A stretch of 64,000 bases of DNA. It comes from Candidatus Shapirobacteria bacterium. Its GTDB lineage: Bacteria; Patescibacteriota; Microgenomatia; UBA12405. Position numbers and translations under genes: made by a program. How positions within the stretch are numbered: position 1 is the first letter of the stretch; each line of letters begins with the position of its first letter. Shown one piece after another: positions 1 through 64,000 of the stretch. Under the pieces are notes generated by a model. That model made no database searches and had not been told where the DNA came from. It saw only the letters and a program-made list of their open reading frames with translations. The DNA is taken from positions 71,296-135,295 of the forward strand of contig JBAZYN010000003.1 of the NCBI GenBank assembly GCA_041659325.1. The letters run 5' to 3'.

Positions 1-110
1 CTACGTTCAGGGTAAACTGGCTCAGGGTCGCAATGACCCTCCTACGCTACCGACTTTGCCAAGGCTACGGAGGGCAAGGCGTAATGACGTTGGGGGGGGA
101 AAAAAAGGTG
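1..110. repeat. Mosaic intergenic repeat block (modules ...ctcagggtcgcaatgac..., ccgac-ttg-gccaagg, ggctacggagggcaagg)
   Basis: Near-identical to blocks at 7300-7390 and 59940-60050; contains the cgcaatgacg motif that recurs more than 14 times in the window. Confidence 0.7.
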
Positions 111-121
111 GTAGGACGGGG

Positions 122-580
122 TTATTTTAGTTCCTGATAGAGGGCGTCTAAAAAAGCAATTTTGGGGAGATCTTTTATCTGTTCGATTGTCACCCACTTG
201 TAATCATCGTGTTCTTCGGGATTTAATTTGATTATCCCGCTTTTATACCGGCAAGAATAAACCAATTGGAACTGATGGCGTTCGGGGTTTGATAGGTGAT
301 CGAAGCAGAAAATTATTTTTTCGATATCTACCTCTAAATTAACTTCTTCCCTGATTTCCCTACTTAGGGCATTGACAGCCCTTTCATCAAAATCTATGGA
401 CCCGCCGGGAATATCCCAAACGTTTGACATATAGTCGTTTATAGGTGAGCGGTGGGTGATTAAAAATTTGCCGTCTTTTTTTATAAGACCATGGGCAGCG
501 ACTTTGAAATATGGCATGGGTAATTTTAACAGTTTTGTTATAATATCGGGTGTTATAAGGTTTAAAAAATATGAGTCCAT
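122..580 (-). CDS. NUDIX hydrolase
   Basis: Nudix box GGSIDFDERAVNALSREIREEVNL (GX5EX7REUXEEXGU). Confidence 0.8.
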   Translation of the reverse strand: MDSYFLNLITPDIITKLLKLPMPYFKVAAHGLIKKDGKFLITHRSPINDYMSNVWDIPGGSIDFDERAVNALSREIREEVNLEVDIEKIIFCFDHLSNPERHQFQLVYSCRYKSGIIKLNPEEHDDYKWVTIEQIKDLPKIAFLDALYQELK

Positions 581-912
581 TTAAAATAGAAATTGGGGGT
601 GAACCCGGGGGTGAAGAGGTTGATTTACAGGTGGGTGAAGAGGAATCCACACAAAAAGTCCCGTGCGAATTTCAGGTTAGGGGAGGCCAGGGCTTTGTGG
701 CGGCTGGAGCTGATTGGTTTGCGGGCGGCAATGGCAGAGAAGGAAAATATTCTGCCCTTTTAGTTGCTTGTCCCGTGGATTCCATGAAAAGGTTGGTGGT
801 AGGAAAAAACGAGTCTGATACCGCAGAAATGGAGTGGCAGAGATCCACTGGTCCAGTTTTGATACGAGTGACTTTAAGCCGAATTTTACAAGTGGTCGAA
901 AAAGGGCGGTAA
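571..912 (+). CDS. hypothetical protein
   Basis: 113-aa ORF, Gly/Glu-rich N-terminus, no recognisable motif; could be spurious. Confidence 0.25.
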   Translation: MSPFKIEIGGEPGGEEVDLQVGEEESTQKVPCEFQVRGGQGFVAAGADWFAGGNGREGKYSALLVACPVDSMKRLVVGKNESDTAEMEWQRSTGPVLIRVTLSRILQVVEKGR

Positions 913-933
913 AAATCTAGAAACGGCTAAATT

Positions 934-1707
934 TTATTGTGTTACACGAACGGTTTTGGAGGGAACCGGGAGTGAAGTCATCTCGGGCAAATTGGCTTTG
1001 ATGATCTCTTTGATTTCGTCTTTGGTGACAAAACCATCGGCACAATAAGTTTGGTTTTCGATGACCTTTTGGAAAACTTCACAGTTTAGACCCATACCGT
1101 ATTGGTTACCCCCGCCCTGAGCGAGACCGGTCTGAACTTTTGGAACTCCGGAGGGCATTTGGAAGCCGGTGGGCATCTGAAAGCCGGAAGGAAGAGGGAT
1201 AGCTTTGTTGCCAAGCATCATGCCCATACCAAGAATTCCCTGGCCTAGTTCGTCATCTTCACAAATAAAACCATAGAACTTTTGGGCGGTTTCACAAGGG
1301 ATGCCTTTGGCAAGATCCTGACCGGATTCGCCCATCATTTGTCTGGTGCCGCCGTCGGAGGTGTCGGTGGTACCCCAACCCCAGGCTTTGGTGCCACTTG
1401 GCATTGGCATAACTTTTGGAGTTTCAGAGTTTTGTCTTTTCACGGTGGTGACTGAAGAACTACCGACGGGTAATTGTTTTAGAATATTTTGCCAACTGAT
1501 GCCTAACACCTGGGAATTTTGGGTGGTCAGCCAGAGCTGAGCTCCCTGAAATAAGGCGAGAGCAAATAAAGAAAATGCGCCGAGGGCGATATAAAGACGA
1601 TTGCTGTTTGGGTTCATATTAATAATATAATGGGCCAAATTTTGAGGGTTGTCAAGAATGAGAGTGACCGAGAATGCCGGAGGAGCAGAAAAATTACTTG
1701 AATTCAA
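934..1707 (-). CDS. hypothetical secreted/membrane-anchored protein
   Basis: N-terminal TM/signal segment (LYIALGAFSLFALALF), Gly/Met-rich repeats GFQMPTGFQMPSG; overlaps the next ORF by 14 nt (operon). Confidence 0.5.
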   Translation of the reverse strand: MNSSNFSAPPAFSVTLILDNPQNLAHYIINMNPNSNRLYIALGAFSLFALALFQGAQLWLTTQNSQVLGISWQNILKQLPVGSSSVTTVKRQNSETPKVMPMPSGTKAWGWGTTDTSDGGTRQMMGESGQDLAKGIPCETAQKFYGFICEDDELGQGILGMGMMLGNKAIPLPSGFQMPTGFQMPSGVPKVQTGLAQGGGNQYGMGLNCEVFQKVIENQTYCADGFVTKDEIKEIIKANLPEMTSLPVPSKTVRVTQ

Positions 1708-2212
1708 AGTCTTTTATCTCTGCAGCCAGATGGGGCATGGTTTCCGTGACAAGACCGCGAACAACGGCAGAATATCGGCCTGTTCTTTCGGGGCCATAGC
1801 TTGGGGCATATCCTAGAATTAAAGTTGATTCAATCCTTTGGGATCCGGCTTCCGGCTGTTCGGTGTATGACCACTGGTCGCCGTCTAACCGATTCCTGAC
1901 TAGAAACTCGGAACTGAAAAAATCGTCGCTGATCATAACAGGATCGAGATGCGCCGCTTTGACCTCCCCTACAACAAGCGAAAGAACGAAAAGCCGAGAG
2001 GCCTCCAGATTTGGAAATGATAATCTTAGCCAGCCGGAATTTTGTTTCAAACGGGTACCGGCAAACCATGGAGTCAGGTCTATTTTGTCCATACTTTCTA
2101 CAACTTCCGCAGGAGAAGACGGGTAATTGGTACCAAAAATTTCGTGTAAAAGCGGTTGATCGGCGGGGGCGGGGGCAGTATGGATTTTATCGACTTCAGA
2201 TTGTGCGGACAT
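1694..2212 (-). CDS. hypothetical protein
   Basis: 172-aa ORF, translationally coupled to the downstream ORF; no motif recognised. Confidence 0.45.
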   Translation of the reverse strand: MSAQSEVDKIHTAPAPADQPLLHEIFGTNYPSSPAEVVESMDKIDLTPWFAGTRLKQNSGWLRLSFPNLEASRLFVLSLVVGEVKAAHLDPVMISDDFFSSEFLVRNRLDGDQWSYTEQPEAGSQRIESTLILGYAPSYGPERTGRYSAVVRGLVTETMPHLAAEIKDFEFK

Positions 2213-2239
2213 TTTTAAAAAGGTGACTTGCTGATGTGA

Positions 2240-3325
2240 TTATTCTAAATAATCCATGAGCTTTTTTCTACGGGAAGGGTGCCTTAATTTTCGCAGGGCT
2301 TTTGCCTCGATTTGACGAATACGCTCGCGGGTGACATTGAAAATCTTGCCGACTTCCTCGAGAGTTTTGGGGGTTTCCCCCATCAAACCAAAGCGGAGAG
2401 ATAAAACTTTTGATTCCCGCTCGTCGAGGCTATCGAGAACTTCCTCGATGGATTCGCGCAATAATTCTTTTGAAGTTTCTTCGTAGGGAGAGGGCTGGGT
2501 GGTGTCTTCGATAAAGTCACCTAAAAATGAGTCTTCATCGTCGCCGACCGGAGTGGCCAGAGAAGTAGTGTCCTGAGAGATCCGATAAATTTCTTCTACT
2601 TTTTCGATAGTAACCCCAACCTCTTCGGCGATTTCGTCGATGGTCGGCTCGCGGCCTAGTTTTTGGGTAAGGGCGCGGGTGGCTTTGTAAACTTTGTTGA
2701 TGGTTTCCACCATATGAACGGGAATACGGATGGTTTTGGCCTGGTCGGCGATAGCGCGGGTAATAGCCTGACGTATCCACCAGGTGGCATAGGTGGAAAA
2801 CTTGAAACCCCGGTGCCAATCAAATTTTTCGACAGCGCGCATAAGGCCTTGATTGCCTTCCTGAACCAAATCAAGAAAAGTCAAACCGCGGCCGATATAT
2901 TTTTTGGCAATGGAAACAACAAGCCTTAAATTGGCATTGATTAAGTCAGCCCGGGCGACCTGAGAACCTTTTTCGATTTCTTTGGCTAATCTGACCTCGT
3001 CTTCGAAAACCAAAAGATCGATTTTGCCAATCTCTTTGAGATACATGCGGACCGAGTCGATACTGCCTTTGGGAGACAGTAGGGCCAAAAGATCGGCGCT
3101 ATTGAGTTTTTGTTTTTCGGCCTCGATGGCTTCTTTGGATTCGACTTTGTCGAAAACATCGACACCACGCTCGAAAAGATAATTAAAAACATCATCTACC
3201 TGCTCAATATATTTTTCCGGCTCGGGAATAAGAGCGATGATTTCTTCGTTGGTAAGATAGTGGAGCTTTTTGGCCTGGGCGACTAGGGTTTGTTTTATCT
3301 TGGAAAAATCTAGGGTAGCTGGCAT
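2240..3325 (-). CDS. rpoD: RNA polymerase sigma-70 factor RpoD
   Basis: Region 2 [41 protein letters not shown]; region 4 [30 protein letters not shown]. Confidence 0.95.
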
Positions 3326-3357
3326 CGGTGTATTGTATATGAAATTATTGAGTAAAT

Positions 3358-5151
3358 CTACCTTTTTTGGGACTGAAAAGCAGCAAGTTTTGCAAGTAGC
3401 TGGTTGTACTCGGACTCGATGCTTTTTAAATCGACTTCATCGTCTGAGTTTTCACTATTGGCAATAACCGTACTGAGATTGTTTAGTTTATCCTTTAAAT
3501 AGATAATATTCAACTGGCTGATGGTCTTTTTTATTTCCCGGGTTTTTTTGCCGGATTCGAAGTTTTGAGACTCGGCGGCAATGAAAAGACTTTGAAAAGT
3601 ATCCCTAATTTCGGGCGGAAGAGTATCGCGGAAGGTTTTGGGGTCAAATTTTTTGGTTTTTTGCAGGGTATCGGCGATGGTTTTGAAGCGGGGGGTGTCA
3701 AAAAGGGAGAGATCGGCGGCGTGTTTTTTGGCGACTTTGGAGGGATCCCGGCAGGAAATAATGAGAATTAAAAGAATTTCTTCCAGTTTTTCTTTTTTGG
3801 GAGGACCGGAGGGAGTGGCTGATACGGGAGCGGAAACGGTGATATTGGACTTGGAGTATGAGCTATATTTGGCCGACTCGGCAACCACGGCCTCTTCTTT
3901 GGAGCCGACACGGTTTGCCAGTTTCCCCAAATAATCGGATTTGGTAACAGCGTCGGAAATTCGGGCTAAAAAGGGCAGGACGGCGGCCATAATTTGGCTC
4001 TTACCGCGGGAAGTGGCAATACCAAAATTTTTGATACTGGAGTCTATAATAAAATCCCAGATAGGCACGGCCTTGGAAAGCCTGGAACGGAAAAAATCGG
4101 GATCGGCCTTGACGGCCTCGTCGGGATCTTTGTATTTGCCTTCTAGATCAATTACCCGGATGTCAAAACCGAGATTATCGGCCAATTCAATGCTTTTTTT
4201 GGCGGCATTGTTGCCGGCGAAATCAGAATCAAGACCAAGAATAAGGGTGTCGGTATAACGTTTGAGAAGTTGGAGCTGATCCTGGGTAAAGGCAGTACCT
4301 TTGAGAGCGACAATGTTTTGGATACCTATCTGGTAGGGAGAGATCATATCAAACTCCCCTTCGACGATGACAACTGAGGATTTGGTTCTTATGGCTTCTT
4401 TGGCTAAATTAAGGCCAAAAAGCATTTGGCTTTTGTGATAAATTTCGGTTTCGGGAGAGTTTATATATTTGGCCATGTTTTGATTGGGGGCGAAAGGGAG
4501 AATCCGGCCGGAGAAGCCCAAAACCCGGTCGCGATAATCGGTGAGAGCAAAGGTGAGGCGGCCCTGAAAGCGGTCGTAGAAACCGCCTGATTTGTACTGA
4601 CTTTGGCCGAAGGTACCGGTGGATAAAAGCTCCCGGATGGTATAACCCTTTTTTTGAAGAAAATTGGCTATGAGCCTGGAATCGGTGGGGGCAAAACCAA
4701 TTTGAAATAGCTTGATTGATTCCCTTGTTACCCCTCTGTCTAAAACATAATCAAGGGCCTTTTGGCCCAGAGGATGGGATAAAAGAATATAGTTGTAGAA
4801 TTTGGCAACGTGGCTGTTGATTTCGATGAGGATTTTTTTGGCGGCTTCTTCGCGACTGATATCCTCATTTTGTTGGAGTTTTACCCCAGCGATTTTGGCC
4901 AGCTGCTCGAGAGATTCGCGAAAAGATATGTGCTCGTATTCCTGCAAAAAAGTAAAGGCATCACCGGCTTTGCCGCAACCAAAACATTTGAAAATTTGTA
5001 GCTCGGGAGAAACTAAAAACGAAGGGGTTTTTTCACCATGAAATGGACAATTGGTGACATAGTGGCGGCCCCTTTTTTTTAGCGGTAAATATGCGGATAT
5101 TACATTGACAATGTCTATTTTTTGCTTGATTTCGTCGACCTGATTTTCCAC
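3358..5151 (-). CDS. dnaG: DNA primase DnaG
   Basis: CHC2 zinc finger [11 protein letters not shown]...[15 protein letters not shown] region EGEFDMIS...[10 protein letters not shown]; dnaG-rpoD macromolecular-synthesis operon order. Confidence 0.95.
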
Positions 5152-5169
5152 TGAGTAATTGTAGCATTC

Positions 5170-5325
5170 AAACCCTAACCCTACCCTTTCCCTTGACAGG
5201 GCAAGGGATAATTGAAATCAAAACATCCCCCTGCCTGCCGGCAGGCAGGGATTGCCACGTCGTTCCACTCCTTCCGCCAAAGGCGGAGAAGCGCAATGAC
5301 GGGTAAGAAGCAATGACGGAAGGGG
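5170..5325. repeat. Mosaic palindromic repeat block (cccttgacagggcaaggg; ccctgcctgccggcaggcaggg; gattgccac-hairpin-cgcaatgacgg)
   Basis: Perfect palindromes; the same modules recur at 10370, 23942, 37862, 34590, 37880 and 61985. Confidence 0.8.
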
Positions 5326-5369
5326 TTAACTGAATACGAGGAGGAGGTCATTTGGTTGAAACCCATCTA

Positions 5370-5726
5370 TTATGCCTGAGTGACAATATCCGCTAGCGCC
5401 TGGCAACCATCTCTTTCTGGACTATTATAATTTGCTCTAAGAATAGGCTGTCCGTCTTTAGTGTGGGAAATAATGGTTACTTCGTTTCCGATCTGTTTAC
5501 GAATTTCGCTTGCGACGGCTTGTCCATCTCGTCTACTAGTGCCCAAATTATCAGCCACAATTACAACTGCCCGTTCAGGAATACGAGGAATTAGCGCTAA
5601 AGCTTTTTCTAGGGAATCTGCAGTTTCACGAACACTGTGACCATTTCTTTCTAAAGTAGCTCTGGTTATTTCTATTTGATCGGGATTACGTTTGATAAGA
5701 TAAGTTTCTGCGTGAGACGGTGACAT
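5370..5726 (-). CDS. hypothetical protein
   Basis: 118-aa ORF, good coding look; no motif recognised. Confidence 0.45.
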   Translation of the reverse strand: MSPSHAETYLIKRNPDQIEITRATLERNGHSVRETADSLEKALALIPRIPERAVVIVADNLGTSRRDGQAVASEIRKQIGNEVTIISHTKDGQPILRANYNSPERDGCQALADIVTQA

Positions 5727-5821
5727 GTATTGGTATGATACAAAAAGATGGTGGTAAAAGCAAGAAAGGGACCGAAGGTGGGGAGAGACAAATAATTTTG
5801 TAATCAGTAATCGGTAAGAAA

Positions 5822-5932
5822 GGTTTAGCCGAATTCGAGAATGAGTCCGTGCAATCCAAATCCCTCTTTAATTCTCCCTTTGACAAGGGAGAACATTGAT
5901 TATTGCCAGGGGAGGGTTTAGCCGAATTCGAG
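5822..5932. repeat. 75-bp insert carrying module aaatccctctttaattctccctttgacaagggagaac, flanked by 18-bp direct repeats ggtttagccgaattcgag (5822-5839 and 5915-5932)
   Basis: The second DR copy is the last 4 codons plus stop (LEFG*) of the permease gene. The first copy is an orphan duplicate distal to the insert. Confidence 0.8.
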
Positions 5933-7000
5933 TAATAAACCAAAAGTAAGAGATACAAAGATAAGAACTGCAAGAAGGAAGGTGACAGGTCGGGGATTGA
6001 TTCTTAGGCGGATGGCGCAAATCATGAGAGCAGAAACATATATGGTGATGGCGCCGGTAAGAGAAATTACCTGGATGAAGGGGACGGAAAATAGAAAAAG
6101 GCTAAGAAATGGAATAGCCAGGGGAAGAATTTGCGAAACAGGTTTTGAGAGACGGAAGTCACGATAAAAGAGCTCACGGAAGACTAAGAGAAAATTGAGA
6201 GAAGCTTCGTAGGTAATTAGAAGTCCAAAAACCGCCAGGCATCTCCCCAACCAGGGAGAGACTTTGAAGATGCCTGTGATCGAATCTACGGACAGAGAAA
6301 AACCGCTAAGCCGAATAACGGAAAAACTGAAAATTAAATAAATTAGTGAAACTAAAAGCAAACCGATAAGGGAGGCCAGGACGGTGTGTTTGGATTTGTC
6401 GGGCTGACCGCGAAAAAGCTCCTCTATTTCGGGAATTATAGTAAAACCACTGAGGGCAAAAATAAGAGAACCGAAAAAAGAAAAATTGGGGACAACCGAG
6501 CTGAGAGCCGGAGGAAGAGCTTGCAGGGCGGCAGAGAGAATTAGAAGAGGAACAAGAAGGATGGCGATGGGGATAATGTTTTCCAGGCGGCGGATGAGAT
6601 CGAAACGGTAGAGATGGCTAAAAGCCAGCAGAATTATGAAAATCACTGAGGCGGCAAAAAGCGGAATATAGGGGAAAAGAATGACTAAAAAATTTGAGAA
6701 AAGCTTGATATAAGCAATGGTGGCACCAAGACCGAGCAGAAGAATATTGAGGGAGGCAAGAGTTTTGAAATTTTTGCCAAGATAGATTTGGGCGTAACCG
6801 GAAAACTGATGATCCCCGGCCGTGTTTAAAACAACTTCGAGATAAAAGTAATTTATGAAACCGGAGACGATGGTGAGAATTCCCAAAAATATCAGAGAAA
6901 AATAAAAATCCGATTTGTAAAAAAGATAAGGCAGGGCGAAAATTCCGGCGCCGACAGTGCCGTAAAATTGGAGAAAGACGGCCTTTGAAAAGCGGGACAT
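5918..7000 (-). CDS. amino acid permease-like membrane transporter
   Basis: 10-12 TM helices; N-terminal GTVGAGIFALPY motif typical of amino-acid transporter families. Confidence 0.6.
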   Translation of the reverse strand: MSRFSKAVFLQFYGTVGAGIFALPYLFYKSDFYFSLIFLGILTIVSGFINYFYLEVVLNTAGDHQFSGYAQIYLGKNFKTLASLNILLLGLGATIAYIKLFSNFLVILFPYIPLFAASVIFIILLAFSHLYRFDLIRRLENIIPIAILLVPLLILSAALQALPPALSSVVPNFSFFGSLIFALSGFTIIPEIEELFRGQPDKSKHTVLASLIGLLLVSLIYLIFSFSVIRLSGFSLSVDSITGIFKVSPWLGRCLAVFGLLITYEASLNFLLVFRELFYRDFRLSKPVSQILPLAIPFLSLFLFSVPFIQVISLTGAITIYVSALMICAIRLRINPRPVTFLLAVLIFVSLTFGLLLEFG

Positions 7001-7400
7001 TGGTTAAGTATAGAGTCTAAAAGTCTTAAAGTCGAAAGTCTAAAGTTTAAAGCCAGCATAAACAAATTAATAATTAACAATTAACAGATTTGTATCTGTA
7101 ATCGGTAATCAGTAATTGGTAATTAGTAATCTGTAAACTGTAATTAGCCTTAGCTGTAAGCGAGTGCACTAAATCCCTCTTAAAATTTCAATTTGTCCCG
7201 CCCGTCGGACAGGCAGGAGCAATCTTAAAACAACTCTACTATTTCAATCCTGTAAGGATTGCTTCGTCGCCTGAAAGGCTTCTCGCAATGACGGGGGCGG
7301 AAGATTGCCACTCCTTCCCTTCAACTATGTTCAGGGCAAGCCCTTCGACAAGCTCAGGATAAACTAGCTCAGGGTCGCAATGACGGGGAAAAGGGAAATT
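7001..7400. repeat. Composite intergenic repeat region (9-mer tandem gtctNaaag units, GTAATN hexamer array, palindromic modules)
   Basis: atagagtctaaaagtcttaaagtcgaaagtctaaag (compare 61960-62080); gtaatcggtaatcagtaattggtaattagtaatctgtaa; block 7300-7390 matches 1-60 and 59940-60000. Confidence 0.8.
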
Positions 7401-7436
7401 AAGAATTTAAAAAAACAAAAAACCAGGAAAGCTCTA

Positions 7437-7560
7437 ATTTCCCTCGAAGCGGCGGTGGCGGCGGTTGAACTCGATGGCGGCGTCGACAATTTTTGAGGGA
7501 TTAAAATCGGGGAAATGATCTTTTTCAAAATAGAATTCGGCATAGGCGTAATTTATAAAA
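7437..7560 (-). pseudogene. Duplicated 3' fragment of uppS (last ~36 codons plus stop)
   Basis: ~108 bp (7441-7548) about 93% identical to 8300-8407; translates to ...YAYAEFYFEKDHFPDFNPSKIVDAAIEFNRRHRRFEGN*. Confidence 0.85.
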
Positions 7561-7567
7561 ATATCGA

Positions 7568-8284
7568 TTAGTGGTGGAAAAACTGACGGACGGAAAGAAG
7601 TAGATAGTTAGTGGCAGCCGAAACGAATAGGATGCCCTGCAATGCCTTGTTTGTGAGGGACTTTTCGCCTTTTTCTGTCCCGGGGGTGTTTGGATCGATT
7701 AGCTTTATACCTTCTTGGGTTTTGAATAGATTATTGGAGTGGCGGAGAGAAAAAACAGCCCTGTCGACGATAAAAAGAAGTGACATCTTGTCGGGGACAC
7801 TTTCGTCCCTTCCGATTAAATCGTAATTTACTCCATATCTTAAATAGCATTTCATTGAATCGAATAAAATACATCTAAGCTGTGTGATATCGGCAGGCGG
7901 TAAACTCAAAATCCCCTTTAGCCCGAGTTTATTAAGAGGAGTACCTTCGACAAACTGCTGTATTCGGGCAATCCGGCTTGTCCCGGGAGCAGTACCCCCA
8001 ACAACCAGATAAGATTGAGCGACTATGGATTGTCTGGCTTGTTCCCCTGCGGTCCTTAACGTCAACTCTTCCAGAGTCCGTAATTTTTTTGCTTCGTTCC
8101 AAGCCTGATGCGGAGTATGGTCCCAAAAATTGTCCTTGGCGACCTTGACCACTACACCTTGGCCACTATCCGGAAGATAAACATTGGTTGATTTAGATTC
8201 GGTAGTGTTGTGATGATGATTCAAGTCAAACGGTAATCCCTGAGTATCAGACGAACGGTCGATCGACATATCTGATGATATCAA
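7568..8284 (-). CDS. hypothetical protein (inserted between uppS and its duplicated 3' end)
   Basis: 238-aa ORF; His-rich N-terminus; no motif recognised; begins 4 bp after the uppS stop. Confidence 0.55.
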   Translation of the reverse strand: MISSDMSIDRSSDTQGLPFDLNHHHNTTESKSTNVYLPDSGQGVVVKVAKDNFWDHTPHQAWNEAKKLRTLEELTLRTAGEQARQSIVAQSYLVVGGTAPGTSRIARIQQFVEGTPLNKLGLKGILSLPPADITQLRCILFDSMKCYLRYGVNYDLIGRDESVPDKMSLLFIVDRAVFSLRHSNNLFKTQEGIKLIDPNTPGTEKGEKSLTNKALQGILFVSAATNYLLLSVRQFFHH

Positions 8285-8290
8285 AATTTG

Positions 8291-9019
8291 TTAATTTCCC
8301 CCGAAGCGGCGGTGGCGGCGGTTGAACTCGATGACAGCGTCAATGATTTTTGACGGATTGAAATCGGGGAAATGATCTTTTTCAAAATAGAATTCGGCAT
8401 AGGCGTTTTGCCAGGACATGAAGCCCGATAGGCGCTGTTCACCGGAGCTGCGGATAATAAGATCGGGATTGGGATAGGGCTGATTTTGCAGATTGAGATA
8501 TTTGTCGATCAACTGTTGATCGACTTTGTCCGGACTGATTTTGTCGGCGACAATGGCAGAAACAACGCGGGTAATTTCGTCTTTGCCGCCGTAATCGAGG
8601 CATATATTGAAAACATGATCGGTAAAGTGAGCGGTGTCGGCTTCGGCTTTGGCGATAGCTGAGGCCAAACTTTTGGGAATACGGTCTTTACGGCCACGGT
8701 GGATAATTTTTACTTTTTCTTTTTTGGCGGAGTCAATTTGTTTTTTGAGAAAAAGCTCGTAGAGCTTCATGAGATAGGCAATTTCTTCTGCTGACCGGTT
8801 CCAGTTTTCGGTGGAAAAACACCAGACGGAGACGGTGTGAACGCCGATTTCCCAACAAGCTTCGGTAACTTCAACAGCGGCATCAAAACCCTTTTTGTGG
8901 CCTTCGAGGGTATACATGCCCCTGGCTTTGGCCCAACGACGGTTACCATCGGGAATTATGGCGATATGGTGGGGAATTTCTGAATTTTCAGGCAAGGAAA
9001 GATTCCATTTTGATTTCAT
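8291..9019 (-). CDS. uppS: undecaprenyl diphosphate synthase (isoprenyl transferase)
   Basis: HIAIIPDGNRRWA motif; ...RRHRRFGGN C-terminus. Confidence 0.9.
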   Translation of the reverse strand: MKSKWNLSLPENSEIPHHIAIIPDGNRRWAKARGMYTLEGHKKGFDAAVEVTEACWEIGVHTVSVWCFSTENWNRSAEEIAYLMKLYELFLKKQIDSAKKEKVKIIHRGRKDRIPKSLASAIAKAEADTAHFTDHVFNICLDYGGKDEITRVVSAIVADKISPDKVDQQLIDKYLNLQNQPYPNPDLIIRSSGEQRLSGFMSWQNAYAEFYFEKDHFPDFNPSKIIDAVIEFNRRHRRFGGN

Positions 9020-9048
9020 TAAAGATTACGTCGGATAAAATTATAAAA

Positions 9049-10167
9049 TCATTCCGAGGCTTTGCGGAGCTTGGTTATTTTGAATAGATATGGAGAGACA
9101 ATATAGAGAACTTCGAAAGTGGCCACCGATAACTCGAAGGCACTGGGAATGTTGCTAGTAACGATATATGCGCCGATACCAAGAATGACGGCGTTTTTGA
9201 AGGTTTGATCCATCTTGATTTTGTAAACTTTGTTGATTGCCTCTTGAGCGATAGAGGCTTTTTGGGCGGTATCGGAAGCTTTGGCGGCGCCGGTATAACC
9301 AGCGTGGTAGGTTGTGAGAAATGTACCAATGGCGGTGATTAGATTCATGGTACTGTTTTGACGGGTCAAATCCGCCATAAGAGTAACCCCCTGAAAGGAG
9401 GTGGGGAGGTGACGAAGGATAATAGTGGAGAGGATAAAAAGAGTGCCGCTGAAACCACCAATTTTTAGTAACATCCGGTTGTAGTTGATGCGGGCGGAGA
9501 GAATTTTTTTATTGCGCGAAAAGATAAATTTGACAAGGCGCCAAAGAAACCGGCCGAGAACGAAAAACAAAGTCATACCAAGCCAAATTTTGGCGATGGT
9601 TAACCAATCAAGGGCATAACTTTCGGTGACTTTGAAAAAAGGGAGGCGGAAGTCGGTGCCGCGAAGAGGATAGTCGGGATATTTGACGAAATCATAGAGG
9701 AGTTTTGGATCAAGGGGGGTGTTGTAAAAATCGATAAGAAATATCCGGCCGGCGGAAAAGAAGGCAATAGCATTGACAATAAAATTGAAAACATAAAAGA
9801 CGATAGTGGCATCTCCCTTTCTTATCTTTTCGGTAAAGACGAAGTACTGGTCATTTTCTTTGGTATTTTCCAGTAGTTCCTCGAAGACTTTGAGCCTGGT
9901 GTCGAAGAAGTCACCTAAAAGACGGAGAGGCATAAAAGCAAGATTTTGGATAACACCGATAAGGAGGACGGAAACCCAGATTTGGCCGGTAAAGTTGTAA
10001 AGGGTAAAAAAGATACTGGCGTACAAACGAAAGCTGCCGCCGCGGAAAAACCAGATAAAAATGGCAAAAAGAAAAATTATGAGGGCGGAAGTAAGGAGTG
10101 GCAGCCAGAGACGGCTGTTGTCGATATTCCTGATTTTGGAGATTGATTGGTCGCTACCGGTATCCAC
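9049..10167 (-). CDS. hypothetical polytopic membrane protein
   Basis: Multiple TM helices; no secure motif (YidC-like not confirmed). Confidence 0.4.
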   Translation of the reverse strand: MDTGSDQSISKIRNIDNSRLWLPLLTSALIIFLFAIFIWFFRGGSFRLYASIFFTLYNFTGQIWVSVLLIGVIQNLAFMPLRLLGDFFDTRLKVFEELLENTKENDQYFVFTEKIRKGDATIVFYVFNFIVNAIAFFSAGRIFLIDFYNTPLDPKLLYDFVKYPDYPLRGTDFRLPFFKVTESYALDWLTIAKIWLGMTLFFVLGRFLWRLVKFIFSRNKKILSARINYNRMLLKIGGFSGTLFILSTIILRHLPTSFQGVTLMADLTRQNSTMNLITAIGTFLTTYHAGYTGAAKASDTAQKASIAQEAINKVYKIKMDQTFKNAVILGIGAYIVTSNIPSAFELSVATFEVLYIVSPYLFKITKLRKASE

Positions 10168-10174
10168 TATGTGA

Positions 10175-10258
10175 TTATAACGAATTACGAATTAATAATT
10201 ACGAATTACGAATTATCAGGTAATCTGTAATTGGTAACCGGTAATCGGTAACCAGCTC
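10175..10258. repeat. GTAATN / AATTAC hexamer tandem array forming a long imperfect hairpin
   Basis: attacgaattaataattacgaattacgaatta...ggtaatctgtaattggtaaccggtaatcggtaacc. Confidence 0.75.
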
Positions 10259-10261
10259 AAT

Positions 10262-10421
10262 TAAATCCACCCCTATCCCCTCCTTTGAAGAAAGGAGGGG
10301 CACTACTCGTCATTGTGAATGAATAGAGGGAATGTGACGATCTCGTGTTTCTTGCCGTAAACCATGCCTGCCGGCAGGCAGGGATTGCCACTCCGCCAGT
10401 TGGCGGATCGCAATGACGGGG
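10262..10421. repeat. Rep135 composite element, copy 1 (carries an extra ccctgcctgccggcaggcaggg module)
   Basis: aaatccacccctatcccctcctttgaagaaaggaggggcactactc...gattgccactccgccagttggcggatcgcaatgacgg; other copies at 34454, 46075 and 49861, plus a partial at 30056. Confidence 0.85.
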
Positions 10422-10472
10422 TATGGAAGAAGTACTGGCTGAAAGGGCGAGTTTGACTTATACTTTGTAAGT

Positions 10473-10826
10473 ATGGCAGAAAATAAAGAAAGACTGGGGG
10501 TAGGTGAAATCGGCGGGAAGCAAGAGACGAGAATGGTGGACGTGGAGACAGCGGCCAGAGCACCATTGCCACGGGAAGTGGAATCGTGGATGGAAAAGGT
10601 GGAAAAAGACCAGACGGTGCAGAAAATTGTGAATGATGACAGGACAGGACAACCGGTGATGACACCGACAGCACCGACGGATCCGGTGATTCAACTACCG
10701 ATAACGAGAGGTACTTTTGCGGCAGGCTTTGGCAAGGCAATAAGCGATGCCGGAAGGTGGCTATCGGTTTTTATTTTCAGAGTGATTAAAATTAAGAAAG
10801 GAAAAGTTAAATTTAAAGACGAATGA
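10473..10826 (+). CDS. hypothetical small protein upstream of, and overlapping, the VirB4-like ATPase
   Basis: 117 aa, hydrophilic with a hydrophobic C-terminal tail; 4-nt overlap with the next start (ATGA). Confidence 0.5.
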   Translation: MAENKERLGVGEIGGKQETRMVDVETAARAPLPREVESWMEKVEKDQTVQKIVNDDRTGQPVMTPTAPTDPVIQLPITRGTFAAGFGKAISDAGRWLSVFIFRVIKIKKGKVKFKDE

Positions 10827-13156
10827 ACCCGGAAACTATTATCAGCCTGGTGACATCAATAATTGTATTTGCATTTATCGGGACGTTGGTGATCCTGCTT
10901 TTGGGATTTTTGGGGTATTTGCTGGTTTTAAGGTATAGATGGAGAGACAGAGAAGCCAAATCACTTGGGATGGTGACGCTGATGGTAGCAGTACCACAGG
11001 ATAATGAGATAAAAATTGATGCCATGGAGCAGATAATTAGCTCGTTTTCGACCATGTACAAAAGCGCCAAGTTTAAATTTTTGCAAACCTATGTAGCCCA
11101 ACCCAATTTATCGCTAGAGATTGTGGGAACGGCGCAAGACATTAGGTTTTATATTTGCACACCGAAAAAACTTCAGGATTTGGTGGAAAAACAGGTTTAT
11201 AGTGTTTATGCCGGGGCTGACGTAAGACAAGTGGATGAGCCAAATATATTTACTGAGGATGGGAAAGTGGAATATGTATGGTTGGCACTAAAAAAGCTGC
11301 CGCATTACCCTTTGAAAACATATAAGGAAATTCCGACTGACCCAATGGCGGCTGTAACTTCGGCTTTGTCAAAACTAAGTACCGGGGAAACGGTGGCGAT
11401 ACAATTGGTACTTTCGCCGACTGACGGCAGTTGGGCAAAGGCGGGGAGAAGCTTTATCAGCAGTACTAAAAAGTCGGAGGCAAACCCGGAGAAGGCCTCG
11501 TATAAAGTGGATGCAAGACAACTGGAGGCGGTGGAGAATAAGGCGGGAAGACAGGGCTTTGAAACGGTAATAAGGATAGTGTCGTGTGCCCCGAGCAGCG
11601 AGGTTGCGAAATTAAATATTTCGAATATTAAGGCATGCTTTGGCCAATTTGAATCACCGTGGAATAAACTGTCGTCTAAAAAAATGTATCTTAAGTCATT
11701 TTTTGTGGATGATTTTATCTATAAATATCCGGTGGTGTATTGGTTTAAAAACAAGACCATATTGTCGACAGATGAGATTGCATCGATTTTTCATTTTCCC
11801 AACAAATCTATTGAAACACCAAATATTTACTGGCTGAAAGCAAAAAAGGCACCGGCGCCGAATGAGGCTGTGCAGGAGGGGCTGTATATAGGCGACAACG
11901 TGTATCGAGGGATAACTAAAAAAGTGTGTATGACAGCATCGGACCGGCAAAGGCATTTTTATATCGTGGGACAAACAGGGGTGGGTAAATCGTGGCTTTT
12001 GGCAGACATGGCGCTACAAGATATTAAAGCCGGGAAGGGGGTGTGCTTTATTGATCCGCATGATACGTTTGAAAGCATATTGGAGAGGATTCCACCGGAG
12101 CGGGTGGAGGATGTGATTTATTTTGACCCGTCGATGGTGAACCGGCCGATGGGCTTTAATGTGATGGAATGTGAGAGAGAGGACCAGAAAGATTTTGTGA
12201 CTAGCTCGATTATTAACCTAATGTATAAACTGTATGATCCTTATAAAACCGGAATTGTGGGACCTAGGTTTGAACATGCAATAAGAAACATTATGTTGAC
12301 GGTGATGGCAGAGCCGGGGGCGACATTTATCGAGATTGTCCGGTGTCTGACCGATCCGACTTATGTGCAGGCAATGCTACCAAAGGTGAACGACCCGATG
12401 GTAAAAAGATATTGGACTGATCAAATCGCCCAAACTTCGGATTTTCATAAATCGGAGGTGTTGGACTATATCGTGTCAAAATTCGGCCGATTTATTACCA
12501 ACACGATGATGAGAAATATTATCGGGCAGTCGACGTCGTCGTTTAACTTTAGAAAAGCCATGGATGAGGGGAAAATATTGATTATTAATTTGGCCAAAGG
12601 GACAATTGGCGAGGAAAATTCGGCCTTTTTGGGATTGGTTTTAATCCCCAAAATTTTGATTGCGGCCATGAGCCGGCAGGATACGCCAGAGGCGAACCGG
12701 AAGGATTTTTATTTGTATGTGGATGAGTTTCAAAATTTTGCCACCCAGGATTTTGCCGTAATTTTGTCAGAAGCCAGAAAATACCACCTTAACTTGATCG
12801 TGGCCAACCAATTTATTTCACAGATGGATGATGAGGTAAAAAATGCCGTTTTCGGAAACGTAGGTACAATTTCGACTTTTAGGGTGGGAGTGGCCGATGC
12901 AGGGTTCTTGGTGCGGCAGTTTCAGCCGGAATTTAACGAACATGACCTTTTGAACCTGGGAACGGGAGAAATTTATATGAAGACAATGCTTAACGGTGTC
13001 CCCCAGTCACCATTCTCGGTGCGGGTGGCGGCGGTGGAAAAGAAAAAACCGGGGAACCCGAAACTGGCGGAGATGATAAAGCAGCTGTCGTCGATGAAAT
13101 ACGGCAGACCGAGAGAGATTGTGGAAGCGGAAATTGCCAAGAGAGCGAGATTCTAG
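10823..13156 (+). CDS. VirB4/VirD4-superfamily (T4SS/conjugation-type, AAA_10/DUF87-like) P-loop ATPase with an N-terminal TM helix
   Basis: Walker A GQTGVGKS near aa 385, Walker B FYLYVDEFQNF near aa 630, N-terminal TM; this architecture and motif spacing resemble VirB4/TrbE. Confidence 0.6.
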   Translation: MNPETIISLVTSIIVFAFIGTLVILLLGFLGYLLVLRYRWRDREAKSLGMVTLMVAVPQDNEIKIDAMEQIISSFSTMYKSAKFKFLQTYVAQPNLSLEIVGTAQDIRFYICTPKKLQDLVEKQVYSVYAGADVRQVDEPNIFTEDGKVEYVWLALKKLPHYPLKTYKEIPTDPMAAVTSALSKLSTGETVAIQLVLSPTDGSWAKAGRSFISSTKKSEANPEKASYKVDARQLEAVENKAGRQGFETVIRIVSCAPSSEVAKLNISNIKACFGQFESPWNKLSSKKMYLKSFFVDDFIYKYPVVYWFKNKTILSTDEIASIFHFPNKSIETPNIYWLKAKKAPAPNEAVQEGLYIGDNVYRGITKKVCMTASDRQRHFYIVGQTGVGKSWLLADMALQDIKAGKGVCFIDPHDTFESILERIPPERVEDVIYFDPSMVNRPMGFNVMECEREDQKDFVTSSIINLMYKLYDPYKTGIVGPRFEHAIRNIMLTVMAEPGATFIEIVRCLTDPTYVQAMLPKVNDPMVKRYWTDQIAQTSDFHKSEVLDYIVSKFGRFITNTMMRNIIGQSTSSFNFRKAMDEGKILIINLAKGTIGEENSAFLGLVLIPKILIAAMSRQDTPEANRKDFYLYVDEFQNFATQDFAVILSEARKYHLNLIVANQFISQMDDEVKNAVFGNVGTISTFRVGVADAGFLVRQFQPEFNEHDLLNLGTGEIYMKTMLNGVPQSPFSVRVAAVEKKKPGNPKLAEMIKQLSSMKYGRPREIVEAEIAKRARF

Positions 13157-13291
13157 GAAAAAACCCTTCCGTCCCGACTAAAGTCGGGACACCTTCCCTT
13201 GACAGAGCAGGCTAATACAAATTTATAATTCCTTAAGGCGGATGCCTTGCAATTTTTCTTTGGCTTCGATAAGCGGAAAATTTTTTCCTGA
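13157..13291. repeat. 135-bp insert flanked by an 18-bp direct repeat of the VirB4-like gene terminus (caagagagcgagattcta at 13138-13155 and 13292-13309)
   Basis: Contains hairpin gtcccgactaaagtcgggac and a ~60-bp segment (13215-13282) about 80% identical to the 3' end of the recombinase gene at 14182-14245. Confidence 0.75.
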
Positions 13292-13347
13292 CAAGAGAGC
13301 GAGATTCTAAGGGGGAATTTAAGAATTTTATTCGCCTACCCTATTTA

Positions 13348-13734
13348 CTAGGATTTTGGCCTTGAGTCGGAGAGACTTTGGGAATCAGGGTTTGTAATAT
13401 CTCGTGAAAAGACCTTAACTCTTCCCGAAATTAAACGGGCAATGCACTTGGATGGTTGTCCTTTTGTGTTTAAAAGGTAGAGATCGACTCTTTCTGGAGC
13501 TAACCGTGTGGCAGCGAAAGTGCCCGGGTGGTTCACTGCATACTGCTCGGCCATATTTGTCAGACCACTATTTGCAACCGAGCAAATTGTGCCGGGATCG
13601 GCGCCCCGATTGGCGATACCGCACATACCAATGTTAAACCCGCCTGGAATCCGATAACATGGATTCCCCGGATAAAAACAATAGGTATACAGTAATTGCA
13701 TTGGTGGAGTAACTTTTCTTTCTGGATCAGCCAT
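13348..13734 (-). CDS. Cys-rich small protein, paralog 1
   Basis: GMCGIANRGADPGTICSVANSGLTNMAEQY aligns to GLCGVSTPQDKGRTFCGRAENGLTTMANSY of the neighbouring ORF. Confidence 0.6.
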   Translation of the reverse strand: MADPERKVTPPMQLLYTYCFYPGNPCYRIPGGFNIGMCGIANRGADPGTICSVANSGLTNMAEQYAVNHPGTFAATRLAPERVDLYLLNTKGQPSKCIARLISGRVKVFSRDITNPDSQSLSDSRPKS

Positions 13735-13785
13735 ATTTTTATTTTATTTTTAAATTTATTATTCTTTTAATTTAATGTGGATGGA

Positions 13786-14163
13786 TTACCGGGTGATTTC
13801 TGGTATCGGAATCTGTTCTTTATTGTTGATGACTCTGCCTGAACGCAGTGTGGCTAACGTAGTAACTCGGTCATGACCAGCGACGGTACAAAGATCGACT
13901 TCTGTATCGTTTACGACAAATGCCGCTACGGGGAGAAGACCTAAATCTTGTCTGTGTGCGGCAAGGTAACTATTGGCCATTGTCGTTAGGCCATTTTCTG
14001 CACGGCCACAGAATGTCCTGCCCTTATCTTGGGGTGTGGAAACACCACATAGACCAATATCTTTATCTCTAAGACAGGCTGTCAATTTAAAACAAGCAGG
14101 AGTTGCTAAAATAACCGTTTTAGTTTGGTCGCCCGTTTTTGCTTCTGGTGAACCATTGGGCAT
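13786..14163 (-). CDS. Cys-rich small protein, paralog 2 (start codon 18 nt after the recombinase stop)
   Basis: Paralogous to 13348-13734; co-transcribed with the recombinase. Confidence 0.6.
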   Translation of the reverse strand: MPNGSPEAKTGDQTKTVILATPACFKLTACLRDKDIGLCGVSTPQDKGRTFCGRAENGLTTMANSYLAAHRQDLGLLPVAAFVVNDTEVDLCTVAGHDRVTTLATLRSGRVINNKEQIPIPEITR

Positions 14164-14181
14164 ATATTTTATTAATAAAAT

Positions 14182-15051
14182 TTATAATTCTTTTAATTTG
14201 ATGCCTTTGGATTCTTCTTTGGCTTCGATAAGCTCCATGTATTTTTCGGTGGTGGAAATGCGCTTGTGACCGACAATTTGGGAAACTACGTCGATGGGAA
14301 CGCCGGATTTTAATTGAAAAGCAATAAAAGTGTTTCGCAAGTCATTGACTTTGATACCCTTGATGTCGGCCTTGTTGAAATAGCGATTTAATAAACTTCT
14401 GATGTTACGGGCTAGAAGGTGACGGCCGGTTTTGGTAACAAAAACGCTTTTGGATTTGCTGTTGTAACGACCTTCATCGAGATATCTTTTTAGAGCTGAT
14501 TTGGCGGAATTGTTTAGAGGAACAGTGCGGACACTGTGACTTTCGTATGAGTCGATGATAATTTCATTGTCTTTGATGTTTTCCAACTTTAGATTTTCGA
14601 TTTCTTTGATCCTTAGACCGGCTTGAAGCATCAGCTCGACAATGGCGGTGGACCGGGCATCATTTCGGCAGGCGTCGCGCAGAGACCGGTATTCAATTGG
14701 TTTTAAAATTTTGGGGACATCATTTTCGTACTTGGGATGTTTTATTTCGGTGGAAGGATCGACAGAGATGAGGCCTTCATTTTTTAAAAAGGAAAAGAAA
14801 TTTTTGATGGAGTTTAGTTTTCGACTGACTGACTTGGCGGTATAGCCGTTTTTCATTAAATCTTTTTTGAAGTTGTCAATATCGGTGCCACGAACGGCAT
14901 CAACTCCGGTGATTTTTGACTGGGCCTTTAAAAAGTGGATCAGCTGATTAATATCACCTTTGTAGGCTACAATGGTGTTTGTGGACTTACCTTTTGTTAA
15001 AAGAGATTTGGTAAAAAGATCCAAGGTGGATTCAAGGGATAGATCGGGCAT
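14182..15051 (-). CDS. tyrosine site-specific recombinase, XerC/XerD-like
   Basis: C-terminal catalytic signature HSVRTVPL...LRNTFIAFQLKSGVPIDVVSQIVGHKRISTTEKYMEL (R..HxxR..Y); 289 aa. Confidence 0.85.
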   Translation of the reverse strand: MPDLSLESTLDLFTKSLLTKGKSTNTIVAYKGDINQLIHFLKAQSKITGVDAVRGTDIDNFKKDLMKNGYTAKSVSRKLNSIKNFFSFLKNEGLISVDPSTEIKHPKYENDVPKILKPIEYRSLRDACRNDARSTAIVELMLQAGLRIKEIENLKLENIKDNEIIIDSYESHSVRTVPLNNSAKSALKRYLDEGRYNSKSKSVFVTKTGRHLLARNIRSLLNRYFNKADIKGIKVNDLRNTFIAFQLKSGVPIDVVSQIVGHKRISTTEKYMELIEAKEESKGIKLKEL

Positions 15052-15123
15052 GTTGTTTATAATAGTTTACAAATAATGACTTATAGTACCATTATTAGGG
15101 ATAATATACAATATATGTAACCG

Positions 15124-15429
15124 ATGAAATTAATAAGTAATATTTTATTTGGCCTGGGACTGGGGATAATGATAATCTTGAGTCTGGGCAACGTGTGGAG
15201 ACAATATTCCCTTTTGAGGGAGGCAGGGAAAGAAAATAAGGCGCTGGAGGATAAGGTAAGTAGTTTGCAGGATGAAAATAGAAAACTTTTGAGAACTATT
15301 GATTATGCTACCAGTAGCGCTTTTATGGAGAGACAAGCAAGGATACTACTGGGAGTGGGAACCAGTAGGGATTTTTGGATAAAAGGCCTTAAGGAGAAGA
15401 AATACACTGATGAGTTTTTGACTAGATAA
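15124..15429 (+). CDS. septum formation initiator (FtsB/DivIC family)
   Basis: N-terminal TM, coiled coil LEDKVSSLQDENRKLLRTI, MERQARILLG motif. Confidence 0.6.
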   Translation: MKLISNILFGLGLGIMIILSLGNVWRQYSLLREAGKENKALEDKVSSLQDENRKLLRTIDYATSSAFMERQARILLGVGTSRDFWIKGLKEKKYTDEFLTR

Positions 15430-15472
15430 TGCCGATTTTATGTGCTAGAATCCAACAGTCGAATCAGCAACA

Positions 15473-15542
15473 TGCGGGGTAGTGTACGGCTGCACGTGAG
15501 GCTCATAATCTCACAGGCCGGGTTCAACTCCCGGCCCCGCAA
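15473..15542 (+). tRNA. tRNA-Met (CAU), initiator-like
   Basis: tgcgggg...ggctcataatctcac...ggttcaactcccggccccgca; closely resembles E. coli tRNAfMet (CGCGGGG...GGGCTCATAACCC...GGTTCAAATCCGGCCCCCGCAACCA); CCA not encoded. Confidence 0.75.
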
Positions 15543-15610
15543 CATTTCACTTGGTAATCGGTAACCAGTAATTGGTAATTGGTAATAAGAAAATGTATCG
15601 GTTTTACTTG

Positions 15611-15639
15611 TTGACAGAAGCGAAAGGCGAAGTTAGAAT
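15611..15639 (+). promoter_or_regulatory. Sigma-70-type promoter (TTGACA, 17 nt, TAGAAT)
   Basis: ttgaca at 15611-15616, 17-nt spacer, tagaat at 15634-15639. Confidence 0.5.
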
Positions 15640-15645
15640 GACTAG

Positions 15646-15716
15646 CGATCTTGGAAACGAGATTTTGCACCCAAATTTTGAAATAGAAAGGTCCTCATTA
15701 ACCTGAGGACTTTTTT
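15646..15716 (+). ncRNA. Candidate small RNA (~70 nt) bounded by a consensus promoter and an intrinsic terminator
   Basis: Predicted TSS ~7 nt after the -10; ends with hairpin gtcctca-ttaacc-tgaggac followed by TTTTTT; no ORF. Confidence 0.35.
15689..15716 (+). terminator. Rho-independent terminator
   Basis: 7-bp GC-containing stem, 6-nt loop, T6 tract. Confidence 0.6.
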
Positions 15717-15719
15717 ATT

Positions 15720-16040
15720 GGAAAATCAAAACCCACTTTTAAATAAAACCCTAACCCTACCCTTTCCCCCACCAAAGGCGGGCAGGCTTGACAGGGCAAG
15801 GGGGAATAAAAATCCAAATCCCTCTTTAATTCTCCCTTTGACCCACCTGCCGGACGAGCTGGTCTTCCTTTGGCCCTCCTACGCCACCGACTTCGCCAAA
15901 GCTACGGCGGGCAAGCAAGGGAGAATTATAAAAATAAAAGAAACTCGATATATTTGGTATAATCACCCTAGTTTTTGGCTCGCCTACGGTAAACCTACGG
16001 CGGGCGAGGCCCTCCCCGTAAGGCTACGGAAGGGCTGGAA
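15720..16040. repeat. Mosaic repeat block upstream of the tRNAs
   Basis: Modules cccttgacagggcaaggg, aaatccctctttaattctccctttgac, cctacgccaccgacttcgccaaagctacggcgggcaag (compare 1-110); includes a TGgTATAAT extended -10 at 15955-15963. Confidence 0.75.
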
Positions 16041-16043
16041 TAT

Positions 16044-16117
16044 GGCAGGGTAGCTCAGCTGGTTAGAGCGTAGCATTCATAACGCTAAGGTCGCGGGTCC
16101 GAGCCCCGCCCCTGCTA
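16044..16117 (+). tRNA. tRNA(CAU), elongator Met or Ile2 (lysidine)
   Basis: ggcagggtagctcagctggttagagc-gtagcattcataacgcta-aggtc-gcgggtccgagccccgc-ccctgct-a; Ile-like backbone. Confidence 0.8.
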
Positions 16118-16202
16118 CAAACAAAACCCACCCGCCCTTCGACAAGCTCAGGGCACCCTCCCTTGAAAAAGGAGGGAAAAGAGGAAAGTTAAAAATTAAT
16201 TA

Positions 16203-16276
16203 GGGCATGTAGCTCAGTTGGTTAGAGCATCGATCTTATAAGTCGAGGGTCCATGGTCCGAGTCCATGCATGCCCA
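16203..16276 (+). tRNA. tRNA-Ile (UAU)
   Basis: gggcatgtagctcagttggttagagc-a-tcgat-cttataa-gtcga-gggtc-catgg-tccgagt-ccatg-catgccc-a; 7-nt anticodon loop cTTATAAa gives anticodon TAT. Confidence 0.65.
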
Positions 16277-16322
16277 CAGTGGGTGGAAAACCTAAATTAA
16301 TTTTTATTTATTTTTCCAAAAT

Positions 16323-16835
16323 ATGGGCGAAAGAGAGATTAAAAAAGAAGGGGTGTTGACAGTAAGTGACGTGATGGTGATTACGAAGACAATGCGAGAT
16401 TTGTGCCCTTTAGCCGAAATGGTGTTCAGATCAGGATTGGACGGAGTTGTTTTAGGGAAAGCTCAATACAACACCACTTCACGGAGCGATTTCCAGGTAG
16501 TAGCCACGGCCGGGAACACTGGGGATATGTGGTATCCGGATCTGGCTGAAGTGAGCGAGAGAAGGCCCTTTGCAGTAGCAAACAGGGCCGACGGGAAGGT
16601 GGCGATTGGAATATTGACCAGATATACCGACCAATTTGGTCGAGTTGTACCATTACATGTGATTTTGAGAGAAATCGCAATTTCGGGTCCGAAAGAGGCC
16701 TATGGATTGATGACGAGATTATTTCCGAATTTAAGCTTTGAAGAAACAGGAGAAGAGTTAACCTATTCGGATATGCAAGGTTATGCGGAAAAAAATATTG
16801 TGCCGTGTTTTCCATTGCCATTTCCTAAAAGATAA
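16323..16835 (+). CDS. hypothetical protein
   Basis: 170-aa ORF; no motif recognised. Confidence 0.45.
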   Translation: MGEREIKKEGVLTVSDVMVITKTMRDLCPLAEMVFRSGLDGVVLGKAQYNTTSRSDFQVVATAGNTGDMWYPDLAEVSERRPFAVANRADGKVAIGILTRYTDQFGRVVPLHVILREIAISGPKEAYGLMTRLFPNLSFEETGEELTYSDMQGYAEKNIVPCFPLPFPKR

Positions 16836-16883
16836 TTTGAGGATTGACCGTTAGTGAGGGGTTAAAAAGAAGTATACTGGTGT

Positions 16884-17507
16884 ATGCAATATGACAAAAA
16901 AATAGGGTTGGTGATTTTGATATTGGTCTTGGTAGCGGCGGGCTTGATTATTACGAAAATTGATCCCAGAACGGGAGAGAAGACACAACCACCATTGACG
17001 GAAGTGACTCCCCTGCCGGAAGTACCGCCAAAAGGAGATAATTTGGTATTTGAAAACAGTGACTTGGGAATTAAACTTGGCTACCCCGAGAATTTCTCGC
17101 CGGTGGAATGCATACTTGAAGATGATGTGATATGTTTGGACGAAACGGCAAAAAGTAGCCGATTGTCAACTAAACCGGATATAAGGCTGTATAGAATTAG
17201 ACTGGAGAATACGGGAGATTATAAACAAGTAATGATGGGTGATGTAATATTTGACGCAAGTGGGCTAAGCCCGGAAAGTTTTGAGGAATTTGTACCGATA
17301 GTGGCGGGGGGGAATTCGTTTTATAAGATTAAAACGGGGTTGTTTGAGGGGATTTTGACGTATAAGTATTTTCTAGTGAGAAACAGCGATATTTTGGTGT
17401 TTGAGGTGACTTCCAGCCCGGCGGGATGGACAGAGGAGGGATATGATCCGGAAAAAGATGAGCTGAATAGACAGTTTTTGGAAATGACGGGAAGTATGGA
17501 GCTCTAG
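16884..17507 (+). CDS. hypothetical membrane-anchored protein
   Basis: N-terminal TM (IGLVILILVLVAAGLIIT), then a Pro-rich and soluble domain. Confidence 0.5.
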   Translation: MQYDKKIGLVILILVLVAAGLIITKIDPRTGEKTQPPLTEVTPLPEVPPKGDNLVFENSDLGIKLGYPENFSPVECILEDDVICLDETAKSSRLSTKPDIRLYRIRLENTGDYKQVMMGDVIFDASGLSPESFEEFVPIVAGGNSFYKIKTGLFEGILTYKYFLVRNSDILVFEVTSSPAGWTEEGYDPEKDELNRQFLEMTGSMEL

Positions 17508-17509
17508 AA

Positions 17510-18720
17510 CCAGGCAGATTGGGAGTTAGAATGCTTTTTGTTTTCGTCCTGTGCTTTTTGGGCCTGGACTCATCAGATCCGGAGAAACCGGATAAACACA
17601 CATCCGACCCACCTGGTGGCTATAAAAAACGCCACCAGGCAGGTCGGGGAACTCGATAGTGCTTGGCCCTCAGGGTCCGAAATTCACCCTAGAGGGCCTC
17701 GGACGCGTGGGCGTCGGTGCTACGGGGTGTAGCAGTGCGTCTGGGCCCAGAGGGTGTTCGACCTATCGACCAACTGGACATCCCAAGGGGGCTGTCGATT
17801 GTGACCGGGGGCGACGGTAAACTCGAACTCATTGTTCGACAACCATCGGTAGGAACACGGTTCCACACCCTCCCACAAAAGCAAGGCCCAATCCTCACCC
17901 GAGCTCCGCGGTAGCGGGGGCAAGTTGACCCGAATGCGGACGCTCCAGGGCACGTGGTGCCGGAAAGAGAAGACCACGCCGGGCCAACCCTCATGGTTGG
18001 GCCTGAATTCACGGGTCTCAACCTCCGTACCGCCGACGAACAAGGTCGCACTCGCGCTGCCCGGGCAGCCCTGGCATAGGACGCCAAGGAAGGAACGGCT
18101 GTTCCTTGGGGGCGGGGGGGGCGGTGGGGTGACCGGGGGGGTCAACGTGACCGGCGGGTTGGTCGGAGTGGCCGTGATCAGCGTCATCGGCGGGGTCGGG
18201 GTGGCCGAAGGGGTGGCCGAGGTCGTGGGCGTGTTGGTCGGGGTGGCCGAAGGGGTGGCCGTGGTCGTGGGGGTCGGCGACGGGGTGGCCGTGCGGGTCG
18301 GGGTACGGGTCGGCATGCAGTGGCGGATGTTCTCCTCCTGGATATTGATGGTGGAGGAATTCGCCACAATGCCATTCGGCCCTTCGAAGCGGATGCTGTA
18401 GACGCCCGGCTGCGCGATCCTCGTGAAGTGGGGGTCCTTCCCGGGTTTGGTGCAGCCTTCGCTGAGCGTGATCGACCGAGAGGAAACGACCTGGCCATCC
18501 CTAATGAGGGACAGAGTACCAGTGACCTTTTCGGTCGAGCATACACGGGCCCACATCGTCAGATCCTCGTAGCAGTCCCACCCTTCGGCGGGAATGGTGA
18601 CGACCGGCGTCTCGGCGGACACGACCGAAGAGTCCCGGAGGGATACTCCCACCAGGACGGCGAGGGCGATGATGCCCAAGAGCAACGCGGCGGACACGAT
18701 CTTTTTCCCGTTCATGAGAT
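17510..18720. other. High-GC (~60-65%) island in a ~42% GC background
   Basis: Abrupt composition shift immediately after the stop at 17507 and before 18720; the antisense strand is full of spurious long ORFs, as is typical for high-GC DNA. Confidence 0.8.
17720..18715 (-). CDS. secreted/membrane-anchored protein with a Pro-Thr-rich linker (high-GC, foreign-looking gene)
   Basis: Signal/TM MNGKKIVSAALLLGIIALAVLVGV; PT linker PTRTPTRTATPSPTPTTTATPSATPTNTPTTSATPSATPTPP...PPPPPPP; C-terminal Cys-containing domain. Confidence 0.7.
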   Translation of the reverse strand: MNGKKIVSAALLLGIIALAVLVGVSLRDSSVVSAETPVVTIPAEGWDCYEDLTMWARVCSTEKVTGTLSLIRDGQVVSSRSITLSEGCTKPGKDPHFTRIAQPGVYSIRFEGPNGIVANSSTINIQEENIRHCMPTRTPTRTATPSPTPTTTATPSATPTNTPTTSATPSATPTPPMTLITATPTNPPVTLTPPVTPPPPPPPRNSRSFLGVLCQGCPGSASATLFVGGTEVETREFRPNHEGWPGVVFSFRHHVPWSVRIRVNLPPLPRSSGEDWALLLWEGVEPCSYRWLSNNEFEFTVAPGHNRQPPWDVQLVDRSNTLWAQTHCYTP

Positions 18721-18888
18721 CTCCTTTTCGGATACTTTTGAAAAGAACGCACTATCGATATGTCAACGAACATGTCTTCCGACAACTTTTCAACCAAGCT
18801 AAATGGCTGATTTGTCGTCGAAAAACAGAAAACAGTAAGGACGGGGGTAATATATCAAAATATGATGGGTTTGTCAATAATATAGGAT

Positions 18889-18990
18889 ATGTTTTCTATC
18901 TTGAACCAGGGCCTATTTGACCGAGGCGAGGTTAAAAATTTTGTCATGACAGTTGGCGGATTTGACAAAAATGCTAAAATGGGTTTGGAT
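18889..18990 (-). pseudogene. Degenerate duplicate of the 3' end of the thermonuclease gene
   Basis: Minus-strand translation ...KSANCHDKIFNLASVK* versus the nuc C-terminus ...KSVNCHEKLFDQF*; ttgtcatgacagttggcggatttg versus ttttcatgacagttgacggatttg. Confidence 0.5.
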
Positions 18991-19007
18991 TATCAATTAA
19001 TAAAAAA

Positions 19008-19670
19008 ATGGGTGAGCCATTGGCAGATCGTTTTGGAAGGTTATTTGGAAGAGGTGCAAAGCCACAAGGGACGGTGGCGGTTGGACTAAGTTCTGCTCGG
19101 GAGCCCTTGCTACAGACAGTTGCCGCCGAAGGGGCACCGCCGAAGAATGGAATAGAGGTGGCTCTGGCATCCGCAGCTTTTCAAAGATTGAGAGAGCGAT
19201 TTGGAACAAGGCCAGAAGTGGCAGAGACGGGGTTTGGGAAAGACGATTTAACAGTGGGGGATTTGGTGGATATATTGGATTTATATTTGACGGCGAGAGA
19301 TGATAAGGGTATGGGTTTTGCACCTGTGGCCGAGATGGTCGTCGATACAATTTCTGAAGCAACGTGGAAGGAAGAGTGGAATCAAGAACTTACTAAGCTG
19401 CATAAAGCGAGTAAAACAGGCGGGCTAGACAGGCAAAGCCCACTTTATGCGCTATCGGTTGGTTTGGATAGAATCACCAATCCTTCGAGGGTTAGTGGGG
19501 GTGAATTGAGCCACCACCCGGGAGGGATAACGATTGACGGAAAGTCTCCATTATCTACCAATAGATATCAAGTGATGTTGACAAACAGAGGTCAACAGGA
19601 TAATGGTCTTCCAATAAAGGATGTTTTTGTGAAAGCCGGACTACCGGTGGACAGCAACATTAGAATGTAA
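19008..19670 (+). CDS. hypothetical protein (lies between the nuc 3' fragment and the intact nuc gene)
   Basis: 220-aa ORF; no motif recognised. Confidence 0.5.
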   Translation: MGEPLADRFGRLFGRGAKPQGTVAVGLSSAREPLLQTVAAEGAPPKNGIEVALASAAFQRLRERFGTRPEVAETGFGKDDLTVGDLVDILDLYLTARDDKGMGFAPVAEMVVDTISEATWKEEWNQELTKLHKASKTGGLDRQSPLYALSVGLDRITNPSRVSGGELSHHPGGITIDGKSPLSTNRYQVMLTNRGQQDNGLPIKDVFVKAGLPVDSNIRM

Positions 19671-19713
19671 AAGAAGAACTGGCGTTAAAAAAACCTGGAT
19701 GGCAGGATAGATT

Positions 19714-20379
19714 TTAAAACTGGTCAAAAAGTTTTTCATGACAGTTGACGGATTTGGTAAAGCCGGCCTGGAGGGCTTCGGCTTCGGAGCAAAACCAACG
19801 GTCGCCTTCGTCCAGGGCGAGCTGAACATTGGAGTAATTGCCGCAGCCATCAAAAAAATATGTCTTTTTGCCGTCTTTGACATTGCCCTTAATAGAACAC
19901 TTGGGATTGGCGGGATTAACAGATTGGAAACAGAGGGGGCCGAAAATACCGATTTTGGTGGCCTTGGCGGCGGCACCGGCTTTTTGGAGACGGGCAGATT
20001 CGATAGAAGCATTTGAGGTATAACGGGCCCAACCGGAGTTGAGCATTAATTCATTGACCAGAGTACCGTCGGGAAGGTAAACCAGGGCTAAAAAACGATT
20101 GTGAGAATCATTAATTGTGCCGACAATTTTGACCTGTTTGCCTTGTAAAAGTGAAGTTAGTTCCGCTTTGGCCTGGTGATAGCCGCATAAACCTTTTTCG
20201 GGAGCATTGATGTTCATGAGGCGGATGGACTGTTTATTTTCCTCAAGGACAATACTGTCGCCATCGATGATTTCGGAGACAGTATAGAGTTTTTGGGGCG
20301 GAATTTGGGAGCGGATAACGAAGAGACCTAAAAGCAGGTTTAAAATGACGGAAATTACAAGAAAGATCCGAGTCATCAT
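19714..20379 (-). CDS. membrane-anchored thermonuclease (SNase-like) with a Cys-containing C-terminal extension
   Basis: N-terminal TM; SNase core ...GDSIVLEENKQSIRLMNINAPE...VGTINDSHNRFLALVYLPDGTLVNELMLNSGWA. Confidence 0.75.
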   Translation of the reverse strand: MMTRIFLVISVILNLLLGLFVIRSQIPPQKLYTVSEIIDGDSIVLEENKQSIRLMNINAPEKGLCGYHQAKAELTSLLQGKQVKIVGTINDSHNRFLALVYLPDGTLVNELMLNSGWARYTSNASIESARLQKAGAAAKATKIGIFGPLCFQSVNPANPKCSIKGNVKDGKKTYFFDGCGNYSNVQLALDEGDRWFCSEAEALQAGFTKSVNCHEKLFDQF

Positions 20380-20467
20380 CTAAGAATAGCATGTTATAAT
20401 AACCGCTAGTTTATATAAGCCGAAGATAGGTAAGCGAAAGCTGAAGGGTCGGAGGCAAAAAGAAAAA

Positions 20468-21175
20468 ATGGCGAAAACAAATCCAAAAATTGAAGCCCAG
20501 ACAAGAACCGTTTTGGGGAAAAAGGTTAAAAACTTAAGAGCCCAAGGGATTACTCCGGCAACCGTATACGGAAAAGGAGTTGAGCCGGTGTCGGTTCAAA
20601 TTAATACTAAGGAATTGGATAAACTGTTTGAAGACGTGGGTGAATCGGGATTAATTGATTTTGCAATTGACGGAAAGGTAGTCCCGGTATTGTTTAAAAA
20701 CCCTCAATATCATCCGGTTTTGGGGAACTTAATTCATATCGACTGCCACCAGGTAAATTTGAAAGAGAAAATTACGGCAACAGTACCAATTGAGTTTGTG
20801 GGTGAAAGTACGGCGGTGAAACTGGGAAATGTGTTGGTGGAAGTTTTGATGGAAATCGAGGTGGAAGCATTACCGACTGATTTGCCGGAAAAGATTGAAG
20901 TCGATTTGACGGTTTTGGAAACAGTGGAATCGGTGGTAACAGTGGCCGATTTGAAAGTTGACAGGACCTTAGTCGAGGTTAAAAATGACCCGGAACAGGT
21001 AATTGTGAAGGTGGAACTACCGAGAGAAGAAGAAGTGGAGCCGGTAGCAGCCGCTGAAGAGGCAACCGAACCGGTAGTGGCACCGGCAATGGCCCAGAAA
21101 ACTGAGGAAGAAAAAGAGGCGGATGCCAAGACCAAAGCAGCTGAAAAAGCGGCCTACAAGAAAGACGAAAAATAA
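20468..21175 (+). CDS. rplY: 50S ribosomal protein L25 / general stress protein Ctc
   Basis: MAKTNPKIEAQTRTVLGKKVKNLRAQGITPATVYGKG...; acidic C-terminal tail. Confidence 0.9.
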   Translation: MAKTNPKIEAQTRTVLGKKVKNLRAQGITPATVYGKGVEPVSVQINTKELDKLFEDVGESGLIDFAIDGKVVPVLFKNPQYHPVLGNLIHIDCHQVNLKEKITATVPIEFVGESTAVKLGNVLVEVLMEIEVEALPTDLPEKIEVDLTVLETVESVVTVADLKVDRTLVEVKNDPEQVIVKVELPREEEVEPVAAAEEATEPVVAPAMAQKTEEEKEADAKTKAAEKAAYKKDEK

Positions 21176-21178
21176 AAA

Positions 21179-21628
21179 CTATCTGGGTTGGGAGTCGAAA
21201 AAGAGATTGATGAGGTCGTCTCTAACCGGGTCAGCGTTCTTGGCCAGGAGAAGCGAGTTTTGGGCATCTGAGATTTTGTTCAGGCAGTGTTGGAGTTTGG
21301 CCATTTCCATATAGTCTTCGACGGTTTTGTCGGGTTTGACGACGAGACTGTTGAGCTGTTTTTTGAATTCTTCGGGATCGTTTTTAGCTTTGTAATCGGC
21401 TAAATCGGACTGATCAAGATAAAATTCCTGTGATTGGGCCAAATCCCAGCGACGATTGTCGATATAGAGGCGCCAGAGATTGAGATGGGCAGCATAGCGG
21501 TCCCCTTTTGACAGGGAAAACAAGGCCAGTCTATTTCTGGTGTATGGATCACGGCAAAAATAAACAGTAAGATTGGTAAAAATGAGGATAAAAAGAATAA
21601 TAATCAGAGACAGTTGGGATCTTTTCAT
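21179..21628 (-). CDS. hypothetical membrane-anchored protein
   Basis: N-terminal TM; stop overlaps the valS stop region by 4 nt. Confidence 0.45.
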   Translation of the reverse strand: MKRSQLSLIIILFILIFTNLTVYFCRDPYTRNRLALFSLSKGDRYAAHLNLWRLYIDNRRWDLAQSQEFYLDQSDLADYKAKNDPEEFKKQLNSLVVKPDKTVEDYMEMAKLQHCLNKISDAQNSLLLAKNADPVRDDLINLFFDSQPR

Positions 21629-23904
21629 TTTGGCCAGGCGGCGGTGATGAGCATGGCCTCTTTCAGATTATATTTTTTGGCGAGAGTTTGGTAGATATTT
21701 TCGGTGATAAAAGGGATGAAGGGATGAAGAAGCTTGAGAGAAGTAATCATAACGTGGAGAAGGACGGGCAGGGCGTCCGGTCCCCTATTTTTGGTGGATT
21801 CGAGATAAATATCGCAAAAATCATGCCAGAAAAAGTGGTAGAGGTCTTCTGAGGCCTGGCCGAAACGAAAATTATTTAGATTTTTGGTAGTGGATTTGAT
21901 GATTTGGTCGAGTTTGGTGAGGATGGCTTGGTCGGATAAATCCCTCTCGGCTTCGCCGCTTCTCCCTTTGACAAGGGAGATATTTACCGGAGCATCGCCG
22001 AATTTGAATTCGATGAAACGGGCGGCGTTCCAGATTTTGTTGATAAAGTTACGCTGGGCGCGGATTTTGTCTTCGGAGACGACGAAATCAGAGGCGGGGG
22101 CGATGCCGATGACCAGGGACATTCTGAGGGCATCGGTGCCGTATTTTTCGGTCATGGTGAGGGGATCAACCCCATTTCCCTTGGACTTGCTCATTTTTTG
22201 ACCTTTGGAATCGACGACCCGAGAATGAAGATGGACCATTTTGAAGGGAACATCTTTGGCTAAATATAGGCCAAACATGATCATTCTGGCGACCCAGAAG
22301 AAAAGAATATCCCAAAGAGTGTCGAGAACTGAAGTGGGGTAAAAATAGAAAAAATCCGGGGATGATTTTTGCGGATCATCGGGATTGAAACCGAGAGTGT
22401 TTAGAGGCCACTGGCCGCTTAAAAACCAGGTGTCAAAAGTATCGGTTTCCTGCAATAAATGGGTGGACTTGCATTTTGAACAATGCGAAACTTGGTCGAC
22501 GACAAAATCGGTGTCAACCGGGGCGATTAGTGATTGTAGCCCGTTTTTGATTTCTTCATAGGAATATTTGTCTTTTAGATCGGCGTAAAACCCGGAAACT
22601 ATTTCTTGGTCCCGATTTAGGAAGTTAATTTTTATTTGAGGACTGCAGTCCAAACAATACCAGGCGGGAATTTGGGGACCCCAAACAATTTGGCGGCTGA
22701 TATTCCAATCGCGGATATTTTCCATCCAGGTAATAAAAGCTTTTTTGAATCTGGTGGGGAAAAACTTGACCTGTCCCTCTTTGGCGGCGGCAATGGCGGC
22801 CTTGGCTAAAGGATCTATTTTTAGGTACCACTGGGGAGTAACCATGGGCTCGATGGGGCGGTTGCAGCGGTAACAACGGCCGATACGGTGCTGATATTTG
22901 TCGTCTATTTTGACTAACATACCGCGGGATTTCATATCCGCCACCACTTTTTCCCGGGCGGAAGCGACAGTCAGCCCGGCATATGGTCCGGTGAGCTCAT
23001 TTAGACGACCATCAAGACCGATAACCTTTTTGAGAGGTAAATTGTGCCTTTTGGCGGCTTCAAAATCGTTTGGATCGTGAGCGGGGGTGATTTTGACAAC
23101 ACCGGTGCCAAATTCCATATCGACCATATCATCAGCAATTACTTTGACAGTAAAAGGGCCGTTTAGCCCGTCGACGGTGATTTCCTGACCGATGTATTGG
23201 GTATACCGCGTGTCTTTGGGATGGACGGCGACGGCAGTGTCGCCAAACTTTGTTTCGGGGCGGGTGGTGGCCAGAGTGAACGGCCCATACTTCATATAAT
23301 ATAGGCTGGTTGTTTCGTCGACGTAATTGACTTCGAGATTGCTAAAGGCGGTGCCACAGTGAGGACAATAATTGACAATTTTTTCATCACGATAGATAAG
23401 GCCGTCGCGATAGAGCTTTTTGAAGACAGACAGGACATTGTTTACAATCGAGGGCTCCATACTGTAGTGATATCGGGTCCAATCCATGGAGAAACCCAGT
23501 TTTTTCATCTGGAAGACGTTTTGTTGCCGATTTTTTTCGACGAAATCCCAAATCAGCTGATATAGGGTCTGTCTGTCAAAATCAAAACGACTTTTGCCTT
23601 CCTTGGATAATTTTTTTTCGAAAACAAATTGGGTTTCGATGCCGGCATGATCGCCGCCGGGCAGCCATAAGGTGGGATCGCCCAACATGCGGTGATAGCG
23701 GACTAAAATATCTTCGATGGTAAATACGGCATGCCCCATGTGCATGGGATCGTTGGCGTTTGGGAGGGGCAAAATGATGGTGTAGGGTGGGTGGGATTTG
23801 CGAGCCTTTTGAGGATTTTTGGGGACAATCGGGGTGAAGGCGCCTGATTTTTCCCACAGGGAATAGATGTCCTGCTCGTTACTTGGGTCATATGCCTTGT
23901 CCAT
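21625..23904 (-). CDS. valS: valine--tRNA ligase (short form)
   Basis: HMGH motif (PNANDPMHMGHA), GGDHAGIETQ, KMSKSKGN; 759 aa; contains an in-frame repeat-derived insert SLVKGRSGEAERDL. Confidence 0.9.
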   Translation of the reverse strand: MDKAYDPSNEQDIYSLWEKSGAFTPIVPKNPQKARKSHPPYTIILPLPNANDPMHMGHAVFTIEDILVRYHRMLGDPTLWLPGGDHAGIETQFVFEKKLSKEGKSRFDFDRQTLYQLIWDFVEKNRQQNVFQMKKLGFSMDWTRYHYSMEPSIVNNVLSVFKKLYRDGLIYRDEKIVNYCPHCGTAFSNLEVNYVDETTSLYYMKYGPFTLATTRPETKFGDTAVAVHPKDTRYTQYIGQEITVDGLNGPFTVKVIADDMVDMEFGTGVVKITPAHDPNDFEAAKRHNLPLKKVIGLDGRLNELTGPYAGLTVASAREKVVADMKSRGMLVKIDDKYQHRIGRCYRCNRPIEPMVTPQWYLKIDPLAKAAIAAAKEGQVKFFPTRFKKAFITWMENIRDWNISRQIVWGPQIPAWYCLDCSPQIKINFLNRDQEIVSGFYADLKDKYSYEEIKNGLQSLIAPVDTDFVVDQVSHCSKCKSTHLLQETDTFDTWFLSGQWPLNTLGFNPDDPQKSSPDFFYFYPTSVLDTLWDILFFWVARMIMFGLYLAKDVPFKMVHLHSRVVDSKGQKMSKSKGNGVDPLTMTEKYGTDALRMSLVIGIAPASDFVVSEDKIRAQRNFINKIWNAARFIEFKFGDAPVNISLVKGRSGEAERDLSDQAILTKLDQIIKSTTKNLNNFRFGQASEDLYHFFWHDFCDIYLESTKNRGPDALPVLLHVMITSLKLLHPFIPFITENIYQTLAKKYNLKEAMLITAAWPK
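21938..21981. repeat. Palindromic repeat module inserted in frame inside valS
   Basis: aaatccctctcggcttcgccgcttctccctttgacaagggagat; identical 44-mer at 28827-28870 inside tsaD; encodes SLVKGRSGEAERD on the valS strand. Confidence 0.9.
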
Positions 23905-23914
23905 GGGATGATTT

Positions 23915-24060
23915 TAACATCTAAATCCCTCTAAATCTCCCCCTGCCTGCCGGCAGGCAGGCCTGCCCCCTCTTTGAAGAAAGAGGGGGAAATCAAACCC
24001 ACCCATTATCTCCATCCCTTGACTCTCCGAAAGCTTCGCATTCTGGCGGGTGAACAAGGG
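23915..24060. repeat. Mosaic repeat block (aaatccctctaaatctcc; ccctgcctgccggcaggcagg; ccccctctttgaagaaagaggggg)
   Basis: Perfect palindromes shared with 5238, 10370, 37862 and 61985. Confidence 0.8.
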
Positions 24061-24081
24061 GGGGATTTATATAAGTTATAA

Positions 24082-24720
24082 TTGACCATGAAACAAGGTG
24101 ATATTTATAAACTTCATAAAAAATATTCCCACGGAAAATATAAAAAGGAGATATTGGAAATTGTTTGGACACATAGCCTAATCGTTAAAGATATTTCATT
24201 GCAAATTGTTAACCATCTTGAAGAAAAATACGGAATTAAGACAGACAAGAAAATTGTTGAATTCGGAGCATTAATTCACGATATCGGTTTTTATGACTGC
24301 TTTGATGATAATTACAAAAAGACATGCAAATATCTGCTTCATGGGAAGATGGGCTACGATATTTTGACTAAAGAAGGGGTGTCGCAAAAAAAAGCGAGAT
24401 TTGCCTTGACACATACCGGAGTGGGGATAAGCAATGAACAAATAGAAAAGGAAAATCTTGATTTACCAAAAAATAATTATGTGCCAATCAGTTTAGAAGA
24501 AGAGATTGTCTGTTATGCCGATAATTTTCATTCAAAAGGTCATCCAAGATTTAATGATTTTGAAGGAACGTTGGAAGAATTAAATAAAATTAACCCGAAT
24601 TACGGGGTAATTTTGAAAAGATATAGAGAAAAATTTGGAATCCCTGACCTAAAACAACTTAAAGAAAAATACAGAGAATGGCACCGTGATATCAATGAAT
24701 GGGTCGAAGGCCTAAAATGA
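24082..24720 (+). CDS. HD-domain phosphohydrolase
   Basis: HD motif in FGALIHDIGF; later HTGVG. Confidence 0.7.
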   Translation: MTMKQGDIYKLHKKYSHGKYKKEILEIVWTHSLIVKDISLQIVNHLEEKYGIKTDKKIVEFGALIHDIGFYDCFDDNYKKTCKYLLHGKMGYDILTKEGVSQKKARFALTHTGVGISNEQIEKENLDLPKNNYVPISLEEEIVCYADNFHSKGHPRFNDFEGTLEELNKINPNYGVILKRYREKFGIPDLKQLKEKYREWHRDINEWVEGLK

Positions 24721-24733
24721 TAAAATAGCGAGA

Positions 24734-25903
24734 ATGGAAATAATCAAAATTAACGACAGTTACGAAGAAATTATTAAAAGGACGGCTGAAACGATAAGGG
24801 GCGGCGGACTGGTGATATTCCCATCGGATACGGTATATATTTTGGCGATGGATCCGACAAATGTTGATGCGACAAAGAAACTTTTGGCGTTTAAAAACCG
24901 CTGGGTGGGAAAGGCAATTTCGGTGGCAGTGGCGGATACTAAAATGGCCAAAGATTATGTAGAACTATCGGAAAACGCTGAAAATATATATGCTAACTTG
25001 CTACCCGGACCATTTACGGTAGTAAGCAAGGGAAAACATAAAATGGCGAGCGGGATTGAGGCGGAAAACGGGACTTTGGGGATAAGAATCCCCGATAACA
25101 AATATATTCACGATTTGGTGACAGCCATTGGGAAACCGGTAACGGCGACATCGGCTAATCTGTCGGGGCGGACACCGCATTATTCTATCGAGAGCTTTTT
25201 GAAAACATTGTCGCAGAAAAAGAGGGACATGATTGATTTGATCGTTGATGCGGGGAAACTGCGGTTTAATAAGCCGTCGACAGTTATTGATGCCACTGAG
25301 CCGGAAATCAAAATTTTGAGGCGAGGCGACCTGATTACTGCTAATTCTAAAACTTTGATATCCAAATCGGAAAAGGAAACGGGGAAGATTGCGGAGTTTA
25401 TATTGAATAAATCCCTAAATCAAAATCTACCCCTATCCCCTCCTTTGACGAAAGGAGGGGCACTGCCATTAGTATTTGGACTGAGTGGAGATTTGGGATG
25501 CGGAAAGACAGTGTTTTCGAGGAGTGTGGGGAAAATATTGGGGGTTAAAGAAAAAATCACTAGCCCGACATTTGTGATTATGAATGAGTATGATATCAGT
25601 CTGAAAGTCCAAAAGTCTGAAAGTCTGAAAGTTGGACAGCCGGTTAGTCTGAAAGTCCAAAAGTCTGAAAGTCTGAAAGCCGGGAAGTTTTTACATTTTG
25701 ATTTGTATAGAATCGGAGGCCAGTTTGAATTGGAAGAAATAAAATTTTGGGAACAGTTCAAACCGGGAACCGTGGCTTGTATTGAGTGGCCGGAAAATAT
25801 GGGAAAGGAAAATTTTGAGAAATTGAAAAAGATGACGAATTATAAGGCAATAAACTTTGAATATGTGAACGAGAGAACAAGAAAGATAAGTTATGAGATG
25901 TAA
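24734..25903 (+). CDS. L-threonylcarbamoyladenylate synthase (TsaC/YrdC domain) fused to tRNA t6A protein TsaE
   Basis: YrdC domain ...VTATSANLSGR...; TsaE P-loop GLSGDLGCGKTVF, SPTF, HFDLYRI; two in-frame repeat insertions in the TsaE half. Confidence 0.85.
   Translation: MEIIKINDSYEEIIKRTAETIRGGGLVIFPSDTVYILAMDPTNVDATKKLLAFKNRWVGKAISVAVADTKMAKDYVELSENAENIYANLLPGPFTVVSKGKHKMASGIEAENGTLGIRIPDNKYIHDLVTAIGKPVTATSANLSGRTPHYSIESFLKTLSQKKRDMIDLIVDAGKLRFNKPSTVIDATEPEIKILRRGDLITANSKTLISKSEKETGKIAEFILNKSLNQNLPLSPPLTKGGALPLVFGLSGDLGCGKTVFSRSVGKILGVKEKITSPTFVIMNEYDISLKVQKSESLKVGQPVSLKVQKSESLKAGKFLHFDLYRIGGQFELEEIKFWEQFKPGTVACIEWPENMGKENFEKLKKMTNYKAINFEYVNERTRKISYEM
25423..25463. repeat. Palindromic module aaatctacccctatcccctcctttgacgaaaggaggggcac inserted in frame in tsaE
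   Basis: Same module opens the Rep135 copies; encodes NQNLPLSPPLTKGGAL just before the TsaE P-loop. Confidence 0.9.
25598..25679. repeat. 9-bp tandem repeat (agtctgaaag/gtccaaaag units) inserted in frame in tsaE
   Basis: Encodes LKVQKSESLKVGQPVSLKVQKSESLKA between EYDIS and GKFLHFDLYR; the same unit family is intergenic at 7003-7050 and 61960-62080. Confidence 0.85.
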
Positions 25904-25904
25904 A

Positions 25905-26000
25905 CCAAATCCCTCTTTAATTCTCCCTTTGACAAGGGAGAACACTACTCTTGTGCGTAAGAACGACTGAATGTAAGAGACGAATTTTCCGCTTGGGCAA
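25905..26000. repeat. Module aaatccctctttaattctccctttgacaagggagaac plus a tail
   Basis: Identical to the module at 5858-5897. Confidence 0.8.
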
Positions 26001-26045
26001 TCCAAATTGATAAGGGAGATATAAAGTTTTTTGCGAATAGCAGGT

Positions 26046-26921
26046 TTACCAACCGCGGGAGGAGCCGCCGCCGCCGGAACGACCACCGCCAAAGCCGCCA
26101 AAACCACCTCCCCCGCCGGAACGGAAACCACCGCCTTTGAACCCCCCCATAGTCGTCCAGAAATTGGTGGGTTTACCGGATGATTTGAGATTTTTAAAGT
26201 TTTTGGAGAGAAGATAATCAAGAAGTAATCCCAACAAACCGAAGCCGACACCGGCCAAAAGACCGGCGACTAGAAAGCCAATAACAGCTCCGGCGATACC
26301 GCCGGTAAAAATCTCTTTGGAGCGGCCAAGATAGGCAATAAAATAAATAGGAAGCCCGGTAAAAATGAGAAAAAGGATAATGCCCAGAATGTTGCCGGAG
26401 GAGGGTTTCTCGGGTGAATCGGGGGGAATTTGAGTGGGATCTGATAGATAGGCTTCGAGACGATTTACTGTGTTTTGAACACCTAGTTCGTAATTTCCTT
26501 TTTTAAACTCGGGGATAAACTCGGTGTCGAGAATATTGCCGGCCCGACCATCGGTGATTATCGGCTCCAGACCATAACCGACTTCGATTCTGACTTGGCG
26601 CTGCCCGGGAGCGATTAAAAGAAGAAGGCCGTTATCCTGGCCTTTTTTGCCAATCCCCCATTTTTGAAAAAGATCCAGGGCGTATTCTTCGACGGACAAA
26701 TCATCCATGGAAACAACGGTGGCAACGGCAATTTCGTTTTTGGTTTTGGACTCGAAATCGGCCAGGTTTTGATTTAGGATGGCTTCAAATTCGGGGCTTA
26801 AAATTTCGGCATAGTCGTTTACATACCCCCGATATTCGGGGAGGACGACTTTGGCGAAAACCGAATGAACTCCTAGAAAAAGGAAAACAAAAACTAACGT
26901 CAGCAAAACCTTTGGCTTCAT
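26046..26921 (-). CDS. TPM-domain (TLP18.3/Psb32-like) protein with a Gly-rich C-terminus
   Basis: YVNDYAEILSPE...GLLLLIAPGQRQVRIEVGYGLE; signal peptide; TM; GGFRSGGGGGFGGFGGG tail. Confidence 0.75.
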   Translation of the reverse strand: MKPKVLLTLVFVFLFLGVHSVFAKVVLPEYRGYVNDYAEILSPEFEAILNQNLADFESKTKNEIAVATVVSMDDLSVEEYALDLFQKWGIGKKGQDNGLLLLIAPGQRQVRIEVGYGLEPIITDGRAGNILDTEFIPEFKKGNYELGVQNTVNRLEAYLSDPTQIPPDSPEKPSSGNILGIILFLIFTGLPIYFIAYLGRSKEIFTGGIAGAVIGFLVAGLLAGVGFGLLGLLLDYLLSKNFKNLKSSGKPTNFWTTMGGFKGGGFRSGGGGGFGGFGGGRSGGGGSSRGW

Positions 26922-26924
26922 TTA

Positions 26925-27491
26925 TTAGTTGGTGATGTCCAATTTGACCGAAGGGGCAGTATCGGCACCATCCTGGGCTTGGAAAAATTGTCGTTGTTTG
27001 AAACCAAAAAGATTGGCAAGGAGGCTACCGGGGAAACGAATCACCTTGAGATTGTACTCGGAGACGGTTTCGTTGAACCTTTTTCGTTCGACGGCTATCC
27101 GGTTTTCGGTACCGGCAAGCTCATCCATGAGCCTGACTACCGTAGTGTCGGATTTTAACTCCGGGTAGTTTTCCATAATTACCAAAAGACGACCAAGAGA
27201 GCTTTCGACACCGGTGGCGGCGGCAGATTTTTCATCCACTGTTGTGGCGCCGGCATAGCGGGAACGGGCATCGGCAATATCTTTGAAGATGGTTTGTTCC
27301 TGCTTGAGAACACCTTTGACGGATTCTACTAAATTGGGGATAAGATCGAAGCGGCGCTGATACTGGGTTTCGACCTGGGCCCACTGGACGTCGACACTTT
27401 GATTGCCGGTGACGAGACCATTGTAGGCGGAAATTGCCCATAAAAATAAAAACACGGCGATGACACCGAGGACTAATAGACCTTTTTTCAT
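26925..27491 (-). CDS. lemA: LemA family protein
   Basis: N-terminal TM plus YNGLV...QRRFDLIPNLVE... LemA signature. Confidence 0.8.
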   Translation of the reverse strand: MKKGLLVLGVIAVFLFLWAISAYNGLVTGNQSVDVQWAQVETQYQRRFDLIPNLVESVKGVLKQEQTIFKDIADARSRYAGATTVDEKSAAATGVESSLGRLLVIMENYPELKSDTTVVRLMDELAGTENRIAVERKRFNETVSEYNLKVIRFPGSLLANLFGFKQRQFFQAQDGADTAPSVKLDITN

Positions 27492-27495
27492 ATGT

Positions 27496-28164
27496 TTATA
27501 AAAATTTGAAACTTGTAATTAGTTTTTCGCATTCTGATTTGAGGGCGGCATCCGAGTTGTGAATACACTGGATGGTGTAGAACTTATCTTTGTATTTTAC
27601 ATCAACTAGAGTTTGGGCGGAAATGTCGTAGCGGAAAGCAGGTTGGCCAGAGAGAAGGTAACTTCGGGTGTTGTCCAAAACCGGCCGGCCGGGATTTTCC
27701 CAGGACCAATCACTACCGACATGGACGGCGATATTGCCACCAATACGATAGAAAGCAATTCTGTGGCCGGTAGGTTCGGCAATTTTGTATACTTTTCTAT
27801 CTGACATATAGGAAAGGGTGAACCCATCTTCGGTGCCATCATAGGTCTGAAAAGCGGGGGTGGGCCCGGGGGTTAGGGTGGGAGCCGGGGAATCTTCCGG
27901 CGAAGGAAGTGGCGAAGAGGTGGCGGGGAATTCGGAGGGAGTTTCTGAGACAGAGGGAACAAATTCGGGAGACGGGGTGGCGGATTGCGGGTTTTCCTCG
28001 AAAACGAGGGGAGGTTCGGGCGGAGTAACAATATTATCCTGCGTTGATTTTATTTTGAAAAACAAAAAAATACCGATGAGGGAGAGGATGACAAAAACAG
28101 CAGAAAGGGAGAGATATCTTTTGTTGGATTGAAGCTGATCAAGATTAGCACGACTGGTATCCAT
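27496..28164 (-). CDS. hypothetical membrane-anchored protein with a Pro/Ser/Thr-rich linker
   Basis: TM LSLSAVFVILSLIGIFLFF; PEPPLVFEENPQSATPSPEFVPS... Confidence 0.5.
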   Translation of the reverse strand: MDTSRANLDQLQSNKRYLSLSAVFVILSLIGIFLFFKIKSTQDNIVTPPEPPLVFEENPQSATPSPEFVPSVSETPSEFPATSSPLPSPEDSPAPTLTPGPTPAFQTYDGTEDGFTLSYMSDRKVYKIAEPTGHRIAFYRIGGNIAVHVGSDWSWENPGRPVLDNTRSYLLSGQPAFRYDISAQTLVDVKYKDKFYTIQCIHNSDAALKSECEKLITSFKFL

Positions 28165-28229
28165 CAGTTAATGATACAGAGTCAGGGAAACATTGGCAAG
28201 AGAAACTAGCCTAACGGTATCTTTATTTT

Positions 28230-28481
28230 CTACCCTTTTACCGGCCATACCCCTGGCCCCTTTGGCTGACTATTTTGTGCCTCAGCCTGATTAGCTACCG
28301 GAAGACCGAGTGGTAACAAGCCGGCCCTTGTATCTTCTAGATTAACCGAGTCTGCCCCTTTGACTACCGGTTGCCCGAAAATACTTATAAATACTGTTCC
28401 GTCCGGAGAATTATCAAATTCATCGCGGGTAATTAGTAAAATATCAGCTTGGTTTTGTGGATCCCCTTCTTTCAATGTCAT
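28230..28481 (-). CDS. hypothetical small protein
   Basis: 83-aa ORF divergent from tsaD. Confidence 0.3.
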   Translation of the reverse strand: MTLKEGDPQNQADILLITRDEFDNSPDGTVFISIFGQPVVKGADSVNLEDTRAGLLPLGLPVANQAEAQNSQPKGPGVWPVKG

Positions 28482-28574
28482 AGATAATAATAAAAATAAT
28501 TATTGTTCTGATTATAATGTATGTTATAGGTCTTTGTCAAGAGTATTACCGGCAATGGACGTTTACTACCTTGT

Positions 28575-29783
28575 GTGTTTTTCGATTGGATTTCGCGGGA
28601 AGAGACAAGGCCAGGGCGGTATAATAGGCGGATGATTGTACTGGCAATAGAAACAAGTTGTGACGATACGTGTGCGGCGGTGCTAGAAAATGACCGGATA
28701 TTGTCGAACGTGGTTTCGTCACAAATTAACCTACATGCCCAGTGGGGCGGAGTGGTGCCAGATATTGCCAAAAGGGCGCATATGGAAAGAATTATGCCGG
28801 TGGTGATGACAGCTTTAAAAAGGGCAAAATCCCTCTCGGCTTCGCCGCTTCTCCCTTTGACAAGGGAGATGGAAAAATTGATGAATGAAATTGATGTGAT
28901 TGCGGTGACGGTGGGACCCGGGCTAGCGCCCGCTTTGGGAGTGGGAGTGAATACTGCCAAAGAACTGGCAATAAAATACAAAAAAAAACTGGTGGCGGTA
29001 AACCATGTGGAGGGGCATATTTTGTCCAACCTGGCAAAAAACAGGAAGGGAAAACCGGAGAGAGAGATCGAGTACCCTGCCCTAGTACTGACGGTTTCGG
29101 GAGGACATACCAAGATCATTTTGATGAATCAAAATGATCAATTTTCAATTTCTAATTCTCAATTTTTAAAAAATAAAAAAGTACCAAATAAAATAGGTGG
29201 TTTTCAATATCAGGTTGTTGGAGAAACGCTGGATGATGCGGCGGGAGAGGCACTGGATAAGGCAGCAAAATTGATGGGGCTGGGGTATCCCGGAGGGCCG
29301 ATAATTGAGAGGTTGGCGGAGGGCGGAGACCAGAATTTTCTTGAATTACCCAGACCAATGGCAGACAAAAAGATTCTTGACTACAGTTTTTCGGGGCTGA
29401 AAACTAGCTTTTATTACAAGATTAAGGACTGGCCCAAGGATAAGGTGGCCCAAAATTTGCATGACTTGGCGGCAAGCTATCAGGCGGCAGTGTTTGAGAT
29501 GCTTCTCAGAAAATTTAAACTGGCAATTGAAAAATGTGAGCCAAAAAGTCTGATGGCCTGCGGCGGAGTGATGGCAAATGTGACATTAAGAAAACAATTG
29601 CGGATGTTGGCGAGAAAATTTAAGTTGCCGATTTTTATGCCATATACTAAGATTTTGAATACGGATAATGCCGGGATGATTGGGGTGGCGGGATATTTTA
29701 AGGCAATGAGGGGTGAGTTTGTAAAAGATATTGAAGGTTTGGACAGAAACCCGAGAGCACAATTAACAATTAAATTTTTGTAA
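28575..29783 (+). CDS. tsaD: tRNA N6-adenosine threonylcarbamoyltransferase TsaD
   Basis: MIVLAIETSCDDTCAA (likely true start ~28632), HVEGH, SGGHT, DDAAGEALDKAAKLMGL; contains the repeat-derived insert KSLSASPLLPLTRE and an AT-rich low-complexity insert NQNDQFSISNSQFLKNKKVPNK. Confidence 0.9.
   Translation: MFFDWISREETRPGRYNRRMIVLAIETSCDDTCAAVLENDRILSNVVSSQINLHAQWGGVVPDIAKRAHMERIMPVVMTALKRAKSLSASPLLPLTREMEKLMNEIDVIAVTVGPGLAPALGVGVNTAKELAIKYKKKLVAVNHVEGHILSNLAKNRKGKPEREIEYPALVLTVSGGHTKIILMNQNDQFSISNSQFLKNKKVPNKIGGFQYQVVGETLDDAAGEALDKAAKLMGLGYPGGPIIERLAEGGDQNFLELPRPMADKKILDYSFSGLKTSFYYKIKDWPKDKVAQNLHDLAASYQAAVFEMLLRKFKLAIEKCEPKSLMACGGVMANVTLRKQLRMLARKFKLPIFMPYTKILNTDNAGMIGVAGYFKAMRGEFVKDIEGLDRNPRAQLTIKFL
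28827..28870. repeat. Palindromic repeat module inserted in frame inside tsaD (opposite orientation to the valS copy)
   Basis: 44/44 identical to 21938-21981. Confidence 0.9.
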
Positions 29784-29784
29784 T

Positions 29785-30170
29785 CAGTAATCTGTAATTG
29801 GTAATTAAGTCAAAACCCACCCTTTAATTCCCTCCCTTGACCCTCCTACACCATGGCTACGGAGGGGCGAGAGGGAGGGCGGAACATTGCAATCCAAATC
29901 CCTCTAAATCTCCCTTTGACAAGGGAGACTTCAAAAACCCCTCACCCATTCGGGAGCTCCCCTTGACCCGCCTGAGGCGGGTAAACCGGCAGGCAGGCCT
30001 ATCCCCTCCTTTAACCCTCCTACGCCATGGCTACGGAAGGGCGATGGAAAGGGAGAGCACTGCTGATTATCGCGAATGAATAGGGTGTGAGGTGGTTTTG
30101 TATTTATTACCGTAATGATTGCCACGCTACGCTCGCAATGACGCGTGGATCCCAATGACAGTTTGTTGAG
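29785..30170. repeat. Large mosaic repeat block including a partial Rep135 variant (30056-30160)
   Basis: GTAATN hexamers; ccctacaccatggctacggagggg twice; aaatccctctaaatctccctttgacaagggagacttcaaaaacccc (compare 48980); cgcaatgacg. Confidence 0.8.
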
Positions 30171-30241
30171 AAAAAATTTAGCATAGATTTCGGTAAATAT
30201 GCGGTTTATAGGACAATGGTATAATCGGGATAATCGATAAT

Positions 30242-31699
30242 ATGGTGGCAATAATAATTACTTTACTTTATTGGTTTTGGGTGAAGGGCGGGGGCGGATT
30301 TAATTTGGGATTTAGTGCCCTTGGTACGATATTTTTTATATGGCTCTTGGTTAAAAAGGGAGAAATAAGAAAGGATAAATATTTGATAGCTTTGTGGCTG
30401 ATGGGAGTGGCAATAGCCTGGTTTCAGACGTGGAGAAATTTTGAGGGGATAAAAGCTATCAGCGTGGTGACTTTGGTGACGTTGGGCGGGTATTTGTCGG
30501 CTTTAGGGAAACAGCCAAAGGCGATAATTGATCTTCAGAGAATAGTGGGCAGTGCCCTCAAAACTATTCCGGATTTTTTTCGGGAACTTTTTGGGTTGGG
30601 GACGAAATTTTTGACAATTAAAGTATTTTCCAAAACCAAGGGAGAGAGATGGAATAAAATACTGGCGGGGGCAATCTTGGCGGTACCGATGGTGCTAGTG
30701 TTTGGAGGATTGTTTTATAGCGCTGATCCGATTTTTGCCAAACTGATAAACAGTATTAGACTGCCGCAGATAAATATTTCGGAAAAATTAATTGGCGATG
30801 TAGTGTCGACAGTAATGGTTTTGGGGATGAGCTTGACGCTGGCTAATTTTCGACTAGCCAAAAGGAGTGAAAACGGCAAAAGGATTAAGGGCGCGGAAGA
30901 GATAACAATTGCCGCCGGGGTAGTGGCGGGATTGTTTTTGGTGTTTTCAGCGATACAAATAAGATACTTTGGAATAAGTAGCGATGAACTAAGGGAAATG
31001 GGGATAATGTATTCGGAATATACCAGAAAGGGCTATGCAGAAATGCTTTTGGCGGCGGGACTGGCGATAGGATTGGTGTTGTGGCTAGATAAGATGAAAA
31101 AGGGAGCGGCAAAAAAAATTGGGCTTGCACTGGTGGCAGAAACGCTTTTGATAGTGATAGCAGCTACAAACAGAAACTATCTTTATCAGGCAGTACACGG
31201 GTTTACCAGAGTTAGGCTGATGGGATTTTTGATGTCGGGATGGATGGGAGCAGCGTTACTTTTGGTGGGGTGGAAAATGGTGAAAAGAAAATCGGATAAT
31301 AGATTTTTTAGGGCGATAATTGGGGTAACGGTGGCGACAGTGCTTCTGGCCAATATAGCCAACATTGACCGAATGGTGGTGAAAAACAGACTGCCGAATT
31401 TGGGATATGGGATTGACTATATATATGTTTCGGAATTGTCGTATGACGCACATGAGATTTGGCCGTGGCTACTGGACGAAACAGATGAAAAATTGAGAGG
31501 CGCGCCGGAGAGACGGTGGGTTTACTATGGCCTGAGAGCAAAGGCTGATAGACTAAAGGGCGAGAGGGAGCGTAATTTCGCAAACTGGGCGGGGTGGAAC
31601 GGGACGGCAGTAGAGGCGGAAAAAACAATGGAAAAATTAAGAGAGAGGTTGGACGAAGAGGCAAAAGAAATTGTAATTTCGAAAGAAAGTGAAACATAA
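30242..31699 (+). CDS. hypothetical polytopic membrane protein
   Basis: About 10 TM helices and a charged C-terminal cytoplasmic tail. Confidence 0.5.
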   Translation: MVAIIITLLYWFWVKGGGGFNLGFSALGTIFFIWLLVKKGEIRKDKYLIALWLMGVAIAWFQTWRNFEGIKAISVVTLVTLGGYLSALGKQPKAIIDLQRIVGSALKTIPDFFRELFGLGTKFLTIKVFSKTKGERWNKILAGAILAVPMVLVFGGLFYSADPIFAKLINSIRLPQINISEKLIGDVVSTVMVLGMSLTLANFRLAKRSENGKRIKGAEEITIAAGVVAGLFLVFSAIQIRYFGISSDELREMGIMYSEYTRKGYAEMLLAAGLAIGLVLWLDKMKKGAAKKIGLALVAETLLIVIAATNRNYLYQAVHGFTRVRLMGFLMSGWMGAALLLVGWKMVKRKSDNRFFRAIIGVTVATVLLANIANIDRMVVKNRLPNLGYGIDYIYVSELSYDAHEIWPWLLDETDEKLRGAPERRWVYYGLRAKADRLKGERERNFANWAGWNGTAVEAEKTMEKLRERLDEEAKEIVISKESET

Positions 31700-33206
31700 A
31701 TTGATATTTTGGATAATTCCCCCACTTGCGGCTTGGATGGCGATTTACGGAATGGTGGCGATCAGATCGCCTTGGAACAGTGATTTTATGTCGATGATAC
31801 TGGTAGTGAAAGAACTGTTTAGGAGCAAGGTTTATTTGTCGCCGGATACATTTTTGATTAAATACCCTATCGTGTGGCTGGTGTCTGCCTTTGTGGAATA
31901 CGGGAGAAAATATATGTGGCTTTTACAAATGGCAAACGGGGCGGTGATGATTGCCGGGTTTGGGTGGTATTTTGCGGATTATGCAGGCCGATTTGTAAGT
32001 AAAAAAATGACCGGGGCGGCAGTGGCGGCGGGACTGTTTTATATGGCGACAATGTCGGCAGCGTTTTTCGGGTTTACGGTTCACCCGTTTTTGAGAAATG
32101 CCGAAATTGCTCTAATGCTTTTGTTTTTGATGGTTTTCAGAAAATCTAAATTGTGGAGCCTGCCGATTTTGATAATAATGCTTTTAAATGATGCCTATTT
32201 TACCTTTGTATTTGTAATACCTTTGGCGGTATGTGAAATAATTGGGGCATCTATTAAGAAAAAGGATTTGAGCGTTAGTAGAGGGTTTGGGCTTCTGGCG
32301 GCGGGGACAGTTTTGACCTACTTTTTGAGAGATCGGATAATTAACCGAACGCCGTATTTTTTGATATATGAGGAGATAGCGGCATTTCGGGATTGGAACT
32401 CGGTGGGGACGACAATTTCTTTGATGCTTCAGGGCTTGATTGATCTGACGGGGGCAAACTTTTTTGAACAAAAGTTTTATACCAGTATGGCATTGACGGC
32501 GGTGATGGGCGGAGGACTGGCAATATTAGCGGTGGTTGGGTTAGTAAAATTGTTTGTTGACGGAACAAAAAAGAGCCAAGTGGAGATGATGCTACCATTG
32601 ACATCTTCGCTAATAACTATAGCGGTGTCACTGCTATCGACCAGATATGGGAGTCGGGAAGCGGGACGATATTTGGTAATTATTTGTTTTTGGTTGCCCT
32701 TTGGGCTTTTGTATTGGCTCCAGTCAATCAGAAACTTTAAAAGGCTGTTTTGGGTATTGGTGCTGGGAATTTTTTTAATATGCGCTTTTAAAGCCAGAAC
32801 AATTTTGATTGAAAACCGAAGAAATGATTTTTGGAGGGACAATTTTTATAATCTGGAACTGGTAAGTTTTTTGAAGAAAAATGATTTGAAATACGGGTAC
32901 GCCGGATTTTGGAGCTCGGGAATTTCAACATTTTTGGCCAAAGAAGAGGTAAGGGTTAGGCAGGTGGGATGCGAAGCTAGTAGAATCGGCGCACAAACAT
33001 GGGTGGTTTCGGACAGTTGGTATAAGACTGATTATTATTTTGGACCCTCATTTATACTCATAGGTTCGTATGGAAACGATAGAGATACTTTTATCGAATG
33101 TGATGAAAAGGCGGTTTTGAAACAGTTCGGGGAGCCACAAAAAGTGCTGGAATACGAGAAAGATAAGATATATGTGTATGACTATAATGTAGCGGAGAGG
33201 TTTTGA
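31689..33206 (+). CDS. polytopic membrane protein, possibly a GT-C-type glycosyltransferase
   Basis: Many TM helices followed by a ~120-aa C-terminal soluble domain; overlaps the previous gene by 11 nt. Confidence 0.35.
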   Translation: MKHKLIFWIIPPLAAWMAIYGMVAIRSPWNSDFMSMILVVKELFRSKVYLSPDTFLIKYPIVWLVSAFVEYGRKYMWLLQMANGAVMIAGFGWYFADYAGRFVSKKMTGAAVAAGLFYMATMSAAFFGFTVHPFLRNAEIALMLLFLMVFRKSKLWSLPILIIMLLNDAYFTFVFVIPLAVCEIIGASIKKKDLSVSRGFGLLAAGTVLTYFLRDRIINRTPYFLIYEEIAAFRDWNSVGTTISLMLQGLIDLTGANFFEQKFYTSMALTAVMGGGLAILAVVGLVKLFVDGTKKSQVEMMLPLTSSLITIAVSLLSTRYGSREAGRYLVIICFWLPFGLLYWLQSIRNFKRLFWVLVLGIFLICAFKARTILIENRRNDFWRDNFYNLELVSFLKKNDLKYGYAGFWSSGISTFLAKEEVRVRQVGCEASRIGAQTWVVSDSWYKTDYYFGPSFILIGSYGNDRDTFIECDEKAVLKQFGEPQKVLEYEKDKIYVYDYNVAERF

Positions 33207-33269
33207 AGAGACAGTAGGGACGGGATTGTGATAGACTGGGATTAATTATTAATTAATTTTAATTATAAT

Positions 33270-34319
33270 ATGCGTATTTTGGACAGATTTAAGTCACAAC
33301 CAGCGCCAGGGAAATCGGCAGAACCGACAACTCCAGTTACAGCAGCGCCAGAAGTTGAGACGGCATTATCAGCGGCGGCACCGGGACCAGTAATGGTGGA
33401 AAAAGTGGCTCCTGTAGAGGTAACACCTGATTTTGGTATACCCGTTCCGGGGACACCTTTTGGACCACCTATGGAGTTTGCAGAAAGATACTATAGAGCG
33501 GCTGTTGAGGCGGGCAAGATGCCTCCCGAGATTGGAAATAGGTTAGCTATTTTTGCGGATATGTCTCGTGATCTATCCCGCGTTTGGAAGGAAGAACAGG
33601 ATGCGGCAGAAGCCGAGAGATCGGCACGCCACCCGTTTAAGGTACTGGAGGACGCCCTGGTTGAAGGAACCAGAAGGCAGTATGGGGCACTTAATCAAGA
33701 ACCATACCGAAGAAGTATTGCCAGAGAATTACCCCAAATATTCGCACAGTTAAAAAGACAGTATGATCAAGAAAGATTGGTAGGAGGGAACGCTTCGGAT
33801 GCGGAAATATTGGACCGGGCAATGGCCTCCGAGGGGGTTCATACCACCCTAGACGTGGCCATGTTGGTGGAAGGTTACCCGCAAGGTTCTTTGGGGAATG
33901 CTAGGTTTCCAATTTCTGAATTACCGGCAATGCTTAAGGCATTAGGAGCTATTCCGGTTGAGGCTCCGGACGCAGAACAGTTCCCGGTTAAGCACGAGAA
34001 CCGATATCTTAAAGAACTTTTGGAGGCCAGAGGCGCAACATCAACCAAGGTTGAAATCCCCTATGGAGGCCAACACGCAGCGGCAACAGAATACACTTGT
34101 CCTACTAGGATTCCGGGTGTTGATGTCGTTGTAGGTATTTTGGATCGATATGCTGATGGTCATGAAGAAGTAGGCGCAAGAGGTTTCCCCATCCATGAAG
34201 GTTTCAAGTTGCAGTTGACGAAACCATTTTTGGCAGAAGCTTTGGGGCTTCAACTTTCAGAAGATACCGGCGCAGAACCGGTACCTGCCAAAGGAAATGA
34301 TATAACGCACGGACGCTAA
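33270..34319 (+). CDS. hypothetical protein (moderately GC-elevated)
   Basis: 349-aa ORF, Ala/Pro-rich N-terminus; no motif recognised. Confidence 0.5.
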   Translation: MRILDRFKSQPAPGKSAEPTTPVTAAPEVETALSAAAPGPVMVEKVAPVEVTPDFGIPVPGTPFGPPMEFAERYYRAAVEAGKMPPEIGNRLAIFADMSRDLSRVWKEEQDAAEAERSARHPFKVLEDALVEGTRRQYGALNQEPYRRSIARELPQIFAQLKRQYDQERLVGGNASDAEILDRAMASEGVHTTLDVAMLVEGYPQGSLGNARFPISELPAMLKALGAIPVEAPDAEQFPVKHENRYLKELLEARGATSTKVEIPYGGQHAAATEYTCPTRIPGVDVVVGILDRYADGHEEVGARGFPIHEGFKLQLTKPFLAEALGLQLSEDTGAEPVPAKGNDITHGR

Positions 34320-34329
34320 GGTGAAGGTT

Positions 34330-34690
34330 TCTGGGTGAAAGAGTAAAGAGAGAATTGAGGGAAAAAAAGTAAGATTGCCGCGTCGTACCGATAATTCGGA
34401 ACTCCTTCCGCCACTGGCCCGCCTCGGCGGGTAAACGGGCAGGCAGGGGAGCAAAATCTACCCCTATCCCCTCCTTTGATGAAAGGAGGGGCACTACTCA
34501 TCATCGTGAATGGATAGAGTGAATGTGAAGATCTCGTATTTCTTGCCCCAAAGATTGCCACTCCGCCAGTTGGCGGATCGCAATGACGGGGAAAAAAGAT
34601 TGCCACGTCGTTCCACTCCTTCCGCCAAAGACGGACAAGTGCAATGACAGGATTTTAAATCTCCCCCTGCCCCTTCTTTGACCCTCCTAC
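34330..34690. repeat. Mosaic repeat block including Rep135 copy 2 (34454-34591) and two gattgccac-hairpin-cgcaatgac modules
   Basis: aaatctacccctatcccctcctttgatgaaaggaggggcactactcatcatcgtgaatggatag...ccgccagttggcggatcgcaatgacgg. Confidence 0.85.
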
Positions 34691-34691
34691 G

Positions 34692-36416
34692 CTAGGGCAA
34701 CGGCGGGCCGCGGCGGAAGACGGCGGCCCAGGGAACAAAATTGCTGGTAAAGGTTTTTTCGTGGATGATCTGGTCATTTCGGGTGACTTTCCAATCGAAG
34801 GCGGTTTTTAGACCGGCAATACGATGCTCGTCCTGGATAACTTTGCCGGCCGGTAGGGTGGGATCGTCGATATAGATATCGGGAGGCGGGGGTTGGCTGC
34901 CCCACTTGCGGTAGTTGGTGATTTCGGTCTTTCTACCATCAGAGGTACCGTAAATTTCGTAGGTTAACGTTTTGTTTTTGCCGTCGTATATATTTTGAAT
35001 GAGGACATAATGGCCAGTATCGTTGACAAATTTGAGGTCGGGACTAGGGATGAAAACGGTAGCATCGTAGCCCGGGGGCATGTCTTCTTCGTAGTAGCCA
35101 ACCCGATAGGCGTGATTGCGGCGCTCGGTAATGTCGACACCGGCATTTAACATAGCCCGGAAAAAAGTGGTGGAAACCTGGCAGATACCGCCGCCGACAT
35201 CGAGCTCGGTCTTGCCGGCCCGGATGATATAGGCTTTTTTGTAACCAGCTTCAAGAGTAACTTCACCCAAAGCTTTGATAAAGGAAAAAGTATCACCGGG
35301 AGCAACCAGAACGCGATTGACAATTGAAGCCCCTTTTTCAATATTGAAATTACGGATAGTGCTTGAACTTTTGAAGGTGGAGGTACCCCGGCCGAGTAGC
35401 TCTTTGATACCCAAATTGTTGACAGATTCAGTTTTGATATTGGGGGCGGAGGCAATAACGGGGATGGATTTGGTAATTACTTTTTCGGCTGAGTCTGTTA
35501 ACTCCGATAATGAGGCTAAAATAGTGGCGGCCAGGGCGGGCTGATCGAGAGTCAAGCCATTTAGGGCCGGGCGGAATTCGGTAACGGTATTGTTTTCAAA
35601 CTTAAAGATGGCATCGACTGGGTCTCGCTTGATACTGGCAGAAAGACTACCGACATAATCGGAGATTTTGTAACGGTTGAACTGGTGGTCGAAATCAAGC
35701 CAGGGGATTAAAACAGAATCGGCCAAAGCTATATTGGAGACTTCACTTGTCAAAAGAAGACTTTTTCCAATTAACTTTTTGGCGAAATCGAGAGTGGCGG
35801 TGATTTGGTCTGCGGCCGGAAGTTCCCCGACGGTAGAAACCGGAATATTCAGGCCGGAAAATTGATAGACAGCGAGGGAGCTACTAATTAACTGTTTAAG
35901 AACCGGCTGATCAACTCTTTGACCGATTTGGCCTTCTTTTACCGTAATTTTTCCCTGGTCATACTGCAACTCGCTGGGAACGAAAGGCTTGTCAATTTGA
36001 CTTGAAAGGTCGGCAAGATATTTGTCCAGACCGTCCTGGTCGTAGCTAATTTCTAAAGTAAAATGCTTGGGGGCAAAAAAATACCGGATATATTGGGGAA
36101 TGCCTTCGTTGAGACGGCGGTATAACATGGTGCTGATAAGCTTGTCTTTGTTGAGAGAAGCGGAGATAGAGGCGGGATTGAGGGTAAATTTTTTGTCGGC
36201 GGCCAAAAGAGTCAGCGGCCGGCCGAATTCAAAATCGGTATCGAGCCGGGTGGTGATTTCTTCACGGCTGAGGCCGGAATAATCTTTGTCTAAAAGAAAG
36301 GTATTTTCCGCAGTTTTACCGTAATTGATGATAATCGGGGAAAGCAGGAGGGTACAAAAAACAAGGATGAGACCAAGGATGGATAATATCTGATAATTTA
36401 TTTTAATTTTTAGCAT
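34692..36416 (-). CDS. VanW family protein
   Basis: N-terminal TM; VanW core ...GGGICQVSTTFFRAMLNAGVDITERRNHAYRVGYY. Confidence 0.8.
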   Translation of the reverse strand: MLKIKINYQILSILGLILVFCTLLLSPIIINYGKTAENTFLLDKDYSGLSREEITTRLDTDFEFGRPLTLLAADKKFTLNPASISASLNKDKLISTMLYRRLNEGIPQYIRYFFAPKHFTLEISYDQDGLDKYLADLSSQIDKPFVPSELQYDQGKITVKEGQIGQRVDQPVLKQLISSSLAVYQFSGLNIPVSTVGELPAADQITATLDFAKKLIGKSLLLTSEVSNIALADSVLIPWLDFDHQFNRYKISDYVGSLSASIKRDPVDAIFKFENNTVTEFRPALNGLTLDQPALAATILASLSELTDSAEKVITKSIPVIASAPNIKTESVNNLGIKELLGRGTSTFKSSSTIRNFNIEKGASIVNRVLVAPGDTFSFIKALGEVTLEAGYKKAYIIRAGKTELDVGGGICQVSTTFFRAMLNAGVDITERRNHAYRVGYYEEDMPPGYDATVFIPSPDLKFVNDTGHYVLIQNIYDGKNKTLTYEIYGTSDGRKTEITNYRKWGSQPPPPDIYIDDPTLPAGKVIQDEHRIAGLKTAFDWKVTRNDQIIHEKTFTSNFVPWAAVFRRGPPLP

Positions 36417-36826
36417 TGGCGGTCCATGGCCTGATTGGCCAATTCGTCGGCTTTTTGATTAAGCTCGCGGCGAATGTCCTGAAATGAATAAGGCAGAGCA
36501 ATATCCTGAAGCAGATTGATGACGGTACGATAGAAGTCTTTGAGATTTTGGGCTTTTACCTTGTACTGCCCCTGAACCTGGCGGACTAAAAGCTGAGAAT
36601 CGGAGCAAAAAGAAATTTTTTGGATATTGTAGGCATCGCGATTGGCCTTGATCCAGGAGAGGGCACCGATAAGGGCGGAATATTCGGCCTCATTGTTGGT
36701 TTTGATACCCAAAAATTTTGAGTCCTGGAAAATGAGATTATTATTTTCATCTAAAATCACCAGGCCGTAGCCGGAGGGACCGGGATTGCCCCTGGCGCCA
36801 CCATCGGTATAGACGGAAATATGCAT
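36410..36826 (-). CDS. rnhA: ribonuclease HI
   Basis: ISVYTDGGARGNPGPSGYG...SDSQLLV...QKADELAN. Confidence 0.9.
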   Translation of the reverse strand: MHISVYTDGGARGNPGPSGYGLVILDENNNLIFQDSKFLGIKTNNEAEYSALIGALSWIKANRDAYNIQKISFCSDSQLLVRQVQGQYKVKAQNLKDFYRTVINLLQDIALPYSFQDIRRELNQKADELANQAMDRQC

Positions 36827-36834
36827 GTTGGTAA

Positions 36835-36965
36835 TTGGTAACCTGTAATTGGTAACTGGTAATTAAGACAGTTAATTTTAACAGGCAGAATGGGGTTATT
36901 CTATGAGAAGATGGAGGACACTTGTAATCAGTAATCGGCAATCAGTAACCTGTAATTGGGAACTG
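36835..36965. repeat. GTAATN hexamer arrays (two blocks)
   Basis: ggtaattggtaacctgtaattggtaactggtaatt ... gtaatcagtaatcggcaatcagtaacctgtaattgggaactgggaatt. Confidence 0.75.
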
Positions 36966-36969
36966 GGAA

Positions 36970-37728
36970 TTACTCTACAAAAAGAAGGAGAAACATGAGG
37001 CCGACACCGACGATGATGGAAAAAAGTTGGATGAGGGAGGCGGAAATTTTGGGACTATGGCGATGAAGCTCGGGGATGAGATCGGAGGCGGCCAGATAGA
37101 TAAAAGCACCGGCAGTGACGGGCAAAAGATAAGCGGCAAAATTGTCGATATTGGTGCCAAGAAAGAAGGTTAGAAAAACTCCTAAAAAACTTATAAGGGC
37201 GGATAAAAAATTTAGAAGAAGGGCTTTGGCGACCGGTACACGGCTATGGACCAAAATAGCATAATCCCCTATTTCCTGGGGTATTTCGTGAATCAAGACG
37301 GCCAGGGTGGTGGCTAGGCCCAACTCACGGCTGACCATAAAAGCGGCGGCGATGAGCATGCCGTCGATGAAGTTGTGAACGGCGTCGCCGACAGTATTTA
37401 GGGCAACAATGTGGCTATGGCTGTCTTCACCCTCCGGACAATCAAGGTTGTGGCAGTGACGCCAACGAAGAAACTTTTCCAGGGTGAAATTTAAAAGTAG
37501 GCCGGCGATGACGAGAAGGGAAATGGTGGCGGAGGGAATGGGGCCGGAAAAAGATTCGGGAAGGATATGGATGAAGGCATCGCCCAAAAGACTACCGACA
37601 GCGAAACTGACTAGGTATGGGGATAGACGGCTGACAAGAGACGGGCTGAAAAATAAAAAAACAAGGCCGGAGAGAGAGACCAGACTGATAAAAAAGACAG
37701 CGATGAGTGAACTAAAAAGCGGAGACAT
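36970..37728 (-). CDS. ZIP family metal (zinc) transporter
   Basis: HNFIDGMLIAAAF and HEIPQEIGDYAIL motifs. Confidence 0.85.
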   Translation of the reverse strand: MSPLFSSLIAVFFISLVSLSGLVFLFFSPSLVSRLSPYLVSFAVGSLLGDAFIHILPESFSGPIPSATISLLVIAGLLLNFTLEKFLRWRHCHNLDCPEGEDSHSHIVALNTVGDAVHNFIDGMLIAAAFMVSRELGLATTLAVLIHEIPQEIGDYAILVHSRVPVAKALLLNFLSALISFLGVFLTFFLGTNIDNFAAYLLPVTAGAFIYLAASDLIPELHRHSPKISASLIQLFSIIVGVGLMFLLLFVE

Positions 37729-37839
37729 AGGGGGATTTTAACATGTTTTGGCCCCGGGTGATAGCTTGGCGGTTTTGAAATCCGGGCAACAAATTCGTGA
37801 ACGGAAAGCGGATTTTGGCGGTGAATACCGGTGGCAGTG

Positions 37840-37995
37840 AGATAGGAGGTATTTTAAATCTCCCCCTGCCTGCCGGCAGGTAGGGATTGCCACGTCGCTT
37901 CGCTCCTTCCGCCAAAGGCGGATAGGCGCAATGACGTGAGATGAAAGATTGCCACGTAATTTTACTCCTACCGCCAAAGGCGGATCAGCCCAGGG
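37840..37995. repeat. Palindromic module block (ccctgcctgccggcaggtaggg; two gattgccac-ccgccaaaggcgga-cgcaatgac units)
   Basis: Compare 5238-5300. Confidence 0.8.
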
Positions 37996-38044
37996 TGGAG
38001 ACAAGAGAGACTAGAATGTCTTTGTTTTTGGTATTATGTAAATA

Positions 38045-39598
38045 GTGAATCCAGACGAGATAAAATCACCGCTGCCCCCAAGAAAAGTTTTGATCGGAGA
38101 CGAAGGTGAAGTAACACCAATCCCGGAGGCAGCAGTACCGCCGACTGAACCAACCGGTGGCGAATCTGTCTTGTTCCCCCCACAGGGGCCAACAGTGACC
38201 GGCGAGGGAAATAGCTCCCGGGTATCCAGTAAAATTATTCAAAAAAAACCGTTTAACAAGAAAATTATATTTATTGCAATCGGGGTGGCAGTGTTAGGAC
38301 TGGTGATAATGATGCTGCCCAAAATTTTTTCCGGCAAAACCGACGGAAATAAAGAAGTAACGCTGAATTACTGGGGAATATGGGAAGAAAGCAGTGTAAT
38401 AGACGCGGTAATTGCCGATTTTGAGGCACAAAATCCGGGGATAAAAATTAAATATACCCGCAAGGATAAGGAAAACTACCGGTCGATTTTGATGAGCCGG
38501 CTACAAAAAGGCCAAGAAGATACGCCGGATATTTTTAGAATCCATAGCACCTGGGTACCGACATTTCAAAACTTATTGGAGCCGGTACCGCAAACGACAG
38601 CAACAAATTTGCAATTGGAGAGCGATTTTTTTGATGTTTATAAGACAGAGTTGAAAAAAAAGGGCGCCTATTTGGCCATTCCCCTGATGTATGACGGACT
38701 GGCGCTGTTTTATAACAAAACAATGCTGGATGCGGCGGCGGTATCGGTGCCGAAGGGATGGTGGGAGCTGCAATCGGCGGCTGAAAAAATGACCGTAAGA
38801 GACAGCAATGGGAAGCTGCAGGTGGCCGGAGCGGCGATCGGACTGACAGATAATATCGACCATTGGAGCGATGTGGTGGGGCTTTTGATGAAACAAAACG
38901 GGGTGAATCCCCTGGTGGATGATGAGGAAAATAACCAAAAAATTCAGAGTGTGTTGGAATATTACACCCTGTTTGCCACCAAAAATGGCGGAGTGTGGGA
39001 CCAGTCTATGCCCAATTCAACCGATGCTTTTACGGCCGGAAAAGTGGCCTTTTATTTTGGGCCGTTGTGGAGGGTTTATAATTTTGCCGAACCGATGTAT
39101 AAGGATTTTAAGTATGAAGTAACGACAGTGCCGCAATTGCCGACAATTGCTGATATCCCCCTTGATCAGCCCCTTTCTGATGCTGATTTGACCAATATTC
39201 ACTGGGCGAGCTATTGGGTGGAGGGAGTGGCGGCGGGCAGTAAACACCAAAAAGAGGCCTGGAAATTTATGGAATTTTTGGCATCAAAAGAATCACTGGA
39301 AAAGATGTATACGGCGGCTTCGCAAATAAGGGTGTTTGGGGAGCTGTACCCGCGGAAGAGCATGGCAGAAATGATCAGCAGCAACGAGAAAATCAGACCA
39401 TTTATATCGGTGGCGGATAATGCTTCGGGCTGGTATTTGGCCAGTAGAACATTTGACGCCGGTTTAAACGAGGAAATGATTAAGTATTTTGGCGACGCGG
39501 TAAATCAAATAATAACAACCAAAGATATAAAGAACGCTATGATAACTCTTCGAAGCGGGATTAATCAGTTGAAATCGCGGTACAAATTGACGGAATAA
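38045..39598 (+). CDS. ABC transporter extracellular solute-binding protein (family 1, sugar-type)
   Basis: N-terminal TM anchor; ...TLNYWGIWEE...DIFRIHSTWVP... Confidence 0.7.
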   Translation: MNPDEIKSPLPPRKVLIGDEGEVTPIPEAAVPPTEPTGGESVLFPPQGPTVTGEGNSSRVSSKIIQKKPFNKKIIFIAIGVAVLGLVIMMLPKIFSGKTDGNKEVTLNYWGIWEESSVIDAVIADFEAQNPGIKIKYTRKDKENYRSILMSRLQKGQEDTPDIFRIHSTWVPTFQNLLEPVPQTTATNLQLESDFFDVYKTELKKKGAYLAIPLMYDGLALFYNKTMLDAAAVSVPKGWWELQSAAEKMTVRDSNGKLQVAGAAIGLTDNIDHWSDVVGLLMKQNGVNPLVDDEENNQKIQSVLEYYTLFATKNGGVWDQSMPNSTDAFTAGKVAFYFGPLWRVYNFAEPMYKDFKYEVTTVPQLPTIADIPLDQPLSDADLTNIHWASYWVEGVAAGSKHQKEAWKFMEFLASKESLEKMYTAASQIRVFGELYPRKSMAEMISSNEKIRPFISVADNASGWYLASRTFDAGLNEEMIKYFGDAVNQIITTKDIKNAMITLRSGINQLKSRYKLTE

Positions 39599-39601
39599 AA
39601 A

Positions 39602-40255
39602 ATGATTTTGGTAAATTTTAAAATTTATCGGGAGACATTTGGCGAAGGGGCAACTCGGTTGGCAGCGGCCTGTAAGATAGTGGCGGAGAAAACAGGTGTG
39701 CAAATTATCCCGGTAGTATCGGCTATTGACGCCTACCGGATTATTAAAGAAGTGGGAATGGAGGTAATGGTTCAGCACACTGACGGGATGGTTGAAGGGA
39801 CCAAAAGCGGCTTTGTGTCAACCGAGCAGGCGGTATTGGCCGGTATCAGCGGATCTCTTGTGAACCACTCGGAACATAAGGTGAAGCCGGGGACAATAAA
39901 AAAGATGTTGGCAGTTTGGCCGGAGAAGTTTAAATCGGTGGTATGTATCCAAACACAAGGACAGACGGAAAGATGGGCTAAAAACATAAAGCCGGATTTT
40001 ATTGCCTATGAACCCTCTTATCTTATCGCTTGCCAGGAGCGATCGGTGGCCACAGAAAAACCTGAAGTAATTGAAAAAATAGTTGATAGATACAGGGGGA
40101 TTCCGGTGTTGGTGGGGGCCGGAATTCATAGTGTTGAGGATGTAAGAATATCCTTATCATTGGGAGCAAAGGGAATTTTAATCTCGTCTTTTATTGTAAA
40201 ATCTGCCAATCCAGAGGCAGACCTGTTAAAACTGGCTGAAGTTTTTAGTGTATAA
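39602..40255 (+). CDS. tpiA: triosephosphate isomerase, archaeal-type short form
   Basis: VNFKIY and NHSEH motifs; ~217 aa, as in archaeal TIM. Confidence 0.7.
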   Translation: MILVNFKIYRETFGEGATRLAAACKIVAEKTGVQIIPVVSAIDAYRIIKEVGMEVMVQHTDGMVEGTKSGFVSTEQAVLAGISGSLVNHSEHKVKPGTIKKMLAVWPEKFKSVVCIQTQGQTERWAKNIKPDFIAYEPSYLIACQERSVATEKPEVIEKIVDRYRGIPVLVGAGIHSVEDVRISLSLGAKGILISSFIVKSANPEADLLKLAEVFSV

Positions 40256-40261
40256 TCGGCT

Positions 40262-40963
40262 ATGGCATCTATTGATAATTTACTGGTATCGCTTTTTGTT
40301 GACGAAGTAGTCGGCGGGTTTTTGGTAACTGTCCCACCGGGACACGTAGGATGTATCTACAGTATTTTTACCGGAGTAATGAAAAACGTGTGGCACCCGG
40401 GGATGCATTTTAAGATCCCGATAATTCACCGGGTGAAGCTGTTTAATGCACAGCTAATTGAATATACAATTTCGAAGGATGTGGTTTTGATTGATAATAA
40501 GGAAATAATGGGCGATGAAATAATTAATGCGGTGACGACGGACAACAAATTTGTGGCGGTAGAAGCCACGGTTTTGATAAAACTTGATACCAGCAGAATG
40601 CCCGAAATTTGGCAAAATATTGGAGAAAATTTTGTTTCTAAGGTGGTAAGGCCGGTGACCCGAAGCCGGATTCGAAAGGTACTGACTAGCCATACCCTAG
40701 CAAACGCCCTGTCGGTGGACCGGAGCTTAATCGAAGAAGAAGTAAGGCAGGAGCTAAAAAACTCGCTTGAACCACACGGTCTGAATGTAGATAACTTTTA
40801 TTTGAGCTCTTTGACCCCAATCGACAATGTGTCGCCAATTGAGGAGAAGGGAATAATTATGCCGGCACTGGAAGATGACGGCGGACTGAAAAGCCAGGAA
40901 GAGATAAAAAACCAAAGATTTATATCAGGAAATATTCAGAGACAAAGTTCTAACCGGCAATAG
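40262..40963 (+). CDS. SPFH/band-7 (prohibitin-like) domain protein
   Basis: N-terminal TM; band-7 core ...PGMHFKIPIIHRVKLFNAQLIEYT... Confidence 0.65.
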   Translation: MASIDNLLVSLFVDEVVGGFLVTVPPGHVGCIYSIFTGVMKNVWHPGMHFKIPIIHRVKLFNAQLIEYTISKDVVLIDNKEIMGDEIINAVTTDNKFVAVEATVLIKLDTSRMPEIWQNIGENFVSKVVRPVTRSRIRKVLTSHTLANALSVDRSLIEEEVRQELKNSLEPHGLNVDNFYLSSLTPIDNVSPIEEKGIIMPALEDDGGLKSQEEIKNQRFISGNIQRQSSNRQ

Positions 40964-41609
40964 TTAGGGTCCAAAACTTTTTGACTAAGTGACAAGAATT
41001 TATTTGACAAGTAAAGGCGTGGCGGGCTGACCTGAGGGTGGAAAACGTGGTGGCAACATCGTCGACGAGAATGAAGTTTTCACCTGGGTTAGTATTTGTT
41101 TCATTTATATTAAATACATTGGATAGATTGGCCTGTCGATCTGATGGTTTTTCGTTTTTTACCTGAGGGGAGGTATTTACGGAACGAGAAAGCAAATTGT
41201 TTGAATAATTGAGCTTAATTTGACGGGAGAGGTGCTGACAAATTAAGTCTGATTGGTTGTATCCGCGCCATTTTTGGCGGAACGGATGGAGAGGGATAGG
41301 GATTAGAGTAAATAAGTTGTTCTGCCAGTATTTTAGAAGATTTGGGTAAGAAGATTTTAGGGTGGAACTGATCAGGCCGGACAACTGCCCCGCCAGGTCG
41401 GAGACGAAATTATATTTATAATCATGAATGAGATTTGTAATGAGACCATTGTATTTGAAGAGGGATAGGTTTCCCTCGAAAAGAGAGGTGTCGATTAAAT
41501 TTATGGGCTGGGGGAATAGTTGGGATTGACAGGCGGAGCAAAGGTATTGGCCGGGGTGGCCACAGCCATAACAGCGGCGGGGGAAAAGAAAATCAAGAAG
41601 AATGGACAT
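40950..41609 (-). CDS. comF: ComF family protein (phosphoribosyltransferase)
   Basis: N-terminal Cys4 CYGCG...CSAC; PRTase motif FILVDDVATTFSTL. Confidence 0.8.
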   Translation of the reverse strand: MSILLDFLFPRRCYGCGHPGQYLCSACQSQLFPQPINLIDTSLFEGNLSLFKYNGLITNLIHDYKYNFVSDLAGQLSGLISSTLKSSYPNLLKYWQNNLFTLIPIPLHPFRQKWRGYNQSDLICQHLSRQIKLNYSNNLLSRSVNTSPQVKNEKPSDRQANLSNVFNINETNTNPGENFILVDDVATTFSTLRSARHAFTCQINSCHLVKKFWTLTIAG

Positions 41610-41611
41610 GG

Positions 41612-41720
41612 GTTTAAACCCTTACCCTTCCCTTTCCCTTGACAGGGCAAGGGAAAAATTCAAAAGAATATAACATAAGTAATAATATAATTACCAATTA
41701 CGAATTATCAATTAAATCAG
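41612..41720. repeat. Module cccttacccttccctttcccttgacagggcaagggaaaaa plus an AATTAC hexamer array
   Basis: Compare 5170-5200; the hexamer array is rendered as spurious N-terminal codons of the next ORF. Confidence 0.7.
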
Positions 41721-42586
41721 ATAAAATAAGAGCTGTGGGGAAGGAAATGATTAAAAGAAAGAATGCGTCGGAACTGGTGCTGACGGTGATGATTTGGGCG
41801 ATGGTGGGACTTTTGGGGACAAGATTGTACCTGGAAATAATGGGGTACCCGCAAATAGGAAAGGGCGACTGGCATGTGGCACACGCCCTAATCGGAGGGT
41901 TGGTGATGACTGCCGGAATGATGATTGATCTGGTATTTTACGGAACAAGAACAAAAAAAATAGCAGCGGGGGTATTTGGGTTGGGGATGGGATGGTTTAT
42001 TGATGAGGTAGGGAAATATTTATCGAGGGACAACAATTATTTTTTTCAACCGGCGATAGTCGTAATTTATGCTTTTTTTGTAATCTTGTTTTTGATTTAT
42101 AAATACCTGGAAAAAAGAGAAACGAGGGACGGAGTCAGCGAAAACAAAGAGATGGGTATAAGCTGGGAAGCTAAATGGTGGAGGCAGGTCAGAAAAATCA
42201 CGTATCATAAAATTTTTAGGAGAAAGATTGTGATTAATATTCTTTTTTTGATAGCGGTCGGATATGTGGTGGCCGGAGCGGGAGATGCAGTATTTCTTTG
42301 GGGGACATTTAGAAACGACAGGGATATAAGTATGTTTACATTTAAGTCGATTACTGATTTGATAATTGCGGTTGTGTTTGGAATTGGAATTTATATGGTC
42401 TCCCGGAAAAAGCGACGAAGGGGGATTAATTTTTTCAGGTATGGGCTTTTGGTGAATATTTTTTTGTCATCGATTTTTAACCTGTATTTTGAGCAATTCA
42501 GCGCGGTAATAGGCTTGGGGTTTAGTGTGGCGATATATTATGGACTGGATAAAATGAGAAGAGAACTGATAGAGACAAAACATTGA
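41639..42586 (+). CDS. hypothetical polytopic membrane protein (probable true start ~41746, MIKRKNASE)
   Basis: 6-8 TM helices; the annotated N-terminus overlaps the repeat. Confidence 0.5.
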   Translation: MTGQGKNSKEYNISNNIITNYELSIKSDKIRAVGKEMIKRKNASELVLTVMIWAMVGLLGTRLYLEIMGYPQIGKGDWHVAHALIGGLVMTAGMMIDLVFYGTRTKKIAAGVFGLGMGWFIDEVGKYLSRDNNYFFQPAIVVIYAFFVILFLIYKYLEKRETRDGVSENKEMGISWEAKWWRQVRKITYHKIFRRKIVINILFLIAVGYVVAGAGDAVFLWGTFRNDRDISMFTFKSITDLIIAVVFGIGIYMVSRKKRRRGINFFRYGLLVNIFLSSIFNLYFEQFSAVIGLGFSVAIYYGLDKMRRELIETKH

Positions 42587-42687
42587 ACGTCTCCGGCCGG
42601 CTGAATAGGGTCATAAACATAACGCGACCGCTGGATGGCAATAATTTTGGCTTTTTCGCCATCCGATTCACAGTTATTATCGGAATA

Positions 42688-42918
42688 TCAAGGGATTTGT
42701 TTAGGTTGGCCAGAAAGGGAAGCTGCTTGATCAACAGCTTCGATTAATACTCTTTTTAGTTCTTCGGGGTCTGCTGGTAAATCCCAGGGGCCGACGTGGC
42801 TTATTGCGTAAAAGACAAGTTCGCGCGCCGAGCCAGCAGGGCCCTTCTCATGGATAAAACCAAGGAGAGGGTTTTGGGGCTGATCAGTTGTTTTATGGTC
42901 TGATTCTTTAGGTAACAT
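42688..42918 (-). CDS. hypothetical small protein
   Basis: 76-aa ORF. Confidence 0.3.
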   Translation of the reverse strand: MLPKESDHKTTDQPQNPLLGFIHEKGPAGSARELVFYAISHVGPWDLPADPEELKRVLIEAVDQAASLSGQPKQIP

Positions 42919-43073
42919 AGGTTTTATTACGGTCTAAGTTTAATTATATTAATCGTTTCCCTTAAAAATGTCGTTTAAGGTAGCAACTTGGCTATATTTT
43001 ACTATAAATAACCGAATATGGGTGGAGTGGGGCAACGAGCGAATTGGGTTTATTGTGTTGGCCGAGGTGCCGA

Positions 43074-43652
43074 TCATTTTTTTTCTTTTGTTTTGCCGGT
43101 ATAACTAATCCTATCTTTCGTAAATACCAATAAGGCAACAACTACAGTAATGATTTCGGCAACAAATAGTTTTGATTTTGTGTAAATCGATAAAATTTCC
43201 GCGTTTGAAGTTGGGTTATTTTTGTAGAACTCCAATGCTTCATGAAGGGTTTTTTTCCGACCAAGGTTGAATGGGTATTCCCAAAGTATTTGGGGAGTTG
43301 ATGTAATCCCGCTATCCAGATTAAGCCATCCCAGTAAGTGATTAAAATCGTCCAGAACGAGATGGCTTGCCATTGCAACGCCGGCTAAAATAAAGGTTTT
43401 TGTCGAGAACTTTTTGCGGAACAAAAAATACAAAATGGAGAACAAGACAATTCCGAAAATGGGCGTATGAGTAGGAAGATAATGGTGCAAGCCGCCCGGA
43501 TAACCGAATAAGGGGGGAAGAAAAAAATCTAAATCAAAGCTATTTCCGCTAAAAACGATAAATAATGTCTCGATAGATCGTAACTTCTCCTTGGGCCTAA
43601 TTGGAAATCCGGAAATTAAATAAGATGCCGCAATATGGCCCGGAGTTATCAT
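43074..43652 (-). CDS. membrane protein, possibly YdjM/DUF457-type metal-dependent hydrolase
   Basis: MITPGHIAASYL N-terminus; 4-5 TM; conserved His residues. Confidence 0.35.
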   Translation of the reverse strand: MITPGHIAASYLISGFPIRPKEKLRSIETLFIVFSGNSFDLDFFLPPLFGYPGGLHHYLPTHTPIFGIVLFSILYFLFRKKFSTKTFILAGVAMASHLVLDDFNHLLGWLNLDSGITSTPQILWEYPFNLGRKKTLHEALEFYKNNPTSNAEILSIYTKSKLFVAEIITVVVALLVFTKDRISYTGKTKEKK

Positions 43653-43744
43653 TTGTCATTGTAATCAAAAAATGAGCGGTGTTCCATAAATTGGGGCGGC
43701 TATGCACTAGAGGTTGCCACACGCTAAATTATTCTATCATCAGC

Positions 43745-43840
43745 GTGTGAGCAATCCGGGCGAGGCGACTTGCCTGCCCGCGGTGGCGGGTAAATGGGCA
43801 GGCAGGGGTGCAACGAGGGCGAGCGAAAGGAAGAGCTTTA
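43745..43840. repeat. Repeat modules (ccgggcgaggcgacttgcctgcccgcggtggcgggtaaatgggcaggcagg)
   Basis: Compare 29950-30000 and 60000-60030 (gcgggtaaacgggcaggc). Confidence 0.65.
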
Positions 43841-43843
43841 AGC

Positions 43844-44281
43844 TCACGAATTCTTTTTAATCTTTTTTATGTCTGGAAAAGTCAGCCAAGCAGACATGGC
43901 ACCAAAAACAGTTTTGTCTATGTCAAAAGGCTTAATGGCTTGAGGATTCTTTAGAAAGATTAAAAGGCAATACTTTTTATTTTTAAACATTTGATAATAC
44001 CGGGGGATGTCTTGTGCTTCTAATCCATCATCGGAGCCATATTCGGAAAGTAATTGCCCAACACGTTTGGGGGTGAGGCCAGAAAATTGAAGAACTTTTT
44101 TAACCTCAGCTTTTAAACTAACGAGCCCTCCCGTGTCTTTAAAATAGACTGTTTCATTGGGCTTAATTCTATCCCAAGGTGAATACTTAACCATGTACCA
44201 ACGTGATTCAATTTTCTTTAAGCCTGAGAGAATTTTTTGAGTCAAACCCCATTGTTTTTTCATGATAGCTAGATGATCCAT
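43844..44281 (-). CDS. ASCH domain protein
   Basis: ILSGLKKIESRWY (ILxGxKTxExR-type motif). Confidence 0.55.
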   Translation of the reverse strand: MDHLAIMKKQWGLTQKILSGLKKIESRWYMVKYSPWDRIKPNETVYFKDTGGLVSLKAEVKKVLQFSGLTPKRVGQLLSEYGSDDGLEAQDIPRYYQMFKNKKYCLLIFLKNPQAIKPFDIDKTVFGAMSAWLTFPDIKKIKKNS

Positions 44282-44522
44282 AGAACTATTGAGTTTAAAA
44301 TTTTGGCTAACGTTTCGGTATGTTCGTAGTTAAGCGGACATGATAATCTCTCTTATTTTACAACATGACCACTTCGCCATAGGCGGATAAAAATTAGAGT
44401 CGAACGAGTGCAACCAAATGAGTCGGACATACTGTGTTGCTGACCCGAGGGAGTCCTGCAGTCAGACGATCTCAAGTTCGCTACAGGGTCGGAGCCAAAG
44501 CCGAAGATGTAAAAAATCACAA

Positions 44523-44741
44523 CTAAGGGAGGCCAGTTCTATTATTGACTTTTCTTTCTAGCGTGTCAACATTAGCTGAATTAAAAGTACGGGCCGTTCG
44601 GAAATTGATACATTCGTGACAAGTTGATTCGGGCTTGCCCCGATGATCCACTTGAATATGATGGGCAAATTTGCGATTCAGCTTGATTAAACTTTGTCTT
44701 GCGGCTGATAATTGGTCAGATAAGTTTTCTGGTGAAGACAT
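44523..44741 (-). CDS. small HNH-endonuclease-like protein
   Basis: HHIQVDHRGKPESTCHECINFRT resembles an HNH core (HH...N...CxxC). Confidence 0.35.
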   Translation of the reverse strand: MSSPENLSDQLSAARQSLIKLNRKFAHHIQVDHRGKPESTCHECINFRTARTFNSANVDTLERKVNNRTGLP

Positions 44742-45198
44742 AAAATTTTATATTGGTAAAGGCTTCAGGATGGCTGATTCTACCATAATTTACGATTTTT
44801 TATCAAAAGATTGGCATTAAATGTTAATTATGGGTAATTTTGGGACCAGTGGTTTTAAGATTGCCGCGGTCACTCCTTCCCTCGAAATGACGTGACTTAA
44901 GCGCAATGACCTATAAAGAGGTAAAAATTACCGAATCAATAGCGGTCGTCCCGTTATATTTCCACCATATCTTTTGCCATCTGCGGTATTTACATCATCG
45001 AAACAACTCGACCTTCTACGGCTTCCCCAGGATTGCCGAAAAACACGATTTGGTACATATTGCACAGTATCTCGCGCAAGCTGATTCTATTGGTTAGATG
45101 TAAAATAAGTGGAGTAAGCTGAAGTCGAATAACGATTTGGGCGGTGGCTTTTTAAAAAGTTTTAATTTTGCGATAACAATAATATTGGCAATTTTATT

Positions 45199-45909
45199 TT
45201 ACGTCACCGAGTAGGCAATCCTCGTTGTTCCTTGGTTAGATTTTATTTTTCTGATGGTGATTTTGCCGATTTCGGAAGCAGTTTTTACATGGGTGCCACC
45301 ACAGCCACAAATTGGAAATCCGGCAAAATTTACAACTCTGGCAGACTTGCCGGCGGGTGCCCAAACGCCTTTGGCCTGGGCTTCTGCGGGGCTTAAGTCT
45401 TTTTTCTCTACCGGTAAATTTTGCTCAAGAAGGTTGTCAATATTTTTTTGCAAAAGTGGAATTATTTCGGCAGGATTTTCAATTGTTCCACTATACTCAA
45501 CATACGGACCATCAGGAAAATGAAAACCCTTGGTTGGTTTTAGATTTTCTATCCCTATTTTTGTAACGGCACAATCCAGCAAGTGTCCGGCGGAGTGAAG
45601 CCGGGCATTTAATATTCTTCTTTCTTGGTCAATTTTTAGAACTACTTTGTCGCCCTGTTTTAGCTCACCATTTTTAAATTCGCCAAAATGCCAAACTGTG
45701 CCTGTCTCGTCTAACCTAACATCGTTGACTGTAAAAATATTGACTCCTGAGATTATTTCGCCCTTGTCGGCAGGCTGTCCGCCTCCTTGGGGATAGAAAA
45801 TCGTTTCGTCCAAAATTACGGCTTTGCCCTTTTCGTTTTGACTAACCTCAAGGAAAACTGCCTCTGATTCAAATAAATAAGTGTCGTTAAGATAGTTTAG
45901 TTTTGTCAT
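45199..45909 (-). CDS. alaX: AlaX-type alanyl-tRNA editing protein
   Basis: HSAGHLLD...GCGGTHV zinc-binding editing motifs. Confidence 0.8.
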   Translation of the reverse strand: MTKLNYLNDTYLFESEAVFLEVSQNEKGKAVILDETIFYPQGGGQPADKGEIISGVNIFTVNDVRLDETGTVWHFGEFKNGELKQGDKVVLKIDQERRILNARLHSAGHLLDCAVTKIGIENLKPTKGFHFPDGPYVEYSGTIENPAEIIPLLQKNIDNLLEQNLPVEKKDLSPAEAQAKGVWAPAGKSARVVNFAGFPICGCGGTHVKTASEIGKITIRKIKSNQGTTRIAYSVT

Positions 45910-46074
45910 AGAGGAAAATTAATAACAAAATTATGTGTATAAAATTCTGAGTGAAGTCTAACACTTTTTATTGATTCGGGTAACGGTTTAGGATGACTGA
46001 TGTTACCATGTTTAAGAATATTTTATCAAAAACATGGCATTAAATTTAAATTTTGGGGCCAGTGGCCGGATTTT

Positions 46075-46213
46075 AAATCTACCCCTATCCCCTCCTTTGA
46101 AGAAAGGAGGGGCATTGCTCGTTGTCGCGATTGAATGGAGTGAGTGGGGTGATTTCATATTTCTTACCGTAAGGATTGCCACTCCCGACGTGAAGTCGGG
46201 ATCGCAATGACGG
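46075..46213. repeat. Rep135 copy 3 (inner hairpin swapped: cccgacgtgaagtcggg instead of ccgccagttggcgg)
   Basis: Same flanks; the different but still palindromic core argues that the structure is conserved. Confidence 0.85.
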
Positions 46214-46257
46214 ATAAAGTGGCAAAGTTGGGTAATTTTTGATATAATACAACCCTT

Positions 46258-46703
46258 GGAGATGTATTGCATTGACAGGGTGAGTACTTTAAAAAACCGC
46301 AAGCCGGCTTTGATCCATTGAGCCGTTAAACAGGGTCGAAAACAACATGCCAATAATATCGGCAAAGCTTTGAGAGAATCTTTGGCTTCGGTCGAAGGTA
46401 CCCTTTTGGGCAACGGAAACGGTTTCGTTTCTGCTGCTCCAGTTGCTTACGCTATTGCGTAAACAACAAGCCATTAATTAGTCCCCTATTCTAGGGGAGA
46501 TTAGTTAGTGCCAATTAAACTAGAATGCTGATCTGCCGATCTCGACTTTGGCAGAGAATAAGCGAGGGGTAATGCCCTCATCAATCGACATTTCACCGCC
46601 TTTTTTGGGTATTAGCTGGTGAAAGTGTAGGAGAAAACCCAATAAGCTTGTAGACGTTTTTTAATTTCCACTTTGGACCCCCGATCATTCCGGGGCATCT
46701 CCT
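46258..46703 (+). ncRNA. ssrA: tmRNA (ssrA)
   Basis: 5' GGAGAUG-UAUUGC-AUUGACAGGG (compare E. coli GGGGCUG-AUUCUG-GAUUCGACGGG); tag ORF ...GNGNGFVSAAPVAYAIA* ending with TAA at 46460-46462; 3' tRNA-like ggac-ccccg-atcattc-cgggg-catctcc pairs with the 5' end; putative promoter tggcaa-17-tataat (46220-46248); smpB is 1.7 kb away. Confidence 0.75.
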
Positions 46704-46912
46704 CTAAACAGAATCTGCGATCTTTTGTAACCTGTAATTGGTAATCAGTAATTGGTAAAAACCTAGAAGCAACATGAGATTAGAAAATCTATGTATGGGG
46801 TGTAAACATAATTGCTGTGACGGGTTTTTTGGGTGAAAGAATTTACTTTTCCACCGTCCAATTTTGTTAAGGTAGTGTGGAACGATAAGACAAAGCTGGA
46901 AACAACTTTTTT

Positions 46913-47398
46913 TTGATTTTTTTGATATCTAGTGATACGATATATATCATGGTACAAGTTGAAATAGAGGACAGAAGAGAAGGAGTGTCGGTGGTCGTGC
47001 CTAGGTTTTCTTTGGGGGCTTTATCTTGCTATAAAGACCCTACTGGACAAGTTAGGGTGGAGTTGGGAGAAGGGGTGGCATCGGTTGAGATTAGGAAAGG
47101 GTGTTGTGGGGTGCTGATGGATGGAACAAAACCAGCGGGAATTGTGGACTTTTCGCGTGCGTCAGAAAGTTGGCAAGTACATATGAATGGGGATGGTGGA
47201 ACTAGATACTCTTTGAAAAAAGGAAACGAAGGTTTTCAGCTCGTGAGGGCAAGTGACGGAAAACCAATAATTAGCGGTGTCGATTCAGATGATGTTCAGG
47301 GTGCAATAAGGGTAAAACTTGAAAATATAGGGGCTGGTATTCATGTGAAGAGGTATTTTGACGACCCTGTCCGATTGTGGGTAACCAGAACTGAATAA
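46913..47398 (+). CDS. hypothetical protein (likely start ~46949, MVQVEIEDRR)
   Basis: 161-aa ORF. Confidence 0.45.
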   Translation: MIFLISSDTIYIMVQVEIEDRREGVSVVVPRFSLGALSCYKDPTGQVRVELGEGVASVEIRKGCCGVLMDGTKPAGIVDFSRASESWQVHMNGDGGTRYSLKKGNEGFQLVRASDGKPIISGVDSDDVQGAIRVKLENIGAGIHVKRYFDDPVRLWVTRTE

Positions 47399-47424
47399 GA
47401 ACCGATCTTTATGAACTAAAAAAG

Positions 47425-48339
47425 TTACTGCATTTCCTCGGAGATGGGCTTCACACAAACTAGACCTCCGGCGCAGGTGAGATTAACGGTTTGGTACTGA
47501 CCGGGATCCGGATTGTAGTTGGTGCAGAAAGCGCCATTGCCGGAACAAGTATAGGTGGGAGCCGGAGTGGAGGTGGGTCTAGTGGTGGGAACAGCGGTAG
47601 GAATAGGCCTGATACAAACCAGACCTGAGGCACAGGTAAGATTTAGGGTTTGATACTGACCGGGGTTTGGATTGTTGTTTGAGCAGAAAGCGCCATTGCC
47701 GGAACAAGTATAGGTGGGAGCCGGAGTGGAGGTGGGTCTAGTGGTGGGAACAGCGGGAGAAATAGGCCTTATGCAAACTTGATTATTGGCACAAGTTAGA
47801 TTAAGAGTCTGATAATTAGTGGAATCCGGATTGAAGTTGGTGCAGAAAGCGCCATTACCGGAACAAGTATAGGTGGGAGCGGAGGTGGGCCGGGTGGTGG
47901 GGACAGCGGGCGGAGTATCGCCACAAGCGGAACCACTACAGACACCGTTTTTGCAGGAAAGACCTGAACGACAACCAAACCAAGAAGTGCATCTTTGGCC
48001 GCAGCTACCACGAGAAGAATTGGTGGGATTTATTTTACAGATTATATCGGTATACCGATTGCGATAGGTGGAATCTTGGTGACAGGGGGAACTAGCGTCC
48101 CGACCGGAAGTGTAGCTATATGTCTGAGAGGGAGAACCTGAACAATTTGTATTGCTAGCATTATAAACAGAAACACGGCAGCTGTATTGAAGAGCGGCCT
48201 GATTTTCGACAACACGGCGTTGACCGATATAGCGTATCCCGGCGAAGAGACCGAGAGCGGTGACAACTAAACCAGTGAGGACAGCAACCTGGGCAAGGCC
48301 GGATTGCATTTTTTTTGTGGAAAAAGCGTTTATAACCAT
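47425..48339 (-). CDS. secreted Cys-rich protein with three ~46-aa tandem repeats
   Basis: TM/signal; 3x (AVPTTRPTSTPAPTYTCSGNGAFCTN.NPDPGQYQTLNLTCA.GLVCIRPI); ~138-bp nucleotide tandem repeats. Confidence 0.75.
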   Translation of the reverse strand: MVINAFSTKKMQSGLAQVAVLTGLVVTALGLFAGIRYIGQRRVVENQAALQYSCRVSVYNASNTNCSGSPSQTYSYTSGRDASSPCHQDSTYRNRYTDIICKINPTNSSRGSCGQRCTSWFGCRSGLSCKNGVCSGSACGDTPPAVPTTRPTSAPTYTCSGNGAFCTNFNPDSTNYQTLNLTCANNQVCIRPISPAVPTTRPTSTPAPTYTCSGNGAFCSNNNPNPGQYQTLNLTCASGLVCIRPIPTAVPTTRPTSTPAPTYTCSGNGAFCTNYNPDPGQYQTVNLTCAGGLVCVKPISEEMQ

Positions 48340-48441
48340 AAAGGATAGATGATTAAACTAGTGATTGATTAATAGTGGCATACGGTGGCGAAAAACACAA
48401 TAAATAGGACGACGTTGATTAGGCGGTGGTTTGGGTGGAGT

Positions 48442-48858
48442 CTAAATATTGGCCTCTTGCTTCTCGCTTATGGCTTTGAGTTTTGCTTTTTTTTCGTATT
48501 TTTTGACTTTGCGGCCGACCCCGATTTCGACTTTGAACCAATGGCCTTTGAGGAAAATGGCGATGGGAATGAGCATGTATTTTTGATTGCGGTAGCTTTG
48601 TAGTTTGGCAATTTCTTTTTCGGATAAAAGAAGCGAGCGGTCGTGAGTGGTGTCGACAACCTGGCCCTGGGAAAATTTGTAAAGCGGGATTTGAAGGTTG
48701 ATCAAAACCGGCTGACCATTTTTGATTTCGACTTTTGAGCTGGCAAACTGGACGGTTTGGGTGCGCAGCGACTTGACGTCGGAGCCGGTGAGAACCAGGC
48801 CCGCTTCAAATTTTTCGACAAACTTGTAGTCGAGTGAATCGCGATTAAAATGACGCAT
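48442..48858 (-). CDS. smpB: SsrA-binding protein SmpB
   Basis: MRHF...KFEAGLVLTGSDVKSLR... Confidence 0.9.
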   Translation of the reverse strand: MRHFNRDSLDYKFVEKFEAGLVLTGSDVKSLRTQTVQFASSKVEIKNGQPVLINLQIPLYKFSQGQVVDTTHDRSLLLSEKEIAKLQSYRNQKYMLIPIAIFLKGHWFKVEIGVGRKVKKYEKKAKLKAISEKQEANI

Positions 48859-48904
48859 GAGGGAAGTAGAAAGTTATAAAGGATTGGATATTGAAATTAT
48901 CTCA

Positions 48905-49140
48905 TACTAAAACCTAGCCTTCTCTCCTTAACCCTACTTAGCTTAGGGTACGGATAGACGAGAGAAAGAGGGGAAACAATGCACGCCAAATCCCTCTAAA
49001 TCTCCCTTTGACAAGGGAGACTTCAAAACCCCACACCCTTTCGGGAGCTCCCCTTGACCCTCCTATCGGCGGGCAGGCAAGGGAGCAAAATCTTCCCCTA
49101 TCCCCTCCTTTGAAGAAAGGAGGGGGCTTCTCTTCAGATA
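48905..49140. repeat. Mosaic repeat block
   Basis: aaatccctctaaatctccctttgacaagggagacttcaaaacccc... (compare 29890-29960); cccctatcccctcctttgaagaaaggaggggg. Confidence 0.8.
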
Positions 49141-49217
49141 ATGTTTAGATTGACGGTATAGAGTGGTTTTATATAGTGGGGTATTTTGGGGAAATGGTTT
49201 GAGGTAAAATCAGGATA

Positions 49218-49709
49218 GTGAATGGATTAAAAATCAGACCATATCAGGATAATGATTCCAGGGCTGTATGCCAAATGTTTGAAGATTTTATTGATTATTT
49301 GGCTACACTTGACCCGATGGGAAGAGTTGTAAAACAGGCAGAATACGGTAAAAATTACCTTGATAAAACGTTAAAAGACCTAAAAAATAAGGATGGAGTT
49401 TTTTTGGTGGCGGAAGTTGATGAAAAAATTGTGGGGACGGGGGTGGCGGTGATTGAAACATTGAGCCCGGAAGATTTGATGGAGGTGCTGCCGCATAAAC
49501 CGGGAAGGGTTTCAGAATTATTCGTTTCCAGCCAATACCGAAGGCAAGGAATCGGCACTACGCTAATGCAGCATCTGGAAACTTATTTGAAACAAAAAGG
49601 TTGCAATACTATTCATATTGAAGTTTTTGCCCCAAATCATTTATCCCATAAACTTTACGAAAGATTGGGTTTTTCTGACCGAAATATTGATTTGATAAAA
49701 TTATTGTAG
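49218..49709 (+). CDS. GNAT family N-acetyltransferase
   Basis: YRRQGIGTTLMQHLETYLKQKG (acetyl-CoA binding motif A). Confidence 0.8.
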   Translation: MNGLKIRPYQDNDSRAVCQMFEDFIDYLATLDPMGRVVKQAEYGKNYLDKTLKDLKNKDGVFLVAEVDEKIVGTGVAVIETLSPEDLMEVLPHKPGRVSELFVSSQYRRQGIGTTLMQHLETYLKQKGCNTIHIEVFAPNHLSHKLYERLGFSDRNIDLIKLL

Positions 49710-49860
49710 ATTGAAGAAAAAGAAAATTTGGATATTTTTACTTTTGGTTTTGTTGGCGGTGGTTTTTGTAGTTTTGGTGGGCAAAGGGGGGGAATCAAAT
49801 TGCGGGGGAGAATCAGGGATAAAGTGTATGATTTAGATAAAGCTGCTGGCCCCCTCATTT

Positions 49861-49994
49861 AAATCTACCCCCATCCCCTCCTTTGAGGAAAGGAGGGGCA
49901 ATGCTCATCATCGTAACTGAATAGAGAGAATGAGGTGATCTCGTGTTTCTTGCCGTAAAGATTGACACTCCGCCAGTTGGCGGATCGCAATGAC
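49861..49994. repeat. Rep135 copy 4
   Basis: aaatctacccccatcccctcctttgaggaaaggaggggcaatgctcatcatcgtaactgaatagag...ccgccagttggcggatcgcaatgac. Confidence 0.85.
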
Positions 49995-50055
49995 AAGATT
50001 CGGAAACGGATCAAGTGAAGAGGTGAAGGATAAGTAGGTAGGATATAATCGAAAG

Positions 50056-50487
50056 ATGAAGATAAAAATAAAAAGATTTGATAAGAATATTCCCCTACCC
50101 CTGTATAAGACCGAGGGGGCGGCTTGTTTGGATTTGTATTCCAGGACGGAAACAAAAATTTTGCCACATACGGTCGGATTTATTCCGTTAAACGTGGCTT
50201 TGAGTATTCCAAAGGGGTATTGGGTGATGATTGCCGCGCGAGGATCTACCCACAAATTTGGGATTATGCCGGTTCACGGAATTGGAATTGGTGACTGGGA
50301 CTTCAGAGGTGACAATAATGAGTATCTTTTCCCGGCGCTGAATTTTACCGACAAAGAGGTAACTATTGAAAAAGGTACCCGAATTGCCCAGATGATGATT
50401 TCTAAGGTCGAAAAAGTAGAAATAACCGAAGTGAATAAGCTTGAGGACAAAGACAGGGGCAAATTTGGATCGACGGGAGAAAAATAA
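50056..50487 (+). CDS. dut: dUTP diphosphatase
   Basis: GAACLDLYS, ARGSTHKFG, GIGDWDFRGD, DRGKFGSTG (dUTPase motifs 1-5). Confidence 0.85.
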   Translation: MKIKIKRFDKNIPLPLYKTEGAACLDLYSRTETKILPHTVGFIPLNVALSIPKGYWVMIAARGSTHKFGIMPVHGIGIGDWDFRGDNNEYLFPALNFTDKEVTIEKGTRIAQMMISKVEKVEITEVNKLEDKDRGKFGSTGEK

Positions 50488-50560
50488 ATCTTTTTGTAGA
50501 AAGGGGTAATTATTTTAGTCCATTTTTTAATTTTTCTAAAAAATGTGATATATTTCGCAT

Positions 50561-51193
50561 ATGGGTAGAATACTTAAGGAGGGTTTAGAAAATTGGCTTA
50601 GTAGAATATCCGGGACTACGGGTGCCGTTCCCGAACGGCGTGGGTCTGCGGAAGAAGTAAAGGAGGAAAGGAGAGGGAATATAAAGAAGGCCTTTGCGCA
50701 TGCCGTTGAACACAGCAGTCAGAAAGTGGCTATTGTTTGCACTTCAGGGCTAAGGAGTACAGACCGAGAAAAATTGGTACCTATTCTTGTCGAAGCCGTG
50801 CGAGAGTATACTAGTCTTACGCAGAGACAGGTTCTTGACGGCCTGATACTGGCACAGCCGGAAAGAACCATTGTGGTAACCGACTGTACTCCAGAGTTAT
50901 TAGGAAAGAATCCGAATTTAGAGAGAGAAATTCAACGCCAAATTACACTGAATGTTTCTGGTAAAGGCACGGGGAAGGGTGATAAGCGACTAATTCTGAT
51001 TACTGATCACTTACCCGATCCTACGGCATTACATGATAATAATTTACCCTGGTTAAAAGAGCGTGTATGGTCTATCAGATCAATGGGGGCAAACGATGTG
51101 GCCCTGGCTAAGGTCAAACTTGCCGATCCTTCTCGGAACAAGCCCTGGAGCGGGGAATGGGTTGAGGATGAGCTCGTACGATTCGGAAGATGA
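50561..51193 (+). CDS. hypothetical protein
   Basis: 210-aa ORF, slightly GC-elevated. Confidence 0.45.
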   Translation: MGRILKEGLENWLSRISGTTGAVPERRGSAEEVKEERRGNIKKAFAHAVEHSSQKVAIVCTSGLRSTDREKLVPILVEAVREYTSLTQRQVLDGLILAQPERTIVVTDCTPELLGKNPNLEREIQRQITLNVSGKGTGKGDKRLILITDHLPDPTALHDNNLPWLKERVWSIRSMGANDVALAKVKLADPSRNKPWSGEWVEDELVRFGR

Positions 51194-51269
51194 AATTTGG
51201 CAGGTTTTTACATTTAGTTAATAAACAGGCGTATAATGAGGGTGTTAGAGATGTTACGTTGAAATTCTT

Positions 51270-51614
51270 ATGCTGATATTAATCTTGCTTTTGATCTTGG
51301 GCTCGCTTTTGGTTTATATTTCCAGATTTAACTTTATGCCGGTAACGGTTAACCTGGGGTGGTATGTGATTGCGGATGTTCCCCTGTTTTATGTAATCGT
51401 AGGGTCGATGGTTTTTGGGCTAGTTTTGTCCTATCTGGTTTATTTGATCAATAGCATTTCCAGATCTTTGGTCCTGCGCGGGAAAGACAATGAAATAAAA
51501 AAATACAAGGAAGAAATTTTGGAATTGACCAAACAGGTGCATCAGCTGGAACTGGAAAACGAAAAACAAAAAAATGATAAAAACCCGGTACCGACTGACA
51601 CAGATGCGCTATGA
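51270..51614 (+). CDS. LapA/DUF1049-like small membrane protein with a coiled-coil tail
   Basis: Two TM helices then EEILELTKQVHQLELENEKQ. Confidence 0.5.
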   Translation: MLILILLLILGSLLVYISRFNFMPVTVNLGWYVIADVPLFYVIVGSMVFGLVLSYLVYLINSISRSLVLRGKDNEIKKYKEEILELTKQVHQLELENEKQKNDKNPVPTDTDAL

Positions 51615-52069
51615 AAAACCTTTTGGGGAAGATTTATAAAGCCCTGCATCTTCCGAAAGAGTCCCAACTGTTTTTTATGCGGTTACTAAACGACCGGTTT
51701 TTGGTGGGAGTGACGGGAATTATTTTTAATGAGAAAAAGGAAATCCTTTTACTAAAACATACTTACCGATCACATGCCTGGAGCTTGCCGGGGGGGTACC
51801 TTAAATCGGGTGAACACCCGCGCGAGGCACTGGAGAGAGAAATCAGGGAAGAATCAGGACTGGTGGTTTCGGTGGACGAGTCTTTGAAAATCCGAACTGA
51901 CCGGGAAAGCCCCCGATTGGATATTTGTTATTTTGGGGTGTTGATCGGCGGGGATTTTGTCCCGACTAAAGAAGTCGAGGAGTACGGATTTTTTGCCCAG
52001 GATAAACTGCCGCTACTTCGGAAAAATCAGGTCATCTTGATTGATGAGGTATTGAAAGATCACAGTTGA
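51611..52069 (+). CDS. NUDIX hydrolase
   Basis: GGYLKSGEHPREALEREIREESGL. Confidence 0.8.
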   Translation: MKNLLGKIYKALHLPKESQLFFMRLLNDRFLVGVTGIIFNEKKEILLLKHTYRSHAWSLPGGYLKSGEHPREALEREIREESGLVVSVDESLKIRTDRESPRLDICYFGVLIGGDFVPTKEVEEYGFFAQDKLPLLRKNQVILIDEVLKDHS

Positions 52070-52082
52070 AACCCGCGGTGGG

Positions 52083-52973
52083 ATGGAGGAGGCAAGTTGT
52101 TTTGTTATTATTAAGTTAGTATATAAATATATGGCTGACTGGGAAAAAATATCAAGCAGAGGTAATGTTGAAGACAGACGGTCGTGGGGCCCGGCGGTGG
52201 CCGGAGGTCTGAGTGTAACCGGGATCATCATTTATCTTCTGATTAGTTTACTAACAAACGGCCAGGTTGATATCCCTATTGATCAGTTGGGAGGTGGCCA
52301 GGTAGAGGACCAGGAGAATCTTGAGAGACAAGACTTTGAGGGAGCGGACAGTTATGAGGTATTTGCTTCGACTGTTTTGGGGTCTAATAATGAGATGTGG
52401 GAGAAGGTGTTTGAGAAGACCCAAGAACCCTATGTTCCCCCGAGATTGGTACTATTCCGCAACTCCACCGAATCGGCGTGCGGGGTGGCTAATTCACAGG
52501 TGGGGCCACATTACTGTTTTTCGGATGAGACTATTTATTTGGACGAGACTTTTTTTGATGAATTAACCCAACAATATGGGGCCAGAGGAGGAGATGTGGC
52601 GGAAGCTTACATTATTTCCCATGAAGTGGGGCATCACGCGCAAAATCAAATGGGTCTAATTGACGCGAAAACCGGGGAAATACAACTGAGGGGAGAGAGC
52701 GCTAATGATTTGAGTATAAAACTGGAACTCCAGGCGGATTGTTTTGCCGGATTGTGGGCAAATTCGATTAGGGATTTGGATGTTTTGTCACCCGGGGAAA
52801 TATCTGAGGCGATGGATGCGGCAGCAACAGTAGGAGACGACCGGATTCAGGAAAAGGTAACCGGGCGGATTAGCCCGGAAAATTGGACTCACGGCTCGTC
52901 TGAACAGCGCGTTTCCTGGTTTACTAAAGGGTATGAATCGGGGACGGTGTCGGCGTGTGATACATTTGAGTAA
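52083..52973 (+). CDS. YpfJ-family neutral zinc metallopeptidase (likely start 52131, MADWEKISSRGNVEDRRS)
   Basis: NVEDRR N-terminal motif, TM, HEVGHHAQ zinc site. Confidence 0.8.
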   Translation: MEEASCFVIIKLVYKYMADWEKISSRGNVEDRRSWGPAVAGGLSVTGIIIYLLISLLTNGQVDIPIDQLGGGQVEDQENLERQDFEGADSYEVFASTVLGSNNEMWEKVFEKTQEPYVPPRLVLFRNSTESACGVANSQVGPHYCFSDETIYLDETFFDELTQQYGARGGDVAEAYIISHEVGHHAQNQMGLIDAKTGEIQLRGESANDLSIKLELQADCFAGLWANSIRDLDVLSPGEISEAMDAAATVGDDRIQEKVTGRISPENWTHGSSEQRVSWFTKGYESGTVSACDTFE

Positions 52974-52981
52974 TATAATTA

Positions 52982-53197
52982 ATGCAGATGAAGAAATTAA
53001 CGATGGCGACTATTGGAGTGGTGTCGGGATTGTACCTTCTGAATCCGGGATTTGGGATATTTGAGCTTATTCCTGATGCGGTGCCGTTTGTGGGGAATTT
53101 GGATGAGGGGACGGCGACATTTTTTTTGTTATCGGCATTGGCTTATTTTGGGATAGATGTCAGAGACGTTTTTGGCGGCTGGGGAAAGAGGAAGTAG
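52982..53197 (+). CDS. DUF1232 (YkvA-like) membrane protein
   Basis: IPDAVPFVGNLDEG. Confidence 0.6.
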   Translation: MQMKKLTMATIGVVSGLYLLNPGFGIFELIPDAVPFVGNLDEGTATFFLLSALAYFGIDVRDVFGGWGKRK

Positions 53198-53284
53198 GGC
53201 GTTTATTGTATTGCATGATTTTGGTAATACAAGTTACTAAAAAAAATATTCCCAAGTTACAGAATACTAACATTGATTAGTCCA

Positions 53285-53415
53285 TACTTTTCTTAGTCTG
53301 AATTGAGACGGGTAATTAACCCTAATAAACAACAGTTAATTTAAGTAGGTAATTAACCAAAATAAATATCTATTAGTTAATTCTATCCCGTCTCAATTCG
53401 GCACTTATATGAAAA
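53285..53415. repeat. ~130-bp AT-rich element bounded by ~30-bp imperfect (15-bp perfect) inverted repeats, upstream of the crp-like gene
   Basis: tctgaattgagacggg ... cccgtctcaattcgg; internal gtaattaacc x2. Confidence 0.7.
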
Positions 53416-53644
53416 GTACCAAAGCAGGGGCCAAGATTTCTTTGATGTCGGGTAAAATAGATTTCCGGTCCCCTATTAAAAGAAACGGGTTGCCGAATTG
53501 GCCGTTTAAAGTACCTAGGCATAGTCTTTTGTACAACATCTGGTCACTAATTTCGACACCGCCAATAAACTAATAATCCCCGGAAAATTATCTCCCGAAT
53601 ATTTTTTGGTATACTTATGTATATTGGGTTGATAGGAGGTAAAG

Positions 53645-54307
53645 TTGCATACCGATAAAACAAAGGCCTTTGAGGAGTTTTATAAACAATTTACGGTCCG
53701 TGATTACAAAAAGGGAGAAATGCTTATCCGGGCTGATGACGACCCACAGGGCATTTTTTGTTTAAAAAAAGGATATGTCCGACAATACACGATTTCTAAG
53801 GCCGGCTTTGAGCTTACGCTCCATATCCTTAAGCCTATCTCGTATTTTCCTATGGTATGGGCGGTTAACGGCACACCCAATGTATATTTTTTTGAAGCTT
53901 TAACTCCGGTCGAAGTCGGGCGGGCGCCACGGGACCAGGTGGTCAATTTTATCAAAGACAAACCAACGATTATTTTTGAATTGTTGAGTGAATTAATTGA
54001 GGATTATGCCGAATCACTGATGCGGATTGAACATTTAGTTTTTAGCGATGCCCACCGCCGGGTGATTTCAGTCCTGATTTATATAGCAAAGCATTTTGGA
54101 GAAGTACGGGATAAGGGGATTATAGTTAACCACCGCTTTACCCAGCAGGATATAGCTACTTTGGTGGGGGTGGCGAGAGAGACAGCCAGTATTGAAATGG
54201 CGAAATTGGAAAAAGATGGCTTTGTTAAATATATTGATCATGCCATGGTGTTTAAAGACATGGATAAATTAGAATCCGAGTTATTAACAGATAATTCGAA
54301 ATCGTAA
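53645..54307 (+). CDS. Crp/Fnr family transcriptional regulator
   Basis: cNMP-binding beta-roll region; C-terminal HTH QQDIATLVGVARETASIEMAKLEKDGFV. Confidence 0.8.
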   Translation: MHTDKTKAFEEFYKQFTVRDYKKGEMLIRADDDPQGIFCLKKGYVRQYTISKAGFELTLHILKPISYFPMVWAVNGTPNVYFFEALTPVEVGRAPRDQVVNFIKDKPTIIFELLSELIEDYAESLMRIEHLVFSDAHRRVISVLIYIAKHFGEVRDKGIIVNHRFTQQDIATLVGVARETASIEMAKLEKDGFVKYIDHAMVFKDMDKLESELLTDNSKS

Positions 54308-54464
54308 TATCGACGAAGGTAAATTGGCTGATGGTGGCGAAGAGTTGGTGAAGGGACAGGACGACGGAAGTTAATAATAAATTTGTTATGTAGATCACAT
54401 GGAAGTTGTAGTGGGCGTTACTGTGTATCACATCAATTAACGGTAGACTTCTAGTACTTCAGAT

Positions 54465-54632
54465 ATGACAACTACTACAAGGCAAAGGATAACTTTGTTT
54501 ATTAACCACTCGGTGGCCAAACATGCCAGAGCGGAGGCAGTAGTGGAAGAGCTGACTTTGTCTAACCTGGTGGAAAAGGCGTTAACTCAATATTTACCAA
54601 AAGTTACAATAATTAAAAAAATCGAATTATAA
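54465..54632 (+). CDS. small ribbon-helix-helix (CopG/antitoxin-like) protein, 55 aa, below the ORF-track cutoff
   Basis: MTTTTRQRITLFINHSVAKHARAEAVVEELTLSNLVEKALTQYL...; RHH pattern (beta-strand KxITLxI, then a helix with SLSxLVExAL). Confidence 0.45.
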   Translation: MTTTTRQRITLFINHSVAKHARAEAVVEELTLSNLVEKALTQYLPKVTIIKKIEL

Positions 54633-54678
54633 GTTGATATAAATCTATAAAAATTTACAAAAAGGTTGGTGAATAAAT

Positions 54679-54891
54679 ATGACAACTATAGTAAATAGTC
54701 CGACTCCGGCAGCTGACAATAGCGGTAGCGGATTTTTGATCGGTGTTTTGGTTTTGGTAGGACTGGGCTTGTTATTTGTTTACTTTGGTCTTCCGGCGAT
54801 TAGGCGGATGGGGCCAATTGAGGTAAATGTACCGGCTGCGCAAATTAATGTCCCGGATAAAATTGATGTTAATGTCCAACCGGCAGAATAA
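54679..54891 (+). CDS. small membrane protein
   Basis: Single TM FLIGVLVLVGLGLLFVYF. Confidence 0.4.
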   Translation: MTTIVNSPTPAADNSGSGFLIGVLVLVGLGLLFVYFGLPAIRRMGPIEVNVPAAQINVPDKIDVNVQPAE

Positions 54892-54991
54892 GAATATAAA
54901 TTTTGTGATTTTACTAATTTCTTACACATAATTTATATTTCTTTGAGCGAATAAATTTAGAATTTAAATAGTTATTAATTTTTTAAAAAAT

Positions 54992-55243
54992 ATGGGTATT
55001 TTACTTTGGATAATCTTTGGAGGGTTGGCAGGCTATATTGCCTCCGTTATTATGAAGACTAATTATAGTCAGGGCACTTTGTCGGACATAATTTTGGGGA
55101 TAGTCGGAGCGGTGGTGGGAGGATATTTGACAGGGACGGTGGGGCAACCGGGCGTAACAGGCTTTAATGTTAACAGCCTAATTGTGGCCGTAGTCGGGGC
55201 CATAGTAGTTATATATATTGGCCGGTTAATCCGAAATAGATAG
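54992..55243 (+). CDS. GlsB/YeaQ/YmgE family stress membrane protein
   Basis: GILLWIIFGGLAGYIAS...GIVGAVVGGYL. Confidence 0.8.
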   Translation: MGILLWIIFGGLAGYIASVIMKTNYSQGTLSDIILGIVGAVVGGYLTGTVGQPGVTGFNVNSLIVAVVGAIVVIYIGRLIRNR

Positions 55244-55292
55244 CCCTTAGAACAATTTAATAATTTAATAAAATAACCATTTAAAAATAAAT

Positions 55293-55559
55293 ATGACAGA
55301 TGTACAAAAGAAAAGAGAGGTAAAAAATACAAACGGAGTTAACCCTATTGTGGCCGGAATTGCCGGAGCGGTGGTGGGAGGAGTAGCGGTGGCAACTTCA
55401 ATGGTTATGAGCAATAAAAAAAACCGCGACAAAATAAAAGCCGGACTGGCATCGGCAAAAGACAAGACAGTGGAATATTTGGATGAGGTGAAAAAACAGG
55501 CATCGGATAGAAAATCGGAGGTAAAAGAAAAAGTAATTCAGGAGGTTAAAAAATTATGA
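55293..55559 (+). CDS. YtxH-like small stress protein
   Basis: GIAGAVVGGVAVATSMVMSNKKNRDKIKAGL... then a Lys/Glu-rich helix. Confidence 0.55.
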   Translation: MTDVQKKREVKNTNGVNPIVAGIAGAVVGGVAVATSMVMSNKKNRDKIKAGLASAKDKTVEYLDEVKKQASDRKSEVKEKVIQEVKKL

Positions 55560-56008
55560 CAAAAATAATCAAAGAAACCATTACGACAGGAAGAAATAGT
55601 AGTAATAGTATACCCGGACCAACTATTGCCACTCCGGTGATAGCGGATGGAGACAGTAGTGAACCGATTTTGACCACCCAGGTAAAAACAGGGGCATCTA
55701 ACCGGGAGATGATCGAGTACATGATCTACTTCTTCCTGGGAGTTATTGAAGTTCTGTTGGGATTTCGGCTTATTTTTAAGTTGGCCGGAGCCAGTCTGGC
55801 TAGCAGTTTTGTCAGGGTGATTTACTTTATCACCGGGTTGTTTGTCTTGCCCTTTGAAGGGATATTTCGCCGGGCGTATGCTGAGGGGGCAGAAGTGACA
55901 TCTGTTTTGGAGCCGTCAGTTTTGGTGGCGATGGTCGTTTATGTAATTTTGGCTTGGGGATTTGTGAAATTAGTGAGAATTTCCTCGGGCGAAAAACTGG
56001 AATCTTAA
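55556..56008 (+). CDS. YggT-like membrane protein
   Basis: GFRLIFKLAGAS...VIYFITGLFVLPFEGIFRR. Confidence 0.45.
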   Translation: MTKIIKETITTGRNSSNSIPGPTIATPVIADGDSSEPILTTQVKTGASNREMIEYMIYFFLGVIEVLLGFRLIFKLAGASLASSFVRVIYFITGLFVLPFEGIFRRAYAEGAEVTSVLEPSVLVAMVVYVILAWGFVKLVRISSGEKLES

Positions 56009-56035
56009 AGTTAATAATTGAGGAGAAAAAAATAT

Positions 56036-56173
56036 GGGATTATTGGACATAATCGTAGTGCTTCTAATTCTTTCGTGGTTGGGAGGATTTTCTCTCCACT
56101 TGGGAGGAGGGTTAATCCACCTACTTTTGGTTGTTGCAGTTATCATTTTTGTAGTCCGATTATTGGGCTAAAG
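56036..56173 (+). CDS. lmo0937-family small membrane protein (45 aa)
   Basis: MGLLDIIVVLLILSWLGGFSLHLGGGLIHLLLVVAVIIFVVRLLG; SD gaggag at 56022-56027. Confidence 0.8.
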
Positions 56174-56185
56174 GTAAAAATATAT

Positions 56186-56329
56186 GAACCTATCTTTTAC
56201 AAACTTAAGTCCTTTGACTTCGTTGGTATTTGGGATATTAATATTGGTGTTCCCAAGAATTATTAACTATCTAATCGCGGCCTATCTGATAATCGTGGGG
56301 CTTATCGGCTTGGGTATTTTGGGATAAAA
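56186..56329 (+). CDS. DUF3096-family small membrane protein (47 aa)
   Basis: MNLSFTNLSPLTSLVFGILILVFPRIINYLIAAYLIIVGLIGLGILG. Confidence 0.7.
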
Positions 56330-56331
56330 AA

Positions 56332-56835
56332 GTGGCAAGACAAAATATAGAGACGACTGTCGGACCTCAGAAACTGCCTTCACAGCAGGAGATTGATGTT
56401 TTGGAAAAACAGGAAGAGGCCGAAGTGGTATCAGGCTTGGTAAAAAAATCAAACCGGATATTGGCCTCGATTTCTACCCATAGGCTCCCAATTGATTTGT
56501 TTCCCGACACCCTCAATATTGAGGAGGGAAGAATTACCATAATTATTCGTAATTATTTTTTTTCGTCCCAAGTGCATAGCGTGGATATTAAGGATATTTC
56601 CAATATACTTATTAATATGACCCCGTTTTTTGCTCAGTTGGTGGTGGTTTCAAAAACTTTTACCAAAAATGATATAAGGATAAGTGGTTTGAGAAGGGAC
56701 GAGGCAATTTTTGCCAGAAGAATTATTGAGGGATTGAGAACCTTTGAGGAGAAACAAATAGATACTTCTGCTTATACCAAGGAAGAACTAGTGGCAAAAC
56801 TGGAAGAACTGAGTACGACTGAGATAGTGACGTAG
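56332..56835 (+). CDS. hypothetical protein
   Basis: 167-aa ORF. Confidence 0.45.
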   Translation: MARQNIETTVGPQKLPSQQEIDVLEKQEEAEVVSGLVKKSNRILASISTHRLPIDLFPDTLNIEEGRITIIIRNYFFSSQVHSVDIKDISNILINMTPFFAQLVVVSKTFTKNDIRISGLRRDEAIFARRIIEGLRTFEEKQIDTSAYTKEELVAKLEELSTTEIVT

Positions 56836-56860
56836 GAACTTTTGTGGTATTCTTTTTGAG

Positions 56861-57298
56861 ATGAAAAAGTGTGATTGCGAGCTATGTAAATTTGAAAATC
56901 CGAAGCCAACTGTGACGGCCGTTATAATCAGGGATGGTAAAATTTTGGTATTAAAAAGAAATGAAAATCCTTTTGCGGGAGAGTGGGATTTTGCCGGTGG
57001 TTATTTACAAAAAAACGAGACACCCGAAGAGGCCTTGAAGAGAGAGCTAAAAGAAGAGTTGGGAGTTGAAAGTGATCTTAAATTTTTGGGGTATTTTGCC
57101 GGAACAGCCAGCTATCATGATTATGAGTTCCCGGTGATAAACATTGCTTATTACGCCAACCTTTTGGGGGATATCAAACTAAATACTGAAGAAAATTCAG
57201 AAGTTGTGTGGATGCCTATATCAGAACTCGAGACGGTGGCTTTTGACTCAAACCAAAAAATACTTAAATATATAAAGAAGCAGAAACGGGAGGATTAG
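56861..57298 (+). CDS. NUDIX hydrolase with an N-terminal zinc ribbon
   Basis: CDCELCKFEN; GGYLQKNETPEEALKRELKEELGV. Confidence 0.8.
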   Translation: MKKCDCELCKFENPKPTVTAVIIRDGKILVLKRNENPFAGEWDFAGGYLQKNETPEEALKRELKEELGVESDLKFLGYFAGTASYHDYEFPVINIAYYANLLGDIKLNTEENSEVVWMPISELETVAFDSNQKILKYIKKQKRED

Positions 57299-57353
57299 AG
57301 CTTGAGAGACGTTGCTGGAAACGGGTGAGAGTGACATGATATACTGAGGGAGT

Positions 57354-58043
57354 ATGGTTAAAGATGCTTTGCGTGTGAGTTGGGAGCCCGTTGGTCTTAA
57401 AGACCCTATCAGGCCACCCGGAAGAGAGGAGTTAGTTTTGGGTTCGCAGTCGGGTAGGGGTTATTTTGACAAAGCAGTATTTAGAGTTAAGTTTGGCGAA
57501 AGGACAACGAGAGTAGGCAGGAGTGTCCCCGGTGGAGGGACAACGATTGAGACGGTGAGGGTGGACGAAGAATACGGAAGATTAATTTCTCAAGCGAGAG
57601 AGGCAGAAACACGTGGGGATGGCGAGGGATACTTCCAAGCGGTAAGCCAATTGGCCCATTTTATGGGGCAAGAGATAGGTGAAGACCCAGGAAACCAGCG
57701 TGGAGGGGATATGGGAAACACCAGGGTAGCGGCAGGAAGGGCGTTGAGTAATATGGGCATAAACGACGAAACATCTGTAATTTCGACGGGTGAAGATTGG
57801 GTGACAGAAAGCGACACATTGAACAATCAGAGGATACCTCATCAATCCGGTACTGACGGGGCGAATTTGTCCGAAGGTGTTGGAACCGATGCCGTGGGTA
57901 TGTTTAATACCAGAGGATGTGGCTATATTACAGCGAAATTGGTAGATGGACACCATGAAATGAGAGGGCGTACGGTAATTAGACCACATAGCCCGAAGGT
58001 GGTGGAAATCCATGTAACAGGGTTCAGGGGGCCTGGCCGCTGA
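57354..58043 (+). CDS. hypothetical Gly-rich protein (GC-elevated)
   Basis: 229-aa ORF. Confidence 0.45.
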   Translation: MVKDALRVSWEPVGLKDPIRPPGREELVLGSQSGRGYFDKAVFRVKFGERTTRVGRSVPGGGTTIETVRVDEEYGRLISQAREAETRGDGEGYFQAVSQLAHFMGQEIGEDPGNQRGGDMGNTRVAAGRALSNMGINDETSVISTGEDWVTESDTLNNQRIPHQSGTDGANLSEGVGTDAVGMFNTRGCGYITAKLVDGHHEMRGRTVIRPHSPKVVEIHVTGFRGPGR

Positions 58044-58145
58044 GCGGAAAAACTTCTTTCGTAAAATACCCGATTGAGTTTGTGGAAAAAATTTCGGAAC
58101 TTTAGAGAGAGATTTTGTAGATTTTTGATTTGATAAAATGAAGAT

Positions 58146-58760
58146 ATGGGAACTAATAGAATTTCCGGTGATTTAGTTTTTCTTGAACCACTAAAGTCTG
58201 AGGAAAAAATACAAATTATTGATTGGAATAAAGATCCTGAAGTTTCTAAATATACGGAGCCTTGGGATTTTAGTGAGATAGATTCTAAAAGTATTAGTTT
58301 TGGAATACACGACAAAATCTCTTCGAAGCTAATTGGAGATGTAGGAATAAGCTCGATTGATCTAAAAAATAAACACGCAGAAATTGGCCTGACTATTGGT
58401 AATAAAAATTGTTGGGGGAAAGGATTCGGGACTGATACTGTTAAAACAATTTTAAAATATTGTTTCGAGGATTTAAAATTAATCAAAATATTTTTGGATG
58501 TTTGGGTAGAAAACGAGAGAGCGATTGGATGTTATATAAAATGCGGGTTTAAAAAAGATGGCATTTTGAGAGAACATGTTTTTAAAGATGGAACGTATCA
58601 CGACAAATTGATAATGAGTATTTTGGATAGAGAATATAAAAAGCATGTTAGTCCGACTAGAAATTTTCTGTCACTTAAGGGGTCGGTAAAATCTTTGAGA
58701 AAATCTTCTGATAAAAAGATGGATAAAAATATTTTGTCCTATGTAAAAGACGCCAGGTAA
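58146..58760 (+). CDS. GNAT family N-acetyltransferase (RimJ/RimL-like)
   Basis: AEIGLTIGNKNCWGKGFGTDTVKTILKYCFEDL. Confidence 0.8.
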   Translation: MGTNRISGDLVFLEPLKSEEKIQIIDWNKDPEVSKYTEPWDFSEIDSKSISFGIHDKISSKLIGDVGISSIDLKNKHAEIGLTIGNKNCWGKGFGTDTVKTILKYCFEDLKLIKIFLDVWVENERAIGCYIKCGFKKDGILREHVFKDGTYHDKLIMSILDREYKKHVSPTRNFLSLKGSVKSLRKSSDKKMDKNILSYVKDAR

Positions 58761-58799
58761 ATATCTTAGTTTGGGCAAAAAATACGGAGATAAATTTGT

Positions 58800-58860
58800 A
58801 AAGATTGCCACGTCGTCCTGATTAACATCGAGGACTCCTCGCAATGACGGGTTAGAGAGA
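58800..58860. repeat. gattgccac-hairpin-cgcaatgacgg module
   Basis: aagattgccacgtcgtcctgattaacatcgaggactcctcgcaatgacggg. Confidence 0.75.
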
Positions 58861-58935
58861 GATTTGGGAGGGTGTTGCACCGAATGACCGATCGTGTTAC
58901 ACTGTATCAGTGTACTAGCTTGTTAGTACTGATAT

Positions 58936-59187
58936 ATGAAAAATAAAGATATAAAAGAACTAATAAAAACCCTGCTTAGCACAAAAACTGAAAGCGAAAT
59001 GTTTGATCTGCTAAAAGGGCTTTTGACCTCCGGTGAGCTTGGTGAAATATCAAGCAGGTTAAGCATAGTAAGACTATTAAAAGAAGGGGTGCCTCAACGC
59101 AAAATAGCCGATAAATTAAGAGTGGGGATAGCAACTGTTACCCGGGGCTCGAGAGAGCTAAAAAACGGCAGATTTAAGAATATATAA
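58936..59187 (+). CDS. TrpR/YerC-family DNA-binding protein
   Basis: ...EISSRLSIVRLLKEGVPQRKIADKLRVGIATVTRGSRELKNG. Confidence 0.7.
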   Translation: MKNKDIKELIKTLLSTKTESEMFDLLKGLLTSGELGEISSRLSIVRLLKEGVPQRKIADKLRVGIATVTRGSRELKNGRFKNI

Positions 59188-59200
59188 TTATATTGAACAG

Positions 59201-59905
59201 ATGAAGAATACGAAAAAGATCGGCATTATCGGCGGGGTCGGCCCACAAGCGACTCAATTTATCTTTGAAAAAATAATTAATTTTTCTCAGATTAAATACG
59301 GGGCTAAAAACAACAATGATTATCCGCAGATTTTGATTGAAAGCGTGCCTGTGCCAGATTTTATATCTGATACAAATCAAATAGAAATTGCCAAAGTAAT
59401 GCTAACCGAATCGGCCCGATCCCTGACAAGGGCGGGGGCGACAAGACTGTGTATTGGCAGTAATACGGTTCACATATTACTTGAGGAATTGAGAAAAAGT
59501 ACCGAAATTCAGTTTATGTCGATGATTGAATTGGTGGCTCAAAATTGCGTAAAACAGGGCTTTAGTAAAGTTGGCCTGTTGGGAACACCGGTTTTAGTTA
59601 AATCGAGATTGTATGACAAAGAACTGGAAAAGAACGGCATTGAACTAATTTCGCCGACTGGAAATGAAGTTAAAATTGCTGACAGCATTATCCGTGAAGT
59701 GCTAGCGGGCAAAAAAGAATTTCGTAAAAAACAGGAATATATCGGAGCATTGAATAATCTTTTTAAAAGAGGGAGTGAGGCAATAATACTCGGATGTACT
59801 GAGCTTCCATTGGCGATTAACTACGAAGCACTAGGGAACAAGATGATTAGCTCAGATGAAGTTCTGGCTGAAGGAATCGTGGATTACTATTACAGATTGG
59901 AGTGA
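59201..59905 (+). CDS. aspartate/glutamate racemase family protein
   Basis: IGIIGGVGPQAT and ILGCTELPL motifs. Confidence 0.8.
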   Translation: MKNTKKIGIIGGVGPQATQFIFEKIINFSQIKYGAKNNNDYPQILIESVPVPDFISDTNQIEIAKVMLTESARSLTRAGATRLCIGSNTVHILLEELRKSTEIQFMSMIELVAQNCVKQGFSKVGLLGTPVLVKSRLYDKELEKNGIELISPTGNEVKIADSIIREVLAGKKEFRKKQEYIGALNNLFKRGSEAIILGCTELPLAINYEALGNKMISSDEVLAEGIVDYYYRLE

Positions 59906-59924
59906 TAAAAAATATAGGGATAAA

Positions 59925-60050
59925 CAAGTAAAAGATTGCCACCCTTCGACATGCTCAGGGCAAGTCCTTCGACTGGCTCAGGATAAACTAGCTCGGAACT
60001 CCCACCACAGGCCCTCCAAAGGCGGGTAAACGGGCAGGCGCCATGACGGG
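59925..60050. repeat. Mosaic repeat block
   Basis: ...cccttcgacatgctcagggcaagtccttcgactggctcaggataaactagctc... (compare 7320-7380 and 1-40). Confidence 0.8.
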
Positions 60051-61949
60051 TTAGAGAGAAATTTTGTAGATTTTTTGGTCGGAGCAGAGGACAAAAATTT
60101 GATTGGTTTTTTCATAAAAAACCAGGTCGAGGATTTTGAGGTCACCGTAGTTGTAACTACTTTTGTATTTACCTGTTTTGTCGTAGACATAGACGATATT
60201 GTCGTTGTCGGAAAAGACTATGGTTTCGGAATCGGTACCGATATTTAAATGGGCGGTTTTGGTGAGGGCGGAAACAGATTGGAGGGCAAAATTTTCTTTG
60301 ACACCACGAGTGTAGGCGGTGAGACGACCGGAAGCTGATAAAACCCAAACCTTGCCATTGATGGCGAGATTTGTTGAATCACTATCGAGGGACTCCCCTG
60401 CTTTGAGCCATGACTGTGGCGGCCCAAAAACCGAATCGGCGGGGGTTGATTTCCAAATAGAAGAATTGGCCGGATCAAGAAGATAAAGAGCGTTAGTCCA
60501 GAAATAAAGGCTAACGGGTTTGGTCGGTTTCGGAGAGGTGGTGATTTTCGAGAAAGCGAGCACTTCCGGTGAGCCGGTTTTGGTTATTTGAAAAACACCG
60601 GTTTCGGTAAGGGAAAATAATTTGCCTTCACTTACAGCAAAAGCCAATCCTTTGTTGATATCTTTGTCCTGTGAAAAGACGGAATTGTTTCTGTCGGGGA
60701 TTTCGACACTGTCTACCCGACTGGCGGCTGAGTCAATAATCAACAAAGAATCTCTGCTTAGCAACATACGGGAATACTGGGGGCTGTCGACAATAACGCC
60801 ATTGTCGGCGTAAAACTCGGGTTTGTACTCTGAGGCAGAACCAGATTGGGAGAGAATTTGAGTGATGTCCTGTTTATATTTTTCAACCTCCTGAGGGTGG
60901 ATTTTTAGGGCAGAAATTTTGTCCAAAATCGACTGGGCGTTTCTGGCTTCCTTGATGGCATCTTCGAGATTCATGTTTTTTACGGCAAGAGAATTGGCAA
61001 TCCGGGATTCTATCTCGGTTTTTAATTGCTGATACTGGGCTTCCTGTGATTTTTGGCGGTTTTGGACAAATCCATAGTACGAACCGGCGCCGAGGGCGAT
61101 TAATATAAAAACGGCGACGATATTGTTGATTTTGGTGCGGTGCTTTTTGACACTACTTTCCTGACTAGAGACAAAAATTGGCTTGGGCGAGAAAAACTTT
61201 TTAAAAAAGCCGGGGTTAATTCTTTTAGGGGTGAAACCCGATTTGACTTGAGGGAATACTTTTGGGGACGGGGGCGGGTTGTCGACGGGGGGTTTGGCGG
61301 TAACTTCGGGAAGAGAGGGGATGGTATTTTCATCGTCTGAAATGATTTGAACTATAACGGCCGAGGCACCTGACTGGTCGTCCAAAGAATAAAGCTCGGA
61401 GAGAAAATTTTCTTCGATATTTTGAATTTTGGTGTCGGAAATTATATTTTTGATTTTTTCCCAGGTTATTTTTTGCTGAAATATTTTGGTAGAAAGAAGG
61501 ACTTTGTCGCCGGAGGTAATTTTGCCGGAAATTATTTTGGTATTGAAATCGTTGATGTCCAGTAACCGGCTGATTTGCTGACCCCGACTGAGAGTGCAAA
61601 CTCCTGATTTGCAAACACCCGTATGTAGGGTATCCTGATGGACAATGACGAGAACTAGATCGGTGATGATATCCGACAAAGAGCTTTTGGCCACCGACTC
61701 TAAACAATACTGAAGCGAGGCATCGACTTGATCGTGGGGGGAAGAATAATAAAATTGATTGATTTCGGAAATTATGGATTTACCTGTTTTGATAATTTCC
61801 GGGTCGATTTCGGGAGTTGAGATGTTTAAGAGGCCGAAAAGGTGGCCTCTTTTTGAGGCAACTGAAAAATCATCTGATTCGTTTTCCCAAAATTGGGCCC
61901 AATTGTTGGCGTTGTGTTTTCCGATAAATGACCGACAGATGAAATGCAT
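60051..61949 (-). CDS. hypothetical large protein (cytoplasmic N-terminal domain, one TM, coiled coil, extracytoplasmic beta-rich C-terminal domain)
   Basis: 632-aa ORF; TM IVAVFILIALGAGSYYGFV. Confidence 0.55.
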   Translation of the reverse strand: MHFICRSFIGKHNANNWAQFWENESDDFSVASKRGHLFGLLNISTPEIDPEIIKTGKSIISEINQFYYSSPHDQVDASLQYCLESVAKSSLSDIITDLVLVIVHQDTLHTGVCKSGVCTLSRGQQISRLLDINDFNTKIISGKITSGDKVLLSTKIFQQKITWEKIKNIISDTKIQNIEENFLSELYSLDDQSGASAVIVQIISDDENTIPSLPEVTAKPPVDNPPPSPKVFPQVKSGFTPKRINPGFFKKFFSPKPIFVSSQESSVKKHRTKINNIVAVFILIALGAGSYYGFVQNRQKSQEAQYQQLKTEIESRIANSLAVKNMNLEDAIKEARNAQSILDKISALKIHPQEVEKYKQDITQILSQSGSASEYKPEFYADNGVIVDSPQYSRMLLSRDSLLIIDSAASRVDSVEIPDRNNSVFSQDKDINKGLAFAVSEGKLFSLTETGVFQITKTGSPEVLAFSKITTSPKPTKPVSLYFWTNALYLLDPANSSIWKSTPADSVFGPPQSWLKAGESLDSDSTNLAINGKVWVLSASGRLTAYTRGVKENFALQSVSALTKTAHLNIGTDSETIVFSDNDNIVYVYDKTGKYKSSYNYGDLKILDLVFYEKTNQIFVLCSDQKIYKISL

Positions 61950-61954
61950 TATTC

Positions 61955-62080
61955 TAGTATAGAGTCTAAAAGTCTCAAAGTCTAAAAGCCATGCCTGCCG
62001 GCAGGCAGGTCTGAAAGTTTCAAAGTCGAAAAGTCGAAAGTCTCAAAGTTTCAAAGTCTAAAAGTTAAAAGACTGAAAAT
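61955..62080. repeat. 9-bp tandem (gtctNaaag) array interrupted by ccatgcctgccggcaggcagg
   Basis: agagtctaaaagtctcaaagtctaaaag...gtctgaaagtttcaaagtcgaaaagtcgaaagtctcaaagtttcaaagtctaaaagttaaaag. Confidence 0.85.
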
Positions 62081-62296
62081 TTAAAGAAAAACGATGGCGA
62101 GGATTATGAGGAGGATGGAAAAAAGCAGATGTAAGTAGGAAAAAGCAATTAAAATGGCATTGAATTTATCATAAACATTGCTAGACATGGAAGTGACCTG
62201 CTTGACAATAACAATAGAGAAAATGAAATATAAAATAGTGCCCAGAATAGCGAATAATTTTCCGGCTAAAAGCATGAGGGTATTGATTTGTAACAC
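62081..62296 (-). CDS. small two-TM membrane protein
   Basis: 71-aa hydrophobic ORF. Confidence 0.4.
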   Translation of the reverse strand: MLQINTLMLLAGKLFAILGTILYFIFSIVIVKQVTSMSSNVYDKFNAILIAFSYLHLLFSILLIILAIVFL

Positions 62297-63156
62297 TATT
62301 TTATCCTCCCTTCGAGGGTTTCCTGCTCTTCTTCCCCTCTCATTTGCTGCAAGACTTTTATGACCAAACCTGGGTTGGGAACTAGCTCGACTCTAATAAC
62401 CGGAATTTCTGAGGCGGTTTGGATAAGAACGGTACCGTAGTTAAAAATGGTTTGGCTGACACCACCCTGAGTGGAGGTAACATCCTGAATCATGGATATT
62501 TTGGCTTCGGAAAATTTCTTGCTCAACATGTTGTAAAAATCAATATCGATTACCCTTTCTTCGGTGATAATAAAAACGTTGAAATACCAGGAGAGAAAAC
62601 TTTCAAAGGCGATAGCGAAAGTGACTAAGTACCAAAAAAGAACAAAAACGGTCTGGTACCGGCCCGGGAAAAAACTAAGTAAGGGGATAAAAGACAGGAG
62701 AAATGGGGCTAATAACATAAAGAGGCAGATGATGATCCATTTAACGTTGGTAAACCAGTGACGGCGTAAAACAAGAATTATTTCCTCTTCGTCGTCGCGG
62801 GTATCGAAAGTAAACACTTTGGGGCGAGCCAGAAAGGAAGAGAGGGGGCTAGTAGTTTTCCCCTGGATTAATTCATATATTTTTTGGCGGAATTTCATGT
62901 TGGCGGATTTATCGGATTCCGAGGATGGTGGCGGTGAATTACGTGTGGGTGGTGGTGTTTGGGACTGCGGAGGATGGATCGGAGCTGAAGCGGAAGGGAC
63001 AATTTTGGGTTTCTTTTTTTTGGGAGACTCGGAGGGCTTTAGGATAGTAGTAGTAGTGGTTGGTGGAGGGCTGACGGGAGATGGGTCCGACTTCGCTGAA
63101 GCTTCGACGGATAAATCATCGGGGGCGATTGCATCTAAATCTTTTGCGCGTGGCAT
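62296..63156 (-). CDS. bacterial PH-domain (bPH_2/YdbT-like) membrane protein with a Pro/Ser-rich N-terminus
   Basis: ...EIILVLRRHWFTNVKWIIICLFMLLAPFLL... Confidence 0.55.
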   Translation of the reverse strand: MPRAKDLDAIAPDDLSVEASAKSDPSPVSPPPTTTTTILKPSESPKKKKPKIVPSASAPIHPPQSQTPPPTRNSPPPSSESDKSANMKFRQKIYELIQGKTTSPLSSFLARPKVFTFDTRDDEEEIILVLRRHWFTNVKWIIICLFMLLAPFLLSFIPLLSFFPGRYQTVFVLFWYLVTFAIAFESFLSWYFNVFIITEERVIDIDFYNMLSKKFSEAKISMIQDVTSTQGGVSQTIFNYGTVLIQTASEIPVIRVELVPNPGLVIKVLQQMRGEEEQETLEGRIK

Positions 63157-63227
63157 GAGTTATTGTAACATTTTGAAGACTGGCTAATTAAATTATACTA
63201 AGTTGTCGAAATTTAATAGGTGATTGG

Positions 63228-63983
63228 CTAAAAGGTGACACGGTGGGGAAGACCCCAGTCGTCTTTGATATAACGCTCCCTTGGTGTGGCATAAACTGCC
63301 GCGGCCCTTTCAGGCCAGGTATTGGCACATCTGACTGTAATACCGGTTAGACTGGTAAGTAGGGCAGCGTGACCCGGATGACCATCCGCCTTCAGGCGAT
63401 CGGCTCTTTGCTTCTGTTGACTTTCCCAGTCATCGGTAGCTTTGCCTACTACGGCAAGCATTCTGTCTAGGGCCCATCTATCTTGATCCCTGGCTTGCGA
63501 TTCATCAAAAAACGAGTGGGGGTATTTTCCGTGGTGGTAATGATGCGCCCAGGCGGTCACAACATCCCTGCGGAAATTGCTTCCGCTTGAGGCGGACTGA
63601 GTGGCGGCTTCCATAAATTCGTTTGTCGGCCCGTGAGAAGTTAGTGCCCCAACACAGGCGGCAAACTCGGAGACAACTGTGTTGTATAGTGGTTTTAAAT
63701 GTTGGGCGTTAAGAGGAAAGGACAGTCCAGCCACTGAGCATTTAGGGAGAACCGGCGCTAAGGGGCTTAGTTGGACCGGATTTACTACCCCATTGGCCGT
63801 TACTGTGGGGGTTATGGCAATTTGTATATCCATAATCGCTACGACAGGATTTTGCCGGGCGGCTAATTGTTGAGATAATTCTAAGGGAGAAAGACCCCCA
63901 AAAGGAAACATCAATACTTGGGGGGCTTTGGCTGAACTAACCTTAACTAGGGTACCAATGTCAATCGACATAAATTGAAGCAT
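63228..63983 (-). CDS. hypothetical protein (GC-elevated; may extend past the window end)
   Basis: 251-aa ORF, His-rich patch AWAHHYHHGKYPH. Confidence 0.45.
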   Translation of the reverse strand: MLQFMSIDIGTLVKVSSAKAPQVLMFPFGGLSPLELSQQLAARQNPVVAIMDIQIAITPTVTANGVVNPVQLSPLAPVLPKCSVAGLSFPLNAQHLKPLYNTVVSEFAACVGALTSHGPTNEFMEAATQSASSGSNFRRDVVTAWAHHYHHGKYPHSFFDESQARDQDRWALDRMLAVVGKATDDWESQQKQRADRLKADGHPGHAALLTSLTGITVRCANTWPERAAAVYATPRERYIKDDWGLPHRVTF

Positions 63984-64000
63984 AGAAGGAGGTAGCGCCT

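Follow-up and report, generated by a model that had tools for sequence, protein, structure and literature searches.

A block of about 1.1 kb with foreign base composition very probably represents a genuine horizontal acquisition of a single gene by a CPR chromosome, where it would be expressed from host signals and encode an exported binding protein. The block lies in a window of 64 kb, which is the whole stretch of DNA analysed. Judged by its sequence, the host belongs to the Patescibacteria (CPR) and is Shapirobacteria-like: its LeuRS is 56–66% identical to those of Patescibacteria/Shapirobacteria MAGs with small genomes of 34–47% GC. No close relative or second strain of the host was found in the collections searched, and synteny anchored on LeuRS could not be compared, owing to the large distance and rearranged gene order of even the nearest genomes.

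With 63.0% GC in comparison to 44.1% for the whole window, positions 17510–18720 exceed all other 1200-bp windows (mean 0.441, sd 0.036); the second-highest peak, unrelated to this one, reaches 0.508 near 33.7 kb. By tetranucleotide usage, the distance between this island and the host centroid exceeds that of other 1.2-kb segments by 9.8 sd, and no host segment is as close to a Chloroflexota contig as the island. Even without the linker and the untranslated region (UTR), both domains of the encoded protein keep a large tetranucleotide distance to the host. Windowed GC and tetranucleotide values thus agree with the sequence-only reading, which had described an island of ~60–65% GC. Its borders had to be revised. 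The right edge is abrupt and could be refined from ~18720 to the start codon of the gene, since the GC content changes exactly at the ATG at 18715 and amounts to 39% in 18716–18929. On the left, the shift had been placed directly after the stop codon of the neighbouring gene at 17507, but 17508–17600 is host-like at 46% GC and the edge is found at about 17601, at a hairpin with a 17-bp stem. Both edges together define the true block as approximately 17601–18715. The block and its parts are the following, with the evidence in brackets:

17601–18715, no strand assigned: core high-GC block (~62–65% GC), comprising the gene and a GC-rich 3′ UTR of 119 nt (windowed GC, tetranucleotides).
17720–18715, minus strand: intact gene for a putatively exported protein of 331 aa, stop codon at 17720–17722 (GC3 of 0.825 in frame, in-frame linker repeats, invariant C-domain columns).
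18614–18715, minus strand: predicted N-terminal signal peptide or membrane anchor, residues 1–34 (translation, AlphaFold helix at residues 5–27).
18317–18613, minus strand: N-terminal all-beta domain (N-domain), residues 35–133, with four Cys and a weakly He_PIG/PKD-like Ig fold (P0004 repeat alignment).
18101–18316, minus strand: Pro/Thr-rich linker, residues 134–205, GC up to 75%, with degenerate 12/18-nt repeats (sequence).
17723–18100, minus strand: C-terminal beta-sandwich domain (C-domain), residues 206–331, with the motifs LCQGC(W)...(W)VGGTE(Q) (HMMER, alignment A1, AlphaFold).

The gene has an overall GC content of 64.7%, with 0.54/0.58/0.825 at the three codon positions. Across 60 other ORFs of the window GC3 averages 0.454 ± 0.060 and does not exceed 0.568, corresponding to z = 6.2 for the 331-aa gene. 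The shift is therefore located at synonymous sites and is not merely an effect of the Pro/Thr linker; it holds in both globular domains. The non-coding 3′ UTR (17601–17719) also exhibits 62% GC. Both base composition and synonymous usage thus deviate strongly from the host, as a horizontal acquisition predicts.

The presence of one gene on the minus strand of the block, encoding a protein with a Pro/Thr linker, was confirmed: the gene is intact, and the repeat units of the linker are spaced by 12 or 18 nt, that is, in frame. Spurious ORFs of 98–160 aa, reported before for the antisense strand, were found in other frames and on the opposite strand. They misled gene callers, and the JGI annotation contains only a fragment of 155 aa starting from an internal Met (P0003). 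Together with an antisense ORF called in a phage-like contig (see below), this truncation exemplifies the miscalling of PT-linker genes by gene finders. The N-terminus reads MNGKK, followed by 19 hydrophobic residues and ...VSA|ET, with a helix modelled at residues 5–27; other members of the C-domain family start with the same type of N-terminus. According to the −3/−1 rule, cleavage would occur after VSA, while an uncleaved membrane anchor is possible because the c-region comprises 10 residues. The N-domain aligns with each of the ~16 He_PIG repeats of P0004 with 32% identity over 59 aa and is unrelated to the N-domains of other family members. In Pfam, the 331-aa protein had no match at E ≤ 0.1, He_PIG and PKD (PF05345, PF18911) included. 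A full-length AlphaFold model from the single sequence was poor (pLDDT 60), with low confidence for the N-domain.

The signals next to the gene and the genomic surroundings are as follows:

17604–17647, minus strand: GC-rich hairpin with a 17-bp stem, 73 nt past the stop codon, where the GC block begins on the left (inverted repeat I12, 88% complementary, 10-nt loop).
18721–18726, minus strand: Shine-Dalgarno sequence AAGGAG, 5 nt 5′ of the ATG, embedded in AT-rich sequence of host type (sequence reading).
18849–18877, minus strand: sigma-70-type promoter-like site, TTGACA-17-TGnTATATT, with 11/12 matches, 134 nt 5′ of the ATG (consensus scan).
18930–18969, minus strand: relic of the 3′ end of an SNase-family nuclease gene, 85% identical to 19722–19761 (repeat comparison).
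15473–16277, plus strand: tRNA cluster (tRNA-Met, tRNA-Met, tRNA-Ile-UAU), 1.3 kb from the GC block (Rfam/tRNA calls).

The hairpin probably serves the gene as terminator or 3′ stabiliser, and the 3′ UTR folds with z = −4.65. A consensus terminator scan missed the hairpin on account of its 10-nt loop and weak U tract. The promoter-like site is the top match in 16200–20500 and is located in 39% GC DNA; as six such sites were found in this region and 4.3 are expected in shuffles, it is a consensus match only. A transcript initiated there would have its 5′ end near 18842. Just upstream of it sits the 40-nt nuclease relic, in agreement with the adjacency to a duplicated nuc end noticed earlier. 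On the other side, two family-less ORFs (16323–16835, 16884–17507) separate the tRNA cluster from the block. As Rfam detected nothing but the three tRNAs in the window, a structured RNA gene can be dismissed for the block. No repeat pair brackets 17601–18715 and no mobility gene accompanies the block; the sole recombinase/integrase in the window (14182–15051) is Xer-like and has 48–49% identical orthologues in the relatives L001 and L003. Three further candidates were rejected. A 17-nt inverted repeat (17443–17459/18699–18715) is no better than dozens of chance pairs from the same repeat comparison. An integron cassette with attC site is not supported, as the hairpin, read by eye, lacks GTTRRRY/RYYYAAC cores and the window contains no integron integrase. 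A prophage remnant was dismissed since comparison of the ORFs in 9049–21628 with PHROGs gave no phage structural or replication family.

Relatives of the protein were searched with phmmer/HMMER among 1.84 billion representative sequences. This BLASTP-type check, which had been suggested for the 331-aa protein, revealed relatives of the C-domain, none of them close: seven sequences with E values from 2e-14 to 6e-4. No model in Pfam or NCBIfam matches the C-domain. From these alignments it is a small, previously unmodelled family with the motifs LCQGCW...WVGGTEQ. The window protein retains all nine invariant columns (C11, G13, G25, G26, G40, P63, W73, W78, Q111), which were defined on an alignment (A1) that includes this protein. 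Its score of 128.8 bits (E 1e-37) against the A1 profile is circular because the profile contains the window sequence. Identities to the family members range from 33 to 51%, with best values of 48–51%, for the C-domain only. Other search routes contributed little. A word-indexed search with the full protein gave only Pro/Thr-linker artefacts (P0001, P0002), a linker-less query only the source annotation's own fragment, and the A1 profile four matches only in the same index. Back-translated protein scans of genome and metagenome contigs gave no match, and blastn of the island against all retrieved loci and the remaining window sequence gave neither a nucleotide-level relative nor an edge repeat.

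With alignment A2, AlphaFold predicts the C-domain as a 9-strand sandwich with high confidence (pLDDT 90, pTM 0.83); thereby a new, presumably extracellular domain is defined together with its predicted structure. By fold it comes closest, with weak scores, to pilin/adhesin, CARDB, S-layer and CBM20/25 sandwiches, and Foldseek against PDB and BFVD returned generic beta-sandwich matches only.

Several relatives carry the names of Chloroflexi/Anaerolineae (P0007, P0014, P0010). P0006 and two tandem paralogs belong to a Chloroflexota MAG of 62% GC with a native GC3 of 0.71–0.79; overall, the Chloroflexota contigs on which members of native composition occur have 60–63% GC. P0009 originates from Candidatus Shapirobacteria CG03_land_8_20_14_0_80_39_12, where it is found inside a tRNA cluster as a milder GC outlier (GC3 of 0.48 vs 0.29–0.39). 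A further member of 265 aa is encoded in the replication module of the phage-like contig, between primase and RusA/PolA genes. This contig has 44.6% GC, similar to the host, and its member ~45% GC. The order of N-terminal signal/anchor, Pro/Thr linker and C-domain is the same in the window protein, P0006, P0009, P0010, the L081 paralogs and the phage member (L092); the latter consists of signal/anchor, a long PT/ST linker and the C-domain, with no N-domain. In an NJ tree of 10 C-domains, with bootstraps ≤ 60%, the window protein forms the longest branch.

Taken together, the foreign synonymous sites and 3′ UTR and the native Chloroflexota homologues of 60–63% GC support the acquisition from a high-GC donor proposed by the sequence-only reading. 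The actinobacteria-like character assigned to the gene could not be upheld: every organism-named relative belongs to Chloroflexota/Anaerolineae or to Candidatus Shapirobacteria, and an actinobacterial origin was rejected, as no actinobacterial relative is among the matches. As to the proposed recent date, which is only relative, a GC3 without amelioration points to a young insertion, whereas the closest relative is ~50% identical and hence no donor is identified. Since the family members share no more than 33–51% identity with the window protein, the actual donor is not among the lineages sampled.

We consider it unlikely that the gene was delivered as phage cargo (a "moron") and is the only surviving piece of such an element, with a phage-related function, for example surface modification or exclusion. 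This scenario would be in accordance with the family member between primase and RusA/PolA genes in the phage-like contig, as well as with the position of the block among family-less ORFs between the tRNA cluster and the relic gene-end duplication. However, the PHROGs comparison speaks against it, the phage copy exhibits 45% and not 65% GC, and neither a tblastn search of 50,697 deposited phages with the phage copy nor an A1 scan of IMG/VR yielded a member. The scenario concerns the vector and is compatible with horizontal acquisition.

Very improbable is a native CPR gene, inherited vertically in Shapirobacteria-like bacteria, whose high GC content results from its amino acids or from mRNA selection. 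Promoter and RBS are indeed native, a second Shapirobacteria lineage contains a family member, and the linker alone reaches its high GC content by CCN/ACN codons. Against this, GC3 is 6 sd over the host genes in both globular domains, and the untranslated 3′ region is GC-rich as well. The window protein is 42% identical to the Shapirobacteria member (P0009) in comparison to 44–51% for the Chloroflexota members, the N-domains of the two CPR proteins are unrelated, and P0009 groups with Chloroflexota sequences in the C-domain tree (weak support). Further, tandem paralogs of native composition exist in Chloroflexota.

The sequence-only reading had also considered a chimeric metagenome contig. The Logan contig L087 (SRR18595301) corresponds to window positions 16228–18214 with 99.95% identity (one mismatch in 1987 bp) and spans the host tRNA-Ile, two host ORFs and the left junction before it continues into the gene. 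Its only difference is a nonsynonymous exchange in the gene (R307G), so the two assemblies are not an identical sequence. SRR18595301 may originate from the same sample as the JGI contig; it would then represent an independent assembler, not independent DNA. The end of L087 at 18214 falls inside the linker; Logan contigs stop at 18214 and 18959 and leave 18715/18716 outside; these ends might stem from a minority haplotype without 17601–18715. An exact-product look-up of the spurious plus-strand ORF that spans the right junction gave no match. With the left junction reproduced in an independent assembly and the right one uncovered, an assembly chimera, in which a 1.1-kb high-GC piece was wrongly joined into a CPR contig, is very unlikely and the least probable of the alternatives. 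In its favour, the composition change is extreme and abrupt, the exact gene is known from one long contig only, independent assembly support is limited to the left junction, and repetitive Pro/Thr-linker DNA is of the type where graphs tangle. Against it, a different assembler recovered the left junction with one SNP, two false joins back to the same genome in a 141-kb contig would be needed without a shared edge repeat, the block starts at an ATG abutted by a correctly spaced, host-type Shine-Dalgarno sequence and a promoter and ends at a hairpin, and a GC-outlier family member is found in another CPR genome (P0009), of which at least 24 assemblies from independent samples exist.

In the preferred reading of a single-gene acquisition, the transferred piece would extend over ~1.1 kb from the start codon to the GC-rich 3′ hairpin. 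Its source would be an unsampled high-GC lineage, most probably Chloroflexota-like, and the gene would not yet have drifted to host composition. Transcription may start from the host-type promoter and translation from the host-type Shine-Dalgarno sequence, both upstream of the foreign ATG. The product would then be exported by the Sec pathway and either released or retained through the hydrophobic segment at its N-terminus. On the outside, it would present an Ig-like N-domain, an extended Pro/Thr stalk of ~70 residues and, at the end of the stalk, the Cys-containing beta-sandwich. The C-domain appears to be the conserved module, with the rest of the architecture variable across relatives. Most likely, the product binds a ligand on a cell surface or a polymer, as an adhesin- or lectin-like module; since the fold matches are generic (E ≥ 1e-3, TM ~0.4), this function is a guess from the architecture.

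Similar to the Chloroflexota proteins P0006, NLV75157/NLV75158, MCE5260072 and MHB1356421 and to P0009 from Shapirobacteria, the window protein combines a signal/anchor, a variable N-domain, a Pro/Thr linker and a C-domain of ~110 aa; all invariant residues are shared and the lengths range from 300 to 341 aa. In contrast to these LCQGCW/WVGGTEQ relatives it is the most divergent member (33–51%), has a He_PIG/PKD-like N-domain and carries Pro in place of a motif Trp. Further differences are two insertions in loops and a C-terminal extension that contains Cys. With PT-linker/CBM proteins (actinobacterial CBM2 cellulases; CBM20/25) it shares the predicted signal peptide, the PT linker and a terminal beta-sandwich with many conserved aromatic residues. 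Unlike those, it has neither a catalytic domain nor a CBM or glycoside hydrolase match in Pfam/NCBIfam, and Foldseek matches to CBM20/25/60 reached E values of 0.04–0.1; sugar binding is thus putative. Among Ig-fold pilins and adhesins (FctB, CnaB/CARDB, He_PIG/PKD), the structures 8k6t and 3klq are the best Foldseek matches of the C-domain (prob 0.99–1.0), and the N-domain aligns to He_PIG repeats of the kind found in giant adhesins. The differences are an identity of 8–10%, a TM of ~0.42, a high rmsd, the absence of a sortase motif and scores below Pfam thresholds.

According to literature, cross-phylum donors exist for horizontal transfers into CPR but are a minority, and the donor table (Table 1) of that study contains no Chloroflexota donor (PMC12455944, mSystems 2025). 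The block resembles the transferred genes and islets described there as a compositional outlier of foreign affinity in a streamlined CPR genome near tRNA genes. It differs from the islets by consisting of a single ORF with a hairpin, by the lack of mobility genes, by host promoter and RBS and by an unsampled donor (PMC12455944).

A horizontally acquired secreted protein is, as a phenomenon, ordinary and already known. Here, the gain of a single gene is clean and unameliorated, and the family is common only to Chloroflexota, another Shapirobacteria lineage and a phage. This distribution is a concrete hint of ecological contact among CPR, Chloroflexota and phage. To our knowledge, the hosts of most CPR lineages are unknown. 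Tentatively, and with low probability, the family could be a host-derived surface-binding module that ultra-small, Shapirobacteria-like CPR episymbionts repeatedly captured from Chloroflexota, possibly via phages, for attachment to Chloroflexota cells. If true, the family would give a molecular clue to the hosts of this CPR group and exemplify symbionts that borrow their host's own envelope-binding domain.

Positions 17510–18720 have a GC content of 63.0%, compared to 44.1% for the whole window, and form the maximum among all 1200-bp windows (mean 0.441, sd 0.036); the second-highest unrelated 1200-bp peak reaches 0.508. In the ORF at 17720–18715, GC contents at codon positions 1, 2 and 3 are 0.54, 0.58 and 0.825, the last value (GC3) corresponding to z = 6.2 against the 60 other ORFs of the window (0.454 ± 0.060, maximum 0.568). 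By tetranucleotide usage, the block is 9.8 sd farther from the host centroid than other 1.2-kb segments, and it remains anomalous without the Pro/Thr linker and UTR. These outliers show that the anomaly is real and located at synonymous sites, rather than a by-product of amino acid content. This composition check confirmed the high-GC island of the sequence-only reading, and the spurious open frames mentioned there were found as ORFs of 98–160 aa in the other frames of the block. Of the two edges described, the right one holds, as it coincides exactly with the ATG at 18715 (18716–18929 upstream: 39% GC). The left one does not: 17508–17600 is host-like with 46% GC, and GC-rich DNA begins at ~17601, at a hairpin with a 17-bp stem.

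The block encodes a single product with the following features:

17720–18715, minus strand: sole long minus-strand ORF of the block, 331 aa
N-terminus: signal peptide or anchor as read from the protein sequence, MNGKK, 19 hydrophobic residues and VSA|E
Residues 35–133: all-beta N-domain with four Cys
Between the domains: Pro/Thr linker of 72 residues, as the sequence-only reading had it
Residues 206–331: C-terminal domain with four Cys

Several features indicate that this ORF is a gene. GC3 peaks in its frame compared to the other frames, and the degenerate linker repeats are spaced by 12 or 18 nt and hence in frame. AAGGAG is located 5 nt 5′ of the ATG. A putative sigma-70-type promoter, a consensus match only (TTGACA, 17-nt spacer, TG-extended TATATT, 11/12), lies 134 nt upstream in AT-rich DNA and is the best scoring site in the 4.3-kb neighbourhood. 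Further, the 3′ UTR folds much better than shuffles (z = −4.65). In the source annotation the gene is reduced to a fragment of 155 aa that starts at an internal Met (P0003).

The putative promoter starts ~40 nt past the stop of a 40-nt relic (18930–18969) that is 85% identical to 19722–19761, the 3′ end of an SNase-family nuclease gene, and still codes a recognisable ...FVKSANCHDKIFN... tail. The relic lies 750 bp downstream of the intact nuclease gene end, with a 220-aa ORF without family (19008–19670) in between. This arrangement looks as if the end of the gene had been replaced or had taken up an insertion.

No match to the protein was found in Pfam, NCBIfam or PHROGs, and the output of word-indexed searches consisted of a flood of linker matches or of the source's own fragment alone. 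When 1.84 billion representatives were searched exhaustively by phmmer with the linker-free query, seven small clusters matched the C-domain (E 2e-14 to 6e-4). The same search brought up giant adhesin-like proteins with He_PIG/PKD repeats that weakly resemble the N-domain. The C-domain relatives share with the window protein the order signal/anchor, variable N-domain, Pro/Thr linker and C-domain, the latter marked by LCQGCW and WVGGTEQ motifs:

P0006 and two tandem paralogs: 62% GC contig, neighbour genes named Chloroflexota by NCBI; native composition, GC3 0.71–0.79
P0007, P0014, P0010: named Chloroflexi or Anaerolineae
P0030, L100: contigs of 60–63% GC
P0009, 341 aa: 39% GC contigs, neighbours named Candidatus Shapirobacteria CG03_land_8_20_14_0_80_39_12; GC outlier with 51% GC, GC3 0.48 vs 0.29–0.39
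P0011, part of a 265-aa gene (L092:2167–2964): phage-like contig of 44.6% GC; gene ~45% GC, phage-like

At 33–51% identity, no member diverges further than the window protein, which keeps all invariant residues. In the unresolved neighbour-joining tree it does not pair with P0009, which groups with Chloroflexota sequences (60% bootstrap). The P0009 gene was assembled in dozens of independent samples and is embedded in a tRNA cluster (L090:5007–7404; Leu, Pro and Gly upstream, His downstream), where ARAGORN further lists, at 5661–5736, an odd tRNA-like gene whose "anticodon" has two bases. The phage member comprises an anchor, a PT/ST linker of ~120 aa and the C-domain, without N-domain. Its contig (JGI 3300063141 Ga0598260_0017643) encodes a Cas4-like nuclease, primase, RusA and a PolA that is split by an HNH endonuclease and only 25% identical to deposited phages; the source annotation calls an antisense "LVGV" ORF and a 111-aa fragment in place of the family member. 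In a Chloroflexota MAG (L081:9650–12758, GXY52 locus tags) three tandem paralogs of 330, 278 and 304 aa have the C-domain in common and differ in their N-domains; they adjoin glycoside-hydrolase-like and transporter genes.

Exact lookup of flanking-gene products led to two contigs of an independent Logan assembly (run SRR18595301). L087 equals window 16228–18214 with one mismatch in 1987 bp, spanning the host tRNA-Ile, both host ORFs, the left junction and 495 nt of the GC-rich gene before ending inside the repetitive PT-repeat linker DNA. The mismatch at 17797 (G in the window, C in L087) is nonsynonymous (R307G), so that the two assemblies differ in sequence; Arg307 sits in a loop insertion (NRQPP) peculiar to the window protein. 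L088 equals 18959–21966 and ends 240 nt short of the right junction, inside the nuclease-end relic. Logan support thus covers the left junction only, the 745 bp between 18214 and 18959, including the right junction, not being recovered; repeats, low coverage or strain variants could account for the contig ends. The chimeric contig offered as one explanation of the island is nevertheless very unlikely: it would require two false joins without a shared repeat, the GC block starts precisely at a properly equipped start codon, a hairpin marks its other end, and P0009 is a precedent for a GC-outlier member in another genome of the CPR (Patescibacteria).

The host itself is a Shapirobacteria-like member of this group. 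LeuRS (21625–23904) shows 56–66% identity to Patescibacteria MAGs, Candidatus Shapirobacteria among them, with loci of 34–47% GC, and L25, a Sua5-TsaE fusion, a VirB4/HerA-like ATPase and tRNA-Ile(UAU) are typical CPR features. The collections contain no close relative of the host, and gene order around LeuRS is rearranged. The nearest LeuRS relatives (L001, L003, L015; genome_contigs) are labelled "uncultured Gammaproteobacteria", probably wrongly, as gene content (Xer, L25, Sua5-TsaE) and 34–47% GC look like Patescibacteria. The fusion joins two t6A-synthesis proteins, Sua5/YrdC and TsaE, in a single ORF (24734–25903, plus strand). The 777-aa HerA/DUF87/TrwB-like ATPase (10823–13156, plus strand; phrog_5156, E 3e-87) is encoded at a distance of 4.5 kb from the foreign gene; it probably represents the VirB4-type ATPase of the type IV secretion or DNA-uptake apparatus described for Patescibacteria (PMC12102498). 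The tRNA cluster at 15473–16277 holds two tRNA-Met(CAU) and the tRNA-Ile with UAU anticodon; identity between the 75-nt genes at 16044 and 16203 is 74%.

Natively, the family belongs to high-GC Chloroflexota; in two CPR genomes its members are foreign by composition. Transfer from a Chloroflexota-like source to CPR is therefore favoured. This bears out the proposed acquisition from a high-GC donor; the attribute "actinobacteria-like" finds no support, the named high-GC relatives being Chloroflexota. The observation is confirmed and its interpretation supported in part. The two CPR copies appear to have been gained independently, since their N-domains differ, amelioration is very unequal and the tree shows no sister relationship. 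The actual donor is an unsampled lineage. The transferred piece appears to comprise the ORF and its 3′ hairpin, with a putative promoter and an RBS of host type. The block comes with neither a mobility gene nor a flanking repeat; the integrase encoded nearby is the conserved Xer-type enzyme. The phage-borne family member would be a plausible vehicle; the window shows no sign of phage delivery.

The AlphaFold model of the C-domain, obtained with the family alignment, is a confidently predicted nine-strand beta-sandwich (pLDDT 90, pTM 0.83). Foldseek searches of PDB and BFVD returned only generic Ig- or CBM-type sandwiches (E at least 1e-3, TM ~0.4), among them FctB minor pilin, CARDB, SlaB S-layer protein and CBM20/25. 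The architecture would favour a role in extracellular binding or adhesion over an enzymatic one: the C-domain is constant, presumably exported and placed at the tip of a long stalk, the N-domain varies or is missing, tandem paralogs occur in Chloroflexota, and conserved Trp and Cys are abundant.

Horizontal gain of a secreted protein by a CPR genome is an already known phenomenon. Literature searches turned up reports of cross-phylum transfer into Patescibacteria and none of a Chloroflexota–Shapirobacteria link. Our analysis makes two modest additions, a C-domain family previously without a model and its distribution over Chloroflexota, Shapirobacteria and a phage, which may be a sign of ecological contact or of a host relationship.

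Follow-up and report, generated by a model that had tools for sequence, protein, structure and literature searches.

Short modular non-coding repeats of Candidatus Shapirobacteria have, in all probability, been inserted in frame into permissive loops of several proteins, at sites that are recurrent hot spots, and are translated there. Translation of the inserts is inferred from the conservation of the reading frame and was not observed directly. The DNA analysed here (the window, 64,000 nucleotides) comes from a metagenome-assembled genome (MAG) of Candidatus Shapirobacteria, within the candidate phyla radiation (CPR). Five inserts were identified, one in valS, two in tsaD and two in the TsaE half of a tsaC-tsaE fusion, and all of them keep the reading frame without stop codons (Table 1). 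An earlier note on this DNA had claimed this for four of them; the fifth, the second insert of tsaD, was absent from it.

Table 1. Host genes, in-frame inserts and intergenic repeat modules of the window.
Feature	Position	Strand	Description
Family A element, intergenic	5856-5895	+	44-mer module matched at 5873-5892
valS, host gene, 759 aa	21625-23904	-	Pfam tRNA-synt_1 (residues 13-598) and Anticodon_1 (658-759)
Family A long form in valS	21938-21981	+ (antisense to valS)	Leader AAATCCCTCT, nested hairpin CGGCTTCGCCG, hairpin TCTCCCTTTGACAAGGGAGA
Chimeric module	23921-23964	+	Family A leader AAATCCCTCTAAATCTCCC joined to another hairpin, CCTGCCTGCCGGCAGGCAGG
tsaC(Sua5/YrdC)-tsaE fusion, host gene, 389 aa	24734-25903	+	Pfam Sua5_yciO_yrdC (residues 20-198) and TsaE in two stretches
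Family B module, TsaE site E1	25419-25464	+	Leader AAAATCTACCCCTAT, hairpin CCCCTCCTTTGACGAAAGGAGGGG
8-bp tandem array (AGTCTGAA)n, TsaE site E2	25598-25679	+	Between SPTF and HFDLYR
Family A element, TTAAT-spacer form, intergenic	25905-25944	+	Starts 2 nt after tsaC-tsaE stop codon; 44-mer module matched at 25922-25941
tsaD, host gene, 383 aa from annotated ATG	28632-29783	+	Pfam TsaD
Family A long form in tsaD (site 1)	28827-28870	+ (sense to tsaD)	Same 44-mer as in valS
Second tsaD insert (hot spot 2), partly 7-bp periodic	29133-29201	+	Repeat scan, period 7/14 at 29138-29193
Intergenic module mosaic 3' of tsaD	29784-30145	+	7-bp GTAATYR array, long imperfect hairpins, GATTGCCAC...CGCAATGAC modules
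Short family A element inside this mosaic	29894-29931	+	44-mer module matched at 29909-29928
Intergenic cluster	48986-49125	+	Short family A 48986-49023 (44-mer module matched at 49001-49020), then family B 49095-49125

Results

Family A in valS and tsaD

The earlier note had reported an identical 44-mer in valS and tsaD, in opposite orientations relative to the two genes. Both copies of this sequence (AAATCCCTCTCGGCTTCGCCGCTTCTCCCTTTGACAAGGGAGAT) proved to be exact and to lie on the + strand, and a search allowing up to three mismatches returned these two matches only, against 0 in 100 shuffles. The 44-mer is the long form of an element that we call family A, composed of a leader (AATCCCTCT), an optional nested hairpin and a main hairpin (TCTCCCTTTGACAAGGGAGA). 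The leader, preceded by A or C, and a CTT tail are invariant, although the pattern used for the search included neither. Perfect hairpins of many different sequences fill the slot that separates leader and main hairpin, while variants of the main hairpin retain pairing through compensatory changes. Across dozens of species of 30-50% GC there is hardly any variation in leader, hairpin or tail, which demonstrates that the element is kept across species. Hairpin modules measure 35-45 nt, the other modules being 7- or 8-bp tandem arrays, and the inserts form stable hairpins. Neither target-site duplications nor terminal inverted repeats were seen around the modules, Rfam gave no match, and no published description of these elements was found in the literature.

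In valS, the 44-mer is read as ISLVKGRSGEAERD (residues 642-656), within the linker that immediately precedes the anticodon-binding domain. Compared with one relative and with T. thermophilus ValRS, the protein gains 9-10 residues net, but compared with most Shapirobacteria orthologues only about 2, because this linker varies in all relatives. Ancestral linker sequence has been replaced by the module, not extended by it, so that the element reported in ValS is present but is a net insertion only to this limited extent. A MAG protein of Candidatus Shapirobacteria in NCBI, which bears the name "valine--tRNA ligase", is 100% identical to the window ValS.

In tsaD, whose open reading frame opens upstream of the annotated ATG, at GTG 28575, and whose product is 100% identical to the protein P0001, the 44-mer encodes KSLSASPLLPLTRE (residues 66-79), placed after helix 43-64 and before strand 89-94. 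This site is empty in the closest sequence (L124/P0002, 85% amino acid identity), while the element is present in L123 (79%) and L001 (73%). At the nucleotide level, the L123 copy matches that of the window at 44/44 positions and the L001 copy at 43/44, whereas the flanks have third-codon-position identities of 0.58 and 0.49, respectively; the tsaD copy is thus far better conserved than its own flanks. The short form of family A has a stop codon in the frame used at this site, which holds only the long, stop-free form. The second tsaD insert (QNDQFSISNSQFLKNKK...), read as QNDQFSISNSQFLKNKKVPNKIGG, lies in the turn of a beta-hairpin after GGHTKIIL and has no counterpart in T. maritima TsaD.

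Inserts in TsaE and position in the protein fold

The fusion of tsaC and tsaE was found in 120/120 homologues. For its TsaE half, a module related to the 44-mer and an array of 9-bp units had been described; both repeats are present, but Tandem Repeats Finder (TRF) assigned the array a period of 8 (10.2 copies, consensus AGTCTGAA). At E1, family B is read as NQNLPLSPPLTKGGA directly before the P-loop, and its stretch 25430-25460 (CCCCTATCCCCTCCTTTGACGAAAGGAGGGG) has five intergenic copies matching at 0-1 mismatch. The E2 array is read as SLKVQKSESLKVGQPVSLKVQKSESLKAG, and its frame holds because three 8-bp units make 24 nt, that is 8 codons.

In AlphaFold2 models, the inserts of TsaD and TsaE all fall between secondary-structure elements. 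Predicted confidence (pLDDT) was about 78 in the TsaD 44-mer insert, against about 95 in its flanks, and below 50 in the second TsaD insert (residues 175-187), in E1 (232-242) and in E2 (292-315). The insert residues are missing from the solved structures of T. maritima TsaD, H. influenzae TsaE and T. thermophilus ValRS, and relatives offer empty sites in TsaD (L124/P0002), in ValS and at TsaE E2 (both L001). The proposal that these are insertions at loop positions, to be judged by alignment with orthologues, was borne out: the inserts derive from repeats, keep the frame and lie in loops.

Hot spots in homologues and other host genes

We surveyed 120 homologues each of ValS, TsaD and TsaC-TsaE; these homologues and the long open reading frames considered below had been selected for intact reading frames. 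Five sites were hypervariable in length, with 100-114 distinct strings per site: 0-39 residues at TsaD site 1, 4-65 at TsaD site 2, 1-26 at E1, 2-36 at E2 and 11-41 in the ValS linker. Translations of family A in several frames were recognised at these sites (NPSKSPFDKGDF, IPLNLPLTRET and KSLSASPLLPLTRE; in reverse KSPLSKGDLEG and SLVKGRSGEAERD), as were those of tandem arrays (ISNFQF, SESLKV). Full-length aligned homologues keep the frame without stops, in several frames and both orientations. Some homologues have empty sites, and neighbours in the tree differ in both occupancy and module type. E1 holds family B in the window, family D in L123 and a third hairpin in L001, and E2 an 8-bp array in the window, a 36-nt short family A in L123 and nothing in L001. 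These comparisons establish that presence differs between relatives and that modules are exchanged at one site.

Many kinds of genes act as hosts. The family A hairpin occurs in many Microgenomates genomes, and 28 of 125 copies (22%) in GTDB genomes lie inside long open reading frames. Eight such hosts were confirmed by Pfam: MetRS, a MiaB-like enzyme, a GT4 glycosyltransferase, a RimK-like ATP-grasp protein, MgsA, LigA, an epimerase and a VirB4/TraG-like ATPase. An exact 42-mer was also found at 26 positions of metagenome contigs, in TsaD, TsaE, GT4, an unidentified long open reading frame (for which no Pfam scan was made) and intergenic DNA. The earlier note had remarked that its three hosts all act on tRNA. 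This is coincidental, since the element is also in frame in the GT4, RimK-like, MgsA, LigA, epimerase and VirB4/TraG-like genes. The phenomenon is much wider than three genes, with recurrent hot spots across Microgenomates.

Intergenic copies and strand bias

Modules had also been said to abound in intergenic DNA, and copies of family A, family B and the 8-bp array do occur there in the window (Table 1; arrays like that of E2 at 6998-7052 and 61955-62087). Family A reaches only about 6 copies per 64 kb. The chimeric module sits 17 nt upstream of the valS start. Within the scanned stretch 21000-31000, the copies had neither promoter- nor terminator-like character.

Every asymmetric module family in the window lies on the + strand, with a GC skew of +0.15 to +0.27 throughout. 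Replication direction was approximated by this skew, without a mapped origin or terminus. Family A was on the G-rich strand at 96 loci against 17 (p ~1e-14), that is with 15% of copies in the opposite orientation, while 48% of ORF nucleotides are on that strand. Inside genes, the G-rich strand was favoured by sense copies (12:1) and antisense copies (11:1), and family A peptides came from forward frames in homologues of TsaD and TsaCE (18:1) and from reverse frames in those of ValS (12:0). A bias to the G-rich strand whatever the orientation of the gene points to a replication-linked, single-stranded-DNA mechanism, although this is an inference. Strand bias is a property that the earlier note had missed.

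Discussion

We propose that hairpins with a C/T-rich single-stranded leader, or 7-/8-bp arrays, are spread through intergenic DNA in Shapirobacteria and other Microgenomates, and that some copies enter protein-coding genes. The only survivors would be copies that are in frame, stop-free in the frame used and within structurally permissive surface loops, where they would be translated as extra, probably disordered, residues. Because insertion and loss would be frequent, a few permissive loops of essential proteins would become recurrent hot spots, carrying different modules or module mosaics in close relatives. The modules might spread on single-stranded DNA of the lagging-strand template, by one of two routes: a HUH/Y1 enzyme (IS200/RAYT-like) that works in trans, or template switching at hairpins in association with replication. 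The substrates of Y1/HUH transposases are hairpins of the lagging-strand template that carry a 5' guide sequence (PMC6006769, PMC5027513). A replication-coupled single-stranded-DNA mechanism of some kind is only tentatively inferred, as a serious possibility short of the likelier case, and the involvement of a Y1 enzyme in particular is doubtful. No transposase linked to the modules was found; the only Y1_Tnp gene found, in the related genome L122, has GTAG-type hairpins rather than family A on its flanks. Judging from sequence comparison alone, the near-invariance of family A and the conservation of its tsaD copy would not be expected for neutral selfish DNA. They may reflect selection on the nucleic acid itself, gene conversion between copies or repeated insertion at specific sites.

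The sites might instead be fast-evolving low-complexity loops, with a likeness to the repeats acquired without transposition, by convergence or by gene conversion or template switching with intergenic copies. The same loops do vary in nearly all homologues, neither target-site duplication nor linked transposase was found with the modules, some modules are mosaic or chimeric (23921-23964, for instance), and that of ValS took the place of older linker sequence. However, exact identity over 42-44 nt across unrelated genes, frames, orientations and genomes excludes convergence, and conversion requires a prior homologous tract, yet clean empty sites exist. We consider this account unlikely, but templated copying without a transposase remains a live mechanism for the spread of the modules.

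It is less probable still that the modules are functional signals under selection rather than selfish DNA, such as a strand-oriented single-stranded-DNA replication or priming signal, a DNA-uptake signal or an RNA hairpin, in-gene copies staying because the signal is needed or tolerated there. Near-invariance in dozens of species, hairpins kept intact by compensatory changes, the strong G-rich-strand bias and the tsaD copy (44/44 and 43/44 nt against 49-58% third-position identity) all speak for such a role. DNA uptake sequences are similar in part: Neisseria DUS and Pasteurellaceae USS are short motifs common to related species, located in coding regions in frames whose peptides are tolerated, and often in hairpins. 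However, their 10-12-nt cores occur at about 1 per kb, far above the density of family A. To our knowledge they show no replication-strand bias, and we know of no uptake data for CPR bacteria. Moreover, presence varies, and unrelated modules, hairpins or arrays, swap at one site, which argues against a position-specific function. Nor do the absence of an Rfam match, the lack of promoter- or terminator-like character in 21000-31000 and the depletion of copies in genes (22% in ORFs, although most of these genomes' DNA is coding) favour a signal.

Removal of the inserts before function, as an intron, by translational bypass or in an intein-like manner, would leave the mature proteins unchanged; in its favour, rRNA genes with intervening sequences are a known feature of CPR bacteria, and the inserts are stable hairpins. 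This is very improbable: all five inserts and the aligned homologues are in frame and stop-free, which removal at the RNA level would not demand, tsaD site 1 has only the long form where the short one would carry a stop, a self-splicing intron or an intein would not fit into 35-82 nt, and Rfam gave no match. Lastly, although the window is from a MAG rich in repeats, a collapsed repeat or chimeric join can practically be set aside: orthologous coding sequence continues to either side of each insert, inserts at the same sites recur in hundreds of homologues that come from many projects, and the 44-mer is no assembly artefact, as three independent assemblies from other samples (ENA ERZ27250602 and ERZ27248239, Logan SRR10861649) share the element at the same tsaD site.

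Repeats inserted into permissive loops, the reading that we prefer, recall the Rickettsia palindromic elements (RPE; Ogata et al. 2000, as summarised in PMC10969869), which as described there are also palindromic interspersed repeats, intergenic as well as in frame in unrelated and often essential genes, compatible with the protein fold and present in a small-genome, host-dependent bacterium. RPE are about 100-150 bp long and restricted to Rickettsia, whereas our modules are either 7-8-bp arrays or units of 35-45 nt that combine an unpaired C/T-rich leader with one or two hairpins. The same loops are contested by several unrelated families, their occupancy changes from one close relative to another, and the modules are strand-biased and conserved in many species. 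The earlier view of an RPE-like colonisation of essential genes therefore holds as an interpretation, but the modules are not members of the RPE family, from which they differ in size, anatomy and phylum, and no sequence relationship is expected. The outcome is RPE-like and the anatomy REP-like, the elements belonging to neither family. Essential-gene loops that hold different repeat families in related genomes represent a miniature, more dynamic version of the Rickettsia situation.

With REP/BIME elements and REPINs and their RAYT (TnpA-REP) Y1 transposases (PMC6006769, PMC3116915), the modules share a size of about 35 nt, a GC-rich hairpin with a short conserved single-stranded motif at its 5' base, intergenic mosaics and a Y1_Tnp gene in a related genome (L122). 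Family A has no GTAG/GTGG guide, is not confined to extragenic DNA, and occurs as co-oriented copies, not inverted doublets; REPs are species-specific, unlike family A (PMC6006769). The likeness to IS200/IS605 "peel and paste" elements and their hairpin-only derivatives (PMC5027513, PMC6006769) would be mechanistic only: a strong orientation bias in which the lagging-strand template carries the active strand, recognition of a hairpin plus guide, and seamless insertion and excision without target-site duplication, which would fit the clean empty sites. Left- and right-end hairpin pairs, a conserved target tetranucleotide and a linked tnpA/tnpB were not found for our modules. Intragenic MITE-type repeats (ERIC, BOX, Correia, Coxiella QMITE) are likewise small, non-autonomous and occasionally fused in frame to open reading frames, but they have terminal inverted repeats and target-site duplications, measure 100-300 bp, and lie in frame only sporadically, without recurrent hot spots in essential enzymes (PMC10969869, PMC5896051).

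Repeats in frame in valS, tsaC-tsaE and tsaD

The earlier note had described one 44-mer lying inside both valS and tsaD and read there in opposite orientations. This 44-mer, AAATCCCTCTCGGCTTCGCCGCTTCTCCCTTTGACAAGGGAGAT, was indeed found exactly in both genes, with no other match in the window at up to three mismatches, and it was absent from 100 dinucleotide-preserving shuffles. Since both copies lie on the + strand and the two host genes run in opposite directions, the element would be translated from its two strands. The ValS, TsaC-TsaE and TsaD proteins match, at 100% identity, those encoded on a 141-kb contig of a Candidatus Shapirobacteria MAG at NCBI (Microgenomates). A second hairpin module, likewise announced in the TsaE half of the tsaC-tsaE fusion, is present and recurs at five intergenic positions with 0-1 mismatch. 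The tandem array noted in the same gene proved real, but its unit is 8 bp (AGTCTGAA; TRF period 8, 10.2 copies) and not 9 bp; three such units make eight codons, which accounts for the SLKVQKSE periodicity of the translated array. A fifth insert, partly 7-bp-periodic and missing from the earlier note, was detected in tsaD. Modules were counted in the window by Hamming scans. A 13-mer repeat map proved too noisy where repeats are short; on that map the long modules (at least 30 nt) are intergenic except for those in valS, tsaC-tsaE and tsaD. A tryptic peptide expected to span the TsaD insert would be, for example, AKSLSASPLLPLTR.

Table. Positions of the genes, inserts and accompanying features, in the window unless a related locus is named.
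Feature	Position	Strand	Description
tRNA-Met(CAT)	15473-15543		
tRNA-Met(CAT)	16044-16118		
tRNA-Ile	16203-16277		anticodon TAT (UAU)
ORF with G-rich repeat	17720-18715	-	331 aa
G-rich periodic repeat	18110-18309		12/30/42-nt periods; local GC raised (0.51)
ORF after valS	21179-21628	-	149 aa; stop/start codons overlapping with valS; N-terminal hydrophobic helix; no Pfam match
valS	21625-23904	-	759 aa; Pfam tRNA-synt_1 and Anticodon_1; contains first 44-mer copy
44-mer, first copy	21938-21981	+	exact
Chimeric module	23921-23964		17 nt upstream of valS start
tsaC-tsaE	24734-25903		Sua5/YrdC-TsaE fusion
Hairpin module in tsaC-tsaE	25430-25460		
Tandem array in tsaC-tsaE	25598-25679		
tsaD	28575/28632-29783	+	Pfam TsaD; contains second 44-mer copy
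44-mer, second copy	28827-28870	+	exact
7-bp-periodic insert in tsaD	29133-29201		
ORF with 159-nt repeat	47425-48339	-	304 aa
159-nt tandem repeat	47444-47920		about 2.7-3 copies, 83-87% identical
L001, ORF after valS	4130-4579		149 aa; no Pfam match
L122, Y1_Tnp ORF	4979-5447		156 aa; PF01797, RAYT-like; Pfam E = 5.7e-6
L122, Y1_Tnp ORF with flanking hairpins	4930-5480		
L123, tsaD	4586-5737		
L123, 23S_rRNA_IVP gene	7413-7778		four-helix-bundle family (Pfam)

Modular anatomy of family A

The 44-mer belongs to a family of elements of 35-45 nt, designated family A. When a single genome of each GTDB species was scanned for its 20-nt hairpin, more than 120 loci were obtained, almost all from Shapirobacteria or other Microgenomates/Patescibacteria (some record titles are mislabelled), and the hairpin sequence is common to many species of Shapirobacteria, Woesebacteria and Collierbacteria. 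In the short form (77 of 131 copies), the leader [A/C]AATCCCTCT is followed by AAA, the main hairpin TCTCCCTTTGACAAGGGAGA and a CTT tail. Long forms carry a perfect nested hairpin in place of AAA, with many different sequences (e.g. CGGCTTCGCCGCT, CCCCGCCAAGGCGGGGCT, CATCGCTAACGCGATGTT and CTCCGACTTTAAGTCGGAGTT), the 44-mer being the CGGCTTCGCCGCT form. Alignment of the contexts showed that the leader and the CTT tail are nearly invariant even though they lay outside the search pattern; conservation further upstream is weak (Y-Y-[A/C] in the boundary logo). When the leader alone was searched in 932 kb of related DNA, 156 matches were obtained against about 7 expected, and they revealed main hairpins of altered sequence in which pairing is preserved (CTCCCCTTGACAGGGGAG, TCTCCCAATGACTGGGAGA and loop variants). 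Folding as single strands gave an unpaired leader of 10-13 nt and one or two hairpins, with z-scores of -3.5 to -4.4. Upstream of valS, a family A leader, AAATCCCTCTAAATCTCCC, is fused to another palindrome, CCTGCCTGCCGGCAGGCAGG. To judge from this chimeric sequence, leaders and hairpins appear to recombine, and the joining of the leader to other hairpins makes the repeats a combinatorial system of the two parts.

Recurrent occupation of loop sites

For each protein, an alignment was made with its 120 best homologues (59-85% identity). TsaD contains two hypervariable sites, the first, which holds the 44-mer, after ALKRAK where the first long helix ends, and the second after GGHTKIIL in a beta-hairpin turn. 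Each is empty in about one quarter of the homologues and holds 8-65 extra residues in the remainder; one homologue, P0002, is empty at both (ALKRASTT-MDN and GIGN). The two TsaE sites, E1 before the P-loop and E2 between the SPTF and HFDLYR motifs, show the same alternation of empty and filled states. In ValS, the linker from WNA(S/A)RF to the anticodon-binding domain is variable in all homologues aligned. The net gain in the window amounts to 9-10 residues relative to the related locus L001 and to T. thermophilus ValRS, but to only about 2 residues relative to most Shapirobacteria ValS, so that here the element takes the place of ancestral linker sequence as much as it lengthens it. The proposal that the repeats are insertions relative to orthologues thus holds for TsaD and TsaE, for which empty homologues exist, and only in part for ValS.

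Placement in loops was borne out by structure. No counterpart of the inserted residues was found in T. maritima TsaD (6N9A/6NAK), H. influenzae TsaE (1HTW) or T. thermophilus ValRS (1GAX). In AlphaFold2 models of TsaD and TsaC-TsaE (mean pLDDT 87 and 80, respectively), all inserts fall between secondary-structure elements; TsaD 175-187, TsaE 232-242 and TsaE 292-315 have pLDDT below 50, and TsaD 66-79 reaches about 78, with flanks at about 95.

Occupancy changes between relatives. At TsaD site 1, the same element is found in L123, the locus of closest synteny (44/44 nt), and in L001 (43/44 nt), yet the site is empty in L124, which encodes the most similar TsaD (85% amino acid identity). Site E1 contains a module of another hairpin family (family B) in the window, one of family D (AAACCCTAACCCTACCCTTTCCCTTGACAGGGCAAGG, intergenic in the window) in L123 and a third hairpin in L001, while E2 contains the 8-bp array in the window, a clean 36-nt short family A copy in L123 and nothing in L001. 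A neighbour-joining ordering of TsaD, computed without the variable sites, also placed side by side proteins that differ in occupancy and module type. This indicates recurrent, independent events at hot spots rather than one ancient insertion. In L123, tsaD carries a second module beside the 44-mer, which suggests that occupied sites attract further modules; there, a SLRAKRSNPCLQS module (TCATTGCGAGCGAAGCGAAGCAATCC...) precedes and adjoins the identical 44-mer at site 1. Further recurrent hot spots were observed, one in MetRS behind the LGNLVSRV helix, at the place that structurally matches the ValS linker (L068, L122), and one in GT4 glycosyltransferases after the INPP(V/I)D motif (L017, L022, L128, L147, L148).

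Gene hosts and peptides encoded by the repeats

About 22% of the family A copies from GTDB genomes (28/125) lie in ORFs reaching at least 50 codons on either side. For eight of these 28 the host was confirmed by Pfam: MetRS, a MiaB-like radical-SAM enzyme, the GT4 glycosyltransferase, a RimK-like ATP-grasp protein, MgsA, NAD-dependent DNA ligase, an epimerase and a VirB4/TraG-like ATPase. For ValS (four copies), TsaE and TsaD, the flanking peptides revealed the host. In metagenome contigs, an exact 42-mer of the long form was found at 26 positions; among them are TsaD, site E1 of TsaE, that same GT4 site, one long ORF that was not identified and numerous intergenic positions. The idea that the hosts are meaningfully linked by acting on tRNA must be abandoned: unrelated protein families carry family A, and it is by coincidence that all three hosts in the window act on tRNA.

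The in-gene copies are stop-free by construction of the screen, and the host genomes are mostly coding. Read in the frame of TsaD site 1, the short form would bring in a TAA codon, and only the long form was seen there. The scarcity of in-gene copies and the use of stop-free forms are what selection acting on a high insertion flux would be expected to leave.

The peptides at the hot spots are recognisable translations of the repeats. The short form of family A yields NPSKSPFDKGDF and IPLNLPLTRET in two forward frames, the long form KSLSASPLLPLTRE; the reverse strand yields KSPLSKGDLEG(F/L), SLVKGRSGEAERD and SPLSKGEAAKPRGI, and the tandem arrays give peptides such as ISNFQF, ISDLRSQ and SESLKV. 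They explain recurrent strings (SPFDKGD, SPLSKGDLEG, LPLTRE and ISNFQF among them) that mislead annotation, alignment and the calling of domains in these genomes. Repeat insertion accounts for much of the length heterogeneity of proteins in the candidate phyla radiation (CPR), and the occupied sites form a natural map of where loops in essential enzymes tolerate insertions.

Strand bias

All copies of the asymmetric families in the window lie on the + strand (6 of family A, 6 of family B, 2 of family D and the GATTGCCAC...CGCAATGAC modules), with genes on both strands and a GC skew of +0.15 to +0.27 throughout. In the GTDB loci, family A was found on the G-rich strand in a ratio of 96:17 (p about 1e-14). 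Gene orientation does not explain this bias, as the two strands share the ORF nucleotides 48:52; in-gene copies keep to the G-rich strand in both orientations relative to the host gene, sense (12:1) and antisense (11:1). Accordingly oriented peptides were recovered from the alignments: homologues of TsaD and TsaCE show family A in forward frames (18:1), homologues of ValS in reverse frames (12:0). In sequence, the G-rich strand corresponds to the lagging-strand template, which passes through a single-stranded state. With GC skew as a proxy for replication direction, the bias points to a replication-coupled step involving single-stranded DNA. The skew itself reaches about 0.4 in related loci (L003-L122), despite an even split of genes (the G-rich strand holds 48% of ORF nucleotides).

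Comparison with known elements and possible mechanism

Searches of the whole window against Rfam 15 at the gathering threshold returned only 3 tRNAs, and a search of 28500-30300 at E <= 1 gave no match. Promoter or terminator identity was not supported: a consensus scan for a GC-rich hairpin with a T-run, or for sigma-70 -35/-10 hexamers at 16-18 nt spacing, flagged no family A copy in 21000-31000. Family A copies also occur antisense to flanking genes.

Family A fails the defining features of each class of element considered. The terminal inverted repeats and target-site duplication of MITEs are absent from the filled and empty sites and from the boundary logo. As in IS200/IS605 elements, the orientation bias puts the active strand on the lagging-strand template, with GC skew standing in for replication direction, but family A is a single leader-plus-hairpin unit that lacks a left-end/right-end hairpin pair, a specific target tetra- or pentanucleotide and tnpA. 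In Rickettsia, palindromic elements (RPEs) are inserted in frame in essential genes (PMC10969869, citing Ogata et al. 2000). Here too, interspersed palindromic repeats are found in frame in genes and in intergenic DNA; however, they measure 35-45 nt, in Candidatus Shapirobacteria, against about 100-150 bp in Rickettsia. The RPE-like outcome proposed in the earlier note, in-frame repeats in essential genes, is thus retained, whereas membership of the RPE family is not, on grounds of length and taxon. In size and anatomy, family A is closest to REPs, in which a conserved GTAG/GTGG tetranucleotide lies 5' of a short GC-rich hairpin (PMC6006769). The hairpin is present, but the leader [A/C]AATCCCTCT lacks GTAG, and family A is neither extragenic nor species-specific. 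The observation made in the earlier note is confirmed and its interpretation supported, with corrections concerning the array unit, ValS, the tRNA link and RPE membership.

The substrate of HUH/Y1 enzymes (IS200/IS605 TnpA and RAYTs) is a hairpin that carries a short guide sequence on its 5' side; they work on the lagging-strand template, with seamless excision and insertion (PMC6006769, PMC5027513). Family A may have spread by a similar logic, a possibility that rests on its leader and hairpin, the seamless empty sites, the lack of target-site duplication and the strand bias. Alternatively, replication-associated template switching at hairpins could be involved. Comparison of filled and empty sites and boundary logos gave no convincing target-site duplication or target motif. 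No tnpA was found adjacent to family A copies, and an HUH...Y motif screen of 1,627 ORFs in the 932 kb of related DNA, not of whole genomes, yielded one true Y1_Tnp, in L122. Inverted GTAG-type hairpins, GTAGGGGCTCGGCTCGCCCGAGCCC and GTAGGGGTTTAGCTTGCCTAAACCCCTA, lie on either side of it and form with it a classical REPtron-like unit. As these are not family A hairpins, the link between HUH/Y1 enzymes and family A remains an inference only. At a distance of 1.1 kb from this unit, a family A copy sits inside a MetRS gene. The family A hairpin had 0 matches in viral contigs, which provide no evidence of a phage vector.

Simple selfish spread does not fit two observations: family A is nearly invariant across many species, and the tsaD copy is conserved far better than the coding sequence on either side. 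Any of three processes could account for this, namely gene conversion between copies, site-specific re-insertion and selection acting on the nucleic acid. One may go further and suppose that Microgenomates harbour conserved, replication-strand-oriented leader-plus-hairpin modules acting as single-stranded DNA, moved or kept in place by an unidentified machinery on the lagging-strand template and constantly rewriting surface loops of essential enzymes. We consider this improbable as a whole. If it were true, a nucleic-acid element, and not selection at the protein level, would dictate part of the proteome, and the invariance, like the conservation beyond that of the adjacent coding sequence, would reflect a host-level function or unusually faithful copying instead of ordinary selfish spread.

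What is new here is the recurrent multi-family hot spots, the modular leader-plus-hairpin anatomy shared across species and the replication-strand bias. Selfish DNA in proteins, best documented in Rickettsia, is extended to the CPR in a smaller, modular and far more dynamic form, in which the same loops of TsaD, TsaE, ValS, MetRS, GT4 and further proteins are hit time and again by different families. No description of such elements was found in the full-text CPR/Patescibacteria literature, searches with the peptide and DNA strings included. The strand bias, the anatomy with its nested-hairpin slot and the conservation make a testable case for a replication-coupled single-stranded DNA mechanism; to our knowledge, no genetics exists in the group carrying family A.

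Neighbouring genes

The short ValS ends in its anticodon-binding domain and is followed by a 149-aa ORF; in L001, an ORF of the same length occupies that position. The order valS, HD-domain gene, tsaC-tsaE, tsaD is common to the window and L001, and the TsaC(Sua5/YrdC)-TsaE fusion is kept in all 120 closest homologues. A 23S_rRNA_IVP gene near tsaD in L123 has no counterpart in the window region examined. In the window and L123 alike, a TPM-phosphatase-LemA-hypothetical block is inserted between tsaC-tsaE and tsaD. Two further repeats inside ORFs of the window, the 159-nt tandem repeat and the G-rich periodic repeat, belong to none of the hairpin module families. The tRNA-Ile gene with the UAU anticodon, uncommon in bacteria, adjoins two tRNA-Met(CAT) genes and bears on the reading of AUA codons in this organism.
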